Positions 1 through 64,000 of a stretch of DNA of 64,000 nucleotides are shown here, in pieces (position 1 is the stretch's first letter; the number at the start of each line of letters is the position of its first letter). Origin of the DNA: an archaeon (GTDB lineage Archaea; Nanobdellota; Nanobdellia; Pacearchaeales; GW2011-AR1). The stretch spans positions 52,555 through 116,554 of the forward strand of contig JBDRNU010000015.1 in the NCBI GenBank assembly GCA_043810775.1, in the 5' to 3' direction. The position numbers and the translations under genes were made by a program. The notes beneath the pieces are model-generated. The model was given only the letters and a program-made list of their open reading frames with translations, made no database searches and was not told the origin of the DNA.

Positions 1-364
1 TGGTCCTGTAAAAAGATTTGGAATAGGCCTCAAATCTCATAAATCTGAAAAAGGTAGGAGAAGACCAGGAAGCTTAGGTCCTTGGCATCCTGCGAGAGTT
101 ACATTCAGAGTACCTATGTCAGGGCAGTTAGGCATGTTCACAAGAATAAATTATAATAATAAAATAATTTCATTAGCTAAAATAACTGAAAAAAACATAA
201 ATCCTTCTTCTGGGTTTAAACATTTTGGCAATATAAAAACAGAATATCTTATTCTCTCAGGATCTGTACAAGGACCCTCAAAGCGCCAATTACTTCTCAC
301 CAAGTCACTTAGGAAAACTAAAAAACAAGATAAAAAAAATTATGAGTTAATAGATTTAAATTAG
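1..364 (+). CDS. rpl3: 50S ribosomal protein L3, 3' partial (runs off window start)
   Basis: In-frame from position 2 (GPVKRFGIGLKSHKSEKGRRRPGSLGPWHPARV...). Lies directly upstream of L4, in the conserved L3-L4-L23-L2 order. Confidence 0.8.
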   Translation, partial: GPVKRFGIGLKSHKSEKGRRRPGSLGPWHPARVTFRVPMSGQLGMFTRINYNNKIISLAKITEKNINPSSGFKHFGNIKTEYLILSGSVQGPSKRQLLLTKSLRKTKKQDKKNYELIDLN

Positions 365-368
365 TAAA

Positions 369-1157
369 ATGAAAGCAAAAATAATATCTGTCGAAGGATT
401 GAGTAAGAAAGAAATATTTCTTCCTAAATGGTTTTCCAATAAAATAAGGGAGGATATTTGCCAAAAATATTTTGAAACATCAAAAAGAATACAACCTTAT
501 GGTCCCAATATACTTGCGGGAATGAAATATTCAGCAAGTGGTAAATTGAGACATGGTAGAAGACTCTGGAAGACAACTTATGGTCATGGAATTTCACGTG
601 TACCTAGAAAGATTTTATGGAGAAGAGGAGATCACTTCCATTGGGTAGGCGCAACTATTTCAGGTACAAGGGGAGGTAGAAAAGCTCATCCTCCTAAACC
701 AGAGCATTTCACAACTCACAAAAAGATCAATAAAAAAGAAGTACAAATAGCAATTCAATCAGCAATATCCTCAACAATATATCCTGAATATATTATAAAA
801 AGATATTCTTCAATAGATGAGATTAAAATTAAATTACCAATAGTATTTGAGAGTAATGTTCTTAATCTTAAAACAAAAGAATTTTATAACCTACTTAAAA
901 ATATACTTCAAGATTTATATAGTATATCAATAAAAAAGAAGAAGGTGAGGGCCGGTAAAGGAAAGAGGAGAGGAAGGAAATATAAGAGTAATGCAGGGTT
1001 ACTGATGATTATAGGCTCAGAAGAAAATAAAAAATTAATTGGAATTGATATAAAGAGGATTTCAGAGCTTGAAGTATCTGATTTTTGGCCTCTTGGAAGA
1101 ATGGCTATATATACAGAAAAAGCCATAGAAGAATTAAATAAGGTGGTGGAAAAATGA
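369..1157 (+). CDS. rpl4: 50S ribosomal protein L4
   Basis: 262 aa; position between L3 and L23; basic KRRGRKYKSNAG motif. Confidence 0.8.
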   Translation: MKAKIISVEGLSKKEIFLPKWFSNKIREDICQKYFETSKRIQPYGPNILAGMKYSASGKLRHGRRLWKTTYGHGISRVPRKILWRRGDHFHWVGATISGTRGGRKAHPPKPEHFTTHKKINKKEVQIAIQSAISSTIYPEYIIKRYSSIDEIKIKLPIVFESNVLNLKTKEFYNLLKNILQDLYSISIKKKKVRAGKGKRRGRKYKSNAGLLMIIGSEENKKLIGIDIKRISELEVSDFWPLGRMAIYTEKAIEELNKVVEK

Positions 1158-1396
1158 TCTTAAAACCAATTACTACTGAAAAAGCTGTGAAATTGATTGA
1201 ACTTGAAAATACTTTAGTTTTCTCCGTAGAGCGAAAATTTAGAAAAAAAGATATAAGGAAAGAGATAGAAGACACATTTAATGTAAAAGTAGATAAAATT
1301 AACTTATTATTAAAAGAGAATAAGAAAAAAGTTTATGTTAAACTAAACAAAAAAAATCCTGCAATTGATATTGCAACTAAATTAGGGATGATATAA
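1154..1396 (+). CDS. rpl23: 50S ribosomal protein L23
   Basis: 80 aa; 4-nt overlap with L4; conserved operon position. Confidence 0.75.
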   Translation: MILKPITTEKAVKLIELENTLVFSVERKFRKKDIRKEIEDTFNVKVDKINLLLKENKKKVYVKLNKKNPAIDIATKLGMI

Positions 1397-1398
1397 AT

Positions 1399-2112
1399 AT
1401 GGGGAAGAGAATTATACAAAGAGCACGGGGAAAAGGAAGCCTAACTTATAGAGTTAGGGCTAAAGCCTTTAAACATAAGATAGGTTACCCAAATATTCAG
1501 GGTAAGGGGATAGTTTTAAAATTATTTAATTCTGCAGGTCACTCAGCTCCACTATCTAAAATAAAAATTGGAAGTAATATTTTTTATAATCCTGCAACAA
1601 AAGGGTTATTTGAAGGGCAAGAAATAGAAATTGGTGGTAGTATAAAAGAAGGAAATATTGTATATTTAAAAGATGTTCCAACAGGCACAAAATTACATAA
1701 TATAGAGATACATCCTGGAGATGGAGGCAAGATAATGAGAGTCTCTGGATCTTATGGAATCTTAACCAAAAAACTACTAGGTAAGGTGGCTATATCATTA
1801 TCTAATAGGAAAGAATTATTATTTTTAGAAAAATGTAGGGCCACAGTAGGAGAAACAGCAGGAGCTGGAAGGTTAGATAAACCTATATTTAAAGCTGGGA
1901 AAAAATATCATATGATGAAAGCTAAAAGTAAACTATGGCCAAGAACCTCTGCAGTTGCAATGAATGTTATAGATCATCCATTTGGGTCTGGTAGGGGTAA
2001 GAGAATTACTCACGGAACAAAAGGCAAAATACCTAAAAGAAACGCTCCACCTGGAGCTAATGTGGGTACCATCAGACCTAGAAGAACAGGAAGGAGGAAA
2101 GGTAGGAAATAG
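1399..2112 (+). CDS. rpl2: 50S ribosomal protein L2
   Basis: 237 aa; C-terminal [13 protein letters not shown]...NAPPGANVG...RRTGRRKG is typical of L2. Confidence 0.9.
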
Positions 2113-2117
2113 CAAAA

Positions 2118-2507
2118 ATGGTAGTTGGAGAATTTACTTATAGGGGGAAAACCTTAGAAGAATTGAAGCAATTAGATACTCGTGAGTTTGCAAAATATGT
2201 TGGAACTACTCAAAGAAGATATATTTTAAGAAATTTTGATACAATTGAGAAATTTATCTCAAAAAATAAAAAGAAAGCTGAAAAGGGAAAACCTATAAAA
2301 ACTCATAGTAGGGATATTGTAATAGTTCCAAAAATGATCGGTTTAACTATATTTGTGCATAATGGTAAAGAGTTCGTAAAAGTTATTATTAAAGAAGAAA
2401 TGTTAGGTCATAAATTCGGAGAATTTGTTCCAACCAGGGGGAAAGTCCAACATGGATCACCAGGTATTGGGGCGACAAGGAGTTCAGCATCTTTGTCTGT
2501 AAAGTAA
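2118..2507 (+). CDS. rps19: 30S ribosomal protein S19
   Basis: 129 aa; HNGKEFVKV and [11 protein letters not shown] motifs. Confidence 0.85.
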
Positions 2508-2508
2508 A

Positions 2509-3054
2509 ATGGCAGAAGAAAATAAAAATCAAGTAATTGAAAAAGGAGAATTAAAAGTAGTTGAGTCTTCAAATGTTAAAGAGTCAGTTGAAGAACCTGA
2601 TAAAAAAGAAGTAAAAAAAGAGAAAAAAACTGACAAGAAAGATGCAATTCAAAAAAAAGAAGAAGCAATAGTAAGGGGGAAGGATTTAAAAATATCTACA
2701 AAGCACTCTATAGCTATATGCAATTTCATAAAAAACCATTCTCCTGAAAAATCATCAGAAAATCTTAAAAAAGTAATTAATAAAAAAATAGCAATCCCGA
2801 TGAAGGGTGAAATTCCTCATAGAAAAGGTATTGAAAGAGGAAGATATCCTATTAACGCGTGTAAGCAGTTTACTAAACTTTTAAAACAACTTTCTGCTAA
2901 TTCAAATATTAATGGACTTGAAAATCCTATTATTAAGGTCGCAAAGGCTGATCGTGCGAGCAGACCTTATAAAAGATTTGGATCCATGAGATTTAAAAGA
3001 ACAAATGTTTTGTTAATTGCAAGAGAAAATAAAGTAAATAAATCAAAAAAATAA
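2509..3054 (+). CDS. rpl22: 50S ribosomal protein L22 with Lys/Glu-rich N-terminal extension
   Basis: 181 aa; follows S19; the L22 core begins after a roughly 45-aa KE-rich extension. Confidence 0.75.
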   Translation: MAEENKNQVIEKGELKVVESSNVKESVEEPDKKEVKKEKKTDKKDAIQKKEEAIVRGKDLKISTKHSIAICNFIKNHSPEKSSENLKKVINKKIAIPMKGEIPHRKGIERGRYPINACKQFTKLLKQLSANSNINGLENPIIKVAKADRASRPYKRFGSMRFKRTNVLLIARENKVNKSKK

Positions 3055-3055
3055 A

Positions 3056-3769
3056 ATGGAAGAAAAGAAATTTGTCCAATTTAAGAAAGATGAATTTAAT
3101 GTAAAAGAATTTATCAAAAAATTTCTTGGAAAAGGGAAAATAAGTTCAGTCAAAATAGAATATACTCCTGTAGGAGAAAAAATTATAATTTCAACAAACA
3201 AGCCCGGATTTATCATAGGGAGAAAAGGAGAAAGAATAGCTGAATTAACATCTATAATCAAAAATAACTTTAAATTGGAAAATCCCCATATTGAAATTCA
3301 AGAAATTACTAAACCTGAGTTTGATGCTCAGTCAATTGCAGATGAAATAGCGCTTTCATTAGAAAAGTTAGGCAACTTAAGATTTAAGATAATTGCTTAT
3401 AAAGCGCTTGAAAGAATTATGAGAGCAGGAGCATTAGGTTCAGAAATAAAAATGTCTGGCAAATTACCTAGTGAAAGAGCAAAATCCTGGAGATTTGCTG
3501 CAGGTTACTTAAAGAAGACTGGAGAACCAGCAAAAATTGTAGACAGAGCACAAGCAACTTCCTTAACTCTATCAGGAATAACTGGGATAAAAGTAAGTAT
3601 TTTACCACCTGGCAGAAAAATTCATGATCAGATTGAAATAAATGATGAGATTAAAAACCAAATTAAAGCGAACAATTTAAAAATGCAAGAAGAAGTAAAG
3701 CCTGATGTTAAAAAAATTAAGACAAGAAAAAAGAATAAATCAAAGGAAAATGGCACTGTTAAAAAATAA
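3056..3769 (+). CDS. rps3: 30S ribosomal protein S3 (KH domain) with K-rich C-terminal tail
   Basis: 237 aa; GFIIGRKGERIAELT KH-type motif; operon position. Confidence 0.85.
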   Translation: MEEKKFVQFKKDEFNVKEFIKKFLGKGKISSVKIEYTPVGEKIIISTNKPGFIIGRKGERIAELTSIIKNNFKLENPHIEIQEITKPEFDAQSIADEIALSLEKLGNLRFKIIAYKALERIMRAGALGSEIKMSGKLPSERAKSWRFAAGYLKKTGEPAKIVDRAQATSLTLSGITGIKVSILPPGRKIHDQIEINDEIKNQIKANNLKMQEEVKPDVKKIKTRKKNKSKENGTVKK

Positions 3770-3923
3770 AGAAATTGAAAAAATGAATGAAAAGGAAAGG
3801 AAGGAAAGATTAAAAGATTTAAGAATCGAACTTATAAAAAAAAATGCAGCTGCCAATAAATCAAGTAAAATAAAGGCAAAGGAAATAAAAAAAGCAATTG
3901 CCAGGATACTCACCAAAACTTAA
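3750..3923 (+). CDS. rpl29: 50S ribosomal protein L29
   Basis: The ORF-track frame starts at 3705, but the likely start is the internal Met at 3750 (MALLKNKEIEKMNEKERKERLKDLR...). Short overlap with S3. Confidence 0.7.
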   Translation: MALLKNKEIEKMNEKERKERLKDLRIELIKKNAAANKSSKIKAKEIKKAIARILTKT

Positions 3924-3925
3924 AA

Positions 3926-4225
3926 ATGGATATATGTCCAAAATGTGGCCTACCAAAACAGGCTTGTGTTTGCGAAGATATCGCAAAGAGTGAACAGAAG
4001 ATAACTATAGAACGAGTGAAAAGAAGATTCGGTAAGTTCATGACCCTTATAAGGGGCATTGGATCTGGAGTTAACATTAAAGAAATTGCAAAAGAACTTA
4101 AAGGAGAATTTGCATGTGGTGGAACAGTGAAGGGAGGGGTAATTGAACTTCAAGGAGACCATACCAAGAAACTAAAACAAGCATTAGTAAGGTTAGGTTT
4201 TTCAGAAGACTCTATATCAGAGTAA
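3926..4225 (+). CDS. translation initiation factor aIF1/SUI1 with N-terminal Zn-ribbon
   Basis: 99 aa; CPKCGLPKQACVC followed by a SUI1 core (GKFMTLIRGI...GGTVKGGVIELQGDH). Confidence 0.8.
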   Translation: MDICPKCGLPKQACVCEDIAKSEQKITIERVKRRFGKFMTLIRGIGSGVNIKEIAKELKGEFACGGTVKGGVIELQGDHTKKLKQALVRLGFSEDSISE

Positions 4226-4231
4226 AGAAAA

Positions 4232-4585
4232 ATGGCAAAAAAACTAGATAAGAAGAAAAATGTAGATGAAAAAGCTAGCTGTGCAGATTCTCAATGTCCT
4301 TTTCATGGGGTTCTCTCAACTCGGGGAAGAACTTTTGAAGGATATGTAATTGAAAAATTCCCAAGAAGGGTAACTATTGAATTTGAAAGAACATTTTATA
4401 TAGGGAAATATGAAAGGTATGCTAAGAAGAAAACAAGAATTCATGTCAGATTGCCATCTTGCATGGAAGATGAGATCCAACTTGGAGATTATATCAAGGT
4501 TAAAGAATGCCGTCCTTTGAGTAAGTTAATACATTTCGTAGTTATTGAAAAAATCCGTTCAGCAAAGGGAGAGACTAAAAAATGA
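4232..4585 (+). CDS. rps17: 30S ribosomal protein S17
   Basis: 117 aa; N-terminal CxxxxC extension plus an S17 OB-fold region. Confidence 0.8.
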   Translation: MAKKLDKKKNVDEKASCADSQCPFHGVLSTRGRTFEGYVIEKFPRRVTIEFERTFYIGKYERYAKKKTRIHVRLPSCMEDEIQLGDYIKVKECRPLSKLIHFVVIEKIRSAKGETKK

Positions 4586-4983
4586 AGTCAATAAGTGCAA
4601 GAGCAACTCGTGGATTGAATATAGGAAGTTTAGTTATCGCAACTGATAATTCAGGAGCTAGGATAGTTAAGATAGTATCAGTAAAGAAGGGTAAATCTAA
4701 AAAAGGCCGCCAGCAATTCGCAAAAATAGCTGATTGGGTTAAAGTAAGCGTGAGAAAAGGCCTTCCAGACATGAAGGGGCAAGTATTTGATGCCGTTATT
4801 GTAAGGCAGAGAAAACCTTATAGAAGGAAAACTGGTGAAAGAATATGCTTTACAGATAATGCTGTAGCATTATTAAAGGATGAGAAAGGAAACCCAAAAG
4901 GGACACAAATTAAAGGTCCAATCGCAAGAGAAATCTCAGAAAGATGGAAAGAAGTATCTAAAATAGCTTCAATTGTTGTTTAA
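4582..4983 (+). CDS. rpl14: 50S ribosomal protein L14
   Basis: 133 aa; GSLVIATDNSGAR motif. Confidence 0.9.
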   Translation: MKSISARATRGLNIGSLVIATDNSGARIVKIVSVKKGKSKKGRQQFAKIADWVKVSVRKGLPDMKGQVFDAVIVRQRKPYRRKTGERICFTDNAVALLKDEKGNPKGTQIKGPIAREISERWKEVSKIASIVV

Positions 4984-5404
4984 AATGAAACAAAAATTTA
5001 GCACAAGTTGGAAATCAAGTAAGCAAAGAAGAAAACAAAGGAAATACCTAGCTAATGCACCATTACATTTAAGAAATAAATTAATTTCAGCAAACCTATC
5101 TAAAGAACTAAGAAAGAAGTATTTAAGGAGATCTTTTACATTGAGAAAGGGAGATACTGTAAAAGTTATGAGGGGTCAGTTTAAAAATAAGTCTGGAAAA
5201 GTAAATTATATAGACAAATCCAGATTAAGATTAAATATTGAAGGAATACAAAGACAAAAGAAAGATGGAACAAAAGTTAATGTCTGGTTTAATCCTTCTA
5301 CTTTGCAAATTCAAGAAGTTTTACTAGGAGATAAGAATAGAGAAAAATCAATTAAATTAAAAATAGGTACAGGAAATGCATCTAAAAAGACAAAAATCGC
5401 CTAG
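4973..5404 (+). CDS. rpl24: 50S ribosomal protein L24 (KOW)
   Basis: 143 aa; KGDTVKVMRGQFKNKSGKV KOW motif. Confidence 0.8.
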   Translation: MLFKMKQKFSTSWKSSKQRRKQRKYLANAPLHLRNKLISANLSKELRKKYLRRSFTLRKGDTVKVMRGQFKNKSGKVNYIDKSRLRLNIEGIQRQKKDGTKVNVWFNPSTLQIQEVLLGDKNREKSIKLKIGTGNASKKTKIA

Positions 5405-6017
5405 AAGATGGCCAATAACCAGGAAAGGGACCAAATACTTAGTAGTGCCTTCACACCAAAAAAGAAGTGGAGTTCCTTTGTTATTAGTATTAAGGGATAT
5501 GTTGAAATTAGGAAGTACACGAAAAGAACTCAAAAAAATTATGAATGAAGGGCAAGTGTTCTTAAATTGCAAAATTATAAAAAATGAAAAACATCCAGTA
5601 CTGCTTTTTGATACAATCTCTTTTAAGAATGGAATGAGTTATCAGCTTAATTACTCGGACAAGAGAAAATTTTTATTAAAAGAAATTAAAAATGAAGAAC
5701 AAAATAAAAAAATAGTTAAGCTTATCGGAAAAAGAATTCTAAAAGGAAATAAAATACAACTAAATTTTAATGATGGAAGATCTTTGCTGAGCAGGGAGGA
5801 TCTTAAGGTTGGAAATTCAGTATTACTAGATTTAATAAGCAATAAAATATTGAAAAAAATTGAATTAAAAGATAATTCTGATATTATAGTTATTGGTGGA
5901 AAACATATGGGGAAAACAGGAAAAATAGAAAAAATAATTGAAGAAAGGAGTATGGCTACTATAATATTAAAAGATAAAAAAATAAATGTAAATCTTAATA
6001 ATTTAATTGCAGTCTAA
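5376..6017 (+). CDS. rps4e: 30S ribosomal protein S4e
   Basis: 213 aa; PRRWPITRKGTKYLVVP N-terminus is typical of S4e. Confidence 0.85.
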   Translation: MHLKRQKSPRRWPITRKGTKYLVVPSHQKRSGVPLLLVLRDMLKLGSTRKELKKIMNEGQVFLNCKIIKNEKHPVLLFDTISFKNGMSYQLNYSDKRKFLLKEIKNEEQNKKIVKLIGKRILKGNKIQLNFNDGRSLLSREDLKVGNSVLLDLISNKILKKIELKDNSDIIVIGGKHMGKTGKIEKIIEERSMATIILKDKKINVNLNNLIAV

Positions 6018-6531
6018 AATGAAAAATAAAATGCAAGAAATAAAAATAGAAAAAATAGTATTAAGTGCTGGTGCAACTGGAGAAAAATTAGATAGGGCTG
6101 TAAAGTTGTTAAATATCATTTCTGGAATGAAAACAATAAAAACATCATCTAATAAAAGAATACCTGGTTTTGGAATACGTCCAGGTTTAGAAATAGGATG
6201 CAAAGTCACTTTAAGAGGTAAAAAAGGAGTTCCTTTATTAAAAAGATTGCTTCAAGGAGTAAAAAATGAAATCAAGGAGAGTCAAATTGAAGAAAATCAT
6301 TTATCTTTTGGGATAGAGGAATATATTGAAGTTCCGGGGTTGGAGTATCAAAGGGACATAGGTATTTTAGGATTTAATGTGACTGTAGTATTTGAAAGGA
6401 AAGGTAAGAGAGTGAAAATTAAAAAAATAAAGAGGGGAAAAATTCCCCCTAGACAAAATGTATCTAAGGAAGAAATTATTGATTTTATGAAAATCTTTTT
6501 TGAATTGGAGGTGAAAAATGACAGCAAGTGA
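6007..6531 (+). CDS. rpl5: 50S ribosomal protein L5
   Basis: 174 aa; operon position and length. Confidence 0.8.
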
Positions 6532-6748
6532 TTGGAAGAAGTTACTTAAACAATTAAGAAATAAACCTGCTGTTATGGAGAAGTTTTTAAAACACAATAA
6601 ACCAAAAGACAGGAAGTTCGGTATAGCCTCTAAGAAGTGTGAGAGATGTGGGAGATTTGGGGCTCATATAAAGTCTTTTGGTTTGAATTTATGTAGGCAC
6701 TGCTTTAGAGAAACCGCTCAGGAGTTAGGATTTAAAAAATATAGTTAA
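6518..6748 (+). CDS. rps14: 30S ribosomal protein S14 (Zn-ribbon type)
   Basis: 76 aa; [25 protein letters not shown]. Confidence 0.85.
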
Positions 6749-6749
6749 A

Positions 6750-7124
6750 ATGGGACAAGATATTGTGGCTGACGCCTTAAACCAAATTATGAATTCCAAA
6801 AAGGCAGGAAAGAATTTTGTAGTTGTAAATAGATATTCAAACTTATTATTAAAATTACTAGACTTGGCTCAAAAAGAAGGATATATTGATAGATATGAAA
6901 TAAAAGGAAATAATTTAAGAATTGAGTTTAGTAAGTTAAATTGTTGTAAGGCTATTAAACCTAGATTTTATGTAAAAATTGGAGGAATAGATAAGTATGT
7001 GAGGAGATATTTACCATCTCGAACTTTTGGAGTAATAATTATCTCAACTAATAAAGGTCTAATAACAAATTCGCAAGCATATGAAAAAAATATTGGGGGA
7101 AGCTTAATTGCTTATTTTTACTAA
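6750..7124 (+). CDS. rps8: 30S ribosomal protein S8
   Basis: 124 aa; operon position; C-terminal ISTNKGLITNSQA motif. Confidence 0.85.
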   Translation: MGQDIVADALNQIMNSKKAGKNFVVVNRYSNLLLKLLDLAQKEGYIDRYEIKGNNLRIEFSKLNCCKAIKPRFYVKIGGIDKYVRRYLPSRTFGVIIISTNKGLITNSQAYEKNIGGSLIAYFY

Positions 7125-7661
7125 ATGAAAATCAAAATACAAGAAGAAATAGGAATTCCTGAAGGAGTTACAGTTAGTATGGAAGAAAATATCATAGAAT
7201 TAGCAAAAGGTCCCTTTAAACTTAGAAAAATCTTTGAGGGGTTCAAAATAAAGCAAGAAAACAATAAAATAATTCTTTATACTGAAAAAGCCACTAAGCG
7301 GGAGAAGAAGTTAATAATGACTTTTAAAGCTCATATAAATAATATGATTAAAGGGTTGGCTGAAAAATTTGTATATAAATTACAGATAGCTTCAGTGCAC
7401 TTTCCAGTTACAGTTAGCATTGAAGGTAATCAATTACTAATTAAGAATTTTTTAGGTGAAGTAACTCCTAGGAAAGCAAAAATCTTACCAGAAGTTGAAG
7501 TAAAAGTTGAAAAGGATATAATCACTGTCGAATCAAATAATATAGAGGCAGCTGGGCAGACTGCGGCTAATATAGAAAAAGCCACCAAAGTTAAAGGAAG
7601 AGATAGACGTATTTTCCAAGATGGCATTTATATTACTGAAAAACCAGGGAGAGAAATATAG
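7125..7661 (+). CDS. rpl6: 50S ribosomal protein L6
   Basis: 178 aa; operon position. Confidence 0.8.
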   Translation: MKIKIQEEIGIPEGVTVSMEENIIELAKGPFKLRKIFEGFKIKQENNKIILYTEKATKREKKLIMTFKAHINNMIKGLAEKFVYKLQIASVHFPVTVSIEGNQLLIKNFLGEVTPRKAKILPEVEVKVEKDIITVESNNIEAAGQTAANIEKATKVKGRDRRIFQDGIYITEKPGREI

Positions 7662-8062
7662 TGAAAAAGAAATTTTTAAGGAGAAATTGGAGAGAATATA
7701 AAAGATTAGGTAGAGGAAGAAAGAAAAAACAAAAGTGGAGAAGACCTAAAGGAAGACATGCTAAGATGAGAGAAAAAGTAAGGGGGAGACCAGGCAGGCC
7801 CTCAATAGGACTTAAGAAAAGAGTTTCAATAAATCAAGCGATAAGAGTAAATAGTATAAAACAAGCCAAAACAGTATCAAAAAATAAAAATGTCATATTG
7901 TGTAAAATGGGTAAAAATAAAAAAATAGAAATATCAAAAATTGCTCAGGAAAAAGGGTATAATATACTTAATTTAAATATAAATAAACTGATTAAATATA
8001 ACTCAAAGAATAAAGAGAAGATTTCACCTAAAATTAAAGATAAAATGGAGAAAAAGAAATGA
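7661..8062 (+). CDS. rpl32e: 50S ribosomal protein L32e
   Basis: 133 aa; WRRPKGRHAKMREKVRGRP motif. Confidence 0.8.
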   Translation: MKKKFLRRNWREYKRLGRGRKKKQKWRRPKGRHAKMREKVRGRPGRPSIGLKKRVSINQAIRVNSIKQAKTVSKNKNVILCKMGKNKKIEISKIAQEKGYNILNLNINKLIKYNSKNKEKISPKIKDKMEKKK

Positions 8063-8460
8063 ACCTCAAAAAGAAAAAAGAATTATCTGCAAGAGTCTTA
8101 AATGTTGGAAAAGATAGGATATTTTTAGATAGTAATAGGATCAATGAAATAAAAGAAGCAATTACAGCTCAAGATATAAGAGATCTTAATAAAAGTGGAG
8201 TCATTAAAATCAAAGAAAAAAAAGGTCGAAGAGTAAACAAACAAACAAAACCTAAAAAGAGTCCTGGAAAAATCAGAAAAAAAGTTAAAAATAGAAAACA
8301 AAATTATATTAAATTAACTAGAAAACTAAGAAATTATATTTCTGAACTAAAAAAACAAGGAAAATTAACTAAAAAAGAATATGTTGATTTAAGGAAGAAA
8401 ATAAGGGCTAAACAATTTAAAAGTAAATCTCATTTAAAAGAAGTAATTAAGGTAAAATGA
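8059..8460 (+). CDS. rpl19e: 50S ribosomal protein L19e
   Basis: 133 aa; KKKELSARVLNVGKDRIFLD N-terminus. Confidence 0.8.
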   Translation: MNLKKKKELSARVLNVGKDRIFLDSNRINEIKEAITAQDIRDLNKSGVIKIKEKKGRRVNKQTKPKKSPGKIRKKVKNRKQNYIKLTRKLRNYISELKKQGKLTKKEYVDLRKKIRAKQFKSKSHLKEVIKVK

Positions 8461-8954
8461 AAGTGAATAAAAGAAGAAGAAAAGAAAGAGTAACAGATTA
8501 CAAATCTAGGCTTAATTTATTAAAGTCAGGCCTTCCAAGAGTAGTATTTAGAAAGTCAAATAAATTTATTATAGGCCAGTATATTAAAAGTGAGAAAGCA
8601 CAAGATTCTATAATTGCTGGGGCAACTTCAAAGGACCTTTTAGATTATGGTTGGCCAATAGAATTAAGAGGTAGTTTAAAATCACTTACAGCATCTTACC
8701 TTACTGGATTTTTATTAGGGAGAAAAATAATTGATAAAGAAGGAGAATCAAGAGCAATTTTTGATATAGGTTTGCTTAGAAATATTGCTAAATCAAGAGC
8801 TTACGCTTTTCTTAAAGGTGTTATTGATTCTGGAGTGATAATTAATCATAATGAAAAAATGTTCCCTATAGAAGATAAGATTCAAGGAAATCATCTCAAA
8901 AAAAATATTAAAGAAATATTTGGAAAAGTAAAGGAAAAAATTGAACATGGGTGA
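8457..8954 (+). CDS. rpl18: 50S ribosomal protein L18
   Basis: 165 aa; operon position; L18/5S-binding-like core. Confidence 0.75.
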   Translation: MKVNKRRRKERVTDYKSRLNLLKSGLPRVVFRKSNKFIIGQYIKSEKAQDSIIAGATSKDLLDYGWPIELRGSLKSLTASYLTGFLLGRKIIDKEGESRAIFDIGLLRNIAKSRAYAFLKGVIDSGVIINHNEKMFPIEDKIQGNHLKKNIKEIFGKVKEKIEHG

Positions 8955-9684
8955 AAAAAATATTGGACAATTTAATAAAGGAAAATTTAGAGAAGAAGAT
9001 AGAAAAGCAGCTCTGGCTAAGAGGGAAGAAGAGCGTAGAAAAGATGAAGTTGCTTCATGGCAGCCTAAAACAAAAATTGGAAAATTAGTCAAATCCAAGC
9101 AAATTATTGATTTAGATGAAGTAATTGAAAAATATAAGATTCTTGAATCTGAGATTGTAGAATTTTTAATAAAACCTAAATCTGATTTACTATTAATTGG
9201 TCAGTCTAAAGGTAAATTTGGTGGTGGAAAAAGGAGAATCTGGCGTCAAACTCAGAGGAAATCAGCAGAAGGAAATATTCCTACTTTCGCTTCAATGGCT
9301 GTTATTGGAGATGAAGAAGGGCATGTTGGAATAGGGTATGGGAGAGCAAAAGAAACTCTTCCTTCAAGAAATAAAGCTTTAAGAAATGCTAAGCTAAATA
9401 TAATTAAAGTTCAAAGAGGATGTGGTAGTTTTGATTGCTCTTGTAACGAGCCACATAGTATTCCTTTTATTGTAGAAGGTAAATGTGGAAGTTCAAGAAT
9501 TAAACTATTACCCGCACCACAAGGTACTGGTTTAGTTGTTGGAGATGAAATTAAAAAGATTTTGAAACTAGCAGGAATTAAAGATGTTTATAGCCAGACT
9601 TTTGGCCAAACTAAAACAACAATTAATCTAGCAAAAGCTACTATTGAAGCCCTTAAGAAAACTAATGAATTTATTAAAAAATGA
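8941..9684 (+). CDS. rps5: 30S ribosomal protein S5
   Basis: 247 aa; GHVGIGYGRAKETLPSRNKALRNAK S5 motif. Confidence 0.85.
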   Translation: MNMGEKNIGQFNKGKFREEDRKAALAKREEERRKDEVASWQPKTKIGKLVKSKQIIDLDEVIEKYKILESEIVEFLIKPKSDLLLIGQSKGKFGGGKRRIWRQTQRKSAEGNIPTFASMAVIGDEEGHVGIGYGRAKETLPSRNKALRNAKLNIIKVQRGCGSFDCSCNEPHSIPFIVEGKCGSSRIKLLPAPQGTGLVVGDEIKKILKLAGIKDVYSQTFGQTKTTINLAKATIEALKKTNEFIKK

Positions 9685-10106
9685 TAGCGATAATTAGAAT
9701 TTGTGGAAGAGTAAATATACGTGAAGATATAAAGAATACTTTATACAGGTTAAGACTTAGGCATAAATATACTTGTGTAATTTTAAAAGAAACTCCTGAA
9801 ACAAGAGGGATGATTCAAAAAATTAGAAATCATGTAGCTTATGGTAAAATAGATAATCAAACCCTGACTGATTTAATCAAACAGAGGGGAAAACTACTTG
9901 ATAAAAAAAAGAAATTAGATCCTGAGAAAATTGCTGAAGAGATTCTTAATGCAAAGGTGGATAAAAAGCTTGAATTTTTAAACTTAAAACCTTTTTTTAG
10001 ATTGCACCCTCCAAGAAGAGGCATAAAATCAAAATTACACTATCCTAAAGGGGTGCTTGGAGATAATAAGGAAAAAATAAATGACTTAATAAGGAGAATG
10101 TTATAA
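9681..10106 (+). CDS. rpl30: 50S ribosomal protein L30
   Basis: 141 aa; IAIIRICGRVNIREDIKNTL N-terminus. Confidence 0.8.
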   Translation: MIAIIRICGRVNIREDIKNTLYRLRLRHKYTCVILKETPETRGMIQKIRNHVAYGKIDNQTLTDLIKQRGKLLDKKKKLDPEKIAEEILNAKVDKKLEFLNLKPFFRLHPPRRGIKSKLHYPKGVLGDNKEKINDLIRRML

Positions 10107-10107
10107 A

Positions 10108-10518
10108 ATGAAGCTAAAGAAAAAGAAAAAATCAGTAAGAATGCGCGGAACAAGATTGCACGGTTGGGCTGCTAAAAAGCATAAAGGAAGTGGAAATAGG
10201 GGGGGGAAGGGAATGGCTGGTACTGGTAAAAGAGCAGACCAAAGAAAAACATATGTTCTTAAATATGATTATCCTTATTTTGGTAAGAAAGCAGCAAAGC
10301 TAAAAAAGCATAAAAAAAAGAAGATTAATTCTATTAATCTTCAACAAATTCAAGGAAATCTAAAATCTGGAGAAAAAGAACTTAATTTTAAAAGATATAA
10401 AATACTAGGTCGCGGAGATATAAAAGATAAAGTTACTATAATTGCAAATTCAGCTTCAAAGTCTGCTATTAAGAAAGTAGAAAAAGCGGGTGGGAAAATA
10501 ATAATTAATAAAAGATAA
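10108..10518 (+). CDS. rpl15: 50S ribosomal protein L15
   Basis: 136 aa; GSGNRGGKGMAGTGKR motif. Confidence 0.85.
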   Translation: MKLKKKKKSVRMRGTRLHGWAAKKHKGSGNRGGKGMAGTGKRADQRKTYVLKYDYPYFGKKAAKLKKHKKKKINSINLQQIQGNLKSGEKELNFKRYKILGRGDIKDKVTIIANSASKSAIKKVEKAGGKIIINKR

Positions 10519-10519
10519 A

Positions 10520-11914
10520 ATGGCTTTACTTGACATTTTAAAAAACTTACCAGAAGTAAAGGGCCCAATTGAGAAGAAACTTAGTTTTAATGTAAAACTC
10601 AAATGGACTCTTATAGTTCTTATTGCATTTTTTGTATTGGCAAATGTTGCACTTTATGGCCTTGAAGCAAATTCTTTAGAAAGGTTTGAGTATTTAGCTA
10701 TTGTTTTAGGTACAGATTTTGGAAGTATAATCAGTCTGGGAATTGGACCGATAGTTATGGCTTCTATTATTTTACAATTACTAGTAGGTAGTAAGATACT
10801 TGATATTGATCTTACTTCTGATGAAGGAAAAAAGTATTTTCAAAGTTTGCAAAAGATCTCTGTATTTTTCTTCATTTTATTTGAAGCAATAGTTTATGTT
10901 CTTATGAGGGGATTGCAAGCCAAACCTGGTTTTGAGTTTATTGTAATATTTCAATTAATTTTAGGGGGTCTTGCAATAGTATTTATGGATGAACTAGTGA
11001 CTAAGTGGGGTTTTGGTAGTGGAGTTAGTTTATTCATTCTTGCAGGTGTTGGTTGGAGATTATTTACAGGATTATTTCAATTTATAGGTATTCAAGGTGG
11101 AAATTGTTTAATCAGCTTTTCAGGAGAAGGAAGTATTGCGTGCGCAGGAAAAATACTTGTTATTATTCAAAGTGTAGTTAATAATGCACCGAATGAGGCT
11201 TTGAAGGCTTTTGCCATAATTCTAGTTACAGCGATAATTTTTGCAGCAGTAGTTTGGGCCCAAAGCTTAAAAGTAGAGGTACCTCTTAGTTTTGATAGAT
11301 TAAGAGGATATGGATTAAAGTGGCCTCTTGCTTTTTTTTATGCTTCAGTAATACCTGTAATTTTAGTAGCAGCTTTATCTGCGAATTTACAATTATTTGC
11401 AGGTTTAATTGAAAATTGGATAGGCCATTCAACATTTTTAGGAACTTTCTCCCAAGGTACTCCTATAGCTGGTTTAGCTTACTGGATAGGTTCTTCTAAT
11501 CTTGTAGAAGCATTTATAACTGGTAGTTTTCAATTAAGAATGCTATTTCAAGGAGTATTCCATATTTTGTTTTATATGGTATTTTCAACAATTTTTGCTG
11601 TTTTTTGGGTTAAAACTTCTGGTATGGATGCTCAAAGCCAAGCACATAATATAATGTCTTCAGGATTGCAAATACCTGGTTTCAGAAAAGATGAGCGCGT
11701 TTTAGAATCTGTACTTTCAAGATATATAATGCCTCTTACTATAATGGGTGGGGCTGCTATAGGCTTATTAGCAGCTTCAGCTGATTTATTAGGGGCTCTT
11801 ACAAGCGGTACAGCAATACTTTTAGCTGTAATGATATCATATCAATTTTATCAAAATATTGCACAGCAGCATGCAGTTGACATGCATCCTGCTTTGAAAA
11901 AGGTGATGGGTTAA
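10520..11914 (+). CDS. secY: preprotein translocase subunit SecY
   Basis: 464 aa, about 10 TM helices, directly after L15 as in all archaea. Confidence 0.9.
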   Translation: MALLDILKNLPEVKGPIEKKLSFNVKLKWTLIVLIAFFVLANVALYGLEANSLERFEYLAIVLGTDFGSIISLGIGPIVMASIILQLLVGSKILDIDLTSDEGKKYFQSLQKISVFFFILFEAIVYVLMRGLQAKPGFEFIVIFQLILGGLAIVFMDELVTKWGFGSGVSLFILAGVGWRLFTGLFQFIGIQGGNCLISFSGEGSIACAGKILVIIQSVVNNAPNEALKAFAIILVTAIIFAAVVWAQSLKVEVPLSFDRLRGYGLKWPLAFFYASVIPVILVAALSANLQLFAGLIENWIGHSTFLGTFSQGTPIAGLAYWIGSSNLVEAFITGSFQLRMLFQGVFHILFYMVFSTIFAVFWVKTSGMDAQSQAHNIMSSGLQIPGFRKDERVLESVLSRYIMPLTIMGGAAIGLLAASADLLGALTSGTAILLAVMISYQFYQNIAQQHAVDMHPALKKVMG

Positions 11915-11915
11915 A

Positions 11916-12467
11916 ATGGATAAAGAAGGAAAAGAAGGAAGTTTCAAACCTGTAATGATTGTTTTAATTTTATCATTTATAATTGCAATTTATTGGGATT
12001 CCCAAACACTTACATTCATTAAAGATTTTGTGCATATAGTGCTAGATCCTAGTGCAGGAGCATTATTGGAGTGGAATATAACTTATGGTATGATGATTAT
12101 TGTTCTCATCATATCCCTTATAACTATATTAGTTCAGAAGTATACTACTGACCAAGAAACTCTTCGCGAGTTAAGAAAAGAACAAAAAATCCTCCAGGAA
12201 GAAATGAAGAAATTTAAAGATCATCCTGAAAAGCTAATAGAACTTCAGAAAAAACAATTTGAGTTTGTTCCCAAAACTATGAAACTTACTATGAGACCTA
12301 TTATTTTTACAGGCATTCCTTTTATTTTATTTTTCAGATGGTTTCATGATTTTTTTACACTTGCAGGAAACCCTGAGTTTTTTGGATTTTTAAACTGGTT
12401 TTGGTTTTATTTAATATTTGCCATAATCTTTAGTAGTATATTTAAAAAAATTTTAAAAGTTGTATAA
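11916..12467 (+). CDS. DUF106-type membrane protein (archaeal Oxa1/YidC-like insertase candidate)
   Basis: 183 aa with 3 TM helices. A charged coiled-coil (LRELRKEQKILQEEMKKFKDHPEKLIELQKKQ) sits between TM1 and TM2. The gene lies immediately after secY. Confidence 0.5.
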   Translation: MDKEGKEGSFKPVMIVLILSFIIAIYWDSQTLTFIKDFVHIVLDPSAGALLEWNITYGMMIIVLIISLITILVQKYTTDQETLRELRKEQKILQEEMKKFKDHPEKLIELQKKQFEFVPKTMKLTMRPIIFTGIPFILFFRWFHDFFTLAGNPEFFGFLNWFWFYLIFAIIFSSIFKKILKVV

Positions 12468-12861
12468 AATGCCAAATGAAAATTTAATAATTCAGCTAAG
12501 CTTACTAGAACAACAATCACAAGAAATAGAAAAACAGATTCAATTAATTGATCATCAAATAAATGAATTACAAAACCTTTCAATTAGCTTGGATAAATTT
12601 AATGGTGAAGGAGAAATACTTGCCCCATTTGGAAAAGGTATATTTGTAAAGTCAGAAGTTAAGGATAAAAAATTATTCATGAATATTGGTTCTGGAATAG
12701 TGGTAAAGAAAACTCCTAAAGAAGCAGTAGAGATAGTTGAAAACCAAGTTGATAAATTATCTGCAGCAAAATCTGAGCTTCTTGAAGATATGGGTAAAAT
12801 TAATGCCGAATTAATAAAACTAATAGATTTAGCTGAGAAATCCCAAGAATCTAAAGATTAG
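12460..12861 (+). CDS. pfdA: prefoldin alpha subunit-like coiled-coil protein
   Basis: 133 aa; coiled-coil / beta-hairpin / coiled-coil layout. Confidence 0.5.
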   Translation: MYKMPNENLIIQLSLLEQQSQEIEKQIQLIDHQINELQNLSISLDKFNGEGEILAPFGKGIFVKSEVKDKKLFMNIGSGIVVKKTPKEAVEIVENQVDKLSAAKSELLEDMGKINAELIKLIDLAEKSQESKD

Positions 12862-13669
12862 TTATCTTCACAAATTTAAAATAAGTAAGAATTCCTAACT
12901 CAGAAACAATTGATTTAATATATTTTTTATCAATAAATTCAAAAGCAGGATTTTTAATCTTTATATTTTTAGGAGCATTATCCCAAACTTCATTTAATTT
13001 TCTTTGCTCAATAGGCACTTTTTGTTTTGTAAATTTCCATGAATCAGCCACAACATATAATGATATTCCTTGGTTTTTAGCCACTTGTGCAATTACTTCA
13101 CTTCCCACTTTATTTATAATTCCTTTTTTTAAAATAGCATCAGCTCCTAAAAATACTTTATCAACTTTTTTATTTCCTTGTTCACCAGACAAAGCTATAC
13201 TTAAAGCAGAATCAACAAATATAGTTACTTTAATCCCAGCTTTTCTTAGTTCTTTAGCAGTTTTTCTACCTTGCAATAAAGGTCTGGTTTCAGTATTATA
13301 TACTTCAAATATCTTACCATTTTTTTTTGCATAAATCAACGCATTTAAAACATTAGTTGAATGACAGTGCGTGAAAATTACATCATTTTTTTTAATTAAT
13401 CTGAAAATATATTTATTTATTTTTTCCTGAGCTGAATCAAAATGATTTAATATTTCTTGATAAGGTTTTCTTTCAGCTAAGTTCAGAACATTTTCTAGCA
13501 TTGGTTCTGTTGGTCTTAAATTCATAAGCTTTTTCTTGTTTTCTTTAGTAGGGATTATATGGTAAGCTTGAAGTGCAGCTTTTGCTACATTTCTAGCTCC
13601 CTGAATTTTCACTGACTGAATATTCTTGCATATTTGATTGAATTTTATCTGCCTCTTTTGCTTTTTCAT
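12851..13669 (-). CDS. eIF-2B alpha/beta/delta family protein (aIF-2BI / ribose-1,5-bisphosphate isomerase-like)
   Basis: 272 aa; Rossmann-like C-terminal half (VFLGADAILKKGIINKVGS...LYVVADSWKF) typical of the IF-2B family. Confidence 0.6.
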   Translation of the reverse strand: MKKQKRQIKFNQICKNIQSVKIQGARNVAKAALQAYHIIPTKENKKKLMNLRPTEPMLENVLNLAERKPYQEILNHFDSAQEKINKYIFRLIKKNDVIFTHCHSTNVLNALIYAKKNGKIFEVYNTETRPLLQGRKTAKELRKAGIKVTIFVDSALSIALSGEQGNKKVDKVFLGADAILKKGIINKVGSEVIAQVAKNQGISLYVVADSWKFTKQKVPIEQRKLNEVWDNAPKNIKIKNPAFEFIDKKYIKSIVSELGILTYFKFVKITNL

Positions 13670-13703
13670 AAAACTTTAAATACACCTCAACCTTTTAAGT
13701 CTT

Positions 13704-14573
13704 ATGTTAGAGATGCTTTTAAGTCCTAAGAAAGCAGAAAGAGAACCCTGGGAAATGTTTTTTATAGGAGTTTTTTATGCTTCCCTATCTTTTCTTTTAG
13801 TTAATTGGATATTTGGACAGGACGCAGTTCTAGTTAAATATTCAGGAATGATTATTGTAACTTTTACAGTTATGTTTTGTATACCTTTTGTATATGGGGT
13901 ATTAAAAAGGGAAGAAGAAAAAGACATGGAGTATAGTGGGGCTTTTAGAATTTTGAAAGAGCATAGTCATGCTTTATATGTTTTTCTTTGGCTTTTTATG
14001 GGGGTAATTGTGGCTTTTTCATTTTTATATATAGTCTTTTCTATTTATGGGGATTCAAGTCAGAGTTTTAGGGCGCAGATTGAAACTTATTGTATAATTA
14101 ACAGGCCTGCAAACTTTAACGATTGTGTGGCAGAATATGGTGTAAAAGGGGTCTCAAGAACAACTGCTTTTTTAACAGCCAAAGAAAAACTTTTCATGAT
14201 TTTTGCCAATAATATTTATGTCTTAATTTTTACCTTAGTTTTCTCTCTTATTTTTGGGGCAGGAGGATTTTTTGTTCTAGCTTGGAATGCTAGTGTAATA
14301 GCTGCAGCTATTGGTATCTTCACAAGATCAAACTTGGCTTCTCTTCCAATGGGTATAGCCCGTTATATGATTCATGGTATTCCTGAAATTGCAGCTTATT
14401 TTATTGGAATGCTTGCCGGAGGAATAATAAGTATAGCAATAATCAAACATGATACTAGAAGTGAATATTTCTGGAATATTTTGCAAGACGCACTTAATCT
14501 AATAATTGTGGCAGTTGTCATATTATTTTTAGCTGCTTTAATAGAGGTATTTATCACTCCTGTATTATTCTAA
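13704..14573 (+). CDS. polytopic membrane protein, SpoIIM/DUF95-like
   Basis: 289 aa, about 6 TM helices; IFANNIYVLIFT motif region. Confidence 0.35.
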   Translation: MLEMLLSPKKAEREPWEMFFIGVFYASLSFLLVNWIFGQDAVLVKYSGMIIVTFTVMFCIPFVYGVLKREEEKDMEYSGAFRILKEHSHALYVFLWLFMGVIVAFSFLYIVFSIYGDSSQSFRAQIETYCIINRPANFNDCVAEYGVKGVSRTTAFLTAKEKLFMIFANNIYVLIFTLVFSLIFGAGGFFVLAWNASVIAAAIGIFTRSNLASLPMGIARYMIHGIPEIAAYFIGMLAGGIISIAIIKHDTRSEYFWNILQDALNLIIVAVVILFLAALIEVFITPVLF

Positions 14574-14614
14574 AGAAAACTTATTTAAACTAATAAAACC
14601 TAAGATAAAAAAAG

Positions 14615-16330
14615 ATGGTGCAAGATATATTTTTCCAAATAAGTTTGATACTAGTTATAGCTTTGACTATTTCTTTTATTATGAGGCTTTTAAAACAGCC
14701 TTTAATAATAGGTTATATTCTCACAGGTATACTAGTGGGTCCATTCTTATTTGATTTACTTCCTCAGGAAAGCACTACTCTCCAGACTTTTTCTGAGCTT
14801 GGAATAGCATTTCTTTTATTTATAGTTGGGCTGCATTTAAGTCCTAGAGTTATAAAAGAAGTTGGAAAAATCTCACTAATAACAGGCATAGGTCAAGTTA
14901 TTTTTACTTCTGTAATTGGTTATTTTATTGCCTTATTACTGGGTTTTCCAGTTATATCTTCTATTTATATTGCAATTGCACTGACATTTTCTTCTACTAT
15001 CATAATTATGAAGCTTTTATCTGACAAAGATGCCCTTGACAAGCTTTATGGAAAGATTTCAATAGGTTTCTTGCTTGTCCAGGACATTATAGCAATTATT
15101 ATTTTAATCATAATCTCTTCCTTTTCAAATGGAGGTAACATTTTAACTTCAATTTCTCAGATTGCATTTAAAGGAGTTATTATTCTTATTTTTCTTGTAC
15201 CTTTAAGTTATTTTGTTTTGCCTAAGCTAAGTTCATTTTTTGCAAAATCGCAAGAATTTCTTTTTGTATTTGCAATTACCTGGGGGTTAGGATTAGCTTC
15301 CTTATTTTTTTATGCTGGTTTTTCAGTAGAAGTTGGAGCACTAATAGCAGGAGTAATGTTATCTATCTCCCCTTATAGTTATGAGATAAGTTCAAAGCTC
15401 AGACCTTTAAGGGATTTTTTTATAATTTCATTTTTCATACTTCTAGGTCATCAGTTAGTATTTAAAGAAATCTCGAACTTAATCTTTCCTGCACTAATAT
15501 TCTCTTTGTTTGTTTTAATAGGCAATCCTCTTATAATCATGGTATTAATGGGAATTTTTGGATACAGTCGTAATACTGGTTTTATGGCAGGACTTACTGT
15601 TGCCCAAATCAGTGAATTCTCACTAATATTAATTGCGTTAGGAGTTAAAATAGGTCATCTGTCTAATGAGATACTCTCTTTTGTAACTGTTATAGGTTTG
15701 ATAACTATTGCAGGTTCAGCATATCTTATAACTTATTCTGAAAAAATTTATACCTATATTTATCCATATTTATCTATCTTTGAGAAAAAAAATCTCAAGG
15801 AGAAAAAAGAAAGCATAAAGAACTATGAGTATATTTTATTTGGAGAAAATAGGATTGGATTTTCAATTATGAAATCATTTAAAAAATTGAATAAAAATTA
15901 TCTTATTGTTGACTACAATCCTACAAGAGTCAATAAACTTAGTTCAGAAAAAGTATCTTGCATTTTTGGTGACGTTTCTAATTCTGAATTTTTAGACAGC
16001 TTAAAACTCGAAAAAGCAAAGCTAGTAGCTTCTACAATACCGGAGCAAGAAACAAATATGATAATACTCAGCAAGGTAAGATCAATTAATAAAAATGCTA
16101 TAATAATAGTTACTGCGCGTCAAATACAAGAAGCATTTGATTTATACTCTTCTGGAGCAAATTATGTGATCTTACCCCATTTTCTTGGAGGAGAGTATAT
16201 TGCCAATATTATAGAAAAAGCAAAAGATAATAAAAAAGAGTATGAAAAAGAGAAAAAGAAACAAATTAAAGATCTAAAAGAAAGGCTTGGGGAAGGTCAA
16301 GAGCATCCAAAAATAGAAAAGCATGTGTAA
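14615..16330 (+). CDS. CPA2-family cation:proton antiporter with C-terminal RCK/TrkA-N domain
   Basis: 571 aa. An N-terminal domain of about 12 TM helices is followed by a Rossmann-like segment (ILFGENRIGFS...IVDYNP). Confidence 0.65.
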   Translation: MVQDIFFQISLILVIALTISFIMRLLKQPLIIGYILTGILVGPFLFDLLPQESTTLQTFSELGIAFLLFIVGLHLSPRVIKEVGKISLITGIGQVIFTSVIGYFIALLLGFPVISSIYIAIALTFSSTIIIMKLLSDKDALDKLYGKISIGFLLVQDIIAIIILIIISSFSNGGNILTSISQIAFKGVIILIFLVPLSYFVLPKLSSFFAKSQEFLFVFAITWGLGLASLFFYAGFSVEVGALIAGVMLSISPYSYEISSKLRPLRDFFIISFFILLGHQLVFKEISNLIFPALIFSLFVLIGNPLIIMVLMGIFGYSRNTGFMAGLTVAQISEFSLILIALGVKIGHLSNEILSFVTVIGLITIAGSAYLITYSEKIYTYIYPYLSIFEKKNLKEKKESIKNYEYILFGENRIGFSIMKSFKKLNKNYLIVDYNPTRVNKLSSEKVSCIFGDVSNSEFLDSLKLEKAKLVASTIPEQETNMIILSKVRSINKNAIIIVTARQIQEAFDLYSSGANYVILPHFLGGEYIANIIEKAKDNKKEYEKEKKKQIKDLKERLGEGQEHPKIEKHV

Positions 16331-16372
16331 TTAAATTTATAAATCTCATTTACTAATTAATTTTAATAAAAG

Positions 16373-19141
16373 ATGGTGAAAACTAAATTTATATTTTTAC
16401 TAAGTATATTTATATTATTAAGTATTAGTGGTGTCTTTGCTTTTGACCTAAACGGAACCACCTATACTTTTAATAGGGTTGCTCTCAATAATACCAATAT
16501 CTCTGTAACTGTCCAAGATCAAACTTTCACAGAAATATCAGTAAATACCTCCAATTCTAATTCAACAGGAAATTTTAACCTAAGCCTTGCTGATGATATA
16601 ACTTATATGTATCAGCTTTTACTATGGCATCATAATGGCTCAATGGTAGATTATGTAGCTAAACCTCTTCCTACACTTCCTTATTCAGAGTTCTCACAAC
16701 TTAGAAATGTTAATTTTTACTTATTTGAAGCAGGAACAATAAATATCACAGCAGTGAACAGGACAGGAGATTTAATTCCAAATAGTCAATTTACTTATAG
16801 TGTAAAAGACACTAAATTAGGTTATCCTATTTCAAACTGTATGAATTCAGGATCTAAAGAGGTTGTTTGTTATCTTCAAAAAGACAGAAATTATTCAATC
16901 ATGATTTATCCTGCTGATGGATCTCCTGAGCACTTTGTTCCAGTTAGTTTTGACTGGAATAATTTTAGTTCTACTTCAAATTATACTACTGGACTATCTA
17001 ATTATATTGCCAATACAAGAACTTTTCATAAGCAATTCAATGTATCAGAAAGCTTCATAAGAATCTCTGGGTATATTACTGAACCTAATATTGAGGGGTG
17101 GGATGACTTTTCAATCATACCTTATTTACAAGAACCAGGAGGAATGATATTTATGTCTATGGGGTTTATTCCTTTTAATGCAAGTTCTTGGAATTCAGCA
17201 CAATCAGATTATTATAACAACTACACAGGTTTTTATAACATAACTGTACCCTACTCTACATCAGAAACTGTTGAATATATGTTTTATGCAGCAGCAAGGA
17301 ATGGTTCGACTTATTATGGGGGCTTTAAGAATATTACCAATCCATCACACCAAGGTAATTTTAATATTTCTATGTATGGCTTATTAGGTATTAATTCTAC
17401 TATAAACCAGACAAGAGGAGATGGATTAGGATCTCTTGCAGTAAACACCAAGAAACAATCTTTTTATTTTGTTAATTCATCAGGATTCCATAATAGTGTT
17501 ACTGTTTTTGTAGATGTTAAAGTAGATTACTCTGCTTATGGTTCCAGAGAATTTACTTTTATGGAAGATGTAGGAGATAGTGGAATTTCAAATAATTTTT
17601 CTATTCCTTTATTGAATGTTACAGGAATTAAGGAAATAAATATCTTTAGTAGCACTTTCGCTCCAAGAAGGATTCCCACAAAAACAGCAGCCCAAATTTC
17701 AGCTAATAATAATATAACTCTGACTGCTTTTAATCCTGCAGATATTGATGGTGCAGACATTTCCTCAAGCCTCACCATTAAAATATATCAATCAAACTCA
17801 ACTTGTGACGTACCAGAACCTTCAGCAGCTTGTTTAATCACCTCAACAACAGGAGCATCTAACTTTAATCCAATTTCAGCAGTAATGGGTGGTGGTCAAA
17901 TTAGCTTTAGAATGGGTTTGGGTGGTTCTGGAATCGAAATTCACTACGTTAATGTCGATATGCTTGCTTCAGGGCCTCCTGATGGATTATTTGATGACTC
18001 TGCGAATACGGCAGGCACTTCAGGAACATCTTTTAATTCAGTACTAAGATTTGGTTCAAAAGGTCCAAAAATTTATGATTATATCCTAATGTCTATACCT
18101 TATTCAGAAACAGCTGGTTCTGGTTTAAATGATTCAGCACCAGTAAACATGAGTATTCCTACATTTTATGATGAGGATTGGAATACAATATGGTTAACTT
18201 CAACTAATGGAACTAATGCTTCAAATCTAGCCTCAAATGATACCCATTATGCTGAAAGGCAAGATGAGTGGCAACAACTTATGGTTTCAAAAGCTTGTAC
18301 AACAAGTGTAGCTATATTCAATGCAACAACACCTTGTTTTATCAGCACGTCAAGTAATAAAATTTGGATAAGACTTCCTCATTTTTCTGGAACAGGCCCC
18401 CGACTTACAGGCACAGTGCTTGCTTCAGCTGCAAGCGGAGATGATGACAGCTCTTCAAGCAGTTCTTCTTCAAGTGGAGGAGATGATGAACAAGCAACAT
18501 CTAATAAAAAAGTAAAAAGTTGGACACTAATGGAGTCTGATAAAAGTTATACTATGAACATTGATAGTAGTGTTTTTGGACTAGATAAAATAGAAATTGA
18601 AGTTGGTTCAAATACCTCAAATGCAAAAATTACATTATATAAATATGATGAAAAACCAGGAGCAGTTTCTGAGAAATTAGGTAAGGTTTACAAGTATATA
18701 CAAATATTTGCTGAAAACCTAGATAATAATATGACTAAATCCATTTTAACTTTGCAAGTTAATAAGTCTTGGGTAGATACTAATACTAATAAAAACTCTA
18801 TTTCATTATATAGATATAATTCTGCAACCTCCTCATGGGATAATCTAAATGCTTCATATTCTACTGCAGATTCAGGAAATTATTATTACAAAGTTAATCT
18901 TAAAAGTTTCAGCTTTTTTGCGATTGCTACACCAGATTCAGCAGCTAGTAATGCTTCTTCTGGAGATGTTAATTCAACTACTGTTGGAACTGACCAAGAA
19001 TCTGGTGAGGATGGGCAAAGTACCAGTATCTGGATATGGATTTTAGGAATCATAATAGTGGTTATTATAATCACCATAATCATATTTGGAGCTCTTGAAT
19101 ATAGGAGCAGAATGTTTATTTCTAAACGAAAGAATAATTAA
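16373..19141 (+). CDS. large secreted surface (glyco)protein with C-terminal TM anchor
   Basis: 922 aa; N-terminal signal peptide and dozens of N-x-S/T sequons. Contains a poly-Ser/Asp linker and a C-terminal TSIWIWILGIIIVVIIITIIIF TM helix plus basic tail. Confidence 0.7.
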   Translation: MVKTKFIFLLSIFILLSISGVFAFDLNGTTYTFNRVALNNTNISVTVQDQTFTEISVNTSNSNSTGNFNLSLADDITYMYQLLLWHHNGSMVDYVAKPLPTLPYSEFSQLRNVNFYLFEAGTINITAVNRTGDLIPNSQFTYSVKDTKLGYPISNCMNSGSKEVVCYLQKDRNYSIMIYPADGSPEHFVPVSFDWNNFSSTSNYTTGLSNYIANTRTFHKQFNVSESFIRISGYITEPNIEGWDDFSIIPYLQEPGGMIFMSMGFIPFNASSWNSAQSDYYNNYTGFYNITVPYSTSETVEYMFYAAARNGSTYYGGFKNITNPSHQGNFNISMYGLLGINSTINQTRGDGLGSLAVNTKKQSFYFVNSSGFHNSVTVFVDVKVDYSAYGSREFTFMEDVGDSGISNNFSIPLLNVTGIKEINIFSSTFAPRRIPTKTAAQISANNNITLTAFNPADIDGADISSSLTIKIYQSNSTCDVPEPSAACLITSTTGASNFNPISAVMGGGQISFRMGLGGSGIEIHYVNVDMLASGPPDGLFDDSANTAGTSGTSFNSVLRFGSKGPKIYDYILMSIPYSETAGSGLNDSAPVNMSIPTFYDEDWNTIWLTSTNGTNASNLASNDTHYAERQDEWQQLMVSKACTTSVAIFNATTPCFISTSSNKIWIRLPHFSGTGPRLTGTVLASAASGDDDSSSSSSSSSGGDDEQATSNKKVKSWTLMESDKSYTMNIDSSVFGLDKIEIEVGSNTSNAKITLYKYDEKPGAVSEKLGKVYKYIQIFAENLDNNMTKSILTLQVNKSWVDTNTNKNSISLYRYNSATSSWDNLNASYSTADSGNYYYKVNLKSFSFFAIATPDSAASNASSGDVNSTTVGTDQESGEDGQSTSIWIWILGIIIVVIIITIIIFGALEYRSRMFISKRKNN

Positions 19142-19171
19142 GTTTTTAAACTTTCAATAATTATTATCTTA

Positions 19172-19453
19172 ATGGTAATTAGGGATACAGATTATATTCA
19201 ACAGTTAGCCAATTATATTAAAAAAAATCTTCAAAAAAAGTATACTTCTGATTCTTTAAGGTTCGCCTTGTTAAATCAAGGTTATTCTAGGGCTGAAGTT
19301 GATAGAGCAATAAGACTAGCTAATGAGCAGATGGCAAAAGAAGCTCCTAAAATGATTGAAAAGCCTGTAATTAAGTATGAAGTTGAATCTGTTGGTGAAG
19401 AGGGTGAAGTAAAAATTGGTTTTTGGGCTAGGATAAAGAAGTGGTTCAGCTAG
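19172..19453 (+). CDS. hypothetical protein
   Basis: 93-aa ORF with no recognisable motif. Confidence 0.3.
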   Translation: MVIRDTDYIQQLANYIKKNLQKKYTSDSLRFALLNQGYSRAEVDRAIRLANEQMAKEAPKMIEKPVIKYEVESVGEEGEVKIGFWARIKKWFS

Positions 19454-20009
19454 AGTTCAAGTATTTTTTTATTAATTTAATTTTTTCATCATCAGCTTGG
19501 CCCTGTTTCTTTCTTCTGTAATCATCATTATATACTGTTTCGTAAGCTTTTAGATATTGTTTAGCATTAAGTTGCCGAAAACTTATATCCTTAATTTTAG
19601 TCTCTTCAAGTTTATTAGGATTTGTACCTGATTCAAACAGAATTGACTCTTTTGCAAAAGCTACTATTTGATTCTTTCTTTTGAATTCATGCTCATGCTC
19701 ATCTATCATATTATAATTTAATTCTTTCATAAGTGAAATTAGTTTTAACCATTTTTTACCAATATATTCATCTGCTATTAAAATATCTATATCATTAGCC
19801 TCACTAAATTCGCCTATTTTTAATTGTAAACCTAAAGAACCATATATTACTGGTGAAATATTAAATTTTTTATTAATTAATTTAGCAGCTTCTAAGAAAA
19901 TCTTGAATTTCTCTTCATTAATTATTAATTTCTTCATTTTAGAACTACGCCCGCGCCAGGAATCGAACCTGGATGCCCAAAGGGCCCGGCTTTCTAGTGT
20001 TAAACTCAA
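19446..20009 (-). CDS. minimal nucleotidyltransferase-fold protein
   Basis: 187 aa; GSLGL...DIDIL resembles the Pol-beta-type NTase GS...D.D motif. Confidence 0.4.
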   Translation of the reverse strand: MSLTLESRALWASRFDSWRGRSSKMKKLIINEEKFKIFLEAAKLINKKFNISPVIYGSLGLQLKIGEFSEANDIDILIADEYIGKKWLKLISLMKELNYNMIDEHEHEFKRKNQIVAFAKESILFESGTNPNKLEETKIKDISFRQLNAKQYLKAYETVYNDDYRRKKQGQADDEKIKLIKKYLNSS

Positions 20010-20040
20010 GGCCGGTGCAATACCATTATGCGACGCGGGC
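19948..20040 (-). tRNA. tRNA-Ser(UGA), intron-containing (class II, long variable arm)
   Basis: Manual fold gives a 7-bp acceptor stem (GCCCGCG/CGCGGGC) and a 3-bp D-stem. The anticodon stem CCGGC/GCCGG carries loop CUUGAG with anticodon UGA. A roughly 13-nt insert sits at the canonical 37/38 site (about 19992-20004). The variable arm is a hairpin (GCCC-UUU-GGGC) and the T-arm is CCAGG-UUCGAUU-CCUGG. Confidence 0.6.
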
Positions 20041-20072
20041 TTAAATTGAGAATTCTCTAGTGCTTTTAAATA

Positions 20073-20648
20073 TTACTTAAGCTGAGGTAAATAAATATGA
20101 GCAGAAATAGAATGGCAAGTAAGAGTTCCTGGTTTTATTTTAAGTTCTTCACATAAGCATCTCATTAATTTTCCTTGGAATGCTAAATTTGAATAAGCTT
20201 TTCCCCCATAGTCATGGCTCCTATAAATACATGTTGCGTTTAATCTATTTTTTTCAGTCTTATAATTTATCAAGCTTAAGCAAGTAAAATGATTAGCCAA
20301 ATCTATCTTAGGTTCAATAAGACTGATAGTTGCAGACCTTGAATCAGGTTTGTTTTTTAGTTTCTCTATAATTAATTCCATCTGATTCATACCATAATAG
20401 TCAAAAATTCTGCTGTATTCAGAAAACCATGTATCAGCAGGTAATGGATTAATGAGATAACTAAACAAAAAATCAGCATCTTCTTCAGATGGTTCTCCTA
20501 AGTCTAATGGGCTTTCTATATTCAAGATAAGGTTACTTATTTCTCTAGTGTTTTTCCCTTCGTGAATTATATTTTTCCCTTCATTAATTATAGCTTTTAC
20601 AGCATTTATCCACACATCAACTATTGTTGTACCTATAACTTTTTTCAT
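20073..20648 (-). CDS. thyA: thymidylate synthase, short ThyA-family form
   Basis: 191 aa. YRSHDYGGKAYSNLAFQGKLM resembles the ThyA DLGLGVPFNIASYALL region. C-terminal GTLTCHSISAHIY resembles the GDAHIY motif. Confidence 0.5.
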   Translation of the reverse strand: MKKVIGTTIVDVWINAVKAIINEGKNIIHEGKNTREISNLILNIESPLDLGEPSEEDADFLFSYLINPLPADTWFSEYSRIFDYYGMNQMELIIEKLKNKPDSRSATISLIEPKIDLANHFTCLSLINYKTEKNRLNATCIYRSHDYGGKAYSNLAFQGKLMRCLCEELKIKPGTLTCHSISAHIYLPQLK

Positions 20649-20731
20649 TTCTTCTATACTTTATAGATCTTTTTAAACTTTCTTGTAAGAACTAGGTTTG
20701 AAAGTTTGCCTGCTGCTAATAATTAAAAAAT

Positions 20732-21022
20732 TCAACCAAATAGTGCAGACAAACCTTCTGCTGCTTCTTCTGCTTTTTCTTCAGTCTTTTCTGACTTCTC
20801 TTCAGTCTTTTCTGCCGGTCCGCCAGAAGCAGGTGCCACAGCTACTAATGACGCAGATTCTAATTCTTTATCAATATCTACATCTTTCAAGCTTGCAATT
20901 AAAGTCTTTACTTTTGCTTCATCAACTTCTGACCCAGTCGCCGATATCACTTTCTTTAAATTTGTTTCATTTACTGCTTGTCCAGTTTTATGCAATAGCA
21001 AAGCCCCATATACGTATTCCAT
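20732..21022 (-). CDS. rpl12: 50S ribosomal stalk protein P1 (L12e)
   Basis: 96 aa; Ala/Glu-rich C-terminus ending EEAAEGLSALFG. Confidence 0.85.
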   Translation of the reverse strand: MEYVYGALLLHKTGQAVNETNLKKVISATGSEVDEAKVKTLIASLKDVDIDKELESASLVAVAPASGGPAEKTEEKSEKTEEKAEEAAEGLSALFG

Positions 21023-21901
21023 TTAATTTTCCTCCGGTTTATTTTCTTGAGTATTTTCTTCAGCTGCTTTCTCCTCAGCTTCATTTTCTTGTTTAGATTC
21101 TTCCTTAATATCTTCTTTTTTATCGACTTCTGATAATTTTTCCAAGGCTCTCTCATGCATTCCTGCCTTTTGTATTAAGAAAGAAATAGTATCTTTGCTT
21201 GGGTATACTATTTCCACAGCAAAAGCTAAAGCTTTCGCATAAGTATTTTTAATTTCTTCAAGAGCACTTTCTTTATCAATTTTGATTCCTACATAAACTT
21301 TTTTTTCTTTATTATCATAAGCAACTAGAGGTTCAAATCCAACATGGAAGGGCTTAATATCAAGCTTAGCCATTATACTTGCAGCAGAAGTGTTTATTTT
21401 TTCTCCTTTCTTTACAATTATTTTTGCTTTTTTAATATTAATCTTGCCATCTTCAATTGCAATCTGTATGCCTAAACTACCTAACTCACTTATTACGGGT
21501 CCTGGAGTAAGTTCAGTTGGGCCTTCTTCTATTTCTATATCCTCAGGAGCTTCCTGCCCAATTTTTGCCTTTGCAGGAGTAGTATTTTCAGAAAGGGTCG
21601 AGGATAAATCAAAAGGGTCTATATCAGAAAATAATAAAGCAACATCTTCCTTAATATATTCTTTAATATTCTTAATAGCCCCAATATCTATACTATCTAT
21701 AGCCCTTAAAATGGCACTTTTTTTCACAACTTTGACTTTTGCATGATCTTTTATCTTATTTTTAATTATCTGAAACTGCTTTCCAGGCAGGCTTTTTATG
21801 GAAGCTATGAGAAAACAATTACTCTCTTTTATAAGTTTAACTAAGTCTTCTATTTCTTTAATCTTTTTTTTAGGAATATCTTTTAATCTGTGTTTATTCA
21901 T
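21023..21901 (-). CDS. rpl10: 50S ribosomal protein L10 (P0)
   Basis: 292 aa; acidic E/K-rich C-terminal tail; adjacent to L12e and L1. Confidence 0.8.
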   Translation of the reverse strand: MNKHRLKDIPKKKIKEIEDLVKLIKESNCFLIASIKSLPGKQFQIIKNKIKDHAKVKVVKKSAILRAIDSIDIGAIKNIKEYIKEDVALLFSDIDPFDLSSTLSENTTPAKAKIGQEAPEDIEIEEGPTELTPGPVISELGSLGIQIAIEDGKINIKKAKIIVKKGEKINTSAASIMAKLDIKPFHVGFEPLVAYDNKEKKVYVGIKIDKESALEEIKNTYAKALAFAVEIVYPSKDTISFLIQKAGMHERALEKLSEVDKKEDIKEESKQENEAEEKAAEENTQENKPEEN

Positions 21902-22542
21902 TGCTTTATCTCTCCAACTAATTTTATTGGTTTTGACATTGTCAGTTTAATCATAACATTTTTTATGTTCTCTTTCTTTCTTGGTAGGACATTAATTATT
22001 GAGTTAAATACAAATACTAAATTATCAACAATTTCCTCATCTTTCATATTTTGATTAGCTACACTTAATTTAATACTAGGCTCTTTACTTCTTACTTTTA
22101 AAATTTTATCGAACTTTTTCAAAGCATCTTTTATTGAAGATTCATCATCTTGAGCGATAATTCCTAGCTGAGGAGTAGGCATCTTTCCACTAGGACCTAA
22201 ATATTTACCAAAATTTGTTGCAATTTCAGGCATGAGTTTTGCAGAAGCTATGAAAAAATCATATTTTTTCACAAGTTTTTTGATTTCTTTTTTGTCTTTA
22301 TATTTTTCAAATTCAGCTTTAGTTATGCTATCTATATGATTACTTTTATTATTTAGAAAACCAGCAACTTTTGCGTCTTTAATTTTGAAAGGAAGAATTA
22401 ATACTAAATTCACACTTTCTCTTCTTATATCAAAATTTCTTAAATTTACAATTAAATCTACAGATTGATTAAATTTTCTTTTCTTGCTTTTATTCTCATC
22501 TTTTAGCTCTTTAATAGCTTTCAAAAAAACTTCTTTGTTCAT
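21898..22542 (-). CDS. rpl1: 50S ribosomal protein L1
   Basis: 214 aa; FNQSVDLIVNLRNFD...VLILPFKIKDAKVAGF matches the L1 core. Confidence 0.8.
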   Translation of the reverse strand: MNKEVFLKAIKELKDENKSKKRKFNQSVDLIVNLRNFDIRRESVNLVLILPFKIKDAKVAGFLNNKSNHIDSITKAEFEKYKDKKEIKKLVKKYDFFIASAKLMPEIATNFGKYLGPSGKMPTPQLGIIAQDDESSIKDALKKFDKILKVRSKEPSIKLSVANQNMKDEEIVDNLVFVFNSIINVLPRKKENIKNVMIKLTMSKPIKLVGEIKQ

Positions 22543-22656
22543 TCTTACCTCCTACATTATAAACTTGGATCATAGAAAATATCTCCAAATTATGTAGTTT
22601 TCCGGTACATAAGCATAAAAAATAAGGTTTATAAATTTAATGCTTTTTTATTTAAA

Positions 22657-23460
22657 ATGAAAATAAAAGAAATTATTGTATCTTCCTGTATGAATAAAAG
22701 CAAAATAAAAGATTATGTGATTAATCCTTATACTGGTTGTGAGCATGGTTGCAAGTATTGTTACGCTATTTTTATGAAAAAATACCAGAATATCAAGGAT
22801 AAATGGGGGGAATTTATCTATGTTAAAAAGAACTGTCCAGAATTATTAGAGAAAGAGCTTAAAAAAAATCCTCCAGGTCATATTTGGATAAGTAGTGTTA
22901 CTGATCCTTATTCCCCTGTTGAGTCAAAGTACAAAATGACTAGGAAAATTTTAGAAGTCATTTCTAAATCCCCTCACAAAAACAAATTTAGTTTTGAGAT
23001 TCTTTCAAAATCGACTTTAGTTGAAAGAGATTTTGATTTGATTAAAGAAATTGGCATTGAATTAGGCATGTCTATAAATAATTTAGATAAAAATATATCT
23101 AAATTGATTGAACCAGGCGCTCCCCCTCCACTAGATAGAATTGAAACTTTGAAGAAAGCAAAAGAATATGGTATAAAAGTTTTTGGTTTCATATCTCCAG
23201 TCTTGCCAGGAATTACAAATTTAGATGAAATCTTCCGCGAATTAAAATTTTGCGATTTTGTTTATGTCGAAGTGTTAAATACGAGATCTAATGGTGTGAA
23301 AAGATTAATCCCCTTATTAAGAAAAAAATTTCCCAGCACCCTTAAAAAAATTGAATATGCTAAAAATAACAGTGATAAATACTATAATCAAATAAAAAAA
23401 GAAGCTGAATTGTTAAGTAAGAAATATTCCATAAATCTCCAGGCAGTTATTTATCACTAA
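22657..23460 (+). CDS. radical SAM protein (SPL/photolyase-like family)
   Basis: 267 aa; CEHGCKYC forms a CX3CX2C cluster motif near the N-terminus. Confidence 0.55.
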   Translation: MKIKEIIVSSCMNKSKIKDYVINPYTGCEHGCKYCYAIFMKKYQNIKDKWGEFIYVKKNCPELLEKELKKNPPGHIWISSVTDPYSPVESKYKMTRKILEVISKSPHKNKFSFEILSKSTLVERDFDLIKEIGIELGMSINNLDKNISKLIEPGAPPPLDRIETLKKAKEYGIKVFGFISPVLPGITNLDEIFRELKFCDFVYVEVLNTRSNGVKRLIPLLRKKFPSTLKKIEYAKNNSDKYYNQIKKEAELLSKKYSINLQAVIYH

Positions 23461-23906
23461 TTTCTTTCCAATTCTCCAAGATACTCTTTTATCCTGTCTA
23501 TAGTTTGAGGGATTAGGAATTTTTCAATTTTATTTTGAAAAATTTCATTTAAAGATTCAAATTCAGCTAAATTGTAAAGATTTTCCTTTTTTTCAATTAA
23601 CATCATATCTCTTAGTCTTTTTAACTGTCTTCTTATATTACTCTCTGCAACTCCTTTTAGTTCTAGATGATGTTTTTTTCTACTTCCTTCCACTTCTTCT
23701 TTAATATTATCACTAGTAAGCTGCTTTTTCTGCTTTCTTGCATCTTCAAGAACAAGAAGAATATCCACAATCACATCTCTTCCATCACCTGGTTGCAATA
23801 AACCTAGTGATAAGCAAATTTTTTTCATTACTTCTCTTCTATCTTTTTGATAAGGTTTTTCATATTTTCTTAAGATAATTTCTGCTAAAGGTGTATCTCT
23901 TGCCAT
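23457..23906 (-). CDS. hypothetical protein
   Basis: 149-aa charged ORF. Confidence 0.3.
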   Translation of the reverse strand: MARDTPLAEIILRKYEKPYQKDRREVMKKICLSLGLLQPGDGRDVIVDILLVLEDARKQKKQLTSDNIKEEVEGSRKKHHLELKGVAESNIRRQLKRLRDMMLIEKKENLYNLAEFESLNEIFQNKIEKFLIPQTIDRIKEYLGELERN

Positions 23907-23956
23907 ATCTTTCTTAGCACATAAATACTTATAAATATATCCTAATTATTCAAGTT

Positions 23957-24307
23957 ATGGAACTCGTAGCATTATTATCGTCTGGAAAAGGGACATGGGG
24001 GCAAGTTGCTGGTTTAGTAAATAGGGGTGAATGGGATAATATAATTCTTATTGGAAGCGATTTTGCTGAGAAGTTTTCACTAGATAAAAAACACGAATTT
24101 ATAAAAGTCAATACAAATCAAGGTTTAGTCGAACTAAAACAAGATTTAGCTAAAAAATTAAATGGAAAAATTAATGGAACTGAAGTTGGGTTAAGTATTG
24201 CTTCTGGTGATGGGAAGGAGCATATGGCTTTGATATCTGCCTTATTATCTTTGCCTGTAGGAATTAGATTTGTAGCTTTAACTAAAGATGGTGTAGTCTA
24301 CTTATAG
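23957..24307 (+). CDS. hypothetical protein
   Basis: 116-aa ORF. Confidence 0.3.
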   Translation: MELVALLSSGKGTWGQVAGLVNRGEWDNIILIGSDFAEKFSLDKKHEFIKVNTNQGLVELKQDLAKKLNGKINGTEVGLSIASGDGKEHMALISALLSLPVGIRFVALTKDGVVYL

Positions 24308-24341
24308 GAAATTTTTTATATTTCTTTAATCTTTAATTAAA

Positions 24342-24749
24342 ATGAAATCACACAATAAAATAGCTGGAATTATTATAAGAGATAAAAGACTTTTAATGGT
24401 CAGAAAATATGGAGAACCTCATTTTATTATGCCTGGAGGTCAATTAAAATCAGGCGAGACTATAAGAAAAGCCTTAGAAAGAGAGTTAGAAGAAGAGCTT
24501 GACGTTAAATTAATTTCAATGGATAATCGCCCTTACGGGGTTTGGGAAGCTCCCCATTTCCAAGATCAAGATAAAATTGTAAGAATGGAAACTTATTTTG
24601 TGGAAATTGAAGGGAATCCAGTAAAAACAAGTGAGATTGATGAGATTAGGTGGGTTTCTAGCTCTTATGCTCAAGAAGGAATAGTGGTCGCATCAATAAA
24701 TCAAGATTGTTTAATTCCAAAACTTTTAAAAGATAGTTTCATAATTTAA
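24342..24749 (+). CDS. NUDIX hydrolase
   Basis: 135 aa; Nudix box GGQLKSGETIRKALERELEEELDV. Confidence 0.8.
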   Translation: MKSHNKIAGIIIRDKRLLMVRKYGEPHFIMPGGQLKSGETIRKALERELEEELDVKLISMDNRPYGVWEAPHFQDQDKIVRMETYFVEIEGNPVKTSEIDEIRWVSSSYAQEGIVVASINQDCLIPKLLKDSFII

Positions 24750-25696
24750 ATTTCATTCTTTTTAATCTTCATTTTTCTCTTGTCTTTTCCAATTAAAACT
24801 ACCCTGCTTTCAATTTTCTCGTCGAGAATCTTATATTTTGGCAATAAATTCACAAGTTTTTCAGCAAAATCTTTAATTTCTTTATGAGTGGGCATTCTTT
24901 CATAACCTAGTCTTTTCCTCGAAAATCCAACACTCATAAATCCTTTAACTTCAACAAAATCTGGAGATGCCTTTAAAATTAGTTTTGCATAATCTTTTTC
25001 ATTTTCCATATTAAGTTTTCTAACTAAAGTCATTCTTAGAACTTTTCTTGTTTTTAATTTAGGAAGTAGTTCAAGAGTCTCATTAAATTTCATCCAAGCA
25101 CTCTTAATTTTATTTCTAGTTAATTTTCTAAATATTTTTTCATTAGGATAGTTTAAGGAAATATAAATCTGAGTAGGCAATTGTTTATTTTTTTGCAATA
25201 ATTTCAATTTTTCAGGAAGCAAACCATTGGTGACAAGAAAGCTAGTTAATTTTCTTTTCCTCAATTCCCCTATAAATTTCCCTAGTTTAGAATATATAGT
25301 TGGCTCGCCCGAAAGAGAAATAGCAAAATTTTTTGGAGTTTGAGCTTCTCTAAATTTTTTCATGTTAATTTTCTTATTTCCTTTAAAACCAGAAATCATC
25401 TTTCTTTGAGCCCTAATCAGTTCCTCTATAATTTTTTTCGGATCATCTAATTCAAGTGTTATTTTATCTCCTAAAGTGTATTCAATAGCTCGCCAGCAAT
25501 GAAGACACTTATTTTGGCACCACATAACTGCTGGACTACACTGGCAGCACTGATGACTTTTTATCCCATAAAATTTTTCTTTATAGCATTCTCCCTCATC
25601 AATTAAACTTTTTTTTGTCCATCTGCACACTTGCAATGCTGAGTGATTTCCAATTAAAGCATAATGCTGAGATTTTAGTATATCTTTGTATTTCAT
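24746..25696 (-). CDS. radical SAM enzyme, TYW1/Taw1-like (tRNA 4-demethylwyosine synthase family)
   Basis: 316 aa. CQNKCLHC forms a CX3CX2C motif, an additional N-terminal Cys cluster is present, and ISLSGEPTIY is a SAM-binding motif. Confidence 0.5.
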   Translation of the reverse strand: MKYKDILKSQHYALIGNHSALQVCRWTKKSLIDEGECYKEKFYGIKSHQCCQCSPAVMWCQNKCLHCWRAIEYTLGDKITLELDDPKKIIEELIRAQRKMISGFKGNKKINMKKFREAQTPKNFAISLSGEPTIYSKLGKFIGELRKRKLTSFLVTNGLLPEKLKLLQKNKQLPTQIYISLNYPNEKIFRKLTRNKIKSAWMKFNETLELLPKLKTRKVLRMTLVRKLNMENEKDYAKLILKASPDFVEVKGFMSVGFSRKRLGYERMPTHKEIKDFAEKLVNLLPKYKILDEKIESRVVLIGKDKRKMKIKKNEI

Positions 25697-25932
25697 AAAA
25701 AAATAAAAAATAATAAAAATTTAAACCTTTCTGAAGAAGAGCTTAATAAAAAACTAAATTTAATATAAAAAAATAAAAAATAAAAAAGTTAGATTAATTA
25801 TCTCTTCTTCTTTTTCTTTGCTGCTTTTTTCTTTTTTGCCATTTTAACCTCTTTTATTGAATTTATGTTAATTAATTCAAGATTTTTTTATTTAAATATC
25901 TTTCTGTTGCAAAAATTTTTTCCAAAAATTTA

Positions 25933-26003
25933 TGGACTGGCCGGGAATTGAACCCAGATATCTGCTATGCAAAAGCAGAAGTTTGTCGTTAGCTTACCAG
26001 CCC
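25933..26003 (-). tRNA. tRNA-Ala(UGC)
   Basis: Manual fold gives acceptor GGGCUGG/CCAGUCC with a G3:U70 pair and discriminator A. The anticodon stem CUGCU/AGCAG carries loop UUUGCAU, and the T-arm is CUGGG-UUCAAUU-CCCGG. The D-arm is atypical: it has no GG and an imperfect stem. Confidence 0.65.
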
Positions 26004-26007
26004 AGAT

Positions 26008-27402
26008 TCAAAAAAAGTTAATCGCCCAAATAAACATTAAGACAAGGATTAAAAATAGAATCAAATAAGTCGCTGCAGCGAATGCTTTTTTAGCTTTGTC
26101 ATCTGATTTAGTCAAGAACAAGACAGTGAGATAAAAAACTCTTCCACCATCGAAGATTCCAACAGGAAGCATATTAACTAGTGCAACTGATATATTAATC
26201 AAAACAATCCACCATATTAAATTATAAATAAATGTAACTAAATCAGGATTAAATTTTGGAGTATAGTTGATGTTTGGATTTTTAAAGAAAGATAATTTTT
26301 CGCGCAATTTTCCAAAAATTCCCCCACTATTAATTTTAATTAAAGCAATTCCAATATAAGGCATACTTGAATTATTTGGGTGCTCCTCAAGAGTTATATT
26401 AAATTCATGAATACTGAGAGAATCATTGATTAATGTTTTAATAGTAATTTTATCATTAGGTTGATATTTTGAAATTTGAGAGCTTAAGTCATCAGTATTA
26501 CTTATTTTTTTGCCATCAATTTCTACTATAACTCCTCTTAAATTATTTCTTAACGCTGGAGTATCTTCATATGCTATGATTTGTTTCGAACTTAAATTGT
26601 ATTCATTTTCATCAACAAAATATTTTTTTCCACTAATTTCAATTTCAGTTAAGGAGATATTCCCATCAACTATAAAATCAGTTTCACCTATAATAGAAGT
26701 TATATCAGCTGTATTAATTAAATCAGCTGAGTATGAATTGATAATAACTCCTGATGATATGACGGTTGAAGCAAAGAACAGCCATAATAAAATAAAAAAC
26801 ACAAAACCTGTAATTAGGTTTGCAAAACTTCCAGCCCCTAAAATGGCAAGTTGATTTTTAATACTTATTTTCTGCATTTTTTTCTCATCTGGCTCAACAA
26901 ATGCGGCTAACAATGGCCCAAGAAAACCAAAACCAGTGGATTTTATTTTTAGTTTACTGAACTTAGCGAATATTCCATGTGAGAATTCATGGACAGCTGC
27001 GATTATAGCAATGCTAATTATCCAATAGGTAAAATAAAACATTGGTAAAAAGTCTACTTTGAAGATACTTGGAAGATAAGGTATCAAAGGAGCAATAGGT
27101 GGTATCTTAACTTCTTTTACAAATAAAGGCAGTTTAATATAAATATAGAGTATTTGAAATAATAAAATGATCATAACTATCATCATAATATATCCAAAGA
27201 ATATTACAAAATATCTCAGTTTTGAAATAACTTTAGGGTATTTTGTTCCAATATAATTAATAAATCTTATCCCCACTTTTGTCCTATAAAGATAGAGGAT
27301 TCCCTCTCTTTCCAATTTCTTTCTTCTAATAATAAGAAATATAGCTATAGCTATGGTAAATATTACTAAAAAAGTTAAATCATAAAATATGATACTCCTC
27401 AT
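26008..27402 (-). CDS. site-2 protease family (M50) membrane zinc metalloprotease
   Basis: 464 aa, polytopic. HEFSH gives an HExxH motif inside a TM helix; NMLPVGIFDGGRV gives the second M50 LDG motif. Confidence 0.7.
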   Translation of the reverse strand: MRSIIFYDLTFLVIFTIAIAIFLIIRRKKLEREGILYLYRTKVGIRFINYIGTKYPKVISKLRYFVIFFGYIMMIVMIILLFQILYIYIKLPLFVKEVKIPPIAPLIPYLPSIFKVDFLPMFYFTYWIISIAIIAAVHEFSHGIFAKFSKLKIKSTGFGFLGPLLAAFVEPDEKKMQKISIKNQLAILGAGSFANLITGFVFFILLWLFFASTVISSGVIINSYSADLINTADITSIIGETDFIVDGNISLTEIEISGKKYFVDENEYNLSSKQIIAYEDTPALRNNLRGVIVEIDGKKISNTDDLSSQISKYQPNDKITIKTLINDSLSIHEFNITLEEHPNNSSMPYIGIALIKINSGGIFGKLREKLSFFKNPNINYTPKFNPDLVTFIYNLIWWIVLINISVALVNMLPVGIFDGGRVFYLTVLFLTKSDDKAKKAFAAATYLILFLILVLMFIWAINFF

Positions 27403-27405
27403 TTT

Positions 27406-27570
27406 TTATTTTTTACTCTTAGCAGGTCTAAATGCTTTTGCCCTACACTTTCTACACTTCACTTTTTTTTCAATTATTTTTCTAGGTTCAGATCTCTGTT
27501 TAGATCCACACTTCTTGCAGACAAACATATTTTTATAAAGTCTAGCTTGCGCAGCTTGTATCTTTGCCAT
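27406..27570 (-). CDS. rpl40e: 50S ribosomal protein L40e
   Basis: Not in the ORF track (54 aa). Translation is MAKIQAAQARLYKNMFVCKKCGSKQRSEPRKIIEKKVKCRKCRAKAFRPAKSKK, with a CxxC...CRKC zinc ribbon and a basic tail. Confidence 0.7.
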   Translation of the reverse strand: MAKIQAAQARLYKNMFVCKKCGSKQRSEPRKIIEKKVKCRKCRAKAFRPAKSKK

Positions 27571-27574
27571 GTTT

Positions 27575-27964
27575 TTATATCTTCCTCTTGATTATTTTTT
27601 TCCCATCAACAACCCAGTATTCTACTTGATTTCCTTCTTTAATTTCTTCATTCATATCTTCTGGGATGTTAACTTCAAAGTTTTCATAACTATCAGTATC
27701 CATAACATTTGCAGTTTTTTCTGAAATAGATAATATTTGCGCGCGATTTTTATCAATCATAGGAACTTCAAATCTTTGACTTCCAGGTACAGCAACTATC
27801 CTTTTCTTACCATCCATTATACCTATGGCTTCAATCCTACATTTACTTGCCCCATGCTTTCCTGTTTTACTTACATCCATAGACTTAACTGTACAAGGAT
27901 TTCCGTCTATAATTATACTTACACCTGGTTTCGCCTCTGTTGCATCAATAAGTTTAAAAGTCAT
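27575..27964 (-). CDS. translation initiation factor 5A (aIF-5A)
   Basis: 129 aa; hypusination loop SKTGKHGASK. Confidence 0.85.
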   Translation of the reverse strand: MTFKLIDATEAKPGVSIIIDGNPCTVKSMDVSKTGKHGASKCRIEAIGIMDGKKRIVAVPGSQRFEVPMIDKNRAQILSISEKTANVMDTDSYENFEVNIPEDMNEEIKEGNQVEYWVVDGKKIIKRKI

Positions 27965-28014
27965 ATTTTCAAAAGAAGAAATACATTTATAAAGCTTCCC
28001 TTTATCAATTTTTT

Positions 28015-28671
28015 ATGCTAAAGGAAAAAGATTTTATTGAGTTAGAATTTACTGGAAGAGTTAAGAATGGGGAAATTTTTGATACAAATATAAAAGAAGA
28101 AGCAAAAAAAATAGATCTTGATATAAATACTCGCCCACTTATAACATGTTTAGGTCAGAATATGATTCTTCCGGCAATTGATAAATTTCTAGTTGGAAAG
28201 GAAGTAAACAAAAAATATGAGCTTGATTTAAAACCAGAAGAAGCATTTGGTGCAAGAAATCGAGAATTGATTAAAACAATGCCTATGTCTGTGTTCAAGG
28301 AACAGCAAGTAGCTCCAAAACCGGGAATGATATTCCAATTTGATACTATGATGGGGAGAATATCCGCAGTAAGTGGTGGAAGAGTGATTGTTGATTTCAA
28401 TAATCCTCTAGCAGGAAAAGAAGTTTCTTATAGTTTAGAAGTAAAAAGAAAAGTTGAAGATATTAATGAAAAAACTAAATCAATTATAAATTTTTTATTT
28501 AAGCAAGACATCCCATTTAAAATTGAAGAAAAGAAACTTATAATTGAAGGCGAAAAAAGCATCATTGGTTTTGTTCAAATGTTTAATGAAAAATTTAAAG
28601 AAATTCTTGATTTGGAACTAGAAACTAAGGAAATTAAACTTTCCAATCAAGAAAGTGCAAGCAATAACTAA
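28015..28671 (+). CDS. FKBP-type peptidyl-prolyl cis-trans isomerase (long archaeal type)
   Basis: 218 aa; pattern FTGRVKNGEIFDTN...GQNMILPAIDKFLVGKEV...EEAFGAR is typical of archaeal FKBP. Confidence 0.7.
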   Translation: MLKEKDFIELEFTGRVKNGEIFDTNIKEEAKKIDLDINTRPLITCLGQNMILPAIDKFLVGKEVNKKYELDLKPEEAFGARNRELIKTMPMSVFKEQQVAPKPGMIFQFDTMMGRISAVSGGRVIVDFNNPLAGKEVSYSLEVKRKVEDINEKTKSIINFLFKQDIPFKIEEKKLIIEGEKSIIGFVQMFNEKFKEILDLELETKEIKLSNQESASNN

Positions 28672-28727
28672 AAATATATACACCATTTCACAATAATCCT
28701 TAAATACTTCTAAAATTAACCTTTAAA

Positions 28728-29825
28728 ATGGCAGAATTTATTAAAAGAGATGAAGCAGACATCAATCCTGAAGTTCTTGAAATTGACCGTGAATTAGAGG
28801 AACTTTTGAAAAAACAGAGCGCTAAAGTTAAAGTAGTAGGGGTAGGTGGTGGTGGTGGAAATACTTTATCAAGGATGAAAGAAATTGGAATAAAAGGTAG
28901 TGAACTTATAGCCATCAATACAGATGCTCAAGATTTATTGTATACTTCTGCAGATTATAAAATATTAATTGGTCGCGAATTAACAAGAGGGCTTGGAGCA
29001 GGATCTAATCCTAAAGTTGGAGAAGAAGCTGCCCGTGAATCTGAGCACGAAATCAAGAAAAGAATTTCAGGAGCCGATATGGTATTTATAACGTGTGGGC
29101 TTGGAGGGGGAACAGGAACTGGCGCGGCTCCGATAGTTGCTGAAGCAGCGAAAAAACAAGGAGCTCTTACTATAGGTATAGTAACTCTCCCTTTTACAAT
29201 TGAAGGAAGGAAAAGAATTGAAAATTCAGTATATGGTTTAGAAAGAATGGAGTCTGTTGTTGATACTTTAATAGTAATACCTAATGATAAATTACTTGAA
29301 CTTGCTCCTGAATTACCCCTCCATACTGCATTCAAAGTTGCAGATGAAATTTTAACTAATGCAGTAAAAGGAACAACTGAGCTAGTAACAAAAACAGGAC
29401 TTGTTAATCTGGATTTTGCAGATATAAAATCAGTAATGGTAGATGGTGGAGTTTCTCTTATTGGTATGGGGGAGGCTGATTCTCAGAATCGTGCAATTGA
29501 AGCAGTTGAGAAAGCTTTACAAAATCCTCTGTTGGATGTTGATGTAAGTAATGCTTCTGGAGCTTTAGTAAATATTATTGGGGGCCCTGATTTAAGCCTA
29601 GATGAATCTAAGAGTATAATAGAATTTGTAGGTAATAAATTGGGAGATGACGCAAAAATGATCTGGGGTGCACAAATTTCTGAAGATATGGAAAAATCAA
29701 TAAGAGTAATGTTAATAATAACTGGTGTAAAATCAAGTCAGATTCTTGGCAAAGGTGAAACTTCAGAAGAAAAGCGGCAAAAAGATATTGAAGAAGAGCT
29801 TGGGATTGAATTTTATGAAGAATAG
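28728..29825 (+). CDS. ftsZ: cell division GTPase FtsZ
   Basis: 365 aa; GVGGGGGNT and tubulin signature GLGGGTGTGAAP. Confidence 0.9.
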   Translation: MAEFIKRDEADINPEVLEIDRELEELLKKQSAKVKVVGVGGGGGNTLSRMKEIGIKGSELIAINTDAQDLLYTSADYKILIGRELTRGLGAGSNPKVGEEAARESEHEIKKRISGADMVFITCGLGGGTGTGAAPIVAEAAKKQGALTIGIVTLPFTIEGRKRIENSVYGLERMESVVDTLIVIPNDKLLELAPELPLHTAFKVADEILTNAVKGTTELVTKTGLVNLDFADIKSVMVDGGVSLIGMGEADSQNRAIEAVEKALQNPLLDVDVSNASGALVNIIGGPDLSLDESKSIIEFVGNKLGDDAKMIWGAQISEDMEKSIRVMLIITGVKSSQILGKGETSEEKRQKDIEEELGIEFYEE

Positions 29826-29855
29826 ATTTAAAAACCAAATTTCTTTATTTAGTTT

Positions 29856-30032
29856 ATGACAATTAAACAAAATTTAACATCATTTCTGGTGAAATGCAAA
29901 AGAGTGTGGCATATACTCAAAAAACCAGATAAAAAAGAATTTTCAACTATATTAAAAGTTTCAGCAATTGGCATTCTTGCAATTGGAATACTCGGCTTCA
30001 TAATAGCTATAATCATGAGTATATTTAATTAG
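29856..30032 (+). CDS. secE: protein translocase subunit SecE (Sec61 gamma)
   Basis: Not in the ORF track (58 aa). Translation is MTIKQNLTSFLVKCKRVWHILKKPDKKEFSTILKVSAIGILAIGILGFIIAIIMSIFN. Has a single C-terminal TM helix and sits in the conserved position between ftsZ and spt5. Confidence 0.7.
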   Translation: MTIKQNLTSFLVKCKRVWHILKKPDKKEFSTILKVSAIGILAIGILGFIIAIIMSIFN

Positions 30033-30393
30033 ATTTTTCAGCTTCTTCAATAGAAATTATATTATCTTCTTTTCCAGGTTGATATTTATCTAGGATTTTA
30101 GTTTTAACTTCATTAAATGCTTCTTCAATATCTACATTTAATTGATTAGCCAATCTGCATAATCCAAAAAACAAATCTCCAATTCCATCCCGAAATACTT
30201 CTTTATTCTCATAAACAATTTTAATCTTTTCTTCTTCTGATTTATATCTTAAATACTGACTCATCTCTATTAACTCTTCGTGTAAATGATCAAATTTATC
30301 AATATTTGGATTATCTTGCCATCCATTCCTATTAGCAAATGCTTTAACAAGCTCTTGTGCCTCTTTTATAGACTTAATATTCTTATTTTCCAT
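30025..30393 (-). CDS. MazG-like nucleotide pyrophosphohydrolase
   Basis: 122 aa; EExxE motif in HEELIEM, within an all-alpha MazG-like region. Confidence 0.5.
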   Translation of the reverse strand: MENKNIKSIKEAQELVKAFANRNGWQDNPNIDKFDHLHEELIEMSQYLRYKSEEEKIKIVYENKEVFRDGIGDLFFGLCRLANQLNVDIEEAFNEVKTKILDKYQPGKEDNIISIEEAEKSN

Positions 30394-30427
30394 AAATAAG
30401 CATCATTTACATAAATATAAATTTTTT

Positions 30428-30442
30428 GGAAAAATTTATAAA
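30428..30442 (+). promoter_or_regulatory. candidate BRE/TATA (ggaaaaaTTTATAAA) for the spt5-rpl11 transcript
   Basis: A purine-rich BRE-like stretch plus TTTATAAA lies about 120 nt upstream of the spt5 ATG. Confidence 0.3.
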
Positions 30443-30560
30443 CCCTCATTTTTTACTATTTATAACTACTTCTAATAATTAGGAGTCAGTTGGGCCAAGC
30501 AACTTCACAAGACTAAAATTAAGATAAATGATAAGTGAGGTTGCGAGTTGAGGATAAAAA

Positions 30561-31049
30561 ATGATTTATGTAATAAAAGTCACAACAAATAAAGAAGAAA
30601 AAGCAACTGAGATGATTATTGATAAAATCAAGAAAAAACAGTTACCAGTATATTCAGTTGCTCGCCCACATGGTTTAAGAGGTTATATTTTTTTAGAGGC
30701 ACCAGAAAGAGACGTTGCTGAAGAAGCTGCTTTTAATCTACCTTATGTCAAAGGAATTGTAGGCAAGACAGTTGAATATTCTGAAATTAAGAGTATGATT
30801 GAGCCTACAGTTGAACAGATAAATATTGAAAAAAATGATATTGTAGAAATAATAGGCGAACCTTTTAAAAAAGAAAAAGCAAAAGTTGTCAGAATAGACA
30901 AGCAAAAAGAAGAAGCCACAGTCACTTTATTAGGGGCAGCAATCCCAATTCCAGTTACAGTAAAACTAGATAATATTAAAGTTATAAGAAGAGAAGATAA
31001 AGACGATGAAGAAACTGATGAAAGTGAAGATGGGGGGAATCAAAAATGA
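30561..31049 (+). CDS. spt5: transcription elongation factor Spt5 (NusG family; NGN + KOW)
   Basis: 162 aa; located between secE and rpl11; a KOW-like segment is followed by an acidic tail. Confidence 0.7.
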   Translation: MIYVIKVTTNKEEKATEMIIDKIKKKQLPVYSVARPHGLRGYIFLEAPERDVAEEAAFNLPYVKGIVGKTVEYSEIKSMIEPTVEQINIEKNDIVEIIGEPFKKEKAKVVRIDKQKEEATVTLLGAAIPIPVTVKLDNIKVIRREDKDDEETDESEDGGNQK

Positions 31050-31717
31050 TTGTAAAATTACTTGTTGATGGTGGAGACATGAAACCTGGCCCAGTAATTG
31101 GTCAAAAATTAGGCCCATTAGGAATTAATATTAATCAAGTAATGCAAAAAGTAAATGAAGCTACTAAGGATTTTAAGGGAATGAAAGTTCCGGTTGATCT
31201 AGAAGTTAATCCCTCGAATAAACAGTTTGAAGTAAAAGTATATTCTCCTCCAGTAGCGGAATTACTAAAAAAAGAGCTTAAACTAGAAAAAGGTTCAGGA
31301 GCCAGAAAAAAATTTATTATAGGAAATCTTGCAATTGAGCAAATAGTTTCTGTTGCCAAAATAAAGTATCCTAACATGATTGTCTCTAGCTTTAAAGCAG
31401 CAGTAAAATCAGTGGTTGGAAGCTGCATATCTCTTGGAATACTAATTGAAAGTAAAGATCCACTTGAAGTAGAAAAGGAAATTGATCAAGGCATTTATGA
31501 TAAAGAAATCGACAAACAAGTTATTGAAGTTAGCGAGGAAAAAAAGAAGCAACTTGAGGACTTTTTTGAAGATATAAAGTCAAAGCAAGATGTAATATTA
31601 AAGAAAGAAGCTGAGGAGAAAGCAGTTGAAGAAGACAAAAAAGCTGAGGCTGCTAAAACAGCTCCTAAACTAGAAGAAAAGAAAATAGAACAGAAAAAGC
31701 CAGAAGCTAAGAAGTAA
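31046..31717 (+). CDS. rpl11: 50S ribosomal protein L11 with long Lys/Glu-rich C-terminal extension
   Basis: 223 aa; N-terminus MIVKLLVDGGDMKPGPVIGQKLGPLGINI. Confidence 0.85.
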   Translation: MIVKLLVDGGDMKPGPVIGQKLGPLGININQVMQKVNEATKDFKGMKVPVDLEVNPSNKQFEVKVYSPPVAELLKKELKLEKGSGARKKFIIGNLAIEQIVSVAKIKYPNMIVSSFKAAVKSVVGSCISLGILIESKDPLEVEKEIDQGIYDKEIDKQVIEVSEEKKKQLEDFFEDIKSKQDVILKKEAEEKAVEEDKKAEAAKTAPKLEEKKIEQKKPEAKK

Positions 31718-31748
31718 ATTTATAAACTCTCTCAGCACTTTTATTTAA

Positions 31749-31822
31749 GGGGCTGTGGGGTAGCTTGGTTAGCCTTCGAGCTTTGGGAGCTTGTGACCCC
31801 GGTTCAAATCCGGGCAGCCCCA
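31749..31822 (+). tRNA. tRNA-Pro(UGG)
   Basis: Manual fold gives acceptor GGGGCUG/CAGCCCC. The anticodon stem CGAGC/GCUUG carries loop UUUGGGA, with G37. The T-arm is CCCGG-UUCAAAU-CCGGG and the discriminator is A. Confidence 0.8.
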
Positions 31823-31865
31823 TTCTTATAAAAGGAAAGTATTGGAAAAATATAGGTTGTTTAAA

Positions 31866-32090
31866 ATGGCCACTAAAACAAAAAAAATCAAACATGCTGG
31901 AAGGTTTGGAGCAGGATATGGTAAGAGGGTAAGAAAGAAATTAATAGGGGTAGAGTCCAAACAAAGAATAAAACAAACCTGCCCTTTCTGTAGCAGGAAG
32001 CCCGCAAAAAGAACTTCAAAAGGAATATGGGAATGTAAAAAATGTGGAAAGAAATTTGCCCACAACACTTTTCACTTAGGTGACTCTTAA
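31866..32090 (+). CDS. rpl37ae: 50S ribosomal protein L37Ae
   Basis: CPFC...CKKC zinc ribbon. The likely start is Met at 31866 (MATKTKK...); the track ORF begins at 31842. Confidence 0.85.
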   Translation: MATKTKKIKHAGRFGAGYGKRVRKKLIGVESKQRIKQTCPFCSRKPAKRTSKGIWECKKCGKKFAHNTFHLGDS

Positions 32091-32131
32091 TTTTCAAATA
32101 AATTTATAAACACTAAATAATATATCTTAAA

Positions 32132-32269
32132 ATGGCTATATACAAATGCTTTCAATGTGGTAAACAAGTTTCACATAAGGTTCTTGAAAAAAGATTTGTT
32201 TGTGCTACTTGTGGTGGAAAGATTTTCTATAAACCAAGAAAGAATATAACTAAGATTAAAGCTATTTGA
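32132..32269 (+). CDS. rpoP: DNA-directed RNA polymerase subunit P (RpoP/Rpb12-like)
   Basis: Not in the ORF track (45 aa). Translation is MAIYKCFQCGKQVSHKVLEKRFVCATCGGKIFYKPRKNITKIKAI. Carries a CxxC...CxxC zinc ribbon and lies directly after L37Ae, as in many archaea. Confidence 0.65.
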   Translation: MAIYKCFQCGKQVSHKVLEKRFVCATCGGKIFYKPRKNITKIKAI

Positions 32270-32317
32270 TAAAATATCTTTAATAAGTTTAGCTAATAAA
32301 TTTTTATTATCAGACAA

Positions 32318-32656
32318 ATGAAACTAGACAAAGAAACATCTGAAAATTTGCAAGAATTGCAAGTATTAGAGCAAAATATGCAAGGATTTTTAATGCAAAA
32401 GCAGGCTTTTCAAATGGAACTTAATGAAACTGAGGCTGCTTTAGAAGAATTAAAGAAAGCTAAACCTAATGAGGTATATAGGATTCTTGGTCAAATAATG
32501 GTTAAAACTGAGAAAGATAAAGCAGAACAAGAGCTTGAAGACAAGAAAAACCTCCTTACCTTAAGATTAAAGTCAATAGAAAAGCAGGAAAAGTCAATTA
32601 AAGATAGAGTAGATTCTTTAAGAGAAAAAGTTACTAAGAAAATGAGTTCAAAGTAA
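32318..32656 (+). CDS. pfdB: prefoldin beta subunit
   Basis: 112 aa; two coiled-coils flanking a central hairpin. Confidence 0.6.
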   Translation: MKLDKETSENLQELQVLEQNMQGFLMQKQAFQMELNETEAALEELKKAKPNEVYRILGQIMVKTEKDKAEQELEDKKNLLTLRLKSIEKQEKSIKDRVDSLREKVTKKMSSK

Positions 32657-32710
32657 TATATTTGTTTCTTCACCAAAATCTTTATATACTCATGCATTGT
32701 TGGATTTATT

Positions 32711-33091
32711 ATGGTGATTAAAAGTATAAAAAGTGGTCTTTCTAATATATTTAGTAGAACTGATGATGAGCCAGAATATATTGAGATTGATTTAGGTCAA
32801 GAAGCTAAAAAAAATAAAGTAATTGTAAGACCTTTTGTTCTTAAGAGTTTTGAAGATGTGGGGCATATTCTAGAAGTTCTGCGTGAAGGATATACTATTG
32901 CAGTAATTGATATAAAACCACTAAAAACCAAAGATATAATTGAACTGAAAAGAGCAGTTACAAAAGTAAAGAAAACAGCAGATGCTTTGGAGGGTTCTGT
33001 AGCTGGTTTTGGGGAAAATATGCTAATAGTTACCCCTCAATTTGCAGAAATCTACAAGGGACAGGCTCTTCCTAGAATAGAGAAGATTTAA
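32711..33091 (+). CDS. sepF: SepF-like (DUF552) FtsZ-associated cell division protein
   Basis: 126 aa; pattern VIVRPFVLKSFEDVGHILEVLREGYTIAVIDIKPL...MLIVTPQ matches SepF. Confidence 0.5.
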   Translation: MVIKSIKSGLSNIFSRTDDEPEYIEIDLGQEAKKNKVIVRPFVLKSFEDVGHILEVLREGYTIAVIDIKPLKTKDIIELKRAVTKVKKTADALEGSVAGFGENMLIVTPQFAEIYKGQALPRIEKI

Positions 33092-33115
33092 TAAGGTATT
33101 TTTTTTCTGTCAATT

Positions 33116-33703
33116 ATGAAAGTACTATTTATTGAAGCTAAAAAAAAGTCTTTAGATGTAGATATAGACCTATCTAATCTACCTGCGAAAGTTCATATAG
33201 CTTATTCTATCCAATACAAAGACTTAGCTGAAAAAATCAAAAAAAAGCTGAAAAGTAGAGTTTCTGGCTTTTCTCAAGCTCTTGGATGCACAAAGCTAAA
33301 TGCTAAGCACGCTATATTATTAGTTGGAAGTGGCAAGTTCCATGCTATACAGCTTGCACTATCAACAAATAAACCAGTCTATATTCTTGAAGGCCCTAAA
33401 ATAACTAAACTAGATGATTTAGAAGTTGAAAAATTCAAAACCCAAGTAAAAACCCAAAAACTCAAGTTTTTAAGTGCTAGCCAGGTAGGAATACTAATTT
33501 CAACTAAACCAGGTCAGCAAAACTTAAAAAAGGCGCTAAATTTAGCTAAAAAACTAAAGAAAAAATCCTACTTATTTCTTTTTGATACTCTAAATAAAGC
33601 AGATTTAGATAATTTTCCACTATCTTCTTGGATAAATACAGCCTGTCCTGCTATTATTCTTGATTCTAATAAGATAATCAACGCTGAAGAAATACAAATA
33701 TAA
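33116..33703 (+). CDS. dph2: Dph2-like protein (diphthamide synthase family) lacking the N-terminal domain
   Basis: 195 aa; LGCTKL...LLVGSGKFHAIQLAL resembles Dph2 domain 2. C-terminal WINTACPAIILD resembles the Dph1/2 ACPR motif. Confidence 0.45.
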   Translation: MKVLFIEAKKKSLDVDIDLSNLPAKVHIAYSIQYKDLAEKIKKKLKSRVSGFSQALGCTKLNAKHAILLVGSGKFHAIQLALSTNKPVYILEGPKITKLDDLEVEKFKTQVKTQKLKFLSASQVGILISTKPGQQNLKKALNLAKKLKKKSYLFLFDTLNKADLDNFPLSSWINTACPAIILDSNKIINAEEIQI

Positions 33704-33768
33704 GTTAAAATCTATGTTCTATAACCGAAATCTTTATAAACCATCGTAACTCAAAAATCGTAACAAAA

Positions 33769-35397
33769 ATGAACAAAAAATTAAATTTTTTAGTGAGCAT
33801 TTTAGCAATTGTACTACTAGCGAACTTTGTAACTGCAGCAACTTCTTTTAGTATTTCACCAACAACTTTGACATTTACCAACTCTAATACACAGACATTT
33901 ACAATAACTAATACCAATTCTTCAGAATTGTTAAGTGTTATTTTATCTCCAAGCCCATTTACAATGACTGTAGATGGTCAGAGTGTAACATTTAGCTTTA
34001 CAGGAAATTTAACTGACATTAATTCAACAAGTACTATAACTATTGCTCCAGTCACACCTATAGATTTCTCTAGGTTAGACCTTGGAGACGCTTTTTCAAA
34101 GAATTTAGTTATTACTGATTCTAGTAATAGCTCAGAAAGCGTAACAGTTGCAGTACGAATTGAAGATAGCCAATTCTGCGAGTTCTCAGATAACGGGAAC
34201 CTAGAAATGCAAATTGATAGCATCAATGCAAAAGGATTTGCTGAAGAAGATGATGAGTGGTACCCACTTGACGAAATTGAAGTAGATATAGACCTCGATA
34301 ATAGGGGTAGTGAAGATATCAGAAATATTGAAATTGAATGGGTATTGCTAACTTCAGATGGTAAAGAAGTTATGGACGGAGACTTAGCTGACTTTAATCT
34401 TAAAGATGGAAACGATGATACAAAGACCTTCACCTTTAAAGTTGACCCAAATGACTTAGAAGAAGGTGTAGAAGACTATGTATTATATGTCAGGGCTACT
34501 GGAGAAGACAAGGAATTTGACAGTAATGAGACTTGTGTAAGTGATTCACAAGACGTTAAAATTGTCTTAGAAAGTGACTTTGTTGTAATTGATCAAGATA
34601 GCCTGGAAATGCCAGAATCTTTATCTTGCGGCGGAAATTTAATAATTTCTGCAGATGTCTGGAATATTGGTGAAGATGACCAAGATGAAGTCTCTGTAAG
34701 AATTTATAACAGTGAATTGGGAATTGATGAAATAGTTGAAGTAGGAGACATAGACGCATTTGACAAGGAACCACTTGACATATCAATTAAGTTGCCAGAT
34801 GACGCAGCTGCAAAATCTTACAACATTAAGTTTGATGTCTTAGACGAAGACGGCGATGTGTATGAAAATGACAACGATGATAAATCTTCATTTACAGTTT
34901 CTCTTACTTTAGGAAACTGTGGTGCAAGTATTGATCAAGGTCAGGGTGTTTCAATATCTGCAAGTCTTCAATCAGAAGCTAAAGCAGGCGAACAACTAGT
35001 AATAAAAGCTACTTTGAGAAACACAGGCGACGAAGATACAACTTATACAGTATTTGTTACAGGCAATGAAGACTGGAGTAATTTAGACAAGATTGAACCA
35101 CAGACACTTCAAATTAGTTCAGGTGAAAGCGAAACTGTTATGATCTACCTTGATGTAGATGATGACGTTACAGGCGAGCAGACATTCAAGTTAAAAGCTG
35201 TTTTTGGCTCAGAAACCAAAGAACAGACAGTTTCAGTTAACATTGAAGGCGCTGGCGCAGGAACAGGTGGAGCTTTGACAGGATTTTCTGTAGCAGACAA
35301 TATCAGAGAAAACTGGTTTATCTGGACAATTGTACTAGTGAACATAATACTGATAATTTTAATTATCGTAGTAGCTACAAGAATTGCTAAAGGCTAA
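33769..35397 (+). CDS. secreted acidic cell-surface protein with C-terminal TM anchor
   Basis: 542 aa; signal peptide plus Asp/Glu-rich beta-rich ectodomain. The C-terminus is NWFIWTIVLVNIILIILIIVVATRIAKG, a TM helix with a basic tail. Confidence 0.65.
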   Translation: MNKKLNFLVSILAIVLLANFVTAATSFSISPTTLTFTNSNTQTFTITNTNSSELLSVILSPSPFTMTVDGQSVTFSFTGNLTDINSTSTITIAPVTPIDFSRLDLGDAFSKNLVITDSSNSSESVTVAVRIEDSQFCEFSDNGNLEMQIDSINAKGFAEEDDEWYPLDEIEVDIDLDNRGSEDIRNIEIEWVLLTSDGKEVMDGDLADFNLKDGNDDTKTFTFKVDPNDLEEGVEDYVLYVRATGEDKEFDSNETCVSDSQDVKIVLESDFVVIDQDSLEMPESLSCGGNLIISADVWNIGEDDQDEVSVRIYNSELGIDEIVEVGDIDAFDKEPLDISIKLPDDAAAKSYNIKFDVLDEDGDVYENDNDDKSSFTVSLTLGNCGASIDQGQGVSISASLQSEAKAGEQLVIKATLRNTGDEDTTYTVFVTGNEDWSNLDKIEPQTLQISSGESETVMIYLDVDDDVTGEQTFKLKAVFGSETKEQTVSVNIEGAGAGTGGALTGFSVADNIRENWFIWTIVLVNIILIILIIVVATRIAKG

Positions 35398-35455
35398 AGT
35401 TATTTAAACTATCTTTTTCTTATTTTTTTAGTAAGTAAAGCCGTAGGTATGCAGT

Positions 35456-36025
35456 ATGAAAAAGAGGATATTTAATATATTTTTAAGATATGTTATTCTT
35501 GTTTTAGCTGGGTTGTCAAATTTCTACATCTTTTACCTTATTTTTACTCCCCTAACTATTTATCCTCTTTATTATCTGTTCAGTATATTCTTTGAAACTG
35601 AAATTTTGAAAAATGTTATTCTTGTAGGTAATTATGAAATCAAGATGGTAGAAGCTTGTATTGCAGGAGCAGCTTATTATTTACTTTTTGCACTAAATCT
35701 CTCAACTCCTATGAATCTTAAAAAAAGAGCTTATGCCTTATTATTCACTTTCTTTTCATTTTTTATTATAAATATACTTCGAGTTTTTATACTGACCTCT
35801 ATTCTTGTAACATATGATAAAGCTATTTTTGACTTTGTCCACCTGTTTTTTTGGTATGTTTTTAGTACACTAGTAGTTGTTTTCTTATGGATTTTGACAG
35901 TAAAAGCTTATGAAATAAAAGCTATTCCAGCTTATACTGATATAAAGTTTATCTGGGATTTAGGAAAAGAGTCTCGATTAAAAAAGAAACTAAAAAAGAG
36001 CAAAAAATCCAAGACTCGCAAGTAA
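35456..36025 (+). CDS. exosortase/archaeosortase-like polytopic membrane protein (minimal form)
   Basis: 189 aa, about 5 TM helices. Cys68 (EACIAGAAYY) lies inside a TM helix and Arg109 (NILRVFIL) is 41 residues downstream. That matches the Cys-to-Arg spacing recalled for archaeosortase ArtA. The gene lies adjacent to a protein with a C-terminal TM + basic tail. Confidence 0.4.
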   Translation: MKKRIFNIFLRYVILVLAGLSNFYIFYLIFTPLTIYPLYYLFSIFFETEILKNVILVGNYEIKMVEACIAGAAYYLLFALNLSTPMNLKKRAYALLFTFFSFFIINILRVFILTSILVTYDKAIFDFVHLFFWYVFSTLVVVFLWILTVKAYEIKAIPAYTDIKFIWDLGKESRLKKKLKKSKKSKTRK

Positions 36026-36475
36026 TATAATTAATCCGGCAATTATTACTCCAATTGAAATTGAAATTATACTCCTTTTTCTTTCCAAATCTAATAACCA
36101 AGCTATTAAGCATCCAGTCCAAGCCCCAGTCCCAGGCAATGGCACAGCTACAAATAAAGCTAAAACTATAAATTTCTGATAATAAACCTTATTATTTTCA
36201 ATTTTATCTGCTTTTTTCCTTATTCTTAAAAGAAAATAGTTAAAGCCTTTTTTATAAAATTTTATTTTTAAGAAACTTTCATGCAAAAAATCCAAAAACA
36301 AGAAAATTAAAACTATTAATAAAATATTTATTAAAACTATTAATAAAAATATAGGGATTATCGGAAGATTATTAGTTTGCGCAAAATCAACAGCAAGAGG
36401 AAGGCCAACTCTTAGCTCTGTAACTGGCATTAGTGTAAAAATTATTGCTAAAATTAATTCACTTATATTTTGCAT
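35990..36475 (-). CDS. hypothetical polytopic membrane protein
   Basis: 161 aa, 4 TM helices; overlaps the 3' end of the preceding gene (convergent). Confidence 0.4.
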   Translation of the reverse strand: MQNISELILAIIFTLMPVTELRVGLPLAVDFAQTNNLPIIPIFLLIVLINILLIVLIFLFLDFLHESFLKIKFYKKGFNYFLLRIRKKADKIENNKVYYQKFIVLALFVAVPLPGTGAWTGCLIAWLLDLERKRSIISISIGVIIAGLIILLASLGFFALF

Positions 36476-36476
36476 T

Positions 36477-37172
36477 TTAAACTTCCAGCCCTTTTGAATG
36501 AGCTGCTGAAGCTATTATAAATCTTTCTATGATTTGAGTATTCTCACAATTAGATATACTTAGTTCATAGCAGTCTTCACTCACTCTCTTAATATTGCTG
36601 GTTTCTCCACTAGTTAAAATAATTACAGTGCTTCCTTTACTAAGCTTAACTCCTTTTTCATCAACTTCAAAAACCACACTTTTTCCCTCACAAGTAGCAT
36701 AATTTAATTCCTTTTCTTCTGCAAGAGTTTTATTAGTAACAGCAAACTCTGGCTCTATACCTGCTGCTCCTAAAAATTCAGAGAGCTGTGCAATTAATCT
36801 GAAGTTATCCCTGCACTCTTCAATACTTTGGTCAACTGAAATTAGGACAGTATGCTGGAATATTATTTCACCATCTACAGGTATATATTCTAAATCTCTT
36901 GGGTCATTTCTTAAATAAATATTATAATTAGCTATAACATTTCCAGTTAAATCTGACATTGGAGTTCTAGCGTGATAAAGTGGAAGATTATCAAACATTA
37001 TTTTTTCAAATTCCAAGCCTCCATAACTAAACTTTCTTGATTCTTTTACTATCAAAGCAGCCGAGAATATCCCTAAAATCATTACAGCCATGAAAATTCC
37101 TATAATTTTAATTTGCCTAGCTTGTTTTTCATTTGTTTTTTTATCAACTTTTGCTTCTTCTGTATTATTCAT
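36477..37172 (-). CDS. membrane-anchored extracytoplasmic protein
   Basis: 231 aa with a single N-terminal TM helix; lies in an operon downstream of the S-layer-like gene. Confidence 0.45.
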   Translation of the reverse strand: MNNTEEAKVDKKTNEKQARQIKIIGIFMAVMILGIFSAALIVKESRKFSYGGLEFEKIMFDNLPLYHARTPMSDLTGNVIANYNIYLRNDPRDLEYIPVDGEIIFQHTVLISVDQSIEECRDNFRLIAQLSEFLGAAGIEPEFAVTNKTLAEEKELNYATCEGKSVVFEVDEKGVKLSKGSTVIILTSGETSNIKRVSEDCYELSISNCENTQIIERFIIASAAHSKGLEV

Positions 37173-37173
37173 T

Positions 37174-37746
37174 TTAAACTCCTAAAACTTTGTAAATAAA
37201 TGCATCACTTGCTCTTAATATCTCTGAGCTCGGAGCATTTATAAGTATACAATTTTCTTCCTTGCTAATCTCAATATTTTCACTGTATTTAATAATTATT
37301 ATATTATCTGTACAGTTTTTATAAGGTAAATCCTCAGTGCAATTCTCAAAAAAGCAAACATCTTGTGTTTTATCTATAAAAAATTTCATATTCTGGTATA
37401 TTTCAGATTTGGCAAGGCTATTTTCTGATGCAAAATAAAGATTTTTTCCAGTGTAGCTTTCTAATCTTACTATAGGTATAGTAATATTTTCTGTTTCTTC
37501 AGGATTATATCTTGTATAAAATTCATTGTCATTTTTAGAAAAATACCAGTAGTTATTTTCTAACCTGAGGAACTCAACCCCATTTAAAGTCAGCTTATTA
37601 TCTGTATCCTCACTATCTTCTCCAGTATTATAAAAAGCATATCCTGCAGTGCTGATTATTAAGATAATAACCATAAAAATCCCCAAAGCTATTTTCTTTA
37701 TATTATCAGACTTTGCTTTTGAGTCCTTGGTCTCTATTTTTCTCAT
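37174..37746 (-). CDS. membrane-anchored extracytoplasmic protein
   Basis: 190 aa with a single N-terminal TM helix; 2-nt spacing to the next gene. Confidence 0.45.
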   Translation of the reverse strand: MRKIETKDSKAKSDNIKKIALGIFMVIILIISTAGYAFYNTGEDSEDTDNKLTLNGVEFLRLENNYWYFSKNDNEFYTRYNPEETENITIPIVRLESYTGKNLYFASENSLAKSEIYQNMKFFIDKTQDVCFFENCTEDLPYKNCTDNIIIIKYSENIEISKEENCILINAPSSEILRASDAFIYKVLGV

Positions 37747-37792
37747 TAAATACTGTAAAAATCAAAGTTTAAAATACTTACTACTAGACATC

Positions 37793-37827
37793 AAAAAAAA
37801 AGAAAAAGGAAAGAAAAAATAAAAAAA
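37793..37827 (-). terminator. oligo-T tract (archaeal intrinsic terminator candidate) after the S-layer-like gene
   Basis: A 35-nt A-rich run on the plus strand gives a T-rich run on the coding (minus) strand, starting 14 nt past the stop codon. Confidence 0.4.
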
Positions 37828-37840
37828 TTGGTTTTCAAGT

Positions 37841-40291
37841 CTAAGCTTCTGATGTAACTAAATCTGCAGATGTTGCAGAAGTACCCTTATATTTAGTACC
37901 TTCATCAGTTGTCACGGTTTGAGTTGTAACGTACTTAGCTGCATTTTGCGTATCTGCAGCCTCAAAACCAGCAACAAGCATTGCTACCTTATCAGCGTTG
38001 TAAGGTGATGCTGCTACTTCAATAAGGAATTCACCTGAAGCTACACCAGTTTCAGTTGTCCAAGCTTCTCCACATATTGCAGATTCACTACCAAGCATTT
38101 TTGCGGCTGCTGCGTTTACACAGCTTCCACCAATAACAATCAGGTTCTTGCCTGAAACCTGGCTTACTTCACTGTCTGAGACAGTTACTGAACCAAGCTC
38201 ACTTACTGAACCGCCAGTGCTTCCACTAGTTCCTCCACTAAGTGATGCTGATGGTGATGCTAAGAAAACGTCTGCATACGATTGACTTCCAGCATAAGTT
38301 AAAGTTAACTTGTACTGGTCTCCTGATTTATCCCATTCAGCTAAGGTAGATAAATCAGATATGACATGACCCATATGATTGTCAGTGTCATCATCTTCAA
38401 ACGTATTACCTCCAGACCACTCTGCTTGCACATTGCTTACATAAACTTTGTTGTCTGTTGTGTCATCAAATGTAACATTAATAAGGTCTCCCTTAGCAAT
38501 GTTTCCATCTTTGTCCTCTTCTTGTAAGCGTAGTGTATAAGTGTTAAATCCACAAGCTGCAGTACTCAACCATGCTCCTTTGTTAGTATCACTTGTATTA
38601 ATAGCTCCATATCCACAAGAAGAATTAGCTTGTGTAAATGGTAACCAAATTACTAATCCACCTGCAGTGTAAAGTTGATGAAAGCTTCCACCTCCACCGA
38701 CAGAAACATTTACCCATTTACTGTCCCCTAATTTTTCAATAGAGTTAACAGTTAAGACAACATTTCCTACATCACAAGTGTCACTTGCAGACAAGTCTGT
38801 ACATATATTCTGACCTGTAACTTGGTCCTTAATAGTAGTCTTGTTTGCATTGTCCTTTGTGGTTACAGTTGCAGATAACAAGTGAGATTCACCCTCAGTT
38901 GTAGAGTTCCATGAAACTACAAATTGTTCGTCATTATTAGTGATATTAAATAATATAGAATTGGCACTTGAAGTAACTAATTTGTTACTTGAGTCCTTTC
39001 CTATACCTCCAAAATCACCTGTAGAGTTTGCGTAAAGCAAATCTATTGTAGCATCACCACTCTTTATTGGAGCTCTTAATTGAAGATAGTCATTTGCACC
39101 TGCTTTAATACTAACTTCTTCTGCTGCTGGAATAAAAAATTCACCCATAGTGAACTTTACTGCTTCGAAACCAGGCATTGTAAGGTCAGTATCAGCTGCA
39201 ATAAACTCTTCTTCATCTAAAGTCCAAACTATAACTATTTTGTCAATAGTTTGTGCTCCTCCACTGGTTGATCCTCTGTCTATATAAGCTGTTAAGTCTT
39301 GGATGTCATCGTCATTTAGTTCAACTTTTTGGCCGTTTTCTAATATAAGCTTTCCAGCTCCTATTGAAAACTCAACTGAACTAATACCTGTATCTTTGGC
39401 ATTATACATAATGTCTTTGATACCCACATAACTACCATCTTTTAACTTGTAAGTTCCACCTTCAGCCATAGAATTTGTGGATTCTCCATCAACACTTAAC
39501 TTGACTTCTGTTGAACTAATAAACACTATCTGGACGTCATTATAAGTTTTACTGCCAGCAGTTACACTTATTGTTTCGCCCTCTGTTAGTTGTGCTGTAT
39601 TAGCTGAGTCAAGGAAGGTCAACTTTATATTTGAGTTATTAAGTGCTGTAAGGATATAGTAACTCTTACCAAACATCTCAATATCTGTAGTTTCAAAATC
39701 ATCTAAGTGAGTTGTAGTTACAGAAGTTGTTTGTGCATTGGTAATAAAGTCAAGTGTATAGTTAAGTATGTGTCTTCCTGATGCAATCTTCATACCTACA
39801 GTTGGTGTGTCTACTTTGTAGTCATCATCTGAAAAAAAGGACAAGTTTAGGTTTAGTCCTAGTTTTATTCTTTGTGTATATTTGTAGTCTGTATTGTCAT
39901 CATTGGTATAAGTTCCATCAGCTAAAAGTACTGGTAAATGTTCGTCACTCACTGTTGTAACAAATACATCTGCTACTGAGTCTCCCATATTAAGCCTATC
40001 GCTAGATCTGTCCAATCTGATAGAATCTCCACCAGATGCAACTACTCCACTAGCTGTGCTTCCGCCTTGAGCAGTTTGTGATGCTAGATGGAACTGTAAG
40101 TTCTGACCAACATCAACTGCAGCAGAAAGATCTGTTATAGCGGCAGTGGCTCCATGGACAATAGCGACATCAGCGCCTCCTCCTGATACAAAAGGGGCAG
40201 GGTAACTTGCAGCTGCTGCAATTCCAACAGTGCTTCCAAGCATTACTACGCTCGCTACTACTGATGCGACTTTCCTGAAATTAAATTTCAT
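37841..40291 (-). CDS. S-layer-like major surface (glyco)protein
   Basis: 816 aa. Signal peptide MKFNFRKVASVVASVVMLGSTVGIAAAAS; Thr/Ser/Gly/Asn-rich with many N-x-S/T sequons. There is no C-terminal TM helix. The gene has a strong GGAGG Shine-Dalgarno, visibly higher GC than its neighbours, and a long 5' leader. Confidence 0.6.
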   Translation of the reverse strand: MKFNFRKVASVVASVVMLGSTVGIAAAASYPAPFVSGGGADVAIVHGATAAITDLSAAVDVGQNLQFHLASQTAQGGSTASGVVASGGDSIRLDRSSDRLNMGDSVADVFVTTVSDEHLPVLLADGTYTNDDNTDYKYTQRIKLGLNLNLSFFSDDDYKVDTPTVGMKIASGRHILNYTLDFITNAQTTSVTTTHLDDFETTDIEMFGKSYYILTALNNSNIKLTFLDSANTAQLTEGETISVTAGSKTYNDVQIVFISSTEVKLSVDGESTNSMAEGGTYKLKDGSYVGIKDIMYNAKDTGISSVEFSIGAGKLILENGQKVELNDDDIQDLTAYIDRGSTSGGAQTIDKIVIVWTLDEEEFIAADTDLTMPGFEAVKFTMGEFFIPAAEEVSIKAGANDYLQLRAPIKSGDATIDLLYANSTGDFGGIGKDSSNKLVTSSANSILFNITNNDEQFVVSWNSTTEGESHLLSATVTTKDNANKTTIKDQVTGQNICTDLSASDTCDVGNVVLTVNSIEKLGDSKWVNVSVGGGGSFHQLYTAGGLVIWLPFTQANSSCGYGAINTSDTNKGAWLSTAACGFNTYTLRLQEEDKDGNIAKGDLINVTFDDTTDNKVYVSNVQAEWSGGNTFEDDDTDNHMGHVISDLSTLAEWDKSGDQYKLTLTYAGSQSYADVFLASPSASLSGGTSGSTGGSVSELGSVTVSDSEVSQVSGKNLIVIGGSCVNAAAAKMLGSESAICGEAWTTETGVASGEFLIEVAASPYNADKVAMLVAGFEAADTQNAAKYVTTQTVTTDEGTKYKGTSATSADLVTSEA

Positions 40292-40299
40292 TTCTTAAA

Positions 40300-40304
40300 C
40301 CTCC
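40300..40304 (-). promoter_or_regulatory. GGAGG Shine-Dalgarno of the S-layer-like gene
   Basis: The reverse complement of cctcc lies 8 nt upstream of the ATG. Confidence 0.5.
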
Positions 40305-40439
40305 TTTCAATTATAGTTAAATATCTTGCCTAACAAGATAATTTAATAGGGTTAATTCATTACCCTGTCAGACATTATTCACTGTAGTCACCCATTAGAA
40401 TGTCATCTCTGGCTAGTCTCTGATAGAAACATATAACTT

Positions 40440-40462
40440 TTTTTAGTTTAAAAAGCTTTCCC
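40440..40462 (-). promoter_or_regulatory. second BRE/TATA-like element (gAAAgcTTTTTAAAc) upstream of the S-layer-like gene
   Basis: Shares the aaagcttt core with the element 66 nt further upstream. Confidence 0.25.
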
Positions 40463-40505
40463 TATTTTTTAACCATTCATCGTCGGCAAACGCTATCAAA
40501 ACTAA

Positions 40506-40527
40506 GGTTTATTTATAAAGCTTTCGG
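40506..40527 (-). promoter_or_regulatory. BRE/TATA candidate (cgAAAgcTTTATAAATAAA) for the S-layer-like gene
   Basis: Read on the minus strand, it gives a BRE-like purine stretch immediately 5' of TTTATAAATA. It lies about 215-235 nt upstream of the ATG, which implies a leader of about 190 nt. Confidence 0.4.
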
Positions 40528-40639
40528 TGTCACTAGTTTATTAATACAGTTAGGAATTGGGTTCAATAGAAAGGTTTTTAAGTATATATGATTTAAGATA
40601 ACATATATAGGATAAAAAAACCTATAAGTGTAAAATATA

Positions 40640-40655
40640 ACTTATATTTATATGT
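40640..40655 (+). promoter_or_regulatory. TATA-like element (TTATATTTATATG) about 30 nt upstream of the wHTH gene
   Basis: An AT-rich TATA-like sequence spaced as expected for a leaderless or short-leader transcript. Confidence 0.3.
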
Positions 40656-40679
40656 TTAGAAAAAAGGACTATAACTAAA

Positions 40680-41036
40680 ATGGCAAAGAAAAGAACACGC
40701 ACTGTAAATTTATATATAACTCCTACAACTTTCTCGTCGATATTTAAGCGCATTACTGGTGAAAAGCAAGAATTTGATTTTTCTGGTATAACTGAGCTTA
40801 GACAGTGTCTTTCTAATGAAAAGGCAAAGATCTTGCACGCAATTAAAGAAAAAGAACCTGATTCAATTTACCAGTTAGCTAAGCTTCTTAATCGTGATTT
40901 CAAGTCTGTTAATAATGATGTTAAGCTTCTTAAGAATTTTGGCTTTTTAGAGTTTAAATCTGAGTTTACTGGAAAGCGCAAAAAGCTTAAACCAGAAATA
41001 GCTATTGATTCTTTAAATGTGGTTATTAACTTTTAG
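40680..41036 (+). CDS. winged-helix (ArsR/MarR-like) transcriptional regulator
   Basis: 118 aa; AKILHAIKEKEPDSIYQLAKLLNRDFKSVNNDVKLLKNFGFLEF forms an HTH plus wing. The gene is divergent from the S-layer gene and convergent with the pilin-like cluster. Confidence 0.45.
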   Translation: MAKKRTRTVNLYITPTTFSSIFKRITGEKQEFDFSGITELRQCLSNEKAKILHAIKEKEPDSIYQLAKLLNRDFKSVNNDVKLLKNFGFLEFKSEFTGKRKKLKPEIAIDSLNVVINF

Positions 41037-41580
41037 TGCATACTTGCATATCAGTAATTATATCTCCAGGTGACTTATGGATAATTCCACTAGCTCCAAG
41101 AATATTACCACTGCAGTTTCCTTGTTCAATGCTGACTAGTGGATACTCGAACTGGTCTTCTCTATAATAAATATATACTTCATAGTATTTTGTAGGTACG
41201 TCTGGCCCTATAAGCCAGGTTTCTTCTAAAATACTAGAAAACTCCTCTTCAAGCACATCGCAAGAGTCTCTATCCCCTAAACACTCTTCACCATCATAGC
41301 ATTTTTTAATAAGTTTTTCTATACTAAGATACTGGGGCTCAAACCCAACTGCGCATGCAGTAGTATACATTAAAGCAGAATCTAAGAATTTATCAATTTT
41401 TTCAGATTCACTTATTTTTACATCTTTTCTAATACTCATTCCCAAGAAAATAAGGGCAACTATACTAACTATCACTATAATTAGCACAAATCCTATCATC
41501 TCTTCTTGCGAGCGCTTGCACGAGACTAATTTATTAGATGAATAACGAGCGCAGGCGCGAGTTGAGCATTTACTTTTCAT
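41026..41580 (-). CDS. type IV pilin-like protein (class III signal peptide)
   Basis: 184 aa; CKRS|QEEMIGFVLIIVIVSIVALIF is a basic patch followed by a hydrophobic helix. Confidence 0.45.
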   Translation of the reverse strand: MKSKCSTRACARYSSNKLVSCKRSQEEMIGFVLIIVIVSIVALIFLGMSIRKDVKISESEKIDKFLDSALMYTTACAVGFEPQYLSIEKLIKKCYDGEECLGDRDSCDVLEEEFSSILEETWLIGPDVPTKYYEVYIYYREDQFEYPLVSIEQGNCSGNILGASGIIHKSPGDIITDMQVCTKS

Positions 41581-42104
41581 TGTATTTCTACCTCATACCC
41601 TACTAATATCTTACCTATATCACATTTAGTGAAAATATAGCTTTCCTGGCTTTCTCTTCTGCATAAAGCTACAAAACTTTCTACTTTTCTCTCACTTTCA
41701 ACCCTCTTATCATAAATCTTAAATAAATTACAGTTTGGGTAAGTTCCCATATCACACTCTATCTCACTAGTCTCTTGAGGGTAAACTTTTCTTATTTCAA
41801 TGCTAGATATTGAACTAGGCCAAAAACCATTATAAATAGCCCTATCTTTAAGTAGAATCATTCTATCAAAATCCAAGCAATTCACCCCACAGCTAAATTC
41901 TGGAGAATTAGCAAGCATATTTACAAGCCTAATTGCCTCATTTTGATCTAATAAGCTTGCTTTTTTATATAAGCTTGAAGTAGAGATTGTTAGATAGAAT
42001 AATCCTGCAAGTATAAAAAATAACACAATAGCCATTAGCATGAAAGCCATTTGCTGTATTTTTAATTGCGAGCGTTTTTTTACACTAAATTCCATAATAA
42101 GCAC
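41577..42104 (-). CDS. type IV pilin-like protein (class III signal peptide)
   Basis: 175 aa; KKRS|QLKIQQMAFMLMAIVLFFILAGLF. Confidence 0.45.
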   Translation of the reverse strand: MLIMEFSVKKRSQLKIQQMAFMLMAIVLFFILAGLFYLTISTSSLYKKASLLDQNEAIRLVNMLANSPEFSCGVNCLDFDRMILLKDRAIYNGFWPSSISSIEIRKVYPQETSEIECDMGTYPNCNLFKIYDKRVESERKVESFVALCRRESQESYIFTKCDIGKILVGYEVEIQ

Positions 42105-43045
42105 TCTCCAAAACCAGCTTTTTCTTCAATTTCCAGTGATTTATCATATACTCCTTGAGTTTTTAGGTCTTCTGAACTTTCAACAAGCTGGGCTTTTTGA
42201 GCTAAGACTAAAAAATCACTATATAATCCAGTATGACAATCCCTACCTTCTAAAAAATTACTTTCTTCAGCATAAAGATAAGCTAATTGTTCTGCCCTTC
42301 CCATAAGTCTCTCTACATTACACTCATATATTTCTGGGCTAGAGAAAATAGCCGCATAAAGCAGGTTTTTGTAATAATATAACTGCTCCCTATCTTTAGT
42401 TACATAACCCTCATCATAACTATCTCCTATTTTTTCTACATTAATATCACAATCTCTGCTCCTCATTCCATTCCCAAAACAAATCTTTTTACTGTCTTCT
42501 TGGCAGGTTGCATTAATCTCTACATTTCCTAGTATAATCAGATTATCCTCAATTTCATTAGAGGGATTTTTAAAGCAGTATTTATCAGAATACATCATTG
42601 TCAGTGAAGCTACTTTATATCCTGTTTCAAAAGGCATTGAAAACATATAGACTTTCTTTCCCTGAACTTCATCAGAGAAAATATATTTATTTCTTAATCT
42701 TATTTCTCCCCCAGGTTCTTGCCATTCATCTCCAACTCCGCTTTTAGTTGAGAGTGAAAATTCCTGCCAGCCAAAAGTGCCTGTTTTTTCACACTCATTA
42801 AATATTTTAGTTTCAGAATTAAAACTAATATAAGCCGTCTTTTCAGCCTCAATACTTGTTTCAAGTGGAGAGAAAATTATGCTTAGTTTTTTTGCTGTTT
42901 CTGTGTCTATTTTATACTTACTAACATGAATAAATTGAGTAGTTGTATAAATTGCAATTGCAATTATGAAAATTCCTGCCAAAATTGCAAATATAATTGA
43001 AAAACTAAATTCAAAACCTCTTTTATTAATCATTTTAAATCTCAT
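42080..43045 (-). CDS. type IV pilin-like protein (class III signal peptide)
   Basis: 321 aa; NKRG|FEFSFSIIFAILAGIFIIAIAI, a classic prepilin-like N-terminus. Confidence 0.55.
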   Translation of the reverse strand: MRFKMINKRGFEFSFSIIFAILAGIFIIAIAIYTTTQFIHVSKYKIDTETAKKLSIIFSPLETSIEAEKTAYISFNSETKIFNECEKTGTFGWQEFSLSTKSGVGDEWQEPGGEIRLRNKYIFSDEVQGKKVYMFSMPFETGYKVASLTMMYSDKYCFKNPSNEIEDNLIILGNVEINATCQEDSKKICFGNGMRSRDCDINVEKIGDSYDEGYVTKDREQLYYYKNLLYAAIFSSPEIYECNVERLMGRAEQLAYLYAEESNFLEGRDCHTGLYSDFLVLAQKAQLVESSEDLKTQGVYDKSLEIEEKAGFGECLLWNLV

Positions 43046-43137
43046 CAGATGTCAGAAACTTTATGTTTCTGATCACTCTCAAGAACTTCTGTTCTTGAAG
43101 GTTTAAAAGACAGAAAATTATCAAATTTTCCGTATTT

Positions 43138-43641
43138 TTAACAATCACTGCCTATGCAAACTAATCTTTCATAATATCCTTTTTCAATTCTAAAACTAAT
43201 TTTCGAATCAATATTTTCTATACAATATGGATTAAGCCTATTTGTAATCTTGCTTATATTTATATCAGGAATATAATAATAAGGTAAGTTGCAAGCTTGT
43301 TCAGGAGGGTATAAGTAAACACTAGCTTCATAAATATCATATCTTTTCAATTCATCAAATATATCTTTTTTATTTGTAGAGGCTTTGCTAAAATCTACAA
43401 AGCATAAATAATCTATATCTTTTGGCATATATCCTGAGAATTCCTGGCTTGAAGAAGGAGACTTCCATACAATATCTACACTATCTTTTAAGTCACCCAT
43501 ATATGAGGCAATTTGAGTGCATTTCCTTAATTCAAGAAAATGATTAATTGCAATAAATGCAATTATTACAAATAATACAATTAAGAATATGGAAAATATC
43601 ATTCCAAATGGCAGTTGCATGTCGCCTCTTTTTCCTCTCAT
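43138..43641 (-). CDS. type IV pilin-like protein (class III signal peptide)
   Basis: 167 aa; GKRG|DMQLPFGMIFSIFLIVLFVIIAFIAI. Confidence 0.45.
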   Translation of the reverse strand: MRGKRGDMQLPFGMIFSIFLIVLFVIIAFIAINHFLELRKCTQIASYMGDLKDSVDIVWKSPSSSQEFSGYMPKDIDYLCFVDFSKASTNKKDIFDELKRYDIYEASVYLYPPEQACNLPYYYIPDINISKITNRLNPYCIENIDSKISFRIEKGYYERLVCIGSDC

Positions 43642-43672
43642 TAAATAATTAAGAAATTAGGTTATTTAAAAC

Positions 43673-46600
43673 CTACTCATTATATCCTCGGGCTATGATG
43701 CTGCATTCAGAAGGATTAGGCTGTTTTCCTGAAGTATCTCTACACTTTATATAATATGAGAAATCAGTATTCCACTCTGCATAGTGTTCAGTAGTATTTG
43801 AATAAGGCATTTGTATTCCTTCATTAAAATTAAAATTACAAGTACTAGTAGAGTATGAACAATCAGAATCTTCATCAGTAATAATCTTCAAGCAGCCAGC
43901 ATTTCCGCATATTTTGCTAGGTCCTGTATCTTGGTAAACTCTGACTACTGTAGGTGCTTCTCTGTCAACCTTAACTGTAAATTCAGTATCTGCAAAATCA
44001 GTATTTCCACCTAAATCAGTGCATTTAAAATAATAATGATAGTCTCCTTCCGGCAGGTCTTGTCTCTGTTGATGAGTATAATCCCTAGTATCAAAAAACA
44101 TTATCCAGTCTTTTTCTTGTCCAGTTGTGCTATAAAAGCAAAATGCATCTCCATCACAACAGCCATTGTCAGTTACAATTTCAAGATATACAGGGAAAAT
44201 ATCAGTTCCGCCTGAAATTGTTTCATTTGGCCCGTAGCTGAGTATATCTAGTGGTTGTGTTCCTAGCAAGGTAAATTCAAAGCTTTGCCTGTTTTCATTT
44301 CTGTCACCTTCAGGCTTTCCAGGCTGGTCTTTGCATCTAAAGTAAAATTTATTTTCAACCCTGTCTTGTATTCCAGTCAGAGTAGAAGAGCACTTATACA
44401 ATAAATTAGCACCCATTTCCCAGACTCTAGTTGAGCATGCAAAGGAATTTTCCATAACATCATAATCTTTGTTTTCTCTTGACCATTTGCATTCAGATGG
44501 TTCATTTACATAAAGTTCAAAATAAACCTGGCTAGTGTTGTAAGCAACTGGCATTCCGCTAATTATGCTTGTATTATAAATTACTGGAGGAGTTAAATCT
44601 GGTCCAGCTTCTACACAGAATCTTATTGCAAATTCATCATCATTTACATTTCCATTAGCGTCTTGGCATCTTGTATATAGTGTATAAGTTCCGTCTGGTT
44701 GTATAAGTGGATTTTCAGCTCCTTCCAATACACTTGCCCCCGGCAAGCTTAATCTTTGAGTATGATTATACAAGTATAAATTAGTTTCTCCAAAATAATA
44801 AGACATACTTTCAATATCTTTAGTGTGATTATAGTCAATCTTGCACTGAGCAGGTTCATTTGTCATTAATCCAAATGTTATTGGTGTAAATGCCTTTATA
44901 CAGCCGTCTCTAGTTTCTTGGCTTGTTATTTGCATTCCAATTGAAGGTGGTCTTGTATCTACATTAGTATAGCTATGGTCTAAGCTTAGTGCATCTTCCC
45001 ATGGAGTTATTGTTGGGCTATTTACATCATGAGGATTTATCCAGACACAGGACTCATTTCCAATGCTTCCTGCATTTAACAGTTCGCAAGCCTGCCCTAA
45101 TGACTTGCATCTATATTCTGAGCAAGGTCTAAATGGGTCGCCATTGCATTCCTCGCAATTATGCCCTCCTACTGGGGCTTCCCATGTCTCGCATGTAAAT
45201 ATTACCTTCTTTTGAGTTACCTCTTCATATAAAATTATAAAGACTATTATTCCTATTGCTATTCCTGCTATTGCTCCTCCTGCGCTTAACTGCCCTATTC
45301 CTAATCCTCCTTGTGACCACCCCCCACTACCAGCTAAAGGACTTGATAAAAGCCTCGCACTAAACCCGGCTGCAAATCCAGCTGCTCCTAATGCCTTGCT
45401 CATCTCTTCACTTGCCCCCATCATACTTGCCCCCATATAAAGCAGTCCTCCAACAAACATCCCCCATCCCAATGATGCTACAAGAACTCCTCCAGCGGTC
45501 CCTGGTTGTACTAAATTACCTAGTCCTCCACCTGTATTTGCTGGTGATGTTTGAGATGCAGGACCTGGTGTTGTTGAAGGTGCTGTAGTTACACTTCCTT
45601 CTGCGATAATTTTATTTTCCCCAAATGTCACTTTATCAGCAGTAATAGCTACTCCACCCCCATCAGCCCCTTTCACACCCCCTACCCCAAACACCAACCC
45701 AACCAATCCTCCCACCCCACCGCTCAACAACCTGACAGCAGGCAGGATAAAATCAGTCTTTATCTTTGAAATTTTCAAATCATAACCCTCATCATAGCCA
45801 TCCTCTCCCAAATAATTAACCTTGCCATCGCAGTCTCCCATGCTTGCACATAATTCCTTCATCTGATTCTGCCAGCTCTCATCAAGGCACTCACAATTTT
45901 TAGTGCAGTCTTCATCACTATAAATTTTCTTTTCAAATTCAACAACACAAACAGCACTAGCTTGCGAGCAAACTCCCTGAGCATCTCCTTTAGTGCTGTA
46001 AAAATCCAATCCAGGCGAATAACTTGGAACACAGCTCATATTTTTTCCTGCAATGCTTCCTATCCACTCGCAATCTCTTTTATCAGTATTTTCACAATCA
46101 TCTTGCTCACCCTGAAATATACAATCCTGCCACCTATTAGCAACACACCCAGCTTGTGAGAACAACCCATGGTCAGTTTCAATTCCGCCCTGCCAGCAAA
46201 CTTCTTGTCTAAAATCAGCGCACGGCTCTACAATCTCTTCATTAGAAATACAAATATGTCTCCACTCTCTAGCTCCAACAGCATTAGCATCTTCATCACC
46301 TACACTAGTCGCTGTACCATCATACATGCACCATGACTCTCCGTGATTAAAATCCTGCCCATTATAAGTTTTCTCGCAATCTAAATCTCTGCAAATGCTC
46401 TCTCCATAGCTAGGTCTAGTGCTATCTTGGCTTCTGTCATAAGCTCTGCAAATACTTCCATAAAAATAATCACAATTTCCGCATCCAGCAGAATTAGCAT
46501 TCGCACTTCCAGCTCCACAGCTCTCATCCTTGCTGTAAACTTTTTTCCAGTATAAGTCATCATTTATTTTGCTAGCATCATAAATATTAGCAGGATTTCC

Positions 46601-47323
46601 GCAAGTATCAATAAAATAAACCTCATCTAATCCAGAAACACAAATAGTCTCACTTGATTTCCCGCAATTAGTAGCAAGCTCTTCAGCTGAGCAAAGCCAG
46701 TCTTTATGAAAAGTAATATTTCCAGTAACAGTTCCTTCATCAGAACCAACTAAACCTTCATCACACTGCTGTCTAGTAACAAATTTGCAGCTCCGGATAT
46801 AATCTGTTTCATATACGCAAGCTCCCTTATCCTGGCTGTGAGCCATTTCAATACAAGCATCTTCATCCTGAACATTAGTTCTAAAATTAGTATTTAATCC
46901 ATAAAATGCGCTTATTCTTTTGCATCTAGTTAAAGTTACTAAAGCCGCCTCATTAGCAAGAATACAACAACCTAATTCACACTGTGCAATATTACAATCT
47001 TTTCCTTCAGACCAGGTGCCATTTTTTTCAATGCAAACTCTTTCAGGAGTATTTTCCATGCATAGTCCTTCCTTGCCATCATAACAGCATCCCTCTCTGC
47101 AAAAAGAAGTAGCATCACAGCTTGTAGGGCTACTCCTATAATTAGAATTGCAGCTTGCACTTTCAGAATTCTGGCACCAAGCTCCATAGCTTGTTTTTTC
47201 ACAGCATACACTAGTTTCTTGAGCGCTTACAACTGCAAAACCAGAACTTAATATATAAGCAATTGCAAAAATACTAATTACTAGTAAGCAAATTTCACTA
47301 ATTGAATAAAATTTCTTCATCAT
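43673..47323 (-). CDS. giant cysteine-rich membrane-spanning surface protein (paralog A)
   Basis: 1216 aa. Layout: signal peptide, Cys-rich N-domain with CC dyads, Gly-rich multi-TM core (GGVGGLVGLVFGVGG..., AGGAIAGIAIGIIVFIIL), conserved CETWEAPVGGHNCEECNGDPFRPCSEYRCKSLGQAC module, then a beta-rich C-terminal domain. Confidence 0.7.
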   Translation of the reverse strand: MMKKFYSISEICLLVISIFAIAYILSSGFAVVSAQETSVCCEKTSYGAWCQNSESASCNSNYRSSPTSCDATSFCREGCCYDGKEGLCMENTPERVCIEKNGTWSEGKDCNIAQCELGCCILANEAALVTLTRCKRISAFYGLNTNFRTNVQDEDACIEMAHSQDKGACVYETDYIRSCKFVTRQQCDEGLVGSDEGTVTGNITFHKDWLCSAEELATNCGKSSETICVSGLDEVYFIDTCGNPANIYDASKINDDLYWKKVYSKDESCGAGSANANSAGCGNCDYFYGSICRAYDRSQDSTRPSYGESICRDLDCEKTYNGQDFNHGESWCMYDGTATSVGDEDANAVGAREWRHICISNEEIVEPCADFRQEVCWQGGIETDHGLFSQAGCVANRWQDCIFQGEQDDCENTDKRDCEWIGSIAGKNMSCVPSYSPGLDFYSTKGDAQGVCSQASAVCVVEFEKKIYSDEDCTKNCECLDESWQNQMKELCASMGDCDGKVNYLGEDGYDEGYDLKISKIKTDFILPAVRLLSGGVGGLVGLVFGVGGVKGADGGGVAITADKVTFGENKIIAEGSVTTAPSTTPGPASQTSPANTGGGLGNLVQPGTAGGVLVASLGWGMFVGGLLYMGASMMGASEEMSKALGAAGFAAGFSARLLSSPLAGSGGWSQGGLGIGQLSAGGAIAGIAIGIIVFIILYEEVTQKKVIFTCETWEAPVGGHNCEECNGDPFRPCSEYRCKSLGQACELLNAGSIGNESCVWINPHDVNSPTITPWEDALSLDHSYTNVDTRPPSIGMQITSQETRDGCIKAFTPITFGLMTNEPAQCKIDYNHTKDIESMSYYFGETNLYLYNHTQRLSLPGASVLEGAENPLIQPDGTYTLYTRCQDANGNVNDDEFAIRFCVEAGPDLTPPVIYNTSIISGMPVAYNTSQVYFELYVNEPSECKWSRENKDYDVMENSFACSTRVWEMGANLLYKCSSTLTGIQDRVENKFYFRCKDQPGKPEGDRNENRQSFEFTLLGTQPLDILSYGPNETISGGTDIFPVYLEIVTDNGCCDGDAFCFYSTTGQEKDWIMFFDTRDYTHQQRQDLPEGDYHYYFKCTDLGGNTDFADTEFTVKVDREAPTVVRVYQDTGPSKICGNAGCLKIITDEDSDCSYSTSTCNFNFNEGIQMPYSNTTEHYAEWNTDFSYYIKCRDTSGKQPNPSECSIIARGYNE

Positions 47324-47324
47324 C

Positions 47325-48101
47325 TTATTTTATTGTACCAGTGCTATATCCTGGAGGCCAGCTCAAGCTTCTAGTGGCAAATATAAATTTTTCTTCTGTA
47401 ATTCTGTCAGTTAAAACATAAATCTTGCTTCCATCAGACTGCTTGTATTTTTCAACTTTCAAGTCAGGATAATATAACATATAAGTAAGAGGGTCAGAAT
47501 CTCCTAATCTAGCTTCATAGTTTAGTATTGATGTAGAAATCATAACTAAATCATATAATCCAGAGTCTAATGAAAATTTAATAGTTTCATAAGTATCACT
47601 TACACCCTCTCTTTTGTTTAGCACCATATTCATGTTAATATCAAATATAATCCTATCAGGAATAAATTCAACATTTAATTCATTATTTCCTAAAGCAACA
47701 ATATACCCCTGCTTCTCCATTTGCTTTTTCAAGCTTAAAGCACACTCTCTAGTTACTTGCTGAAGTTCAGCTTCCAGCTCCTCTTCAATATGCTGTTTAA
47801 GAAGTGGTTGCTGCATTGTGCAAGTATCATAATACTCATTAGTATAGCATAAATAATCAACATCATAACCCTCATACCAGATGCTATTTTCCGGAGAAAA
47901 ACTCCCACCTTTTTTAGTTAAAATATCTAGTTTATCTTCGGCAATATCTTCTACACAACCCTTCATATAAGCATTAGGTTCAGTTGGCCCAAATACTACT
48001 GATTCAATCCTAGGCCAGAATAAAACTATTAATACAGAAACTATAAGTATAGCTATAATTACAAATATGGTAATTTGCGCCCTCTTTTTTAAACTATGCA
48101 T
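47325..48101 (-). CDS. type IV pilin-like protein (class III signal peptide), partner of giant A
   Basis: 258 aa; MHSLKKRA|QITIFVIIAILIVSVLIVLF. Its stop lies 1 nt from the start of giant A. Paralog of 52524..53294. Confidence 0.55.
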   Translation of the reverse strand: MHSLKKRAQITIFVIIAILIVSVLIVLFWPRIESVVFGPTEPNAYMKGCVEDIAEDKLDILTKKGGSFSPENSIWYEGYDVDYLCYTNEYYDTCTMQQPLLKQHIEEELEAELQQVTRECALSLKKQMEKQGYIVALGNNELNVEFIPDRIIFDINMNMVLNKREGVSDTYETIKFSLDSGLYDLVMISTSILNYEARLGDSDPLTYMLYYPDLKVEKYKQSDGSKIYVLTDRITEEKFIFATRSLSWPPGYSTGTIK

Positions 48102-48190
48102 GTTTTTTCAACGCGAGCTATATTTATAAAGTTTATTAAAGCAAATAACTCAAGAATAAATTTAAATACTTCAGTTCAAAGTTCCTATTA

Positions 48191-48769
48191 ATGGATCAAT
48201 CAACAGAAACTGAAGTCAGAAATTTTGAACTATATAGTGCTCTTCAGGCAAGTCCTCACTCTAATCAAGGTCAGATTGATAGGGCATATAAAAGGCAAAT
48301 TGAATTTCTTCAAGCTAAGCTGGAAAATTATGAAATAACAAAGGTTAATTTAATTGCAAGAGCTGATAAAAGAGACCCAATTGACAGAGTTGAATTAATA
48401 GCTGAACTTGCACAAGCTCGTCTTGAAATTCAAAATTTTCATACAGCAGTTGAACAGGCTAATCATACTTTATCTAATCCTGTAAGGCGTGCAATATATG
48501 ATTGTACTGGAGAATATGATAAAATTTTTCCACATGAATGCAAACATAGAATATTTCAACCCCAAGAACAGCATGATATCCCTAACTTAAGAGAAATTCA
48601 GGAGCAAATTATGGCAGGAAAAATTAGACATGTTTTTTATTCAGGTCCAGAAGGAACTAGCATGGGTTTTGAAAGTTTTTTGAGTCAATCTCCTTTTTTA
48701 GATTTATCTTTTATGGAAAAAATATTATCTGAAAGAATGAAAAGAGGATTTAAAGATTTTTTTAATTAA
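48191..48769 (+). CDS. J-domain-like protein lacking HPD
   Basis: 192 aa; QIDRAYKRQIEFLQAKL and ANHTLSNPVRRAIYD resemble J-domain helices II and IV. No His-Pro-Asp motif is present. Confidence 0.35.
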   Translation: MDQSTETEVRNFELYSALQASPHSNQGQIDRAYKRQIEFLQAKLENYEITKVNLIARADKRDPIDRVELIAELAQARLEIQNFHTAVEQANHTLSNPVRRAIYDCTGEYDKIFPHECKHRIFQPQEQHDIPNLREIQEQIMAGKIRHVFYSGPEGTSMGFESFLSQSPFLDLSFMEKILSERMKRGFKDFFN

Positions 48770-51700
48770 TATCAACTGCCCTTGTTTTAATGCTGCATCC
48801 CCCAGGCTCATTATTGAAAATATCTCTGCACTTAATGTGGTAAGTATAATCTATCTGCCATCCAGTAGTATGGAACCTGTCACTTCCACTCATCCTCTCA
48901 CCTTCATTAAAATCAAAATAGCAAGTATCAGTTGAATAAGCACAAGTAGATGGCTCTTCAGTTTCTACTACTAAACTTCCACCATCATGATAAACTCTGG
49001 TAATTACAGGATATCTGTTATCTACACTAATCTTAAAATCAGTTGAATAATTTGCTTCATTTTCAGCTACATCCTTGCAATTTATTTTGTAATTATAACT
49101 TCCTGCATACATTGTAGTCAGCGTTGAGCTATGATAATTGTCAAAAGTTTCCCTAAACCTGTCATTCCATCCATATGGTCCAAGTTTCCATCTGCATTCA
49201 GATTTTCCATCTTCAGCTCCTCCACTAGTATAAGTTTCTAGCTTAATGCTAACTGGTTCAAATCCAAAAATAGCCTCTCCACTTGGATAAGCTCCTTCTA
49301 CTTTTAATGGAGATAAGCTTGGATACAGCGAATAAGGATAAGCTTGGGTGTTTGCGTTTCTTTTGCTTTCATTTTCTCCAGCATACCAAGGCTGGTCTTT
49401 GCATTTGAAATAAAATTCATTTTCTTCAAGAGTAGTATTCAGCTTTAAAGCAGTGTCGCAATTAAATCCCCATACAGTTGGTGTTTCAAATACATCAGCT
49501 GAAGGGCAAGTAAATTCTCCTTCCATTAGCTCATAATCTATGAATTCTTTAGTGCTCCATCTGCAAGTCACTGGCTCATTTACATAAATTGTAATATTTT
49601 TTTCACTGGAATTATATTTAGTGTAGGCATAATCTTCTGGAATTGTTTTTTGAATTCTGGGAGCAGTTAAATCAGGCCCTGGCTTTACACAGAAATTAAT
49701 AACATAGTCAGCTGGAGTCCAGGCTCCCCAGTCATCCTGACATTTTACATAGAGGTTATAGTCTGCAACTCTGTTAGGGTCAAATCCATGAGCTCCTAAT
49801 GCATCAGGGCTTGGCAGATTAATGCTCGTTGAGTGATTTCTCAAGTATAAATTTCTATTGTTGAAAAATTGAGGCATATTTTCATAAGGCATTATTCCTG
49901 GTTCTAGTGAATACTTGCACTGTCCTAGCTCATCTAATGAAATTCCAAATTGCACATTAGTCCATGCTTGTATGCATCTTCCGTCTTGTTGCCTTACTTT
50001 ATAGCCATTGTTGGAAACTTCTGTATAAGTATAATTTTCAGTTACAATATTATACCAGGGTGAAATTTGTGGAGGAATTGCATCTTGCTTGCTTGCCTCA
50101 CATATTTCAGCTTCACTTCCCTCATTAAAAAAGTGGCAGGCAGCTCCCAAGCTTGAGCATCTGTATTTTGAGCATGGATGCATAGGATTATCGTCGCAAT
50201 TTCCGCAATCAGAGCCGCCAACAGGCGGCTGCCATGGCATGCAGTTAAATGATACTGTATGCTCTTTTGTATCTCCTATTCCGAGAAGTTTTGTAACTAT
50301 TGCTACTATAATTATAAATAATATTGCTAATGGGCAAAGAATACCAGTAGAGCACAATGTCATAATTCCTACTTGCATATATGCAGCAACAGCTCCAACC
50401 ACTAATCCTGCAACAGCTCCTGCAATAGTGACAATTAATAATCCCTCTCCCTCCAATCCAAACATTTTTCCAATCATCATTCCTATCATTGCACCAACTG
50501 CAACTCCTATAGCTATATTTGCAAATCCTGCAAAAAACCCAAATGATTGCGAACCTGATATAACTCCTGACGCCGTTTCAGTAATTACTATTCCTTTAGT
50601 AAGTGAATATGAAACCACTAAACCATCAGTAAGCGCTGCTGTTGTTATCATTCCAACAGCCCCCACACCATAAGCCCCTGTTGTTCCCAGCATAAATTTA
50701 TACATTGCATCAGAATAATCAGCTTCTTCATATTCATCTAACTCCCCAATTCCCAAGAAACCATAAAAACTGCTGATATCTCTTGCATCAGCAAACTGCC
50801 CTTCAATTGGTTCAGCATATTTCTCAAATTTTTCCAAATCAGATTTTTCTAATCTAGGAGCTCCAGTTACAGAATATCCTCCATCTGTAACTTCTCCCTC
50901 AATATTAACATAAGCTCCGCAATCTCCAAGCGAAACACAATAATTATTCATTTTTTCTGCAAATTCCTTGCTTTGGCAATCACAATTAAACTCGCACTCC
51001 CATCCATCAACATGCTTTACCTCAACCCAAGTGCAATCAAGGCTTGCTCTTCCACATATAGTTGAAGCAACATCATATCCTTTTTCACTCTGAAAATCAA
51101 AACCAGGAGAATACTTTGGAACACATAAATCAAAGCTATAATCAGAGTCAATGTCAATTTTCTGCACTCTGCACACAAAATTCTTTTCGCACTTGTCAGT
51201 TTCAACTTCCTTATTATAACTTAGGCATTCTTGCCATGGATTTATCATGCAAGAAGCTGTAGAAAATTTTTCTCCACTAGAGTCATCAACTATAATATCA
51301 CTCTGAACACATATTTCAGTTCTATAATCCCCGCAAGGGTCAATCTTAACCTCCCCATTCTGGCAATAGTGCTTCCAGTGTCTCGAGCCTACTACATCAG
51401 TTGAAAATAAATTATCCTCTCCATCTATTATTTGAACAGCAGCTACATTAGGAATATCTTCTGATTTTGATTCACTTTCTCCAATACTTCCATCATACAC
51501 ACACCACGACTCTCCATTTCTTCTTGCATTTCCTTTTTCATCAATACAATCCATATCTCTACAAATATACTCTCCTTCTGCAGGTGTAACTCCAGAACCC
51601 TCAGCCCCCCCACATATACTTCCTAACATATAAAAACAGTTTCCACAGCTAAGTGAATTCGCATTGCCATTAGCATTAGTAGGATTACAACTTTCATTTT

Positions 51701-52520
51701 TTTCTAACACCCACCCATTATTCCAGCTTGCATCTCTATCAGAATCATAAATATTTTCCATATTTCCACAAGAATCAAACCAATAAACCTCATTATACTT
51801 ATTTTTATTATCAGCACATCCAGTGCTTGCCTGTCTTGTGCAGTTTGTTTCTAATTCAGAATTTGAACATAATACATCTTCATGAAACTCTCCACCACTA
51901 CTCTGGCACTCTTGCTGAGAAATAAATTCGCAATTATTTTCATCTTCACCATAATAAACACAAGCTCCAGTTGAAGTAGTTGAAGCAAGAGCAATACACT
52001 CTATCTCATAAATAACATCTGGTCTGAAGTCAAAATCAAAACCATAATAATCAGCAAGATAATTACATCTATCTCTAGTAACAAACTGAGTCTCATCTCC
52101 TAAAACACAGCAAGCCTTCTGGCATTCTGCAATATTGCAAGCAGGTTCATCAAACCATTGTCCTCCATCTTGTTCGCATTTAGCTTTTGGCGAGTTGCTT
52201 GCACAAGTTCCTTGATAGCTATCAAAGCAGCATCCATAATCACAGTTAGTAGTATCTTCACAAAATCCAGGGAAACACCCACTAAATCCTCCCTGGCACT
52301 GCCCTCCACACTGCTCCCAGACCATTTCCTGGCATATGCTATTATTATTAGTAACTTCACAGCATTGTGGAGTTAATGGTTGTGCTTCAACCACTTTAAT
52401 TTCATCTGTGATAATTCCAACTAAATAGCAAAATGCAAAAATAGCAATTACTAAGTTTAGTATCTGAAAATAGCTAATTCTAGCTTTTCTGCCCAAAACC
52501 TCTTTTTTATTTATTTTCAT
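48762..52520 (-). CDS. giant cysteine-rich membrane-spanning surface protein (paralog B)
   Basis: 1252 aa; same architecture as paralog A. The conserved module is CMPWQPPVGGSDCGNCDDNPMHPCSKYRCSSLGAAC, with a Gly-rich TM core and a conserved C-terminal domain. Confidence 0.7.
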   Translation of the reverse strand: MKINKKEVLGRKARISYFQILNLVIAIFAFCYLVGIITDEIKVVEAQPLTPQCCEVTNNNSICQEMVWEQCGGQCQGGFSGCFPGFCEDTTNCDYGCCFDSYQGTCASNSPKAKCEQDGGQWFDEPACNIAECQKACCVLGDETQFVTRDRCNYLADYYGFDFDFRPDVIYEIECIALASTTSTGACVYYGEDENNCEFISQQECQSSGGEFHEDVLCSNSELETNCTRQASTGCADNKNKYNEVYWFDSCGNMENIYDSDRDASWNNGWVLEKNESCNPTNANGNANSLSCGNCFYMLGSICGGAEGSGVTPAEGEYICRDMDCIDEKGNARRNGESWCVYDGSIGESESKSEDIPNVAAVQIIDGEDNLFSTDVVGSRHWKHYCQNGEVKIDPCGDYRTEICVQSDIIVDDSSGEKFSTASCMINPWQECLSYNKEVETDKCEKNFVCRVQKIDIDSDYSFDLCVPKYSPGFDFQSEKGYDVASTICGRASLDCTWVEVKHVDGWECEFNCDCQSKEFAEKMNNYCVSLGDCGAYVNIEGEVTDGGYSVTGAPRLEKSDLEKFEKYAEPIEGQFADARDISSFYGFLGIGELDEYEEADYSDAMYKFMLGTTGAYGVGAVGMITTAALTDGLVVSYSLTKGIVITETASGVISGSQSFGFFAGFANIAIGVAVGAMIGMMIGKMFGLEGEGLLIVTIAGAVAGLVVGAVAAYMQVGIMTLCSTGILCPLAILFIIIVAIVTKLLGIGDTKEHTVSFNCMPWQPPVGGSDCGNCDDNPMHPCSKYRCSSLGAACHFFNEGSEAEICEASKQDAIPPQISPWYNIVTENYTYTEVSNNGYKVRQQDGRCIQAWTNVQFGISLDELGQCKYSLEPGIMPYENMPQFFNNRNLYLRNHSTSINLPSPDALGAHGFDPNRVADYNLYVKCQDDWGAWTPADYVINFCVKPGPDLTAPRIQKTIPEDYAYTKYNSSEKNITIYVNEPVTCRWSTKEFIDYELMEGEFTCPSADVFETPTVWGFNCDTALKLNTTLEENEFYFKCKDQPWYAGENESKRNANTQAYPYSLYPSLSPLKVEGAYPSGEAIFGFEPVSIKLETYTSGGAEDGKSECRWKLGPYGWNDRFRETFDNYHSSTLTTMYAGSYNYKINCKDVAENEANYSTDFKISVDNRYPVITRVYHDGGSLVVETEEPSTCAYSTDTCYFDFNEGERMSGSDRFHTTGWQIDYTYHIKCRDIFNNEPGGCSIKTRAVDIN

Positions 52521-52523
52521 TGT

Positions 52524-53294
52524 TTAAAATCCTGCTGGAATTATGCATCCTCTTACAGCAAATTTCAGTCTATCTTTAGTATATTTATCTTCAACTACAT
52601 AAATTTTTGCAGCATTTTCATTTCCACCATGAGTATATCTTTCAACATAAACTTCAGGATATAGCAAGCTGTATCCAATATACTCAAAATGGCAGTACTT
52701 CGCTTCCTGGTCAACAATTTCTACAGCTATACTAGCCAAATCATAAAGCGGAGTAGCTATTACTAGCTTAAATTCATCATATTTTTTTTCTTCACCCTTT
52801 CCAGAAATTTCAATAGTTCTGTCAATATCAACTTCTAATTTCCTTGAAGACAGTTCACAATTTACTTGCATAGCACCCCTGTCTTCTAGCACAATATCAA
52901 AACCCTTTTTTTCATACTCTTCTTTAAAAGCTTCAAAACAAGAATTAATTTTATCTTCTGAATTATCAGTAATTTCATTTTCAAGATGCTTGAAATACAT
53001 TGGCTCCTGGTTTACACAAGGATAATAATAATTCATATTATAGCACAAATAAGCAATTTTATTTCCTTCAAATAGCTTATAATTTTCAGGCTCTAAATAT
53101 CCTCCTTGAGCAAGCATCTTTTGAATTACACTTTCTTCAAAACACTCAGTCAAATAAGCTTGAGGCTCAGGAAGCTTAGCTGGTCTAAAATTAATAATAG
53201 TATCTCCTCTTAAAATCATATAAAAAACAATTGAAACTAGTATAATAATTCCTATAATTACAAATATAGTGATTTGCGCCCTCTTTTTTAACAT
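52524..53294 (-). CDS. type IV pilin-like protein (class III signal peptide), partner of giant B
   Basis: 256 aa; MLKKRA|QITIFVIIGIIILVSIVFYMIL. Lies 3 nt upstream of giant B. Confidence 0.55.
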   Translation of the reverse strand: MLKKRAQITIFVIIGIIILVSIVFYMILRGDTIINFRPAKLPEPQAYLTECFEESVIQKMLAQGGYLEPENYKLFEGNKIAYLCYNMNYYYPCVNQEPMYFKHLENEITDNSEDKINSCFEAFKEEYEKKGFDIVLEDRGAMQVNCELSSRKLEVDIDRTIEISGKGEEKKYDEFKLVIATPLYDLASIAVEIVDQEAKYCHFEYIGYSLLYPEVYVERYTHGGNENAAKIYVVEDKYTKDRLKFAVRGCIIPAGF

Positions 53295-53340
53295 TATATA
53301 AATAAGAAAAATGACTTTATAATATTAACTCTTAATTAAA

Positions 53341-54063
53341 TTAATCAGTCTCTACTCTCGGAGCCAGAATAAAAGTCAGCTCAAACTGTTCAGTTTTAAA
53401 TTCAAGCTTTAAAGGATAATCATCTGAGAAGTTAATATAAGACCTGTCAGCAATCTTGCAAGCTTTTGCAAATTTTTGCAAGTATTCTAAACTATATCTT
53501 GAAACAGCATTTTCTCCGCTAATTCTAACTTCATCACTTGAAAACTCACTCTTAGCTGAATTTAATCCTTTAGCTTCAATTATGAATTTGTCATTTAAAA
53601 CAGAAAAAGTACAAGCATCAGCCACAACAATACAGTCTTCAACAGCCTCCAAAAAGTCTGAACTTCCCATTTCAATCTTGCTAGTAAATTCCAGATTTGG
53701 CTCAGTTTTTTCTTCTGATTCAATATCAATTAAAGCTAAGCTAAAAGTCCTCTTTATTTTATCATGAATTTCAATCTGCAATATATTATCCTCGGTTTTC
53801 ATAACAAGAGTACTTTCAGGATAGCATCTTCTCAAAACATTTTTTAAGCTGTCTAAACTAACTCCTATAACTTCCTCATCTACTTCTATTTGTGAAAAGA
53901 ACTTAGCAGGAAGCTTAAATGACACTAAAGCAACATTAGCAGGGTCAATAGCAATTATGCTTAATCCTTGAGTATTGACCTTAATTCTTACTTCAGTAAC
54001 TAAGTCAGAAATCAAGCTAATTATGCTGGTCAATACCTTATTATTCTCAATTTTCAATAGCAT
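53341..54063 (-). CDS. pcn: DNA polymerase sliding clamp PCNA
   Basis: 240 aa with the two-domain PCNA pattern (LSIIAIDPANVALVSF...). Confidence 0.75.
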   Translation of the reverse strand: MLLKIENNKVLTSIISLISDLVTEVRIKVNTQGLSIIAIDPANVALVSFKLPAKFFSQIEVDEEVIGVSLDSLKNVLRRCYPESTLVMKTEDNILQIEIHDKIKRTFSLALIDIESEEKTEPNLEFTSKIEMGSSDFLEAVEDCIVVADACTFSVLNDKFIIEAKGLNSAKSEFSSDEVRISGENAVSRYSLEYLQKFAKACKIADRSYINFSDDYPLKLEFKTEQFELTFILAPRVETD

Positions 54064-54173
54064 AATCCTTAAATATCCTAAAAGATTTTTAAGCTTTTAT
54101 ATACTGGTATATATACTCTTTATTAAAGAGGCTAAGGGCAAACATTTTCATAAAACAGTTAATTTGAGTTAAA

Positions 54174-55427
54174 ATGGGAGAAGATATAACTAATATAACC
54201 CCTACTTATTACTCTAGAAAAGATATACAAGAAGCAATTTTCAGCTTTTGTAATGGGAGAGAAGTAGTCCCAAGTTATAAAATGGAAAGTTTTGGAAAGC
54301 GTCCAGACACTTTGGAGTATCCTTCTGATATAATGCATCACGTCAAAAAAGGAGCAACTTCTTTGCACTGCTCAGAGGAAATCTGGAAAGATCCCTTGCA
54401 ACTTTCCACATCCCTATCAGAAGACCAGCTTAATGATTTAAGGCAGGGTTGGGATTTACTAATAGACATTGATAGTAAATACCTAGATTATAGTAAGATT
54501 TCTGCAGAACTAATAATTGAAGCCCTAAACTTTCATGGAGTTAAAAATATTGGATTAAAATATTCAGGAAGTAAAGGTTTCCATATCATAGTGCCTTGGA
54601 AATCCTTTCCAAAAGAAATTAATTCCCAAAAAATGAGCTATAAATTCCCAGAAATTCCAAGAATAATCTCTATTTATCTGTCAAATTTTATAAAGCCCAA
54701 ACTAGCTGAAAAAGTAGCCCATCTTACAATGGAAGATAAAAAATCATATGTCCGTGATTTTGATGCGCATAAAAAAGTAATGCCAGATATAATTTTAGTT
54801 TCCTCAAGACACTTATTTCGCTGCCCTTATTCACTTCATGAAAAAACAAAACTTGCAAGCATAGTTTTGGAAAAAGATGAGCTAGCTGATTTTAATCCAA
54901 GAAGCGCAGATCCTCTAAAAGTTAAGGTAAAAGAATTTTATCCTAAAGCTCGCGATGAAGAAGCTCGCGAATTGTTAATTCAAGCACTAGACTGGAATCA
55001 AGAAAACAAGCAGGAAGAAAGCAAGGAAAAATTATCGGAAAAACGAAGAACAAAAACCTTTCAGAAAATTGAAGTAGATAAAAGCTCAGTTATATATCCT
55101 CCTTCAATTAAAAAAATATTACTAGGTTTGCAAGACGGAAGAAAGCGAGCCTTATTTATTTTAATAAATTACTTTCGTTCTCTTGGTTTTGAGCAAAGCG
55201 AAGTTCAGGAAAAAATTGAGTCTTGGAATAAGAAAAATAAGCCTCCTTTAAAAGAGGGGTATATTAAATCACAGTTTGCTTGGACTTTTCGCCAAAAGCA
55301 AATACTACCTCCTAACTATGATAAGGATTTTTATAAAGGGATAGGAATTATCCCAGATGATGAGGAAATTAAATTAAAAAATCCTGTGAATTATACTATA
55401 AAAAAATCAAAATGGCGCAAGAAATAA
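54174..55427 (+). CDS. priS: DNA primase catalytic subunit PriS with about 90-aa C-terminal helical extension
   Basis: 417 aa; LLIDIDSK (DxD), SGSKGFHIIVPW and CPYSLHEKT motifs of the archaeo-eukaryotic primase; a basic-rich helical extension follows. Confidence 0.7.
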   Translation: MGEDITNITPTYYSRKDIQEAIFSFCNGREVVPSYKMESFGKRPDTLEYPSDIMHHVKKGATSLHCSEEIWKDPLQLSTSLSEDQLNDLRQGWDLLIDIDSKYLDYSKISAELIIEALNFHGVKNIGLKYSGSKGFHIIVPWKSFPKEINSQKMSYKFPEIPRIISIYLSNFIKPKLAEKVAHLTMEDKKSYVRDFDAHKKVMPDIILVSSRHLFRCPYSLHEKTKLASIVLEKDELADFNPRSADPLKVKVKEFYPKARDEEARELLIQALDWNQENKQEESKEKLSEKRRTKTFQKIEVDKSSVIYPPSIKKILLGLQDGRKRALFILINYFRSLGFEQSEVQEKIESWNKKNKPPLKEGYIKSQFAWTFRQKQILPPNYDKDFYKGIGIIPDDEEIKLKNPVNYTIKKSKWRKK

Positions 55428-56197
55428 TTAATGTTACAGATATAACTGAATATCTATTTTGTCCAAGAAAAGTATATTTAAGGCTAGTTAAAAAAGTAAG
55501 ATTTCCTCCAAATCAGGCAATGATTAAAGGTCAGCTTAAACATAGAGTTTTTGATACCTTCAATAAAAATGAGCCAGTTATAGTATCCTCAATTGAATCA
55601 GTCCTTTCTGAAAGAGAAATAATTAATCTTTATAAAACTGAACTCTTAAAAATAATTCAGGAAATTCAGGTTGTAAATTCAAATCAGTTTTTAATGTTTA
55701 AAATTGACAAGAGAGAATTTTCAGACTCAATTAATAAACTAATTGGAAAAGAAATAAACTTGAGGGCAGGCTCAGTTCTTCAAACTCTAAAAAAAGGTTT
55801 TCTTGGAAAAGAACTCTGGAGAAACCTAGCTCCTAAATATTTGTCTGAATTTAAGATAATTTCAGAAAATATAGGTTTAAGGGGAAAAATAGATAGGGTA
55901 AAATTTGAATCTAGTATAACTCCTTATGAAATTAAAACACGTGCAGGAATATATGATTCAGATAAAATACAGCTAGCAGCCTATGCCTTACTGCTCGAAG
56001 AGGAATTTAATAAAAAAATTGAAAAAGGATTCATTGAACATTTGGAAGGAAGTGAAGAGATTCTACTCACTGAAGAATTAAAAAACAAAGTCTTAGAAAT
56101 AGCTGATAAAATAAGAAAAATGAAAGACTCTCCTGAAATGCCTTCTAATTTTAATAAATGTAATTCATGTTTTTTTAAAAATAAGTGTTTTGAGTAA
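55412..56197 (+). CDS. Cas4-like PD-(D/E)xK nuclease (RecB-family, DUF83) with Fe-S Cys cluster
   Basis: 261 aa. The N-terminus carries YLFCPRKVYL; GKIDRV is motif II, YEIKTR is the E-x-K motif, and QLAAYALLLEE is the QhxxY motif. The C-terminus carries CNSCFFKNKC. Overlaps priS by 16 nt. Confidence 0.6.
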   Translation: MAQEIINVTDITEYLFCPRKVYLRLVKKVRFPPNQAMIKGQLKHRVFDTFNKNEPVIVSSIESVLSEREIINLYKTELLKIIQEIQVVNSNQFLMFKIDKREFSDSINKLIGKEINLRAGSVLQTLKKGFLGKELWRNLAPKYLSEFKIISENIGLRGKIDRVKFESSITPYEIKTRAGIYDSDKIQLAAYALLLEEEFNKKIEKGFIEHLEGSEEILLTEELKNKVLEIADKIRKMKDSPEMPSNFNKCNSCFFKNKCFE

Positions 56198-56253
56198 ATT
56201 TCCTTAAGTGTTTCTTGCATAAGATATTTAAATAGAGTTTTTCTTATTTAGAT

Positions 56254-58092
56254 ATGAAAAAAGTAGGTGTATTAATAGTATTATTTATCTTAATTTTATC
56301 TATAGTAGTTGTCCTAGCTCAAGATAATACGACTGCTAATGATGACTCAAATGATGATACATTTGCAACTGCAGGTGATGAGTTAGATTTAGCTTATTCT
56401 TGTCTTAAAAATGAAGTTAAAGATAAATGCTCATCTCTAAGTGTAGAAGAGCAAGTTTTTTCTTTGCTAGCTTTATCATATGACTCTGGCATACAAAAAG
56501 AGTGCAAAGATGACTTAAGAGATAATGAAGATGCAAATCACTGCTGGCCTAAAGGAAGCTGTAGATTAAGAGACACTTCACTTGCAATTCTAGCTCTTGA
56601 TAATATAAACTCAGATATAGAAGAATCAAAAGAATGGTTGCTTGACCATAAAAAAGTCGCAGATGATTTAACCTGGTTTTTAGAAATTGATACAGGAGAA
56701 GAGTCTACCTGTAAAATAAGTTATACTGGTCGTGATTATACTCTAACCATTAAATCTGACAAAAAAATCAGTTCAAGTGCAGGAGACTGTTTAGCCCTTT
56801 CAATGAATAGTTACTGGCTGAAAATAGATTCTGACTGCATAGAAACAAATTTTACAATATCTTGTAACAAAGACTTTATCTCAACACTTCTTTATAAAAA
56901 ATCAATTTCAGATACTTATTATGTCTCAAGCCAGACAGAGACAGCAACAGCTGAAGGAGAAACTGAGCATAGAGTAGAGTCTTACTGTTTTGAGCAGTCT
57001 GGAGATTGTAACTATGAAGGTAGTTTATGGGCCACTTTTGCTCTATCAAAAACAGGTGAAGATATTTCAGGACTTCTCCCATATCTTATCTCCTTTGCAG
57101 AAGGCAATGGAAAATATAATCCTCATGCATTCCTATATATCTTAACTGGATACAATGAATATATGACTTCACTAGGTGGGCTTCAAAATAGTGAAGGGTT
57201 CTGGAATCTAGATTCACCATATGGGAAGTTTTATGATACATCACTCTCTGTTTTATCTATCCCAAATTCAGTTTATTCTACTACTGCAAAGACTTCTCTT
57301 CTTGATACACAAGGTACAGATGGCTGCTGGCAAAATTCAGTTAGAGATACAGCTTTTATATTATATGCTGGCTGGGGAAAAGAACCAGTTGTTGTAACAG
57401 GGGTAGATATAGACTACTGCACTGATTTCGATTATTACTGTATAACTGAAGGGGAGTGTACAGATGTAGAAGGAAACAAGTTATCTAATTATTATTGTTC
57501 TGGAGTTAGTAAGATTTGTTGTGATGAGCCTGCAAGCGAAGAATCCTGTTCAGAACAATCTGGAGAAGTATGTACTTCAGATGAGGAATGTAAAGGCTCA
57601 TATGTCACCTCACTTGATACTTCTTATTGTTGCTTAGCTGGTTGTCAGGCAAAGCAAGAAAATGCATGTGAAGATGCAGGTAATAATTGTAGAGTGTCTT
57701 GTCAGGACAATGAAGATGTTTTAAGTTATACTTGTGAAGACGCAAATGATTTTTGTTGCGGCTTAAAATCTAGCCCAGAACCAAGTTACTGGTGGATTTG
57801 GTTATTAGTAATACTAATTATATTAGTTATAATTGCAATTATTTTTAGAGATAAATTTAAAATATTCTTATATAGTCTAAAGACTAAGTTCAAAAAAGGA
57901 GGAGGAAAAGGCTCAGAGCAAAGACGTCCTCCATTCCCACCAGGCCCAAGGCCAATGGGAGGGCCTTTTCAAAGGCCCATGCCTCCTAGAAAAATGCCTT
58001 TAAGAGCCCCTATGCAAAGGCCAGTTTCAAAGAAAATTGAAGACAAAGAACTTGATGAAACTTTAAAGAAACTAAAAGAAATTAGTAAGTAA
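56254..58092 (+). CDS. secreted Cys-rich protein with prenyltransferase/terpene-cyclase-like repeats, C-terminal TM and Pro-rich cytoplasmic tail
   Basis: 612 aa. Signal peptide; repeats of the form [DE]G.W...DT[SA].[AS][IL]L[AS] (DGCWQ...RDTAFILYAGW; EGFW...DTSLSVLSI). The C-terminus has a CC-dyad Cys-rich region, SYWWIWLLVILIILVIIAIIF, and a PPFPPGPRPMGGPF tail. Confidence 0.55.
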   Translation: MKKVGVLIVLFILILSIVVVLAQDNTTANDDSNDDTFATAGDELDLAYSCLKNEVKDKCSSLSVEEQVFSLLALSYDSGIQKECKDDLRDNEDANHCWPKGSCRLRDTSLAILALDNINSDIEESKEWLLDHKKVADDLTWFLEIDTGEESTCKISYTGRDYTLTIKSDKKISSSAGDCLALSMNSYWLKIDSDCIETNFTISCNKDFISTLLYKKSISDTYYVSSQTETATAEGETEHRVESYCFEQSGDCNYEGSLWATFALSKTGEDISGLLPYLISFAEGNGKYNPHAFLYILTGYNEYMTSLGGLQNSEGFWNLDSPYGKFYDTSLSVLSIPNSVYSTTAKTSLLDTQGTDGCWQNSVRDTAFILYAGWGKEPVVVTGVDIDYCTDFDYYCITEGECTDVEGNKLSNYYCSGVSKICCDEPASEESCSEQSGEVCTSDEECKGSYVTSLDTSYCCLAGCQAKQENACEDAGNNCRVSCQDNEDVLSYTCEDANDFCCGLKSSPEPSYWWIWLLVILIILVIIAIIFRDKFKIFLYSLKTKFKKGGGKGSEQRRPPFPPGPRPMGGPFQRPMPPRKMPLRAPMQRPVSKKIEDKELDETLKKLKEISK

Positions 58093-58166
58093 ACTTTATT
58101 AATGCTTATTCTCTTAATATTAAAGAATTAAAATATTAAATTTAAAGAGACTATATATTTTAGTAT

Positions 58167-59450
58167 ATGGTTTCAATTTATGAAATGAAAAAATGGGTGA
58201 TAATCCTGCTATTGCTTTTACCTTTAGTATCAGCTATAAGCACAGATATCAAAGAAGTTTACGAGCCTGGCGAAACTTTAATTACTATAATTGAGGGGAA
58301 TTTTATAGATCCTATAACTATATCAGATATCTCGTTTATTTCTGCAAGAAAGTCAGTTCCAATGATTTATGATTTAGGAAAGTTTAGGGATAAATATTAT
58401 TTATATTCCCTTCTCCCTTATGAAGAAAAGAATTATACTCTTGTTATAAGAGATGCTCATTATTTTGAGTTGGGTGAAAGGCAGGAAGATATAAATATAA
58501 ATTTCTCAGTTAAAGGAAACTTGACTAAATTTCAAGTTAGCCCCGGATTTATAATAACAGATAAGAGCTTTAAAATATCTATTGAATCAATATCAGAATC
58601 AGTGCAAGCAACTGTTGATTTTGAAGATAGTTCAAAATCAGTTTCTGTTCCTTTGGGGCAAAAAAAGGAAGTTGAATTGTCAGTAGAAGGCTTAGAAAAT
58701 GAGACAGAAACTTTTGTCAAAGTATCTGCAAATGGTCAAAGCTACGAAGTTCCAGTAATAATTTTTGCTCAAGGTGGAATTAATAATCAGAATTATGAAA
58801 AGTTTATTTTTTCTACAGGAGAAATCTCTATGTCTATTTTAATTAACCAGCAAAATGAAACAAATTTATCTTTGATTAACATTGGAGATTTGCCAATTAG
58901 TAATATATCTCTTATCGCTGATAAGGAGCTAGAAAATGTGCTGACAATTCAACCAGAGCAAATATCTTATCTTGATGTAGATGAAGAAAAAGAAATAAAA
59001 TTAATATTCTCTTCACTTGAAGAAGGATACTATATTGGAAATCTTCAAGCTATAGCTGGAAATTTAACAACTTCCTTATCACTAAATATTTATTTTACAA
59101 AAAACGAATCCACTATTCTTCCTCCACCCCCTCCTCCAAACAATAATTCAGATGGTTGTTATGATCTTGGAGGATATATCTGTGCTGAAAACCAAGAGTG
59201 TGATGGAAGTTTACTTTTATCTTCAGATGGGGAATGCTGTATAGGAATCTGCAAAGACAAAAAAAGCTATACTAGCACTATAGTTGCTATAATTTTAATT
59301 TTAGTTGTTGTAGGAATAATTGGATTTTCAGTTTATAAATCAAAAAAAGGAAAGCCTAAATCATCAAGACAGCTTATTGAGAAAAGCCAAAGTGAGTTTG
59401 AAGATAGATTTAAGCCCACTGAGGCAAAAGGGTCGCTATCAAGAATCTAA
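58167..59450 (+). CDS. secreted protein with C-terminal Cys knot and TM anchor
   Basis: 427 aa; signal peptide, PPPPPPNNNSDGCYDLGGYICAENQECDGS...GECCIGICK, then TIVAIILILVVVGIIGF and a basic tail. Confidence 0.5.
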   Translation: MVSIYEMKKWVIILLLLLPLVSAISTDIKEVYEPGETLITIIEGNFIDPITISDISFISARKSVPMIYDLGKFRDKYYLYSLLPYEEKNYTLVIRDAHYFELGERQEDININFSVKGNLTKFQVSPGFIITDKSFKISIESISESVQATVDFEDSSKSVSVPLGQKKEVELSVEGLENETETFVKVSANGQSYEVPVIIFAQGGINNQNYEKFIFSTGEISMSILINQQNETNLSLINIGDLPISNISLIADKELENVLTIQPEQISYLDVDEEKEIKLIFSSLEEGYYIGNLQAIAGNLTTSLSLNIYFTKNESTILPPPPPPNNNSDGCYDLGGYICAENQECDGSLLLSSDGECCIGICKDKKSYTSTIVAIILILVVVGIIGFSVYKSKKGKPKSSRQLIEKSQSEFEDRFKPTEAKGSLSRI

Positions 59451-59917
59451 TTTTTTTTCTTAGATTTTGCCTTGCTTTTCTTCTTAGTATTCTTTTCTTT
59501 TTCTGCAAGAACACCAGATTCAGCCAATTTATTTTTAATTATATTATTCTCTATTGTAAGTCTTTTAGCTATCTCATCATACTGATGCAATCTTCTAGCC
59601 AATTCATTGAATAAGGTGCTAAAATCATGATTCTTCATTTTTATCTCTTCAGGAGTTATAATTTCTAGATGAGAGGGCATATAAACAAAAGAGATTACTA
59701 AGACAGCATTAAAATCATCTGCTTCAATTTCTAAATCTGCAAAGCATGAGAAAATATTCTTTTCATCTATTTCTTTTGGCTCACTGATTTTCCTTTCAAT
59801 TATCTTAATTCCTTTTTCATTTTCAAGCCTATCAACTAGCTTAATCAGGGTTTCTTTTAAGTAATCTTTTGGCCTCCCCAGCATTTCTAGTATAATAGCT
59901 GCTCTTATTTTAGTCAT
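59447..59917 (-). CDS. hypothetical protein
   Basis: 156 aa, cytoplasmic; overlaps the LTD gene by 4 nt. Confidence 0.3.
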   Translation of the reverse strand: MTKIRAAIILEMLGRPKDYLKETLIKLVDRLENEKGIKIIERKISEPKEIDEKNIFSCFADLEIEADDFNAVLVISFVYMPSHLEIITPEEIKMKNHDFSTLFNELARRLHQYDEIAKRLTIENNIIKNKLAESGVLAEKEKNTKKKSKAKSKKKN

Positions 59918-60939
59918 CTTTTCTTAATTAAAAGGAATATAATAAAGAGAACACAAAAAAGTGCAAATCCATATATAGAGTATTCTTTTATATTCCAATT
60001 TCTCGATTTATAATAATAATCAGTTTTTATATCTTTCGTAGTATTAGCAGAATTCAGATGAATAACCTCTTCTTCAAACTCTTCTTCTTGTTCATCTTGA
60101 CTTGTTAAGACAGTTTTATTTTCACTTGTTTTTCTTGCTTTAATCTTAATTTCTGTGCTATTTTCCCATGTTTTTCCATCTCTTAACTTAACTACTAATT
60201 TAACATCACCTTCAAAATCTTGGTGGTCTTCATCTAGCCTTAAAATAAAATCTTTTAATTTATCTTCATTGCCTTTAATTGTATTTTCCAAATAATAATA
60301 TGAAGACTTCCAATTGTCACTACTTTCATCATAAATTTCAGAAATTGTATCTTCTTCATCATCTAAATATATTTTTATGTCATAATCTTTGTCTTGAAGA
60401 TTGTAAAATTTTACTTCCAAGTCAATTTCCTCATCTTGGTAAAATTTATCATCTATTATAATTTCAAGATAAATTTCTTCAGTTAAGTTGCCATCTTCTT
60501 GTGTTTCATTGTTTTGTTGTTGATTGCATAAATTCTCAGTGCCTCTAGTTGAAATATCCAGCATCCAATTTCCATTGCAGTACTGCCAGCTTCTATTATC
60601 ATTATAACTATCACTTATTACATTAGTCTGGGATACTAGTTCTGTTCCATTATAAAGAAAAAGCTGTTCATTATTATTGTTTAAAGAAATACTTGGTTCA
60701 ATTACAAGATAACCAGAAAAACTGCCTTCAAGTTCCATAGTATTATTGTCCTTATCTACTAGTTTCCAGCCTTGCAAATCAATATTAGCTTCAGAATATA
60801 ATTCAACCCATTCTGTGCAGTCATTACAGTTATCATTGGGATTTAAATCAACTTCATTTATCCTAATTGCAGAAATAAAAGGCAAAATTAAAATTAGTAC
60901 TATTCCCAGACACCAGGTATTTTTTCCCCGCAAGGGCAT
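59914..60939 (-). CDS. lamin-tail-domain (LTD) surface protein with C-terminal TM anchor
   Basis: 341 aa; signal peptide; CNDCTEWVELYSEANIDLQGWKL is an LTD signature; C-terminus SIYGFALFCVLFIIFLLIKKR. Confidence 0.5.
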   Translation of the reverse strand: MPLRGKNTWCLGIVLILILPFISAIRINEVDLNPNDNCNDCTEWVELYSEANIDLQGWKLVDKDNNTMELEGSFSGYLVIEPSISLNNNNEQLFLYNGTELVSQTNVISDSYNDNRSWQYCNGNWMLDISTRGTENLCNQQQNNETQEDGNLTEEIYLEIIIDDKFYQDEEIDLEVKFYNLQDKDYDIKIYLDDEEDTISEIYDESSDNWKSSYYYLENTIKGNEDKLKDFILRLDEDHQDFEGDVKLVVKLRDGKTWENSTEIKIKARKTSENKTVLTSQDEQEEEFEEEVIHLNSANTTKDIKTDYYYKSRNWNIKEYSIYGFALFCVLFIIFLLIKKR

Positions 60940-61898
60940 TTTCCATTTATAATCTTATTTTCTATTATTGTGAAACTATCTCTTTTAATTACTGCTTTTC
61001 TGCATTTTGGGCAGAAAGTTGTCGAGCCTTCTTCATCTCTTAAATTCCCAGTATATACATAGTGTAATCCTGCTTTTAGTGCAAGTTTTCTTGCTTTTAT
61101 TAATATTTGTATGCTGGTAGGCAATTTATCAAGTATTTTATATACAGGATAAAAAGCTGAAAAATGCAAAGGCACATTTTCTCCAAGATTCTTCTTTATC
61201 CACAAAATAAGTTTTTTAATCTCTTCTTCAGTATCATTTTCTCCTGGAATTAGCAAGCAAGTTAGCTCAATCCAGACTCCTGCTTTATGCATTGTTTTTA
61301 TTGCTTCTAGTATAGGATTTAGTCTGGCGCCGCAAATTTTTTTGTAAAAATCATCTGATATTGACTTCAAATCAATATTGCTTCCATCTAAATAATTACA
61401 TAATTTTTTCAGTGGTTCCTGATTTATGAAGCCATTAGTTATTGTAGTATTTTTCATCTTGTTTTTTCTTGCTAATCTTGCTATATCAAGCATGTATTCA
61501 TAAAATATAGTTGGTTCAGTGTAAGTGTAAGAAATTATCTTTGAATTTTCTTTTATTGCTGTTTTTATCACAGCTTCTGGTTTTATTTCTTTTCCAGTAA
61601 TCTCCTCACTTTGTGAAATTTCATAATTCTGGCAGTGGCTACAAGATAAATTGCAGCCAACTGTAGCTATACTTAAAGTTTTCTTGCCTGGAAGAAAATG
61701 ATATAGTGGCTTTTTTTCAATAGGGTCTATAGAAATGCTGCAAGGTTTATTATAAGTAAGAGAAAATAGTTTCCCTTTAATATTTTGCCTTACTTTGCAC
61801 TTACCTTTTTCCATATCTTTTAACGTGCAGAAATGAGGGCACAACTGGCACTGAACTATATTTTCTTTTGCTTGCTTCCAGTATAAAGCGAGTTTCAT
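60900..61898 (-). CDS. radical SAM enzyme, AmmeMemoRadiSam / PflA-like activase family
   Basis: 332 aa. N-terminal CQLCPHFC...C auxiliary cluster motif, then GCNLSCSHCQN, a CX3CX2C motif. Confidence 0.6.
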   Translation of the reverse strand: MKLALYWKQAKENIVQCQLCPHFCTLKDMEKGKCKVRQNIKGKLFSLTYNKPCSISIDPIEKKPLYHFLPGKKTLSIATVGCNLSCSHCQNYEISQSEEITGKEIKPEAVIKTAIKENSKIISYTYTEPTIFYEYMLDIARLARKNKMKNTTITNGFINQEPLKKLCNYLDGSNIDLKSISDDFYKKICGARLNPILEAIKTMHKAGVWIELTCLLIPGENDTEEEIKKLILWIKKNLGENVPLHFSAFYPVYKILDKLPTSIQILIKARKLALKAGLHYVYTGNLRDEEGSTTFCPKCRKAVIKRDSFTIIENKIINGKCPCGEKIPGVWE

Positions 61899-61945
61899 AT
61901 TATAGTTAGGATTAAGGTAAATTTAAATATTCTCATAATGTAAAA

Positions 61946-62677
61946 TTATTTCATACAAATTTCTTTTGTATATTCTTTGCAGTGAGAGGCTGCATTTGAG
62001 ACTGTAGCCCTATATTTTTTCTCCAGATTTTTTACACCCTCTTCTAAACTTTCTATGCAATTACCTCTTGTTAAATTACAGCTAGTGCATACTCCCTGGG
62101 ACATATATCTAGCCCAATTTTCATAATCAAATCCAGGTCCATTTAAGCTTAATCCCACTATTGTGCTTGCAAAATCCAAAGCATCTTTAGAATAAATATG
62201 AGTTTTACTAGCACCTCTTCTTATTTTTAGCGCAATATTTAATTCATGTGGGATAGTATTTACTACTCCTTGGCTTGTTTTTACTTCAAGCCCTTCAGCA
62301 AAAACCTCTTTTGAAATATCATAACCTTTAACTCCATCATGAAATAATGCTATAGTAATTCCATCTTTTACACTATAATAAGAACCCTCTCCAATATTAG
62401 GTATAATTAATGAAGCTGGTTTGATTTCATAAATTTTACTTAATTTTTGTAATCCTTGGTTATTAACTACAAAATCTAGATCATCACTTCTTTGCCTCAG
62501 CCTTTTATAACCTATTACTTCTGGTAAAACCATTCCTCCTCCAATCATTAGTATATTTCCACTAGAAAGGTTGCAAATACTACTTGCTAATCTTAAAAGC
62601 TCGCTTGCACTAAATTTATTTAAAGAAATATCTCTAGTTTTTGAGCTTCTACTACTTAGAAATGTTTGCTGGATCAT
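61946..62677 (-). CDS. hypothetical protein, possible nucleotidyltransferase fold
   Basis: 243 aa; IGGGMV...RSDDLDFVV resembles a G[GS]...D.D motif; C-terminal Cys pairs are present. Confidence 0.3.
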   Translation of the reverse strand: MIQQTFLSSRSSKTRDISLNKFSASELLRLASSICNLSSGNILMIGGGMVLPEVIGYKRLRQRSDDLDFVVNNQGLQKLSKIYEIKPASLIIPNIGEGSYYSVKDGITIALFHDGVKGYDISKEVFAEGLEVKTSQGVVNTIPHELNIALKIRRGASKTHIYSKDALDFASTIVGLSLNGPGFDYENWARYMSQGVCTSCNLTRGNCIESLEEGVKNLEKKYRATVSNAASHCKEYTKEICMK

Positions 62678-62754
62678 TTTTTCTAATAATTTGGAGAATT
62701 TATAAATCTAACTATACTAAAAAGATATATAAATCATTTTTTCTTAGTTAGTTT

Positions 62755-64000
62755 ATGGGAAGAATAGAAGAAATTCAAAAAGAGAGACAAAAGAAAGTCA
62801 ATGAATTACGCGAGCTGAAAATTGAGCCTTATCCTAGAAGATATGATAAGGAAAATCAAGCTTTAGAGTTACAAGAGAAATTTAAAAATTTAAAAGCCGG
62901 CACAAAAACTAAAAATCATGCAAATATTGCAGGTAGAGTTCTAGTAGTTAGAGATTTAGGAAAGTTAATTTTTGCAACACTTCAAGATGATTCAGGTAAA
63001 ATACAGATAATTTTGCAAGAAGGAGAAACTTCTAATAAAGAAATTAAATTATTTAAGAAATTTGTTGACTCAGGTGATTTTATCGGTGTTAAAGGCAAAA
63101 TAATTAAGACTAAAAGAGGAGAGCTAAGTATACTTGCAGAAAAAGTTCAATTACTATCTAAATCTATACTCCCTCTACCTGAAAAGTGGCACGGGCTCAA
63201 GGATGATGAAGAAAGATATAGGAAAAGATACCTAGAAATGATTGCACATCCAGAAGTTAAAGAAATGTTTATCAAAAAAGCTAAATTCTGGCACTCAATC
63301 AGAAATTTTTTGCTAGAAAAAGGATTTGTTGAAGTTGAAACACCAGTATTTGAAAATAAAACAGGAGGAGCAGACGCCGCACCTTTCGTCACACATCATA
63401 ATGCTCTGGATATTGATGTATACTTGAGGATTTCTATGGGTGAACTCTGGCAAAAAAGATTAATGGTAGCAGGATATGAAAAGACATTTGAAATAGGAAG
63501 GCAATTTAGAAATGAAGGAATAAGCCATGAACATCTTCAAGATTACTCTCAAATGGAATTTTATTGGGCTTATGCAGATTATAATAAAGCAATGGGGATA
63601 GTTGAAGAAATGTATAAGAAATTTACAAAAGATGTTCTTGGAAGCTACAAGTTTAAGGCAAGAGGGCATTCTATTGATATGAATAAAAAATGGAAGCGTG
63701 TAAAATATGTAGATGAAATTAAAAGACAGACTGGCATTGATATCTTTAAGGCAGATGAAAGCAAATTAAGAGCTGAACTTAAAAAAAGAAAAGTACAAAT
63801 AGAAGAATTTCAAGAAAGGGCAAGGCTAATTGATTATCTTTGGAAAGAATGCAGAAAAAATATAACTGGGCCTTGTTTCATAATTAACCCTCCAGTTGAA
63901 ATATGTCCTCTTGCCAAGAAAAATGAAAAAGACCCAAGAGTTGCTGATAGATTTTGGGTTTTAATAGCAGGTAGCGAGCTTGGAAATGGATATTCAGAGC
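62755..64000 (+). CDS. lysS: lysyl-tRNA synthetase class II, 5' partial (runs off window end)
   Basis: N-terminal OB domain (KIEPYPRRYD...) followed by class II motifs (GFVEVETP; FEIGRQFRNEGIS.HEH). No stop codon before the window end. Confidence 0.8.
   Translation, partial: MGRIEEIQKERQKKVNELRELKIEPYPRRYDKENQALELQEKFKNLKAGTKTKNHANIAGRVLVVRDLGKLIFATLQDDSGKIQIILQEGETSNKEIKLFKKFVDSGDFIGVKGKIIKTKRGELSILAEKVQLLSKSILPLPEKWHGLKDDEERYRKRYLEMIAHPEVKEMFIKKAKFWHSIRNFLLEKGFVEVETPVFENKTGGADAAPFVTHHNALDIDVYLRISMGELWQKRLMVAGYEKTFEIGRQFRNEGISHEHLQDYSQMEFYWAYADYNKAMGIVEEMYKKFTKDVLGSYKFKARGHSIDMNKKWKRVKYVDEIKRQTGIDIFKADESKLRAELKKRKVQIEEFQERARLIDYLWKECRKNITGPCFIINPPVEICPLAKKNEKDPRVADRFWVLIAGSELGNGYSE

Follow-up and report, generated by a model that had tools for sequence, protein, structure and literature searches.

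A curated archaeosortase and its adjacent PACE-CTERM protein as a likely sorting pair in a Pacearchaeota-type DPANN archaeon

Two neighboring genes of a Pacearchaeota-type DPANN archaeon, which encode a 189-residue polytopic membrane protein and a 542-residue secreted protein, are likely to specify a dedicated pacearchaeosortase/PACE-CTERM sorting pair, a reading to which we assign a probability of roughly three in four. The genes are located in a 64,000-nucleotide (64-kb) stretch of DNA, here termed the window, in which archaeal markers are present and the GC content is ~31%. The pair is already known at the database level. Lineage-named NCBIfam models are available for both partners (NF033505 and NF033506), and the identical sequences are named in GenBank, with the enzyme designated 'pacearchaeosortase' (MFH1307912.1) and its neighbor 'putative S-layer protein' (MFH1307911.1). 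Thus, little discovery value attaches to the pair, and the suggestion in the original prediction that this lineage has no known sorting of this kind did not hold. No paper naming the pacearchaeosortase/PACE-CTERM system was found in the literature searched. The system occurs widely among DPANN archaea, with its genomic pairing and DPANN distribution shared with 369 other species-level genomes, yet is missing from reviews, which still place archaeosortases in a subset of Euryarchaeota. The system is represented by 159 clusters at E≤1e-30, and the database records of the relatives list the lineage as Pacearchaeota, Woesearchaeota, Nanoarchaeota or archaeon.

Identity and conserved residues of the sortase

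The 189-residue protein (35456..36025, + strand) is a member of the exosortase/archaeosortase superfamily and belongs to the curated pacearchaeosortase subfamily. It was matched by NF033505 at 187 bits (cutoff 80; E = 2.8e-55; model positions 2-163 of 167), and the superfamily signature TIGR04178 was detected over residues 65-147 at 33.5 bits (cutoff 23; model positions 4-91 of 97). Both NF033505 and, on the partner protein, NF033506 match end to end and far above their cutoffs, with no family-level difference detected. By this HMM search against superfamily models, the archaeosortase-type identity originally proposed was confirmed. The open reading frame was likewise as first described, with Cys68 in EACIAGAAYY and Arg109 in NILRVFIL separated by 41 residues.

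Cys68, Asn106, Arg109 and His129 were found to be invariant in 38 database homologs and in 76/76 sequences from species-level genomes. Cys68, which is predicted to act as the catalytic nucleophile, is encoded at 35657..35659; the codons of the Asn106-Arg109 segment (an N-I-L-R motif) are at 35771..35782; and that of His129 is at 35840..35842, all on the + strand. The contribution of these residues was estimated by an in silico alanine scan, in which the mutated sortase was rescored against curated superfamily and sister-family HMMs. By this approach, scores against TIGR04178 were reduced by 9.0 bits for R109A, 8.4 bits for N106A and 7.9 bits for H129A. The C68A substitution caused the Cys68 segment to be lost from the TIGR04178 alignment and reduced the score by 5.6 bits against the ArtE model and 5.9 bits against that of heimdallarchaeosortase, while control alanines at W133, W145 and V118 cost ~0 bits. 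These losses place C68, R109 and H129 in columns conserved across the superfamily, for which a triad of nearly invariant Cys, Arg and His has been described (Haft 2023 preprint); His129 as the third conserved residue fits this triad. Invariance of the triad in all 76 genomes suggests that the sortase is under selection for activity.

ArtA (HVO_0915) of H. volcanii is, like the pacearchaeosortase, a polytopic member of the superfamily. Its residues C173 and R214 are essential by mutagenesis, with R253 also identified (PMC9263693). The Cys-to-Arg spacing of 41 residues is the same in both enzymes, as the original prediction had stated, and the position of the Cys (68 here versus 173 in ArtA) is consistent with ~100 fewer N-terminal residues in the pacearchaeosortase. 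The third residue differs, being His129 here and R253 in ArtA. Of the Cys/Arg/Arg pattern that had been anticipated from ArtA, the Cys and first Arg were invariant, but the second Arg was without a clear counterpart: among the 38 homologs, no invariant Arg was present ~39 residues past R109, and K150 was variable. The enzymes differ also in that no ArtA model was among the HMM matches of the sortase at E≤10.

The adjacent protein and its C-terminal sorting signal

The 542-residue upstream neighbor (33769..35397, + strand) is a curated PACE-CTERM protein, matched by NF033506 ('PACE-CTERM-PROT') at 428.7 bits (cutoff 110; E = 4.3e-128). It is acidic (pI 4.05; 104 D+E versus 31 K+R), and its only hydrophobic stretches are residues 5-28 and 514-542. 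The AF2 model (pLDDT 85.5) revealed four Ig-like beta-sandwich domains (residues 26-132, 145-265, 272-381 and 394-493) positioned between a signal peptide and a linker that leads to the C-terminal sorting signal; Pfam CARDB was matched at 29.6 bits. The Sec-type signal peptide (residues 1-24; 33769..33840, + strand) was assigned from the N-terminal hydrophobic window and a model helix at residues 6-18. Its cleavage is probably after VTA, and A23 is invariant in the 38 homologs. The Gly-rich linker (residues 497-514; 35257..35310, + strand) is predicted to be disordered, with pLDDT <50 over residues 497-515, and is the least conserved part of the entire protein (majority fraction 0.30), although it carries a semi-conserved [IL]-T-G (L503-T504-G505), with the T in 52/77 and the G in 63/77 tails. 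When codon adaptation was compared to the ribosomal-protein genes of the window, values ranged just from 0.60 to 0.72 and were lowest for the two large surface proteins, which probably reflects the higher GC of these genes and is uninformative on S-layer-level expression.

The sorting signal (residues 515-542; 35311..35394, + strand) is the segment of highest conservation (0.66). The protein ends in ...NWFIWTIVLVNIILIILIIVVATRIAKG, in which the signature N-W-F-I-W-T-I-V-L-V-N is followed by a transmembrane (TM) helix and the basic tail T-R-I-A-K-G. The original description of an acidic secreted protein ending in a motif, TM helix and basic tail was therefore accurate. The family consensus is N-W-[YF]-[LI]-W-G-I-G-x-L-N, a TM helix and [RK]-x-A-[RK]-[KR]; among 77 tails, the N was present in 57, the W in 69, the intramembrane N in 70 and the R/K in 75. 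In the 38 substrate homologs, N515, W519, N525 and L528 were near-invariant and I532 was invariant. A conserved polar Asn within a TM helix (70/77 tails) is in keeping with recognition by an enzyme that acts within the membrane, following an argument of Haft (2023).

The PACE-CTERM tail was found once per locus. When an HMM of the tail only was searched against the open reading frames of the window, a single match was obtained (2.9e-18), the runner-up being at 0.064. The E-values of the NF033505, NF033506 and tail matches are well beyond what chance would give. In a database search with the tail only, 20/20 matches were fragments (47-79 residues) of the PACE-CTERM family; the candidate step of this search favored short proteins, such that it provides weak evidence against further substrates. 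A single tail per locus and matches restricted to the same family fit the criteria of Haft (2023) for a 'dedicated system' and indicate a one-to-one relationship between enzyme and substrate. Taken together, the NF033506 score, the conserved tripartite tail and the conserved adjacency to the sortase gene (see below) support the earlier view of this protein as a cognate substrate, with its processing predicted.

Proposed mechanism and fate of the processed protein

If the system works as ArtA does in H. volcanii, Sec would export the substrate, whose C-terminal helix would hold it transiently in place while the basic tail stays in the cytoplasm. The sortase would then recognize the N-W-[YF]-[LI]-W...N signature at the outer-leaflet boundary, and Cys68, assisted by Arg109 and His129, would cleave the signature (at a predicted site) via a thioacyl intermediate. 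The new C-terminus may be passed to an amine acceptor, most likely the head group of a membrane lipid, and the outcome would be a lipid-anchored surface protein of the S-layer or stalk type. The two systems resemble one another in the tripartite C-terminal signals of their substrates, in the abutment of signature and TM helix, and in having an S-layer-type protein among the substrates. They differ in signature (N-W-[YF]-[LI]-W...N here versus PGF of PGF-CTERM) and in substrate number, which is one here; H. volcanii has nine, and as many as 52 are found in other archaea.

Lipid biosynthesis is usually missing from DPANN archaea, a feature that counts toward an alternative outcome in which the sortase cleaves but the acyl-enzyme is resolved by water, such that the Ig-domain protein is released or held by protein contacts, for example with the S_layer_C protein encoded nearby. 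This conserved neighbor is unanchored, and no PssA/PssD-type lipid head-group enzyme was found within the 64-kb window, although a window of this size cannot establish the genome-wide absence of lipid genes. One-step transpeptidation by archaeosortases is, moreover, unsettled even for ArtA (Haft 2023). We nevertheless consider hydrolytic release to be unlikely, since the sole relative studied, ArtA in H. volcanii, couples cleavage to lipid attachment, with cleavage dependent on PssA/PssD (PMC7157517), and the Cys/Arg/His triad is like that of transpeptidating sortases (Haft 2023). The small size of this archaeosortase and the single substrate beside it provide a convenient minimal pair for the one-step transpeptidase question (Haft 2023).

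Conservation of the locus and its neighbors

In 75/80 related DPANN loci, the gene immediately preceding that of the sortase, in the same orientation, encodes the substrate. This gene order does not argue specifically for a functional link, as the entire ~12-kb region from Spt5 to p175, which includes L11, prefoldin and SepF, is collinear across the 80 loci. Such region-wide synteny favors an alternative in which the C-terminal helix is a plain, permanent TM anchor, the sortase acts on another target or on nothing, and the adjacency reflects only the collinearity of a conserved region of housekeeping and envelope genes. Five substrate homologs (L012, L022, L032, L061 and L080) bear upon the same alternative: the W...W...N signature is missing from these proteins, yet in all five of these lineages the TM helix and basic tail are kept, and their sortases retain all conserved residues. 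When the five sortases were compared to the others, 0 discriminating columns were detected (random subsets of five averaged 0.08) and no clustering by identity was observed (0.563 versus 0.550 and 0.559). Enzyme-substrate covariation was, thus, not supported by this comparison, a result also compatible with a plain anchor. By contrast, a plain anchor has no need of an N-W-Y-L-W-G-I-G-x-L-N signature, which is conserved above the level of the folded domains, and the tail was found on no other protein, whether in the window or in the tail-only database search. A sortase without a partner also accords poorly with a catalytic triad that is invariant in 76/76 genomes, and the NCBI curators paired the NF033505 and NF033506 families independently. 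A plain anchor is, on this evidence, very unlikely, and the sorting-pair reading is retained.

The two genes are separated by a 58-bp spacer (35398..35455, + strand) in which three elements can be read: TTTAAA (35403-35408), which is TATA-like; a run rich in T (35414-35429); and an AGGT 7 nt before the ATG. Upstream of the substrate gene, TTTATAAA (33733..33740, + strand) is a candidate archaeal TATA-box-like element, ~33 nt from the ATG. A scan for promoters and terminators used bacterial models that are not meaningful for an archaeon and returned counts at the level of shuffled sequence.

Convergent to the pair is a conserved operon of three genes (36477..40291, - strand), identified by locus comparison and Pfam. 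It encodes an 816-residue S_layer_C protein (25.3 bits; cutoff 23.9) devoid of a C-terminal anchor, followed by proteins of 190 and 231 residues that are N-terminally anchored and have four conserved Cys each. The operon genes were present beside the sortase in 57, 69 and 72 of the 80 loci, and all three products are labeled 'hypothetical' in GenBank. The 190- and 231-residue proteins were considered as paralogs and rejected as such, their similarity (E=0.036) being confined to the N-terminal anchor region.

The operon and the sortase pair may belong to a single envelope system. A more elaborate and doubtful proposal is that the five genes, with substrate and sortase on one strand facing those of the 231-, 190- and 816-residue proteins on the other, constitute a conserved DPANN envelope locus that builds a two-component surface layer of processed stalk and S_layer_C lattice. 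The stalk would be the Ig-domain protein, sortase-processed and lipid-anchored, and the lattice protein would be unanchored, with the two Cys-rich anchored proteins serving as putative assembly or acceptor factors. The organism is probably unable to make its own lipids, and the anchor lipid would in this model be host-derived. Repeated loss of the signature with no change in the enzyme would further suggest that recognition is via features of the TM helix and not via the signature.

Fold and comparison to other minimal systems

The AF2 model of the sortase (pLDDT 87.2; pTM 0.76) is all-helical save for one short beta-hairpin loop, with helices at residues 2-21, 23-45, 66-83, 88-119 and 122-151. 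As judged solely by the positive-inside rule, which leaves the topology of residues 1-45 ambiguous, the model suggests that C68, R109 and H129 are oriented toward the outer face. It is exceedingly improbable that the protein is instead a protease of the CPBP/CAAX type or some other polytopic membrane protein with no relation to archaeosortases: although Pfam Exosortase_EpsH (PF09721) was matched at only 21 bits, under its gathering threshold of 25.7, neither CPBP (PF02517) nor any other Pfam family was matched at E≤1, Foldseek matched the model to no PDB fold (Rce1 included), all nine NCBIfam matches were to exosortase/archaeosortase subfamilies (two above curated cutoffs), and the triad is in superfamily-conserved columns. 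The CAAX protease match and loss of Cys/Arg conservation that the original prediction had named as grounds for its rejection were, therefore, not observed. A classical sortase (PF04203) was likewise rejected, since there was no Pfam match, the enzyme is helical and membrane-embedded, and the substrate tail has no LPXTG. No solved structure of the sortase fold was found for comparison, and the minimal pair would also be convenient for a first structure of this fold without a PDB relative.

The best-scoring sister model was ArtE (TIGR04124), which aligned to residues 8-150 at 26.3 bits. This score is far below the ArtE cutoff of 95, which argues that the pacearchaeosortase forms a separate subfamily, with a signal and a lineage that set it apart from ArtE. 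The protein had been portrayed as a very small archaeosortase-type enzyme, but its size is not exceptional: the models of ArtE (153 positions), ArtD (150), XrtM (150) and XrtH (158) are equally short or shorter, and the minimal subfamilies ArtE, ArtD, XrtH, XrtM and XrtX are of the same size class (150-168 model positions) and share with it a core of TM3-TM5. The arrangement is also reminiscent of the JDVT-CTERM/MrtJ system (Haft 2023), in which there is one target per genome beside its enzyme and conserved residues are present in the TM helix of the target. MrtJ, by contrast, is a glutamic protease of the CPBP/Rce1 type with a Cys-containing signal, whereas the enzyme described here is a Cys-based archaeosortase and its signal is devoid of Cys.

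A pacearchaeosortase encoded beside a PACE-CTERM protein

Both ORFs of the original prediction were found exactly as described, at 35456..36025 (+) and 33769..35397 (+). The former encodes a hydrophobic, basic 189-aa protein (pI 9.85) with Arg109 (NILRVFIL) and a single cysteine, Cys68 (EACIAGAAYY). The latter encodes a 542-aa protein (pI 4.05) that is hydrophobic at residues 5-28 and 514-542 only and ends in NWFIWTIVLVNIILIILIIVVATRIAKG. By HMM search, the 189-aa protein scored above cutoff on the NCBIfam models NF033505 'pacearchaeosortase' (187 bits, cutoff 80, model positions 2-163 of 167) and TIGR04178, the superfamily signature (33.5 bits, cutoff 23), and all seven of its weaker NCBIfam matches were exosortase/archaeosortase subfamilies (ArtE, XrtX, XrtH, heimdallarchaeosortase, XrtF, XrtM and ArtD). 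Pfam alone missed the enzyme (Exosortase_EpsH, 21 bits, under 25.7), and at E<=1 it returned no other family, including CPBP/CAAX, the unrelated membrane proteases that would have spoken against an archaeosortase. The 542-aa protein matched NF033506 'PACE-CTERM-PROT, putative S-layer protein' of NCBIfam at 428.7 bits (cutoff 110).

In GenBank, sequences identical to both proteins lie on a 160,888-bp MAG contig, the 189-aa protein being named 'pacearchaeosortase' (MFH1307912.1) and the 542-aa protein 'putative S-layer protein' (MFH1307911.1). The pair is a system already known at the database level, and the proposed novelty in this lineage was not upheld, as NCBIfam models and GenBank names exist for both proteins. 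Nor is the very small size of the sortase special, being common to the ArtD, ArtE, XrtH and XrtM models. No paper on the pacearchaeosortase/PACE-CTERM system was found in the literature searched, and reviews still restrict archaeosortases to a subset of Euryarchaeota. Genes around the pair include those for Spt5, L11, tRNA-Pro, L37Ae, prefoldin beta, SepF, FtsZ, SecY, PCNA and a ribosomal-protein cluster, a set which with the GC content of ~31% indicates a small-genome archaeon.

Conserved residues of the sortase

Among 38 database homologs, R11, Y12, C68, R91, N106, R109, H129, W133, Y134, W145, P158 and D162 were invariant, and C68, N106, R109 and H129 were each retained in 76 of 76 sequences from species-level genomes; the predicted conservation of the Cys and Arg was thus borne out. 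Archaeosortase A (ArtA) of Haloferax volcanii requires C173, R214 and R253 (PMC9263693), and the two enzymes have the same distance of 41 from Cys to Arg (C173-R214 and C68-R109). No invariant Arg of the pacearchaeosortase clearly corresponds to R253 of ArtA; the superfamily triad described by Haft is Cys, Arg and His (bioRxiv 10.1101/2023.06.07.544157).

Residues were also mutated in silico and rescored on curated HMMs. On TIGR04178 (wild type 33.5 bits), R109A, N106A and H129A scored 24.5, 25.1 and 25.6 bits, and C68A scored 30.7 bits with its segment dropped from the local alignment; C68A lost 5.6 bits on the ArtE model and 5.9 bits on the heimdallarchaeosortase model. By contrast, the controls W133A, W145A and V118A changed the score by 0, -0.8 and +0.9. 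Based on these scores, C68, N106, R109 and H129 occupy superfamily-conserved columns and the Trp residues are subfamily-specific.

The probable substrate and its C-terminal signal

In the AF2 model of the PACE-CTERM protein (pLDDT 85.5), four beta-sandwich domains are followed by a linker predicted to be disordered (497-515) and, at the C-terminus, by a helix (516-541); PDB matches were to generic Ig or macroglobulin domain arrays. Across 77 aligned tails, [IL]-T-G is semi-conserved, and a spacer of variable sequence separates it from N-W-[YF]-[LI]-W-G-I-G-x-L-N-[VI]-I-L...I-I-x-V-A-[VI]-[RK]-x-A-[RK]-[KR]. Conservation along the protein was highest in the tail (majority fraction 0.66) and lowest in the segment just before it (0.30). 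When other carriers of this signal were sought, a tail HMM detected one ORF in the window (2.9e-18; runner-up 0.064) and exactly one match per related locus, and a profile of the tail alone, searched against 5.8 billion proteins, recovered only C-terminal fragments of the PACE-CTERM family. The pair matches the dedicated one-to-one system described by Haft.

A member of the exosortase/archaeosortase superfamily with an invariant triad is paired one-to-one with a putative substrate carrying a conserved tripartite signal. By analogy to ArtA, the substrate would be exported via Sec and then held transiently by its C-terminus, Cys68 would attack the signature or a site close to it, and the intermediate would be resolved by an amine acceptor, for which a lipid head group is the probable candidate. 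Hydrolytic release of the substrate is a live alternative to this transpeptidation, which is unproven even for ArtA, and the window carries no PssA/PssD gene.

Signature-directed processing also has to be weighed against five related loci (L012, L022, L032, L061 and L080) in which the substrate homolog lacks the W...W...N signature and keeps the TM helix and basic tail (...IV[KR]AS[KR]K). Only two of the five are close relatives, and the signature was lost at least four times independently. The sortases beside these tails have all conserved residues, and neither a discriminating column nor clustering was found among them. The signature may not be what the sortase recognises, the five proteins may no longer be processed, or the sortase may have another role. 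Two of these loci, each an archaeal Spt5-L11-SepF-PACE-CTERM-sortase block, are filed as bacterial MAGs ('Vicingus sp.', L032, CAYRAD010000265.1; 'Omnitrophota bacterium', L061, DATJPO010000052.1), most likely through binning contamination.

Distribution and gene order

A word-indexed search yielded 251 sortase homologs (E<=1e-3); in species-representative genomes, the number of loci confirmed with tblastn was 369. Among 1.84 billion representatives, 50%-identity clusters numbered 159, 350 and 691 at E<=1e-30, 1e-10 and 1e-3. The substrate gene (SUB) lay upstream of the sortase gene (SRT) on the same strand in 75 of 80 related loci, most of the remainder being cut at that point. Collinearity extends over the entire region, Spt5> L11> Pfd> SepF> (Dph2>) SUB> SRT> (Sme<) p231< p190< SL816< p118> p184< p175<, so adjacency alone does not single out the pair.

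The FtsZ and SepF genes (28728..33091, +) are just upstream, SepF being collinear with the pair in 53 of 80 loci. In H. volcanii, ArtA, the S-layer glycoprotein and FtsZ1 co-localise at midcell (PMC7157517), which this arrangement may echo, though conserved gene order by itself could account for it. The Dph2-like ORF (33116..33703, +; 195 aa, model positions 72-280 of 308) is N-terminally short compared to canonical Dph2 and is missing from all but 23 of the 80 loci, which are otherwise collinear. The sortase gene, whose 3' end is Lys-rich, and a convergent Sm_multidrug_ex (PF06695) gene share 36 bp at their 3' ends (35990..36025); the latter gene is present at this place in only 29 of 80 loci. 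In one further contig (ENA ERZ25039527 contig_112472, 64 kb), the syntenic region is split into dozens of 30-100-aa gene calls and looks like a frameshift-rich assembly; such broken calls explain why short 'tail-only' entries occur in the protein database.

Neighboring operon and other features

An operon convergent to the sortase gene (36477..40291, -) encodes proteins of 816 aa (SL816), 190 aa (p190) and 231 aa (p231), all 'hypothetical' in GenBank and found near the sortase in 57, 69 and 72 of 80 loci, respectively. The secreted 816-aa protein matched Pfam S_layer_C (25.3 bits, cutoff 23.9), carries a conserved motif, GGSC.N...C, around residues 721-740, and lacks a C-terminal anchor; the other two are anchored N-terminally with four conserved Cys each. 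These proteins could serve the PACE-CTERM protein as lattice and assembly partners.

A two-gene module is present twice in tandem at 43673..53294 (-). One of its genes encodes an N-anchored protein of ~257 aa (copies at 47325..48101 and 52524..53294, with 32% identity, E 4e-36). The other encodes a giant Cys-rich protein of ~1,230 aa (copies at 43673..47323 and 48762..52520, with 33% identity over the whole length), which has a signal peptide, C-terminal Ig-like domains and, at its centre, a Gly-rich multi-TM region. The module has essentially no Pfam annotation, was not found in the flanks of the 80 loci, and has a GC of 0.36-0.40 compared to a background of ~0.30. At 54174..56197 (+), a 417-aa ORF with a weak, sub-cutoff match to the primase small subunit (24.4 bits) precedes one for a 261-aa Cas4/PD-(D/E)XK nuclease. 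A 93-nt tRNA at 19948..20040 (-), missed by ARAGORN and detected by Rfam at 48.1 bits, is probably an intron-containing archaeal tRNA.

Follow-up and report, generated by a model that had tools for sequence, protein, structure and literature searches.

Eight adjacent genes in a 64,000-nucleotide stretch of an archaeal contig (hereafter the window) encode six small proteins with pilin-like N-termini and two giant Cys-rich proteins, and they raise the question of whether a surface or adhesion apparatus is encoded here, as an initial annotation had proposed. All eight ORFs of the cluster are carried by the minus strand, and the ORF list returned the coordinates of that annotation (Table 1). Its description of two pairs (a protein of ~257 aa and one of 1216 or 1252 aa, 1-3 nt apart) and four smaller genes was accurate in sizes, gaps and N-termini. 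The gaps are 3 nt for A1-G1 and 1 nt for A2-G2, and A2 and G2 are translationally coupled across this single nucleotide. The overlaps among the downstream pilin-like genes, also noted earlier, are 25 nt for P4/P5 and 4 nt for P5/P6.

Table 1. Features of the cluster and of its neighbours, in positions of the window.
Feature	Position	Strand	Description	Basis
A1	52524-53294	-	Pilin-like, 256 aa; leader MLKKRA, then QITIFVII..., then globular alpha/beta domain with conserved Cys	ORF; A2 paralogue; N-terminal motif
G1	48762-52520	-	Giant surface protein, 1252 aa	ORF; G2 paralogue; hydropathy, Cys counts, family alignment
G1 Sec signal peptide	aa 1-46			
G1 N-module	~50841-52382	-	Cys-rich	
G1 membrane region	~50256-50840	-	Gly-rich, helical	
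G1 C-module	~48765-50255	-	Ig-like	
A2	47325-48101	-	Pilin-like, 258 aa; leader MHSLKKRA, then QITIFVII...	
G2	43673-47323	-	Giant surface protein, 1216 aa (whole gene)	ORF
G2 N-module	45764-47218	-	aa 36-520; 45 Cys, beta-rich	
G2 linker and membrane region	45212-45763	-	aa 521-704; Gly-rich (23% Gly), no Cys	
G2 C-module	43676-45211	-	aa 705-1216; 25 Cys	
P3	43138-43641	-	Pilin-like, 167 aa; KRG, then DMQLPFGMIFSI	ORF, motif, profile relatedness
P4	42080-43045	-	Pilin-like, 321 aa; NK[KR][GA], then FEFSFAWLFAI	ORF, motif, profile relatedness
P5	41577-42104	-	Pilin-like, 175 aa, GTG start; KK[GAS], then QLKIQQMAF	ORF, motif
P6	41026-41580	-	Pilin-like, 184 aa; KK[GAS], then QEEIVGF	ORF, motif
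HTH regulator (context)	40680-41036	+	HVO_A0114-type neighbour	Pfam; synteny in most loci
S-layer-like protein (context)	37841-40291	-	Neighbour	Pfam; synteny in most loci

The order PCNA-A1-G1-A2-G2-P3-P4-P5-P6-HTH-S-layer was found again in dozens of Pacearchaeota/Woesearchaeota MAGs, which bears out a conservation in related DPANN genomes that had been put forward as a check. Homologues of every cluster gene number in the hundreds; for G2 we counted 304, every one named 'hypothetical', and the G family profile matched 6913 clusters at 50% identity, 2437 of them at E <= 1e-30. With hundreds of homologues per gene and a gene order repeated in dozens of genomes, chance is excluded. A viral or mobile origin was ruled out, since there were no PHROG matches and the cluster keeps its place among core genes from genome to genome. 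The two pairs are paralogous, as proposed, with 32% identity between A1 and A2 (E 8e-43) and 35% between G1 and G2 across the N-terminal 550 aa (E 6e-85). By contrast, a recent tandem duplication was ruled out: A1-G1 and A2-G2 are each conserved as orthologues, and because both pairs form distinct orthologous groups throughout the lineage, the duplication is ancient. No description of these families was found in the literature searched or in family libraries, in agreement with the term 'undescribed' first applied to them. Overall, the locus is a lineage-wide, strongly conserved and uncharacterised cell-surface/envelope gene cluster of the Pacearchaeota/Woesearchaeota (DPANN), and the DNA comes from a DPANN archaeon of this type.

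In the six small proteins, a short basic leader (6-12 residues) is followed by K-[KR]-[GAS], a Gln (Phe in one family) and a hydrophobic helix of ~20 residues, an arrangement kept in 29-50 orthologues per family. The elements of a class III signal, i.e., a positively charged leader, G, A or S at -1 and a hydrophobic helix of ~20 residues, were present in all six window proteins. Gln occupied +1 in 45/48 A, 33/34 P5, 28/28 P6 and 13/32 P3 orthologues, and the P4 family has [FIL]E in its place. The P3 consensus reads K[GA]Q...SFGMIFSI, and Gln+1, Glu+3, Gly+6 and Phe+7 were conserved in 28/28 P6 orthologues. Within 1.6 Mb of related loci, 130 of the 137 occurrences of K-[KR]-[GAS]-Q with a hydrophobic stretch belonged to these families, and five of the other seven were divergent P6 orthologues. 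The motif is missing from x190 and x231, two adjoining signal-anchored proteins. Comparison of N-terminal profiles related A, P3, P5 and P6 to each other at 81-88% probability (P3-P4 96%, P3-A 85%), versus at most 12% against x190/x231.

The archaeal prepilin peptidase EppA needs Gln at +1 (PMC4390842). The short basic leader, small residue at -1, Gln at +1 and ~20-residue helix resemble the EppA-processed Epd pilins of Methanococcus maripaludis (DUF361-type), and several class-III-signal genes are likewise clustered in Epd-type archaeal systems. Unlike Epd-type pilins, the present proteins match no curated model, their globular domains are unrelated by sequence, no gene for an ATPase, platform protein or peptidase adjoins theirs, and a major pilin is not evident; their processing is putative. 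The profile search suggested for the six proteins against curated pilin and archaellin families was negative: at E up to 1, no pilin, archaellin, N_methyl or Class_IIIsignal model of Pfam or NCBIfam matched the window proteins or any of 86 P3-P6 orthologues. The strict FlaFind-type pattern ([KRDE][GA][ALIFQMVED][ILMVTAS]x3) was found in 33/50 sequences of the A family, 5/37 of P3 and none of P4, P5 or P6, the failures being due to polar residues at +2 to +5. Of the class III signals attributed to the six proteins, a conserved and specific N-terminus resembling such signals was confirmed, and the strict pattern fits the A family only. The structure model of A2 weakly resembled GspI/XcpV/TTHA1218, and its fold similarity to pilins is weak. 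Overall, the six small proteins are probably pilin-derived.

Both giants follow the same plan. A Sec signal peptide precedes a 485-aa module, which contains 45 Cys and has no detectable relative; a Gly-rich helical anchor comes next, and Ig-like domains then form a rod. Each contains 71 Cys (5.7-5.8%), with 45 in the N-module, 25 in the C-module and none in the membrane region, and the central hydrophobic Gly-rich helices between the outer modules agree with the membrane-spanning core that had been assigned to them. G2 was modelled with AlphaFold2 (pLDDT 79.5). Its C-module has a Cys-rich membrane-proximal part carrying the conserved motif PW.AP.GG.DCE.C...CSEYRC.SLG and, after it, 4-5 tandem Ig/FN3-like beta-sandwiches. 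Fold searches matched the C-module to tandem Ig/FN3/cadherin ectodomains and to the bacterial adhesins GhpA and SiiE, and Ig-like matches filled both G2 match lists. Tandem beta-sandwich domains in an extracellular protein, the mark of Ig-like adhesins, are therefore found in G. This likeness to SiiE, the GhpA grappling hook and metazoan CAMs is at the fold level only (8-13% identity), and the N-module and central hairpin anchor have no counterpart there. Scans of all eight proteins against Pfam, NCBIfam and PHROGs gave nothing above threshold, the A, G and G N-module profiles had no match among PDB sequences, and the G2 N-module had no Pfam or PDB sequence match. Weak CoV_NSP4_N matches in 8/31 N-modules were judged compositional. 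We found no Pfam or NCBIfam match to a PilY1/PilC beta-propeller or vWA domain in G, and the fold searches gave only Ig-like matches. The giants accordingly stand outside known families and are unrelated to PilY1, as first suggested.

About half of the related loci have two genes in place of one of the giants, and in many relatives the G2-type N-module is a separate secreted protein. As each half of the split versions has its own signal peptide, both modules lie outside the cell; G is thus made of two extracellular modules often encoded as two genes, and a role at the surface or in adhesion is consistent with its Ig-like C-terminal rods. Conservation of the giants is good, with 35-50% identity between distant members and many invariant non-Cys residues. 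Such conservation is unlike that of fast-evolving host-recognition adhesins and counts against a contact function.

The membrane region of G2 comprises three predicted helices, each with conserved small-xxx-small motifs. On this basis the Gly-rich helices might bring giants together as oligomers that form a membrane pore or conduit; it would serve exchange with a host, on whose envelope the outer modules would dock. The run G-x3-G-x3-G-x3-G-x3-G and a Gly-zipper Pfam match in G1 point in the same direction, and the molecular identity of DPANN-host bridges is not known (PMC11420986; PMC11329633). However, the Gly-zipper match is weak (13 bits against a 28.9-bit cut-off), GxxxG is a generic helix-packing motif, oligomerisation is without support, and no part of G is less conserved or less confidently modelled than the membrane region. 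We regard such a pore as very improbable.

To the A genes we could assign large partners. In 80/104 cases an A-family gene was followed by a same-strand ORF of >= 300 aa at a spacing of -80 to +150 nt (median -4). These partners were of the G type in 74/80 cases and other proteins in 6/80, and the non-G partners checked had signal-peptide-like N-termini, with trypsin-like and thioredoxin domains among them. The A gene with a large secreted partner is thus a general cassette that is not restricted to giants, and the A family looks like a general adaptor because its members are also coupled to other large secreted proteins, in which protease or thioredoxin domains occur. An extended proposal would be a pilin-derived surface display without a classical type IV pilus motor, in which A adaptors capture co-translated large secreted cargo (G, proteases, thioredoxins) and, together with P3-P6, build the host-contact apparatus of the Pacearchaeota/Woesearchaeota. 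In this full form we consider the proposal unlikely.

Assembly machinery was absent from the window, in accordance with the initial annotation: Pfam detected no T2SSE ATPase, T2SSF platform protein or A24 peptidase among the ~50 ORFs, and the Walker A motif GxxGxGK[ST] did not occur in any of the six reading frames. Motif scans of the window and of 78 loci likewise revealed neither a T2SSE-type ATPase motif nor a GxGD polytopic peptidase up to 10 kb away from the cluster, and no locus had a platform protein within that distance. An obvious major pilin was lacking in the cluster, and the 78 loci offered no candidate.

With its small pilin-like genes and large non-pilin protein, the cluster is laid out much like the bacterial FimU-PilVWXY1 minor-pilin operons and the four minor pseudopilins of type II secretion systems. 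By analogy with FimU-PilVWX plus PilY1 and with GspH-I-J-K, where four to six small pilin-like proteins accompany a large non-pilin surface protein, the cluster could be a true type IV pilus minor-pilin operon, with A and P3-P6 priming a major-pilin filament, the machinery encoded elsewhere and G1/G2 acting as PilY1-like tip adhesins. Unlike these bacterial sets, the present one has an archaeal host, a locus devoid of machinery and giants that are membrane-anchored and lack the PilY1 propeller or vWA domain. An anchor of its own is hard to square with G riding a filament tip, and neither a major pilin nor machinery emerged from the 78 loci. A minor-pilin operon therefore appears quite improbable.

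Pilin-type N-termini are also carried by surface-exposed or envelope-anchoring subunits that do not form long filaments, as in the Sulfolobus bindosome and FlaF/FlaG-type systems, which need an ATPase and a platform protein of their own (BasEF, FlaIJ). The cluster may be compared with these non-filament subunits, although its proteins are not related to them in sequence. According to a preprint, DPANN genomes lack type IV pilus components (10.1101/2020.05.14.094862). Together with the lack of a curated pilin match, the restriction of the strict FlaFind-type pattern to A, and the lack of nearby machinery and of an obvious major pilin, this report was counted against a pilin-derived contact structure.

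The same preprint, the negative pilin HMM searches and the lack of nearby machinery favour another explanation, namely that the small proteins are accessory membrane subunits with uncleaved Sec signal anchors in an envelope scaffold that has a housekeeping role and no relation to type IV pili, where G would form pillars anchoring or spacing the S-layer. An S-layer-like gene, whose product has a signal peptide and no C-terminal TM segment, adjoins the cluster in nearly every locus; the giants are well conserved, and most related Pacearchaeota/Woesearchaeota loci that were retrieved contain the cluster, embedded among core genes (PCNA, primase), as expected of a housekeeping function. However, co-location with the S-layer gene proves little, because unrelated housekeeping genes are also syntenic in these genomes. 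SlaB-like S-layer anchors have a coiled-coil stalk and a single C-terminal TM, unlike G with its central multi-helix anchor and all-beta outer modules. A plain anchor also leaves unexplained why a small residue and Gln precede the helix almost invariably in five unrelated families of globular domains, and why the true signal anchors x190 and x231 next door do without the motif. We judge such a scaffold somewhat unlikely.

We give about even weight to our preferred reading, that of a lineage-wide envelope cluster whose pilin-like proteins and giants form a surface contact structure. The six small proteins would be inserted by Sec and then trimmed by a prepilin peptidase encoded elsewhere, and the N-terminal helices of A1, A2 and P3-P6 would associate into a short pseudopilus-like or membrane-embedded base. 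Each A protein would be co-produced with its large Sec-secreted partner and serve as its adaptor or anchor. The partners here would be G1 and G2, each anchored in the membrane through a helical hairpin rich in Gly, with the Ig-like rod and the 45-Cys head module pointing outwards, probably to or beyond the S-layer. The assembly could then be a stable surface structure, locked by disulfides, through which the cell makes contact with another cell or a surface.

Pacearchaeota and Woesearchaeota rank among the most abundant of the archaea not yet cultivated, and they are assumed to be host-attached. The cryo-ET and comparative-genomics literature searched (including PMC11420986 and PMC11329633), which does not cover these two groups, names no molecular component of DPANN attachment structures. 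Because it is widespread and combines very large extracellular proteins with a pilin-type signature, the cluster could be envelope or contact machinery, and it makes a good candidate for the means by which these tiny archaea form a contact or attachment structure. The pilin-type signature occurs in a group reported in the preprint (10.1101/2020.05.14.094862) to lack type IV pili. The cluster supplies specific targets for proteomics, cleavage assays, multimer modelling and cryo-ET. If pilin-like N-termini do act here without the usual motor, the known roles of pilin-type proteins would be extended.

The eight minus-strand genes of the cluster lie exactly where the initial annotation had placed them, as judged from the ORF list. 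Each pilin-like A gene is followed by a gene for a giant Cys-rich Ig-domain membrane protein (G), at a spacing of 3 nt for A1-G1 and 1 nt for A2-G2, and in the group of four smaller pilin-like genes after G2, P4 and P5 overlap by 25 nt and P5 and P6 by 4 nt. The proposed paralogy was also confirmed: A1 and A2 share 32% identity (E 8e-43), and G1 and G2, with 71 Cys each, share 35% across their first 550 residues (E 6e-85). The G1-A2 gap of 660 nt is unusually long compared to about 35 nt in related loci. Antisense within it, we observed a 192-aa ORF (48191-48769, plus strand) that runs 8 nt into G1 across its stop codon and gives a weak DnaJ-like match (E 5e-4, below cut-off); no homologue was found in any of 78 related loci. 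This ORF could be spurious, or an insertion specific to the lineage. Several relatives (L001 3884-4108, L002 4681-4872, L080 3996-4187, L082 5271-5453) carry a small ORF of 60-74 aa across the A1 start; it is missing in the window, where the PCNA-A1 spacing is only 46 nt.

Genes of the cluster in the window, from the ORF list
Gene	Position	Strand	Length (aa)
A1	52524-53294	minus	256
G1	48762-52520	minus	1252
A2	47325-48101	minus	258
G2	43673-47323	minus	1216
P3	43138-43641	minus	167
P4	42080-43045	minus	321
P5	41577-42104	minus	175
P6	41026-41580	minus	184

Conservation in related DPANN was analyzed by placing the window proteins onto the 78 related loci, and a strikingly fixed order was observed: x427, x612, (Cas4), primase and PCNA; then A1, G1, A2, G2, P3, P4, P5 and P6; then an HTH regulator, an S-layer-like protein, x190, x231, an archaeosortase-like protein and a CARDB protein (x, neighbouring proteins named by length). 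Since this order is fixed, the two A-G pairs are ancient paralogues; a tandem module does exist as initially described, but its recent duplication is ruled out by the constant A1-G1-A2-G2 order. The dosage varies, with one pair in some genomes and three G genes in others. Homologues of G2 (n=304, all without names, from Pacearchaeota, Woesearchaeota and Nanoarchaeota MAGs) and of A2 (n=296) are numerous, and a one-genome-per-species scan matched at least 600 stretches, at least 591 of them confirmed relatives. All records with an organism label in the list of 76 loci belong to one of these three groups. The G profile matched 6913 clusters at 50% identity, 2437 with E <= 1e-30. No description of the A, G or P3-P6 families was found in the literature searched; Castelle et al. 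report lineage-specific modules of Pacearchaeota, membrane-bound or extracellular, with function unassigned.

Several neighbours deserve mention. The HVO_A0114-family HTH protein (40680-41036, plus strand, E 3e-18) is convergent with P6, with an 11-nt overlap of 3' ends, and separates P6 from the S-layer-like gene in nearly all loci; it is a candidate regulator of envelope genes. The S-layer-like gene is always followed by x190 and x231 (36477-37746, minus strand), two signal-anchored proteins with conserved Cys that hhalign relates as paralogues (probability 99%). At 33769-36025, the gene of a small polytopic protein that weakly matches exosortase/archaeosortase (E 2.4e-4, below cut-off) adjoins that of a CARDB/Ig-like protein of 542 aa, whose C-terminal part has a TM segment; in many loci the two genes keep their synteny with the cluster, and they may encode a sorting enzyme and its substrate. 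The conserved, syntenic type I membrane proteins x612 (56254-58092, plus strand) and x427 (58167-59450, plus strand) have a signal peptide, Cys-rich stalks and a C-terminal TM segment, without a Pfam match, and their orthologues adjoin primase in many loci. A 93-nt tRNA (19948-20040, minus strand; Rfam 48 bits) was not reported by ARAGORN; its length points to an archaeal tRNA with an intron.

Orthologue alignments and position counts revealed a common N-terminal design in A and P3-P6, in which basic residues precede G/A/S and then Gln (A 45/48, P5 33/34, P6 28/28, P3 13/32; P4 has [FIL]-E-x-S-F at this position), followed in all families by a hydrophobic helix. In the A family, which also has four invariant Cys, Q9, T11, F13 and I15 are near-invariant immediately after K-[KR]-[GAS]. 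In 1.6 Mb of related DNA, we counted 137 instances of the motif [KR][KR][GAS]Q followed by a hydrophobic stretch, of which 130 fall within the A/P3-P6 families and 5 more within divergent P6 orthologues; the adjacent x190 and x231 have none. Using hhalign, the N-termini of A, P3, P5 and P6 are related at 81-88% probability and those of P3 and P4 at 96%, versus at most 12% against x190/x231. The archaeal prepilin peptidase EppA needs Gln at +1 (PMC4390842). The class-III-like signals of the initial annotation stand as a conserved design. The strict FlaFind-type pattern, however, is satisfied by the A family only, and no curated pilin model matched; both results weigh against pilin membership.

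In agreement with the initial annotation, a Pfam analysis of about 50 ORFs found no assembly ATPase, platform protein or A24 prepilin peptidase in the window; the other genes are housekeeping or envelope genes (ribosomal proteins, FtsZ, SepF, PCNA, primase, Cas4-like nuclease, S-layer-like protein). According to a preprint, DPANN lack type IV pilus components (10.1101/2020.05.14.094862), and Makarova et al. report orphan secretion ATPases in nanoarchaea. The lack of machinery nearby and the universal, housekeeping-like conservation of the cluster both favour an envelope scaffold or S-layer anchor of uncleaved signal-anchored proteins; this main rival leaves the specific G/A/S-Gln motif unexplained and we consider it unlikely.

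According to the predicted model of G2 (pLDDT 79.5) and hydropathy analysis, the protein begins with a Sec signal peptide, followed by a beta-rich N-module (aa 36-520) that contains 45 Cys. A disordered stretch rich in Gly then leads to three Cys-free helices, in which small-xxx-small motifs are conserved, and to a C-module (aa 705-1216) with 25 Cys. The helices bear out the membrane-spanning core proposed for the giants, with which a classical minor-pilin operon with PilY1-like giants is at odds and appears improbable; a pore or conduit, for which generic GxxxG motifs are the sole basis, is very improbable. Two ORFs encode G2 in 35-39 of 76 loci (for example L036 6091-11815, L067 1493-11737, L013 9881-13819): an N-half of ~500-600 aa with a signal peptide and no anchor, and a C-half of ~700-800 aa with its own signal peptide and then membrane helices. 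The halves are adjacent in some loci; in others, unrelated genes spanning 1.8-6.5 kb lie between them, and these insertions include toxin-antitoxin-like genes, lipoprotein-like ORFs and a gene for a Glycos_transf_4 membrane protein. No split G1 was seen in related loci. The split forms show G to be a fusion of two extracellular modules and support a location of both outside the cell.

In related loci, additional A genes overlap the starts of further large proteins, to which they are translationally coupled and which have signal-peptide-like N-termini (L005 15975-21219, L035 14463-17107, L072 3650-6548, L064 13818-16722, L004 7954-10531). One of these partners is a thioredoxin-domain protein of 623 aa; the others are a 633-640-aa family without a Pfam domain and a 720-aa family carrying a trypsin-like protease domain. 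These overlaps make A plus a large secreted partner a general two-gene cassette. An ORF of at least 300 aa comes after 80 of 104 A genes, at -80 to +150 nt (median -4), and is G-type in 74 cases and of another type in 6; from these counts, A appears to be an adaptor or anchor dedicated to large extracellular partners.

Overall, the observation underlying the initial annotation was confirmed and its interpretation partly supported. A pilin-derived surface complex is the best reading, with about even chances of being correct. Class-III-type N-terminal helices would mediate assembly of the small proteins, the partners co-translated with the A proteins would be held by them, and G1 and G2 would point Ig rods and Cys-rich heads outwards to contact another cell or a surface; leader cleavage, assembly of the complex and a role in adhesion are what we infer here. 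The cluster is real, widespread and uncharacterised.

What the first reader, a model, noticed from the sequence alone, without database searches (positions are those of the whole stretch)
43673..52520. Two paralogous giant proteins with an unusual architecture: Cys-rich ectodomain, glycine-zipper multi-TM core, conserved C-x-W-x-x-PVGG-x-x-C-x-x-C-(D/N)-P-x-x-PCS-x-YRC-x-SLG-x-AC module
Both giants share the same domain order.

- **N-terminal region:** a signal or signal-anchor, then a cysteine-dense domain of about 500 aa with recurring CC dyads (GCCILANE / ACCVLGDE; GCCYDGKEG / GCCFDSYQG).
- **Central region:** an internal stretch of roughly 200 aa made of Gly/Ala-rich hydrophobic helices with GxxxG-type spacing (GGVGGLVGLVFGVGG; GVAVGAMIGMMIGKMFG), predicted to cross the membrane several times.
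- **Post-TM module:** a strictly conserved Cys-rich module immediately after the last TM helix (TCETWEAPVGGHNCEECNGDPFRPCSEYRCKSLGQAC versus NCMPWQPPVGGSDCGNCDDNPMHPCSKYRCSSLGAAC).
- **C-terminal region:** a conserved beta-rich domain (…RVYQD/RVYHD … IKCRD…).

A membrane core in the middle of a protein of about 1200 aa, flanked on both sides by large Cys-rich domains, is atypical for adhesins. It suggests a transmembrane conduit or anchor rather than a simple surface fibre.
Basis: seen in the sequence. Interest (0 to 1): 0.7.

Follow-up and report, generated by a model that had tools for sequence, protein, structure and literature searches.

The report
Giant membrane-anchored surface proteins of DPANN archaea
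Two ancient paralogous, cysteine-rich giant surface proteins sit in a conserved gene cluster with six pilin-like proteins next to the S-layer gene in tiny, probably symbiotic (DPANN) archaea. They form an undescribed family and are a plausible cell-surface or host-contact apparatus rather than a membrane channel.

Summary
Giants A (43673-47323, minus strand) and B (48762-52520, minus strand) are full-length paralogs (33% identity, E=0) with the described domain order.

They belong to a large, unnamed family restricted to Pacearchaeota/Woesearchaeota-type DPANN archaea:
- At least 570 genomic hits in GTDB species representatives.
- 1497 N-domain representatives among 1.84 billion proteins.

No Pfam, NCBIfam or PDB sequence match covers the Cys-rich N-domain, the hydrophobic core or the post-TM module. 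The C-terminal "beta-rich domain" is four homologous Ig-like domains.

- Each giant is translationally coupled to a ~257-aa protein with a type-IV-prepilin signal and a pilin-like fold.
- Four more prepilin-like proteins, an HTH regulator and the S-layer gene follow in conserved order.
- Most giants carry a conserved pilin-like N-terminal helix.
- Natural variants exist without any hydrophobic core (Sec signal, N-domain, short polar linker, module, Ig domains). Others have the N-domain as a separate secreted protein.

Both large domains are therefore extracellular, and the glycine-zipper core is an optional loop-in membrane anchor, not a conduit.

Best reading: subunits of a pilin-related (pseudopilus-like) envelope or adhesion complex. 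The function is inferred, not shown.

The parts
43673..47323 (-). Giant A, 1216 aa (whole gene, stop codon included)
   Evidence: ORF. It is 100% identical to NCBI 'hypothetical protein ABIH72_03650 [archaeon]'. The AF2 model of residues 35-1216 has pLDDT 81.
47222..47323 (-). A residues 1-34: N-terminal hydrophobic helix (KKFYSISEICLLVISIFAIAYIL) followed by VSA|Q
   Evidence: The family consensus is (I/V)A(S/G)(F/L)(E/Q)I..LI.S.FAF. A strict prepilin-like motif is present in 49/121 homologs. A itself is a near-miss, with no G/A/S at -1 in register.
45764..47221 (-). A residues 35-520: Cys-rich N-ectodomain ('head'), 45 Cys
45224..45763 (-). A residues 521-700: central region. It holds the Gly-zipper segment 525-551, a disordered linker 552-609, helices 610-634 and 639-660 (a hairpin), and the strong TM helix 681-698.
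   Evidence: Hydropathy. AF2 gives pLDDT ~30 for mature 490-575 and predicts helices at mature 576-600, 605-626 and 647-664. The helix columns are charge-free across 121 homologs. There are no Cys.
44948..45223 (-). A residues 701-792: juxtamembrane Cys module (C-x-W-x2-PVGG-x2-C-x2-C...PCS-x-YRC-x-SLG-x-AC...C)
   Evidence: Seven conserved Cys and invariant Y737/L742/G743. It is unrelated to the Ig domains by hhalign. No family hit.
43676..44947 (-). A residues 793-1216: four tandem Ig-like domains (793-910, 911-1024, 1025-1122, 1123-1216)
47325..48101 (-). A', 258 aa: prepilin-like partner of A (KKRA|QITIFVII). Its stop codon lies 1 nt before the start codon of A.
48762..52520 (-). Giant B, 1252 aa. 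Parts: N-helix 1-46 (52383-52520); N-domain 47-545 (50886-52382); central region 546-752 (50265-50885), with hydrophobic segments 615-636, 662-688, 694-720 and 727-747; module plus four Ig-like domains 753-1252 (48765-50264).
   Evidence: It is listed as NCBI ABIH72_03665.
52524..53294 (-). B', 256 aa: prepilin-like partner of B. Its stop codon lies 3 nt before the start codon of B.
   Evidence: 32% identical to A', E 4e-36. The class-III N-terminus is conserved in orthologs.
43138..43641 (-). p167: small Cys-containing protein with a class-III-type N-terminus (KRG|DMQLPFGMIFSI)
   Evidence: Ortholog N-termini are conserved. Conserved position after A.
42080..43045 (-). p321: class-III-type N-terminus (NKRG|FEFSFSIIFAIL)
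41577..42104 (-). p175: class-III-type N-terminus (KKRS|QLKIQQMAFML)
41026..41580 (-). p184: class-III-type N-terminus (KRS|QEEMIGFVLIIV)
40680..41036 (+). HVO_A0114-family HTH regulator, conserved between the pilin-like genes and the S-layer gene
   Evidence: Pfam PF25212, E 2.9e-18. Synteny.
37841..40291 (-). S-layer-like protein, 816 aa, with a Sec signal
   Evidence: Pfam S_layer_C at 25.3 bits, above the 23.9-bit cut-off. Conserved downstream neighbour.
36477..37746 (-). x190 and x231: two small N-terminally anchored proteins that follow the S-layer gene in many genomes

Best explanation
A and B are the two giant subunits of a conserved cell-surface assembly specific to Pacearchaeota/Woesearchaeota-type DPANN archaea.

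Each giant is essentially extracellular and very probably disulfide-stabilised. It has:
- a Cys-rich ~480-aa 'head';
- a flexible tether of variable length;
- a small Cys module that sits directly on the membrane;
- a stalk of four Ig-like domains.

The protein is held in the cell's own membrane by two elements that occur together: a conserved type-IV-pilin-like N-terminal helix and an internal Gly/Ala-rich (glycine-zipper) helical hairpin or bundle. The chain dips into the membrane and comes back out (a loop-in anchor), so both large domains face outward.

Each giant is made together with its own small pilin-like partner (A' or B'). With four further pilin-like proteins it probably assembles, through the bundled hydrophobic N-terminal helices, into a short pseudopilus-like or tip-complex-like structure that stays membrane-attached at or through the S-layer. 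That structure would serve attachment or contact (host cell or substrate) and/or envelope architecture.

Shown here: paralogy, domain anatomy, family distribution, synteny, the pilin-like signals and fold of the partners, and the same-side location of the two big domains.

Inferred: disulfides, the number of membrane passes, physical association with the pilin-like proteins, and the adhesion function.
For: Anatomy:
- A and B are 33% identical end to end.
- The AF2 model has pLDDT 81. The head and the C-region are confident, the linker is disordered and three central helices are predicted.
- The C-region is four homologous Ig-like domains.

Extracellular location of both big domains:
- Five of 86 intact B-type relatives lack any hydrophobic central segment. 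They run Sec signal, N-domain, 80-135 aa polar linker, module, Ig domains.
- About 24 representatives are Sec signal plus N-domain only.
- In L081 the A-type gene is split. One gene encodes a secreted N-domain. A second encodes pilin-like helix, H2-H4, module and Ig domains.
- Conserved Cys counts are even in each Ig domain (4/4/2/4), in positions that I judged, from sequence alone, to resemble B- and F-strand positions. Cys density is ~5%, against ~1% in cytoplasmic proteins of the window.
- The sequon NHT at A853 is conserved in 93% of members.

Anchor rather than pore:
- The core is the least conserved region, and the central region ranges from 149 to 504 aa.
- Its helices have no conserved polar positions.
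- The conserved E/Q N-helix co-occurs with the core: 126 of 175 members with a core have it, against 5 of 34 without. Fisher p = 4e-10.

Pilin connection:
- The six small proteins have conserved class-III N-termini. They account for 6 of the 9 loose-motif hits among 71 window ORFs.
- A strict [KR]x0-2[GAS]x4[E/Q] motif is present in 49/121 giants.
- Gene starts and stops are 1-3 nt apart within each pair.

Conserved cluster:
- The order PCNA, B', B, A', A, p167, p321, p175, p184, HTH, S-layer recurs across dozens of species.

Precedent:
- Archaeal type IV pilus loci with two large adhesin-like proteins, several minor pilins and S-layer-like proteins are described in PMC4858521.
Against: - No assembly ATPase, platform protein or prepilin peptidase lies in the window or in the flanks examined.
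- A and B of this window are near-misses for the prepilin cleavage motif. The -1 residue varies across the family (G, A or S in only about 40%), so processing is doubtful.
- The number of membrane passes could not be fixed. Charge bias is uninformative, and simple counts give 3-4 internal segments, which together with a retained N-helix makes parity ambiguous.
- No coordinates were available, so Cys pairing and head-stalk contacts were not checked.
- High sequence conservation (40-50% across orders) is unusual for host-specific adhesins.
- TM-less variants are rare (5 of 86, and 1 of 62 in the fetched loci).
- No expression or localisation data exist.
Confidence: 0.5

Rival explanations
1. True pilus-tip adhesins. 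The cluster encodes the priming or tip complex of a genuine type IV pilus: four minor pilins, two further pilin-like adaptors and two giant adhesins. The giants are extracted from the membrane and displayed at the tip of an extended filament built by an ATPase and platform encoded elsewhere. This would parallel FimU-PilVWX-PilY1 in bacteria.
For: - There are six class-III-signal proteins, and four of them form a fixed quartet after the giants.
- The giants have a pilin-like N-helix with E/Q at +5.
- A' has a pilin-like fold.
- There is precedent for two large adhesin-like proteins in archaeal type IV pilus loci.
- TM-less secreted giants would be compatible with tip display.
Against: - Most giants (58 of 62 in the loci) carry at least one strongly hydrophobic internal helix, which would oppose extraction into a filament.
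- No candidate major pilin, ATPase, platform or peptidase was found in the cluster or its flanks.
- There is no DUF2341 or PilY1 domain.
Confidence: 0.15
2. Envelope scaffold. The giants and the small proteins are structural membrane-to-S-layer connectors (stalks or anchors, functionally like SlaB). They organise the S-layer encoded next door and have no role in adhesion or host contact.
For: - The S-layer-like gene is a conserved neighbour, together with two further anchored proteins.
- Strong sequence conservation across orders fits a housekeeping structural role.
- An Ig-like stalk with a membrane-proximal module fits a spacer function.
Against: - An S-layer homolog was detected in only 19 of 45 loci with enough flank. 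This is a lower bound from tblastn.
- A scaffold role does not explain the prepilin-type signals on six partners.
- It does not explain a large Cys-rich distal head on a flexible tether, which can also be released as a separate secreted protein.
Confidence: 0.15
3. Transmembrane conduit. Glycine-zipper helices of several A and B copies oligomerise into a pore. The two Cys-rich domains form vestibules, giving a channel for exchange with a host.
For: - GxxxG-type small-residue periodicity is present in helices H2-H4.
- B has a sub-threshold YMGG Gly-zipper hit (E 0.081).
- A and B form a conserved paralog pair that suggests hetero-oligomers.
- From general knowledge, glycine zippers do line some channels.
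Against: - The core is dispensable in at least 5 intact relatives.
- The core sits in the most variable region, and that region contains a disordered linker.
- There are no conserved polar or charged pore-lining positions.
- Both big domains lie on the same side, so the protein does not bridge two compartments.
Confidence: 0.07
4. Receptor with a cytoplasmic C-half. The N-domain is outside, an odd number of internal passes follows, and the module plus Ig-like domains lie in the cytoplasm. The conserved Cys would bind metal, for signalling or scaffolding.
For: - Residues after the last helix are often YKK(T)K.
- Simple counts often give three internal helices.
- The module contains one CxxC.
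Against: - TM-less variants secrete the module and Ig domains together with the N-domain behind a single Sec signal.
- Net charge after the last helix is about zero.
- Conserved Cys counts are even in each Ig domain.
- A sequon is conserved in the C-region.
Confidence: 0.03

Closest known systems
Archaeal type IV pilus (TFF) loci with two large PilY-like/DUF2341 proteins, five or more minor pilins and S-layer-like proteins (Methanococcales-type 'system 1'; Makarova et al. 2016, PMC4858521; bioRxiv 10.64898/2026.04.22.720090)
   Same: A cluster of several class-III-signal proteins plus two large secreted proteins and an S-layer-like protein. System 1 is reported in some DPANN.
   Different: No DUF2341 or PilY domain was found. 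The cluster has no ATPase, platform or peptidase. Here the giants carry an internal hydrophobic core, a pilin-like N-helix and novel Cys-rich domains. Homology to those large proteins was not tested, because no sequences were at hand.
Bacterial minor-pilin tip complexes with a large non-pilin adhesin (FimU-PilVWX-PilY1 of type IVa pili; GspH-I-J-K of type II secretion)
   Same: A quartet of small pilin-like proteins is encoded with a ~1100-1200-aa adhesin-like protein. A' gives its best, though weak, fold matches to minor pilins and pseudopilins such as GspI/XcpV, PilX, PilE, PilV and GspK.
   Different: The similarity is by analogy only, with no sequence relationship. PilY1 has a vWA domain and a beta-propeller and no TM segments. 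Here there are two giants, each with its own dedicated partner.
Modular type IV pilins (for example Streptococcus sanguinis PilB and PilC; PMC8179133, PMC9934059)
   Same: A pilin-type N-terminal helix is fused to bulky functional modules.
   Different: The modules here are about 10 times larger and are followed by extra membrane helices. The canonical pilin globular domain after the helix is not evident. The cleavage motif is imperfect in A and B of this window.
Tandem Ig-like repeat adhesins (Big_13-type domains; GhpA 'grappling hook'; cadherin/IgCAM ectodomains)
   Same: The C-terminal four domains are Ig-like by fold and near threshold for Big_13.
   Different: Only about one third of the protein is covered. 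The head, the module and the membrane core have no counterpart.
Glycine-zipper membrane proteins (Pfam Gly-zipper_YMGG; glycine-zipper channel formers)
   Same: Small-residue periodicity in the hydrophobic helices.
   Different: The Pfam hit is far below threshold: 13 bits against a 28.9-bit cut-off, and in B only. The helices are dispensable in some relatives.
Pacearchaeota/Woesearchaeota-specific protein-family module ('Module 98', 51 families mostly of unknown function, many membrane-bound or extracellular; Castelle et al. 2021, PMC8204110)
   Same: The same taxonomic restriction and the same predicted localisation.
   Different: That study lists families statistically. I could not confirm that these families are among them, because Supplementary Table 3 is not held. 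No architecture or cluster description is given there.

Membership tests
Type IV pilin-like (class III signal) proteins: giants A and B | Short basic leader ending in G/A/S at -1, then a ~20-aa hydrophobic helix, often with E at +5 | tested here: inconclusive
   The strict motif is present in 49/121 family members (E 34, Q 15; -1 residue G 26, A 19, S 4). A (KKFYSISEI) and B (GRKARISYFQI) of this window are near-misses. Some members have plain Sec signals.
Type IV pilin-like (class III signal) proteins: giants A and B | Cleavage by a prepilin peptidase (PibD/FlaK/EppA class) | not testable with these tools
   This needs N-terminal proteomics or an in vitro cleavage assay. No peptidase A24 gene lies in the window.
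Type IV pilin-like (class III signal) proteins: A', B', p167, p321, p175, p184 | Class III signal motif conserved across orthologs | tested here: met
   Conserved K[KR][GAS]|Q(V/I)T(I/L)F, KKG|FEFSFAW, K[AG]|QLKIQQMAF and KKG|QEEIVGF across 23-61 orthologs each. These proteins give 6 of the 9 loose-motif hits among the 71 window ORFs.
Type IV pilin-like (class III signal) proteins: A' | Pilin fold (a long N-terminal helix packed on an antiparallel sheet) | tested here: inconclusive
PilY1 / DUF2341 pilus-associated adhesins | DUF2341 domain, or PilY1 beta-propeller / vWA domain | tested here: not met
Complete type IV filament system | Assembly ATPase, TadC/ArlJ-like platform and prepilin peptidase in the locus | tested here: not met
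   None were found among the window ORFs scanned with Pfam or in the precomputed Pfam annotation of the L001, L002 and L081 flanks. The rest of the genome was not available.
Bacterial Ig-like domain (Big_13 and related) | Ig-like beta-sandwich, with a Pfam score above the gathering threshold | tested here: inconclusive
   A scores 26.5 bits against a 27-bit cut-off. 24 of 39 members hit at E <= 0.01. The Ig-like fold is clear for all four domains.
Glycine-zipper (YMGG-like) membrane proteins / channel formers | Pfam Gly-zipper_YMGG match; helices conserved and indispensable | tested here: not met
   13.1 bits against a 28.9-bit cut-off, in B only. The core is absent in at least 5 relatives.
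   By Kyte-Doolittle and biological-scale scans, A has 1 strong and 2-3 marginal segments, and B has 3 strong and 1 marginal. Three helix blocks are charge-free across the family. No dedicated topology predictor was available.
S-layer proteins | S-layer domain families | tested here: not met
   There are no S-layer Pfam hits in A or B. The neighbouring 816-aa protein has one.

The most novel reading that the evidence does not exclude
The conserved eight-gene set is two giants, their two pilin-like partners and four more pilin-like proteins, encoded beside the S-layer gene. It may build a previously unseen, membrane-tethered pseudopilus-like machine that is the host-contact apparatus of Pacearchaeota and Woesearchaeota.

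In this reading the Cys-rich heads, on variable-length tethers, reach through the S-layer to bind the partner cell. The Gly-zipper segment next to the head may even insert into the partner's membrane. The pilin-like helix and the internal hairpin hold the complex in the symbiont's own membrane. This would be a new class of intercellular tether derived from type IV filament parts.
Probability: 0.2. Interest if true: 0.85.

Novelty: new variant of a known kind. Interest (0 to 1): 0.6.

Why it matters
Pacearchaeota and Woesearchaeota are among the most abundant uncultured archaea in groundwater and sediments. How they attach to and exchange with hosts is unknown. Published work notes only that they share a block of lineage-specific, mostly extracellular families of unknown function (PMC8204110).

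This analysis picks out one conserved, syntenic cluster and gives it an anatomy:
- two ancient giant paralogs with two new Cys-rich domains;
- an optional loop-in membrane anchor;
- eight proteins with prepilin-type N-termini.

The result is a concrete set of candidate genes for the envelope or host-contact machinery. It can be tested by metaproteomics, cryo-ET with subtomogram averaging, and heterologous expression. It also defines at least two new domain families, the N-terminal head and the juxtamembrane Cys module.

Tried and rejected
- Positive-inside analysis of the loops across 121 homologs showed no usable charge bias. Residues after the last helix are net neutral.
- N-glycosylation sequon statistics are suggestive but not decisive. 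The N-domain ratio is 0.45, the central region 0.18 and the C-region 1.05 relative to shuffles. The shuffle control may overestimate expectation in low-complexity linkers.
- Cys parity for the whole N-domain and for the module depends on the threshold (43 or 44; 7). Only the Ig-domain counts were used.
- Internal repeats in the N-domain are weak: hhalign probabilities of 59-63% for two adjacent hairpin segments. They are not claimed.
- The six small proteins are not detectably similar to each other beyond their N-termini, apart from A' with B'.
- The afdb50 fold library was unavailable. The N-domain could therefore be compared only with PDB, and only as part of the full model. Ig arrays dominate the lists shown, so 'novel fold' is not established.
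- The PDB profile search found nothing better than E 0.68. NCBIfam found nothing.
- IMG/VR viral contigs hold no relatives, so a viral origin is rejected.
- Six literature searches and five papers gave no description of this family or cluster. Supplementary Table 3 of PMC8204110, which would give TMHMM counts per family, is not held.
- A fusexin/HAP2-like fusogen was considered because of the Cys-rich ectodomain with TM segments. No class II fusion fold appeared among the top hits, and the domain order differs. It was not pursued.

Full report
**1. What is there**

The window is a low-GC (~31%) archaeal segment. It carries a ribosomal-protein/SecY block, FtsZ, PCNA, primase PriS and a Cas4-like nuclease.

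Giant A (43673-47323, minus strand, 1216 aa) is identical to NCBI 'MAG: hypothetical protein ABIH72_03650 [archaeon]' on a 160,888-bp contig. Giant B (48762-52520, minus strand, 1252 aa) is ABIH72_03665. They align end to end: 425/1298 identities, 33%, E=0.0.

Each giant has 71 Cys. In A the split is 45 in residues 35-520, none in 520-705 and 25 after 705.

**2. The family**

- A word-indexed search found 304 relatives (E <= 1e-3) of 915-1517 aa. All are unnamed or 'hypothetical', and all named sources are Pacearchaeota, Woesearchaeota, Nanoarchaeota or 'archaeon'.
- A scan of GTDB species representatives found at least 570 encoding stretches. All 80 loci shown come from the same groups.
- An exhaustive HMMER search with a profile of the two N-domains found 1497 cluster representatives (823 at E <= 1e-30) among 1.84 billion.
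- No relatives occur in IMG/VR viral contigs.
- Pfam on A, B and 39 members hits only Ig-type families (Big_13, DUF4625, Y_Y_Y), and only on the third C-terminal domain, near threshold. NCBIfam and a profile search of all PDB sequences find nothing.

**3. Anatomy**

Sources are a 121-sequence alignment and an AF2 model of mature A with pLDDT 81 and pTM 0.54.

(a) N-terminal helix.
- Its sequence is unusually conserved for a signal peptide: (I/V)A(S/G)(F/L)(E/Q)I..LI.S.FAF(S/A)(Y/F)L.
- A basic stretch precedes it, ending in G/A/S exactly four residues before the E/Q in 49 of 121 members. An example is KKAG|ISYLEI. This is the classic type IV prepilin arrangement.
- A and B of this window are near-misses, and a minority of members have ordinary Sec signals.

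(b) Cys-rich head of ~480 aa.
- It has 43 conserved Cys columns and is modelled confidently as mostly short beta-hairpins.

(c) Central region.
- The region as a whole is 149-504 aa long in the family.
- It contains an amphipathic stretch plus a Gly-zipper segment, and a disordered linker (pLDDT ~30).
- It then has three helices that contain no charged residue in any homolog. Their consensus runs: L..GL.WAA.AY.AG..IG.L.GL, a short charged loop, ALS.A.AAG, a loop, then GIGVG..VF...YKK.

(d) Cys module.
- It begins two residues after the last helix.
- It has 7 conserved Cys and invariant Y737, L742 and G743.
- It is unrelated to the Ig domains.

(e) Four Ig-like domains.
- The four are homologous to one another, with hhalign probabilities of 94-98%.
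- Conserved Cys counts are 4/4/2/4.

**4.

Each giant is preceded by a ~257-aa protein. The partner's stop codon lies 1-3 nt from the giant's start codon. A' and B' are themselves paralogs (32% identity, E 4e-36). The duplicated unit is therefore a two-gene cassette.

Four further small Cys-containing proteins lie downstream of A: p167, p321, p175 and p184. All have class-III-type N-termini that are conserved across orthologs. In the whole window a loose class-III pattern hits 9 of 71 ORFs, and six of these are the cluster proteins.

The gene order is PCNA, B', B, A', A, p167, p321, p175, p184, HTH (opposite strand), S-layer-like protein, x190, x231. It recurs across dozens of species-level genomes. 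The counts below are lower bounds from tblastn:

| Feature | Loci |
|---|---|
| Small-plus-giant pair present | 68 of 80 |
| Two tandem pairs present | 39 of 80 |
| Small-protein quartet in order (enough flank) | 28 of 61 |
| S-layer homolog detected (enough flank) | 19 of 45 |

No filament ATPase, platform protein or prepilin peptidase lies in the window or in the flanks inspected.

**5. Natural variants that settle sidedness**

The N-domain profile search returned an excess of 490-660-aa proteins. These consist of a plain Sec signal, the N-domain and a short polar tail.

One of them (P0305) sits in the usual locus on a 120-kb contig (L081). There the A-type gene is split:
- A 547-aa secreted head.
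- An inserted 154-aa gene.
- A 734-aa protein that starts with the pilin-like helix (RKKSG|MALSQIIILIV...) and continues with the linker, helices H2-H4, the module and four Ig domains.

In the same locus the B-type giant is 989 aa. It has a plain Sec signal (…LVSA|VCCQKT), the N-domain, an 85-aa polar linker with no hydrophobic segment, then the module and the Ig domains.

A search seeded with that protein gave 86 relatives that carry both landmark motifs. Five of them have no hydrophobic central segment (maximum 19-residue hydropathy below 1.0) and two are borderline. All have plain Sec signals.

In these proteins the head and the module/Ig stalk are exported behind a single signal, so both are extracellular. 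The conserved E/Q N-helix co-varies with the internal core:
- Core present: 126 of 175 have the E/Q helix.
- Core absent, or head-only: 5 of 34 have it.
- Fisher p = 4e-10.

Several of the 'plain' cases with a core carry another conserved Q-containing helix that my pattern missed.

I infer that the N-helix and the internal helices form one membrane unit. The unit is an anchor that can be lost. A pore that is dispensable, poorly conserved and without polar lining is unlikely.

**6. What remains open**

The number of passes could not be fixed. A has one strong and two or three marginal hydrophobic segments. B has three strong and one marginal. Charge bias is uninformative.

Same-side ectodomains require an even number of passes between head and module. 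This could be H2 plus H4 with an interfacial H3, or all four segments.

Disulfide bonding is inferred from three observations, because model coordinates could not be inspected:
- Cys density of ~5%, against ~1% in cytoplasmic proteins of the window.
- Even conserved Cys counts in each Ig domain.
- Motif positions (C.WS ... Y.RC.D) that I judged, from sequence only, to resemble the canonical Ig B-F pair.

The sequon NHT at A853 is conserved in 93% of members.

**7. Mechanism proposed**

Shown: two giant, mostly extracellular paralogs; their anchor elements; dedicated pilin-like partners; and a conserved cluster next to the S-layer gene.

Inferred (confidence about 0.5): the eight proteins with prepilin-type N-termini assemble through their hydrophobic helices into a short structure that stays membrane-attached. 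It would resemble a pseudopilus or a pilus tip complex. The Ig stalks and tethered Cys-rich heads project at or through the S-layer, for attachment or contact and/or envelope organisation.

Rivals:
- A genuine extended pilus with the giants at its tip (0.15). The internal TM helices and the absence of machinery and of a major pilin in the locus argue against it.
- A purely structural S-layer connector (0.15).
- A receptor with a cytoplasmic C-half (0.03). The TM-less variants contradict it.

**8. Relation to known systems**

The closest described plan is the archaeal type IV pilus locus with two large PilY-like/DUF2341 proteins, several minor pilins and S-layer-like proteins (PMC4858521). By analogy it also resembles bacterial minor-pilin/PilY1 tip complexes and modular pilins.

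Membership in those families is not established:
- DUF2341/PilY domains are absent.
- The machinery genes are absent from the locus.
- The prepilin motif is imperfect in this window's giants.

Castelle et al. 2021 (PMC8204110) report a module of 51 Pacearchaeota/Woesearchaeota-specific families, mostly of unknown function and mostly membrane-bound or extracellular. These genes probably belong to it, but no description of the cluster or architecture was found in six literature searches.

I rate the finding a new variant of a known kind (pilin-associated surface adhesin/scaffold systems) that contains at least two undescribed domain families.

**9. Verdict**

The finding is genuine, non-artefactual and more interesting in its context than as first described. 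The 'conduit' idea should be dropped in favour of an optional loop-in anchor. Interest 0.6.

Noticed in passing
window 48191-48769 (+), between B and A': A 192-aa ORF on the opposite strand overlaps the 3' end of B by 8 nt and fills a ~660-bp spacer. It has only a partial, sub-threshold DnaJ hit (E 5e-4). The B-to-A' spacer is 35-46 bp in L001, L002 and L081, and no homolog of this ORF was found in any of the 80 loci. It may be a lineage-specific insertion or a spurious ORF.
   Followed up: partly
window 50089-50673 (+): A 194-aa antisense ORF lies inside the Gly/Ala-rich central region of B. It is almost certainly a by-product of the biased codons on the coding strand.
   Followed up: no
L081 8001-12269: An A-type giant is naturally split into a secreted head (547 aa) and a 734-aa membrane and stalk part. 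A 154-aa gene lies between them, and its product carries a lipobox-like 'VGSGC' sequence. Two extra small genes (98 and 73 aa) precede the head.
   Followed up: partly
representative proteins P0248, P0305, P0306, P0294, P0346, P0363 and about 20 others: A sizeable class of stand-alone secreted proteins consists of a Sec signal plus only the Cys-rich N-domain (490-660 aa). The head therefore works as an autonomous module.
   Followed up: partly
family alignment, A residues 40-705 versus 712-1214: N-x-S/T sequons are strongly depleted in the N-domain (0.45 of shuffle expectation) and in the central region (0.18), but not in the C-region (1.05). The C-region has four conserved sequon positions, including NHT at A853 in 93% of members. 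The cause of the depletion is unexplained.
   Followed up: partly
B-type relatives such as P0103, P0107, P0116, P0337, P0356: A subfamily has a different conserved N-terminal helix ('VVQIFLLIN..ANSY'). A long polar spacer follows, then a second conserved motif 'IKQIG(V/I)VSA' before the first CC.
   Followed up: no
window 35456-36025 (+): A 189-aa membrane protein has a weak exosortase/archaeosortase-type hit (Exosortase_EpsH, E 2.4e-4, below the cut-off) close to the S-layer cluster. By eye (no hydropathy check was run), the S-layer-like protein shows no C-terminal TM or PGF-type tail.
   Followed up: no
window 33769-35397 (+), 16373-19141 (+), 56254-58092 (+), 58167-59450 (+): The window holds further large proteins of unknown role. 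One is a 542-aa protein with CARDB and Ig-like hits. Three others, of 922, 612 and 427 aa, have no Pfam match.
   Followed up: no
window 53341-56197 and loci L001, L002, L081: PCNA, primase PriS and a Cas4-like nuclease are conserved immediate upstream neighbours of the surface-protein cluster across many genomes. PCNA was detected in 42 of 80 loci. No functional link is apparent.
   Followed up: no
conserved Cys columns, A numbering: The juxtamembrane module has an odd number (7) of conserved Cys, whereas each Ig domain has an even number. One module Cys may be free, may bind a partner, or may link to the head. The count depends on the threshold, and no coordinates were available to check.
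   Followed up: no
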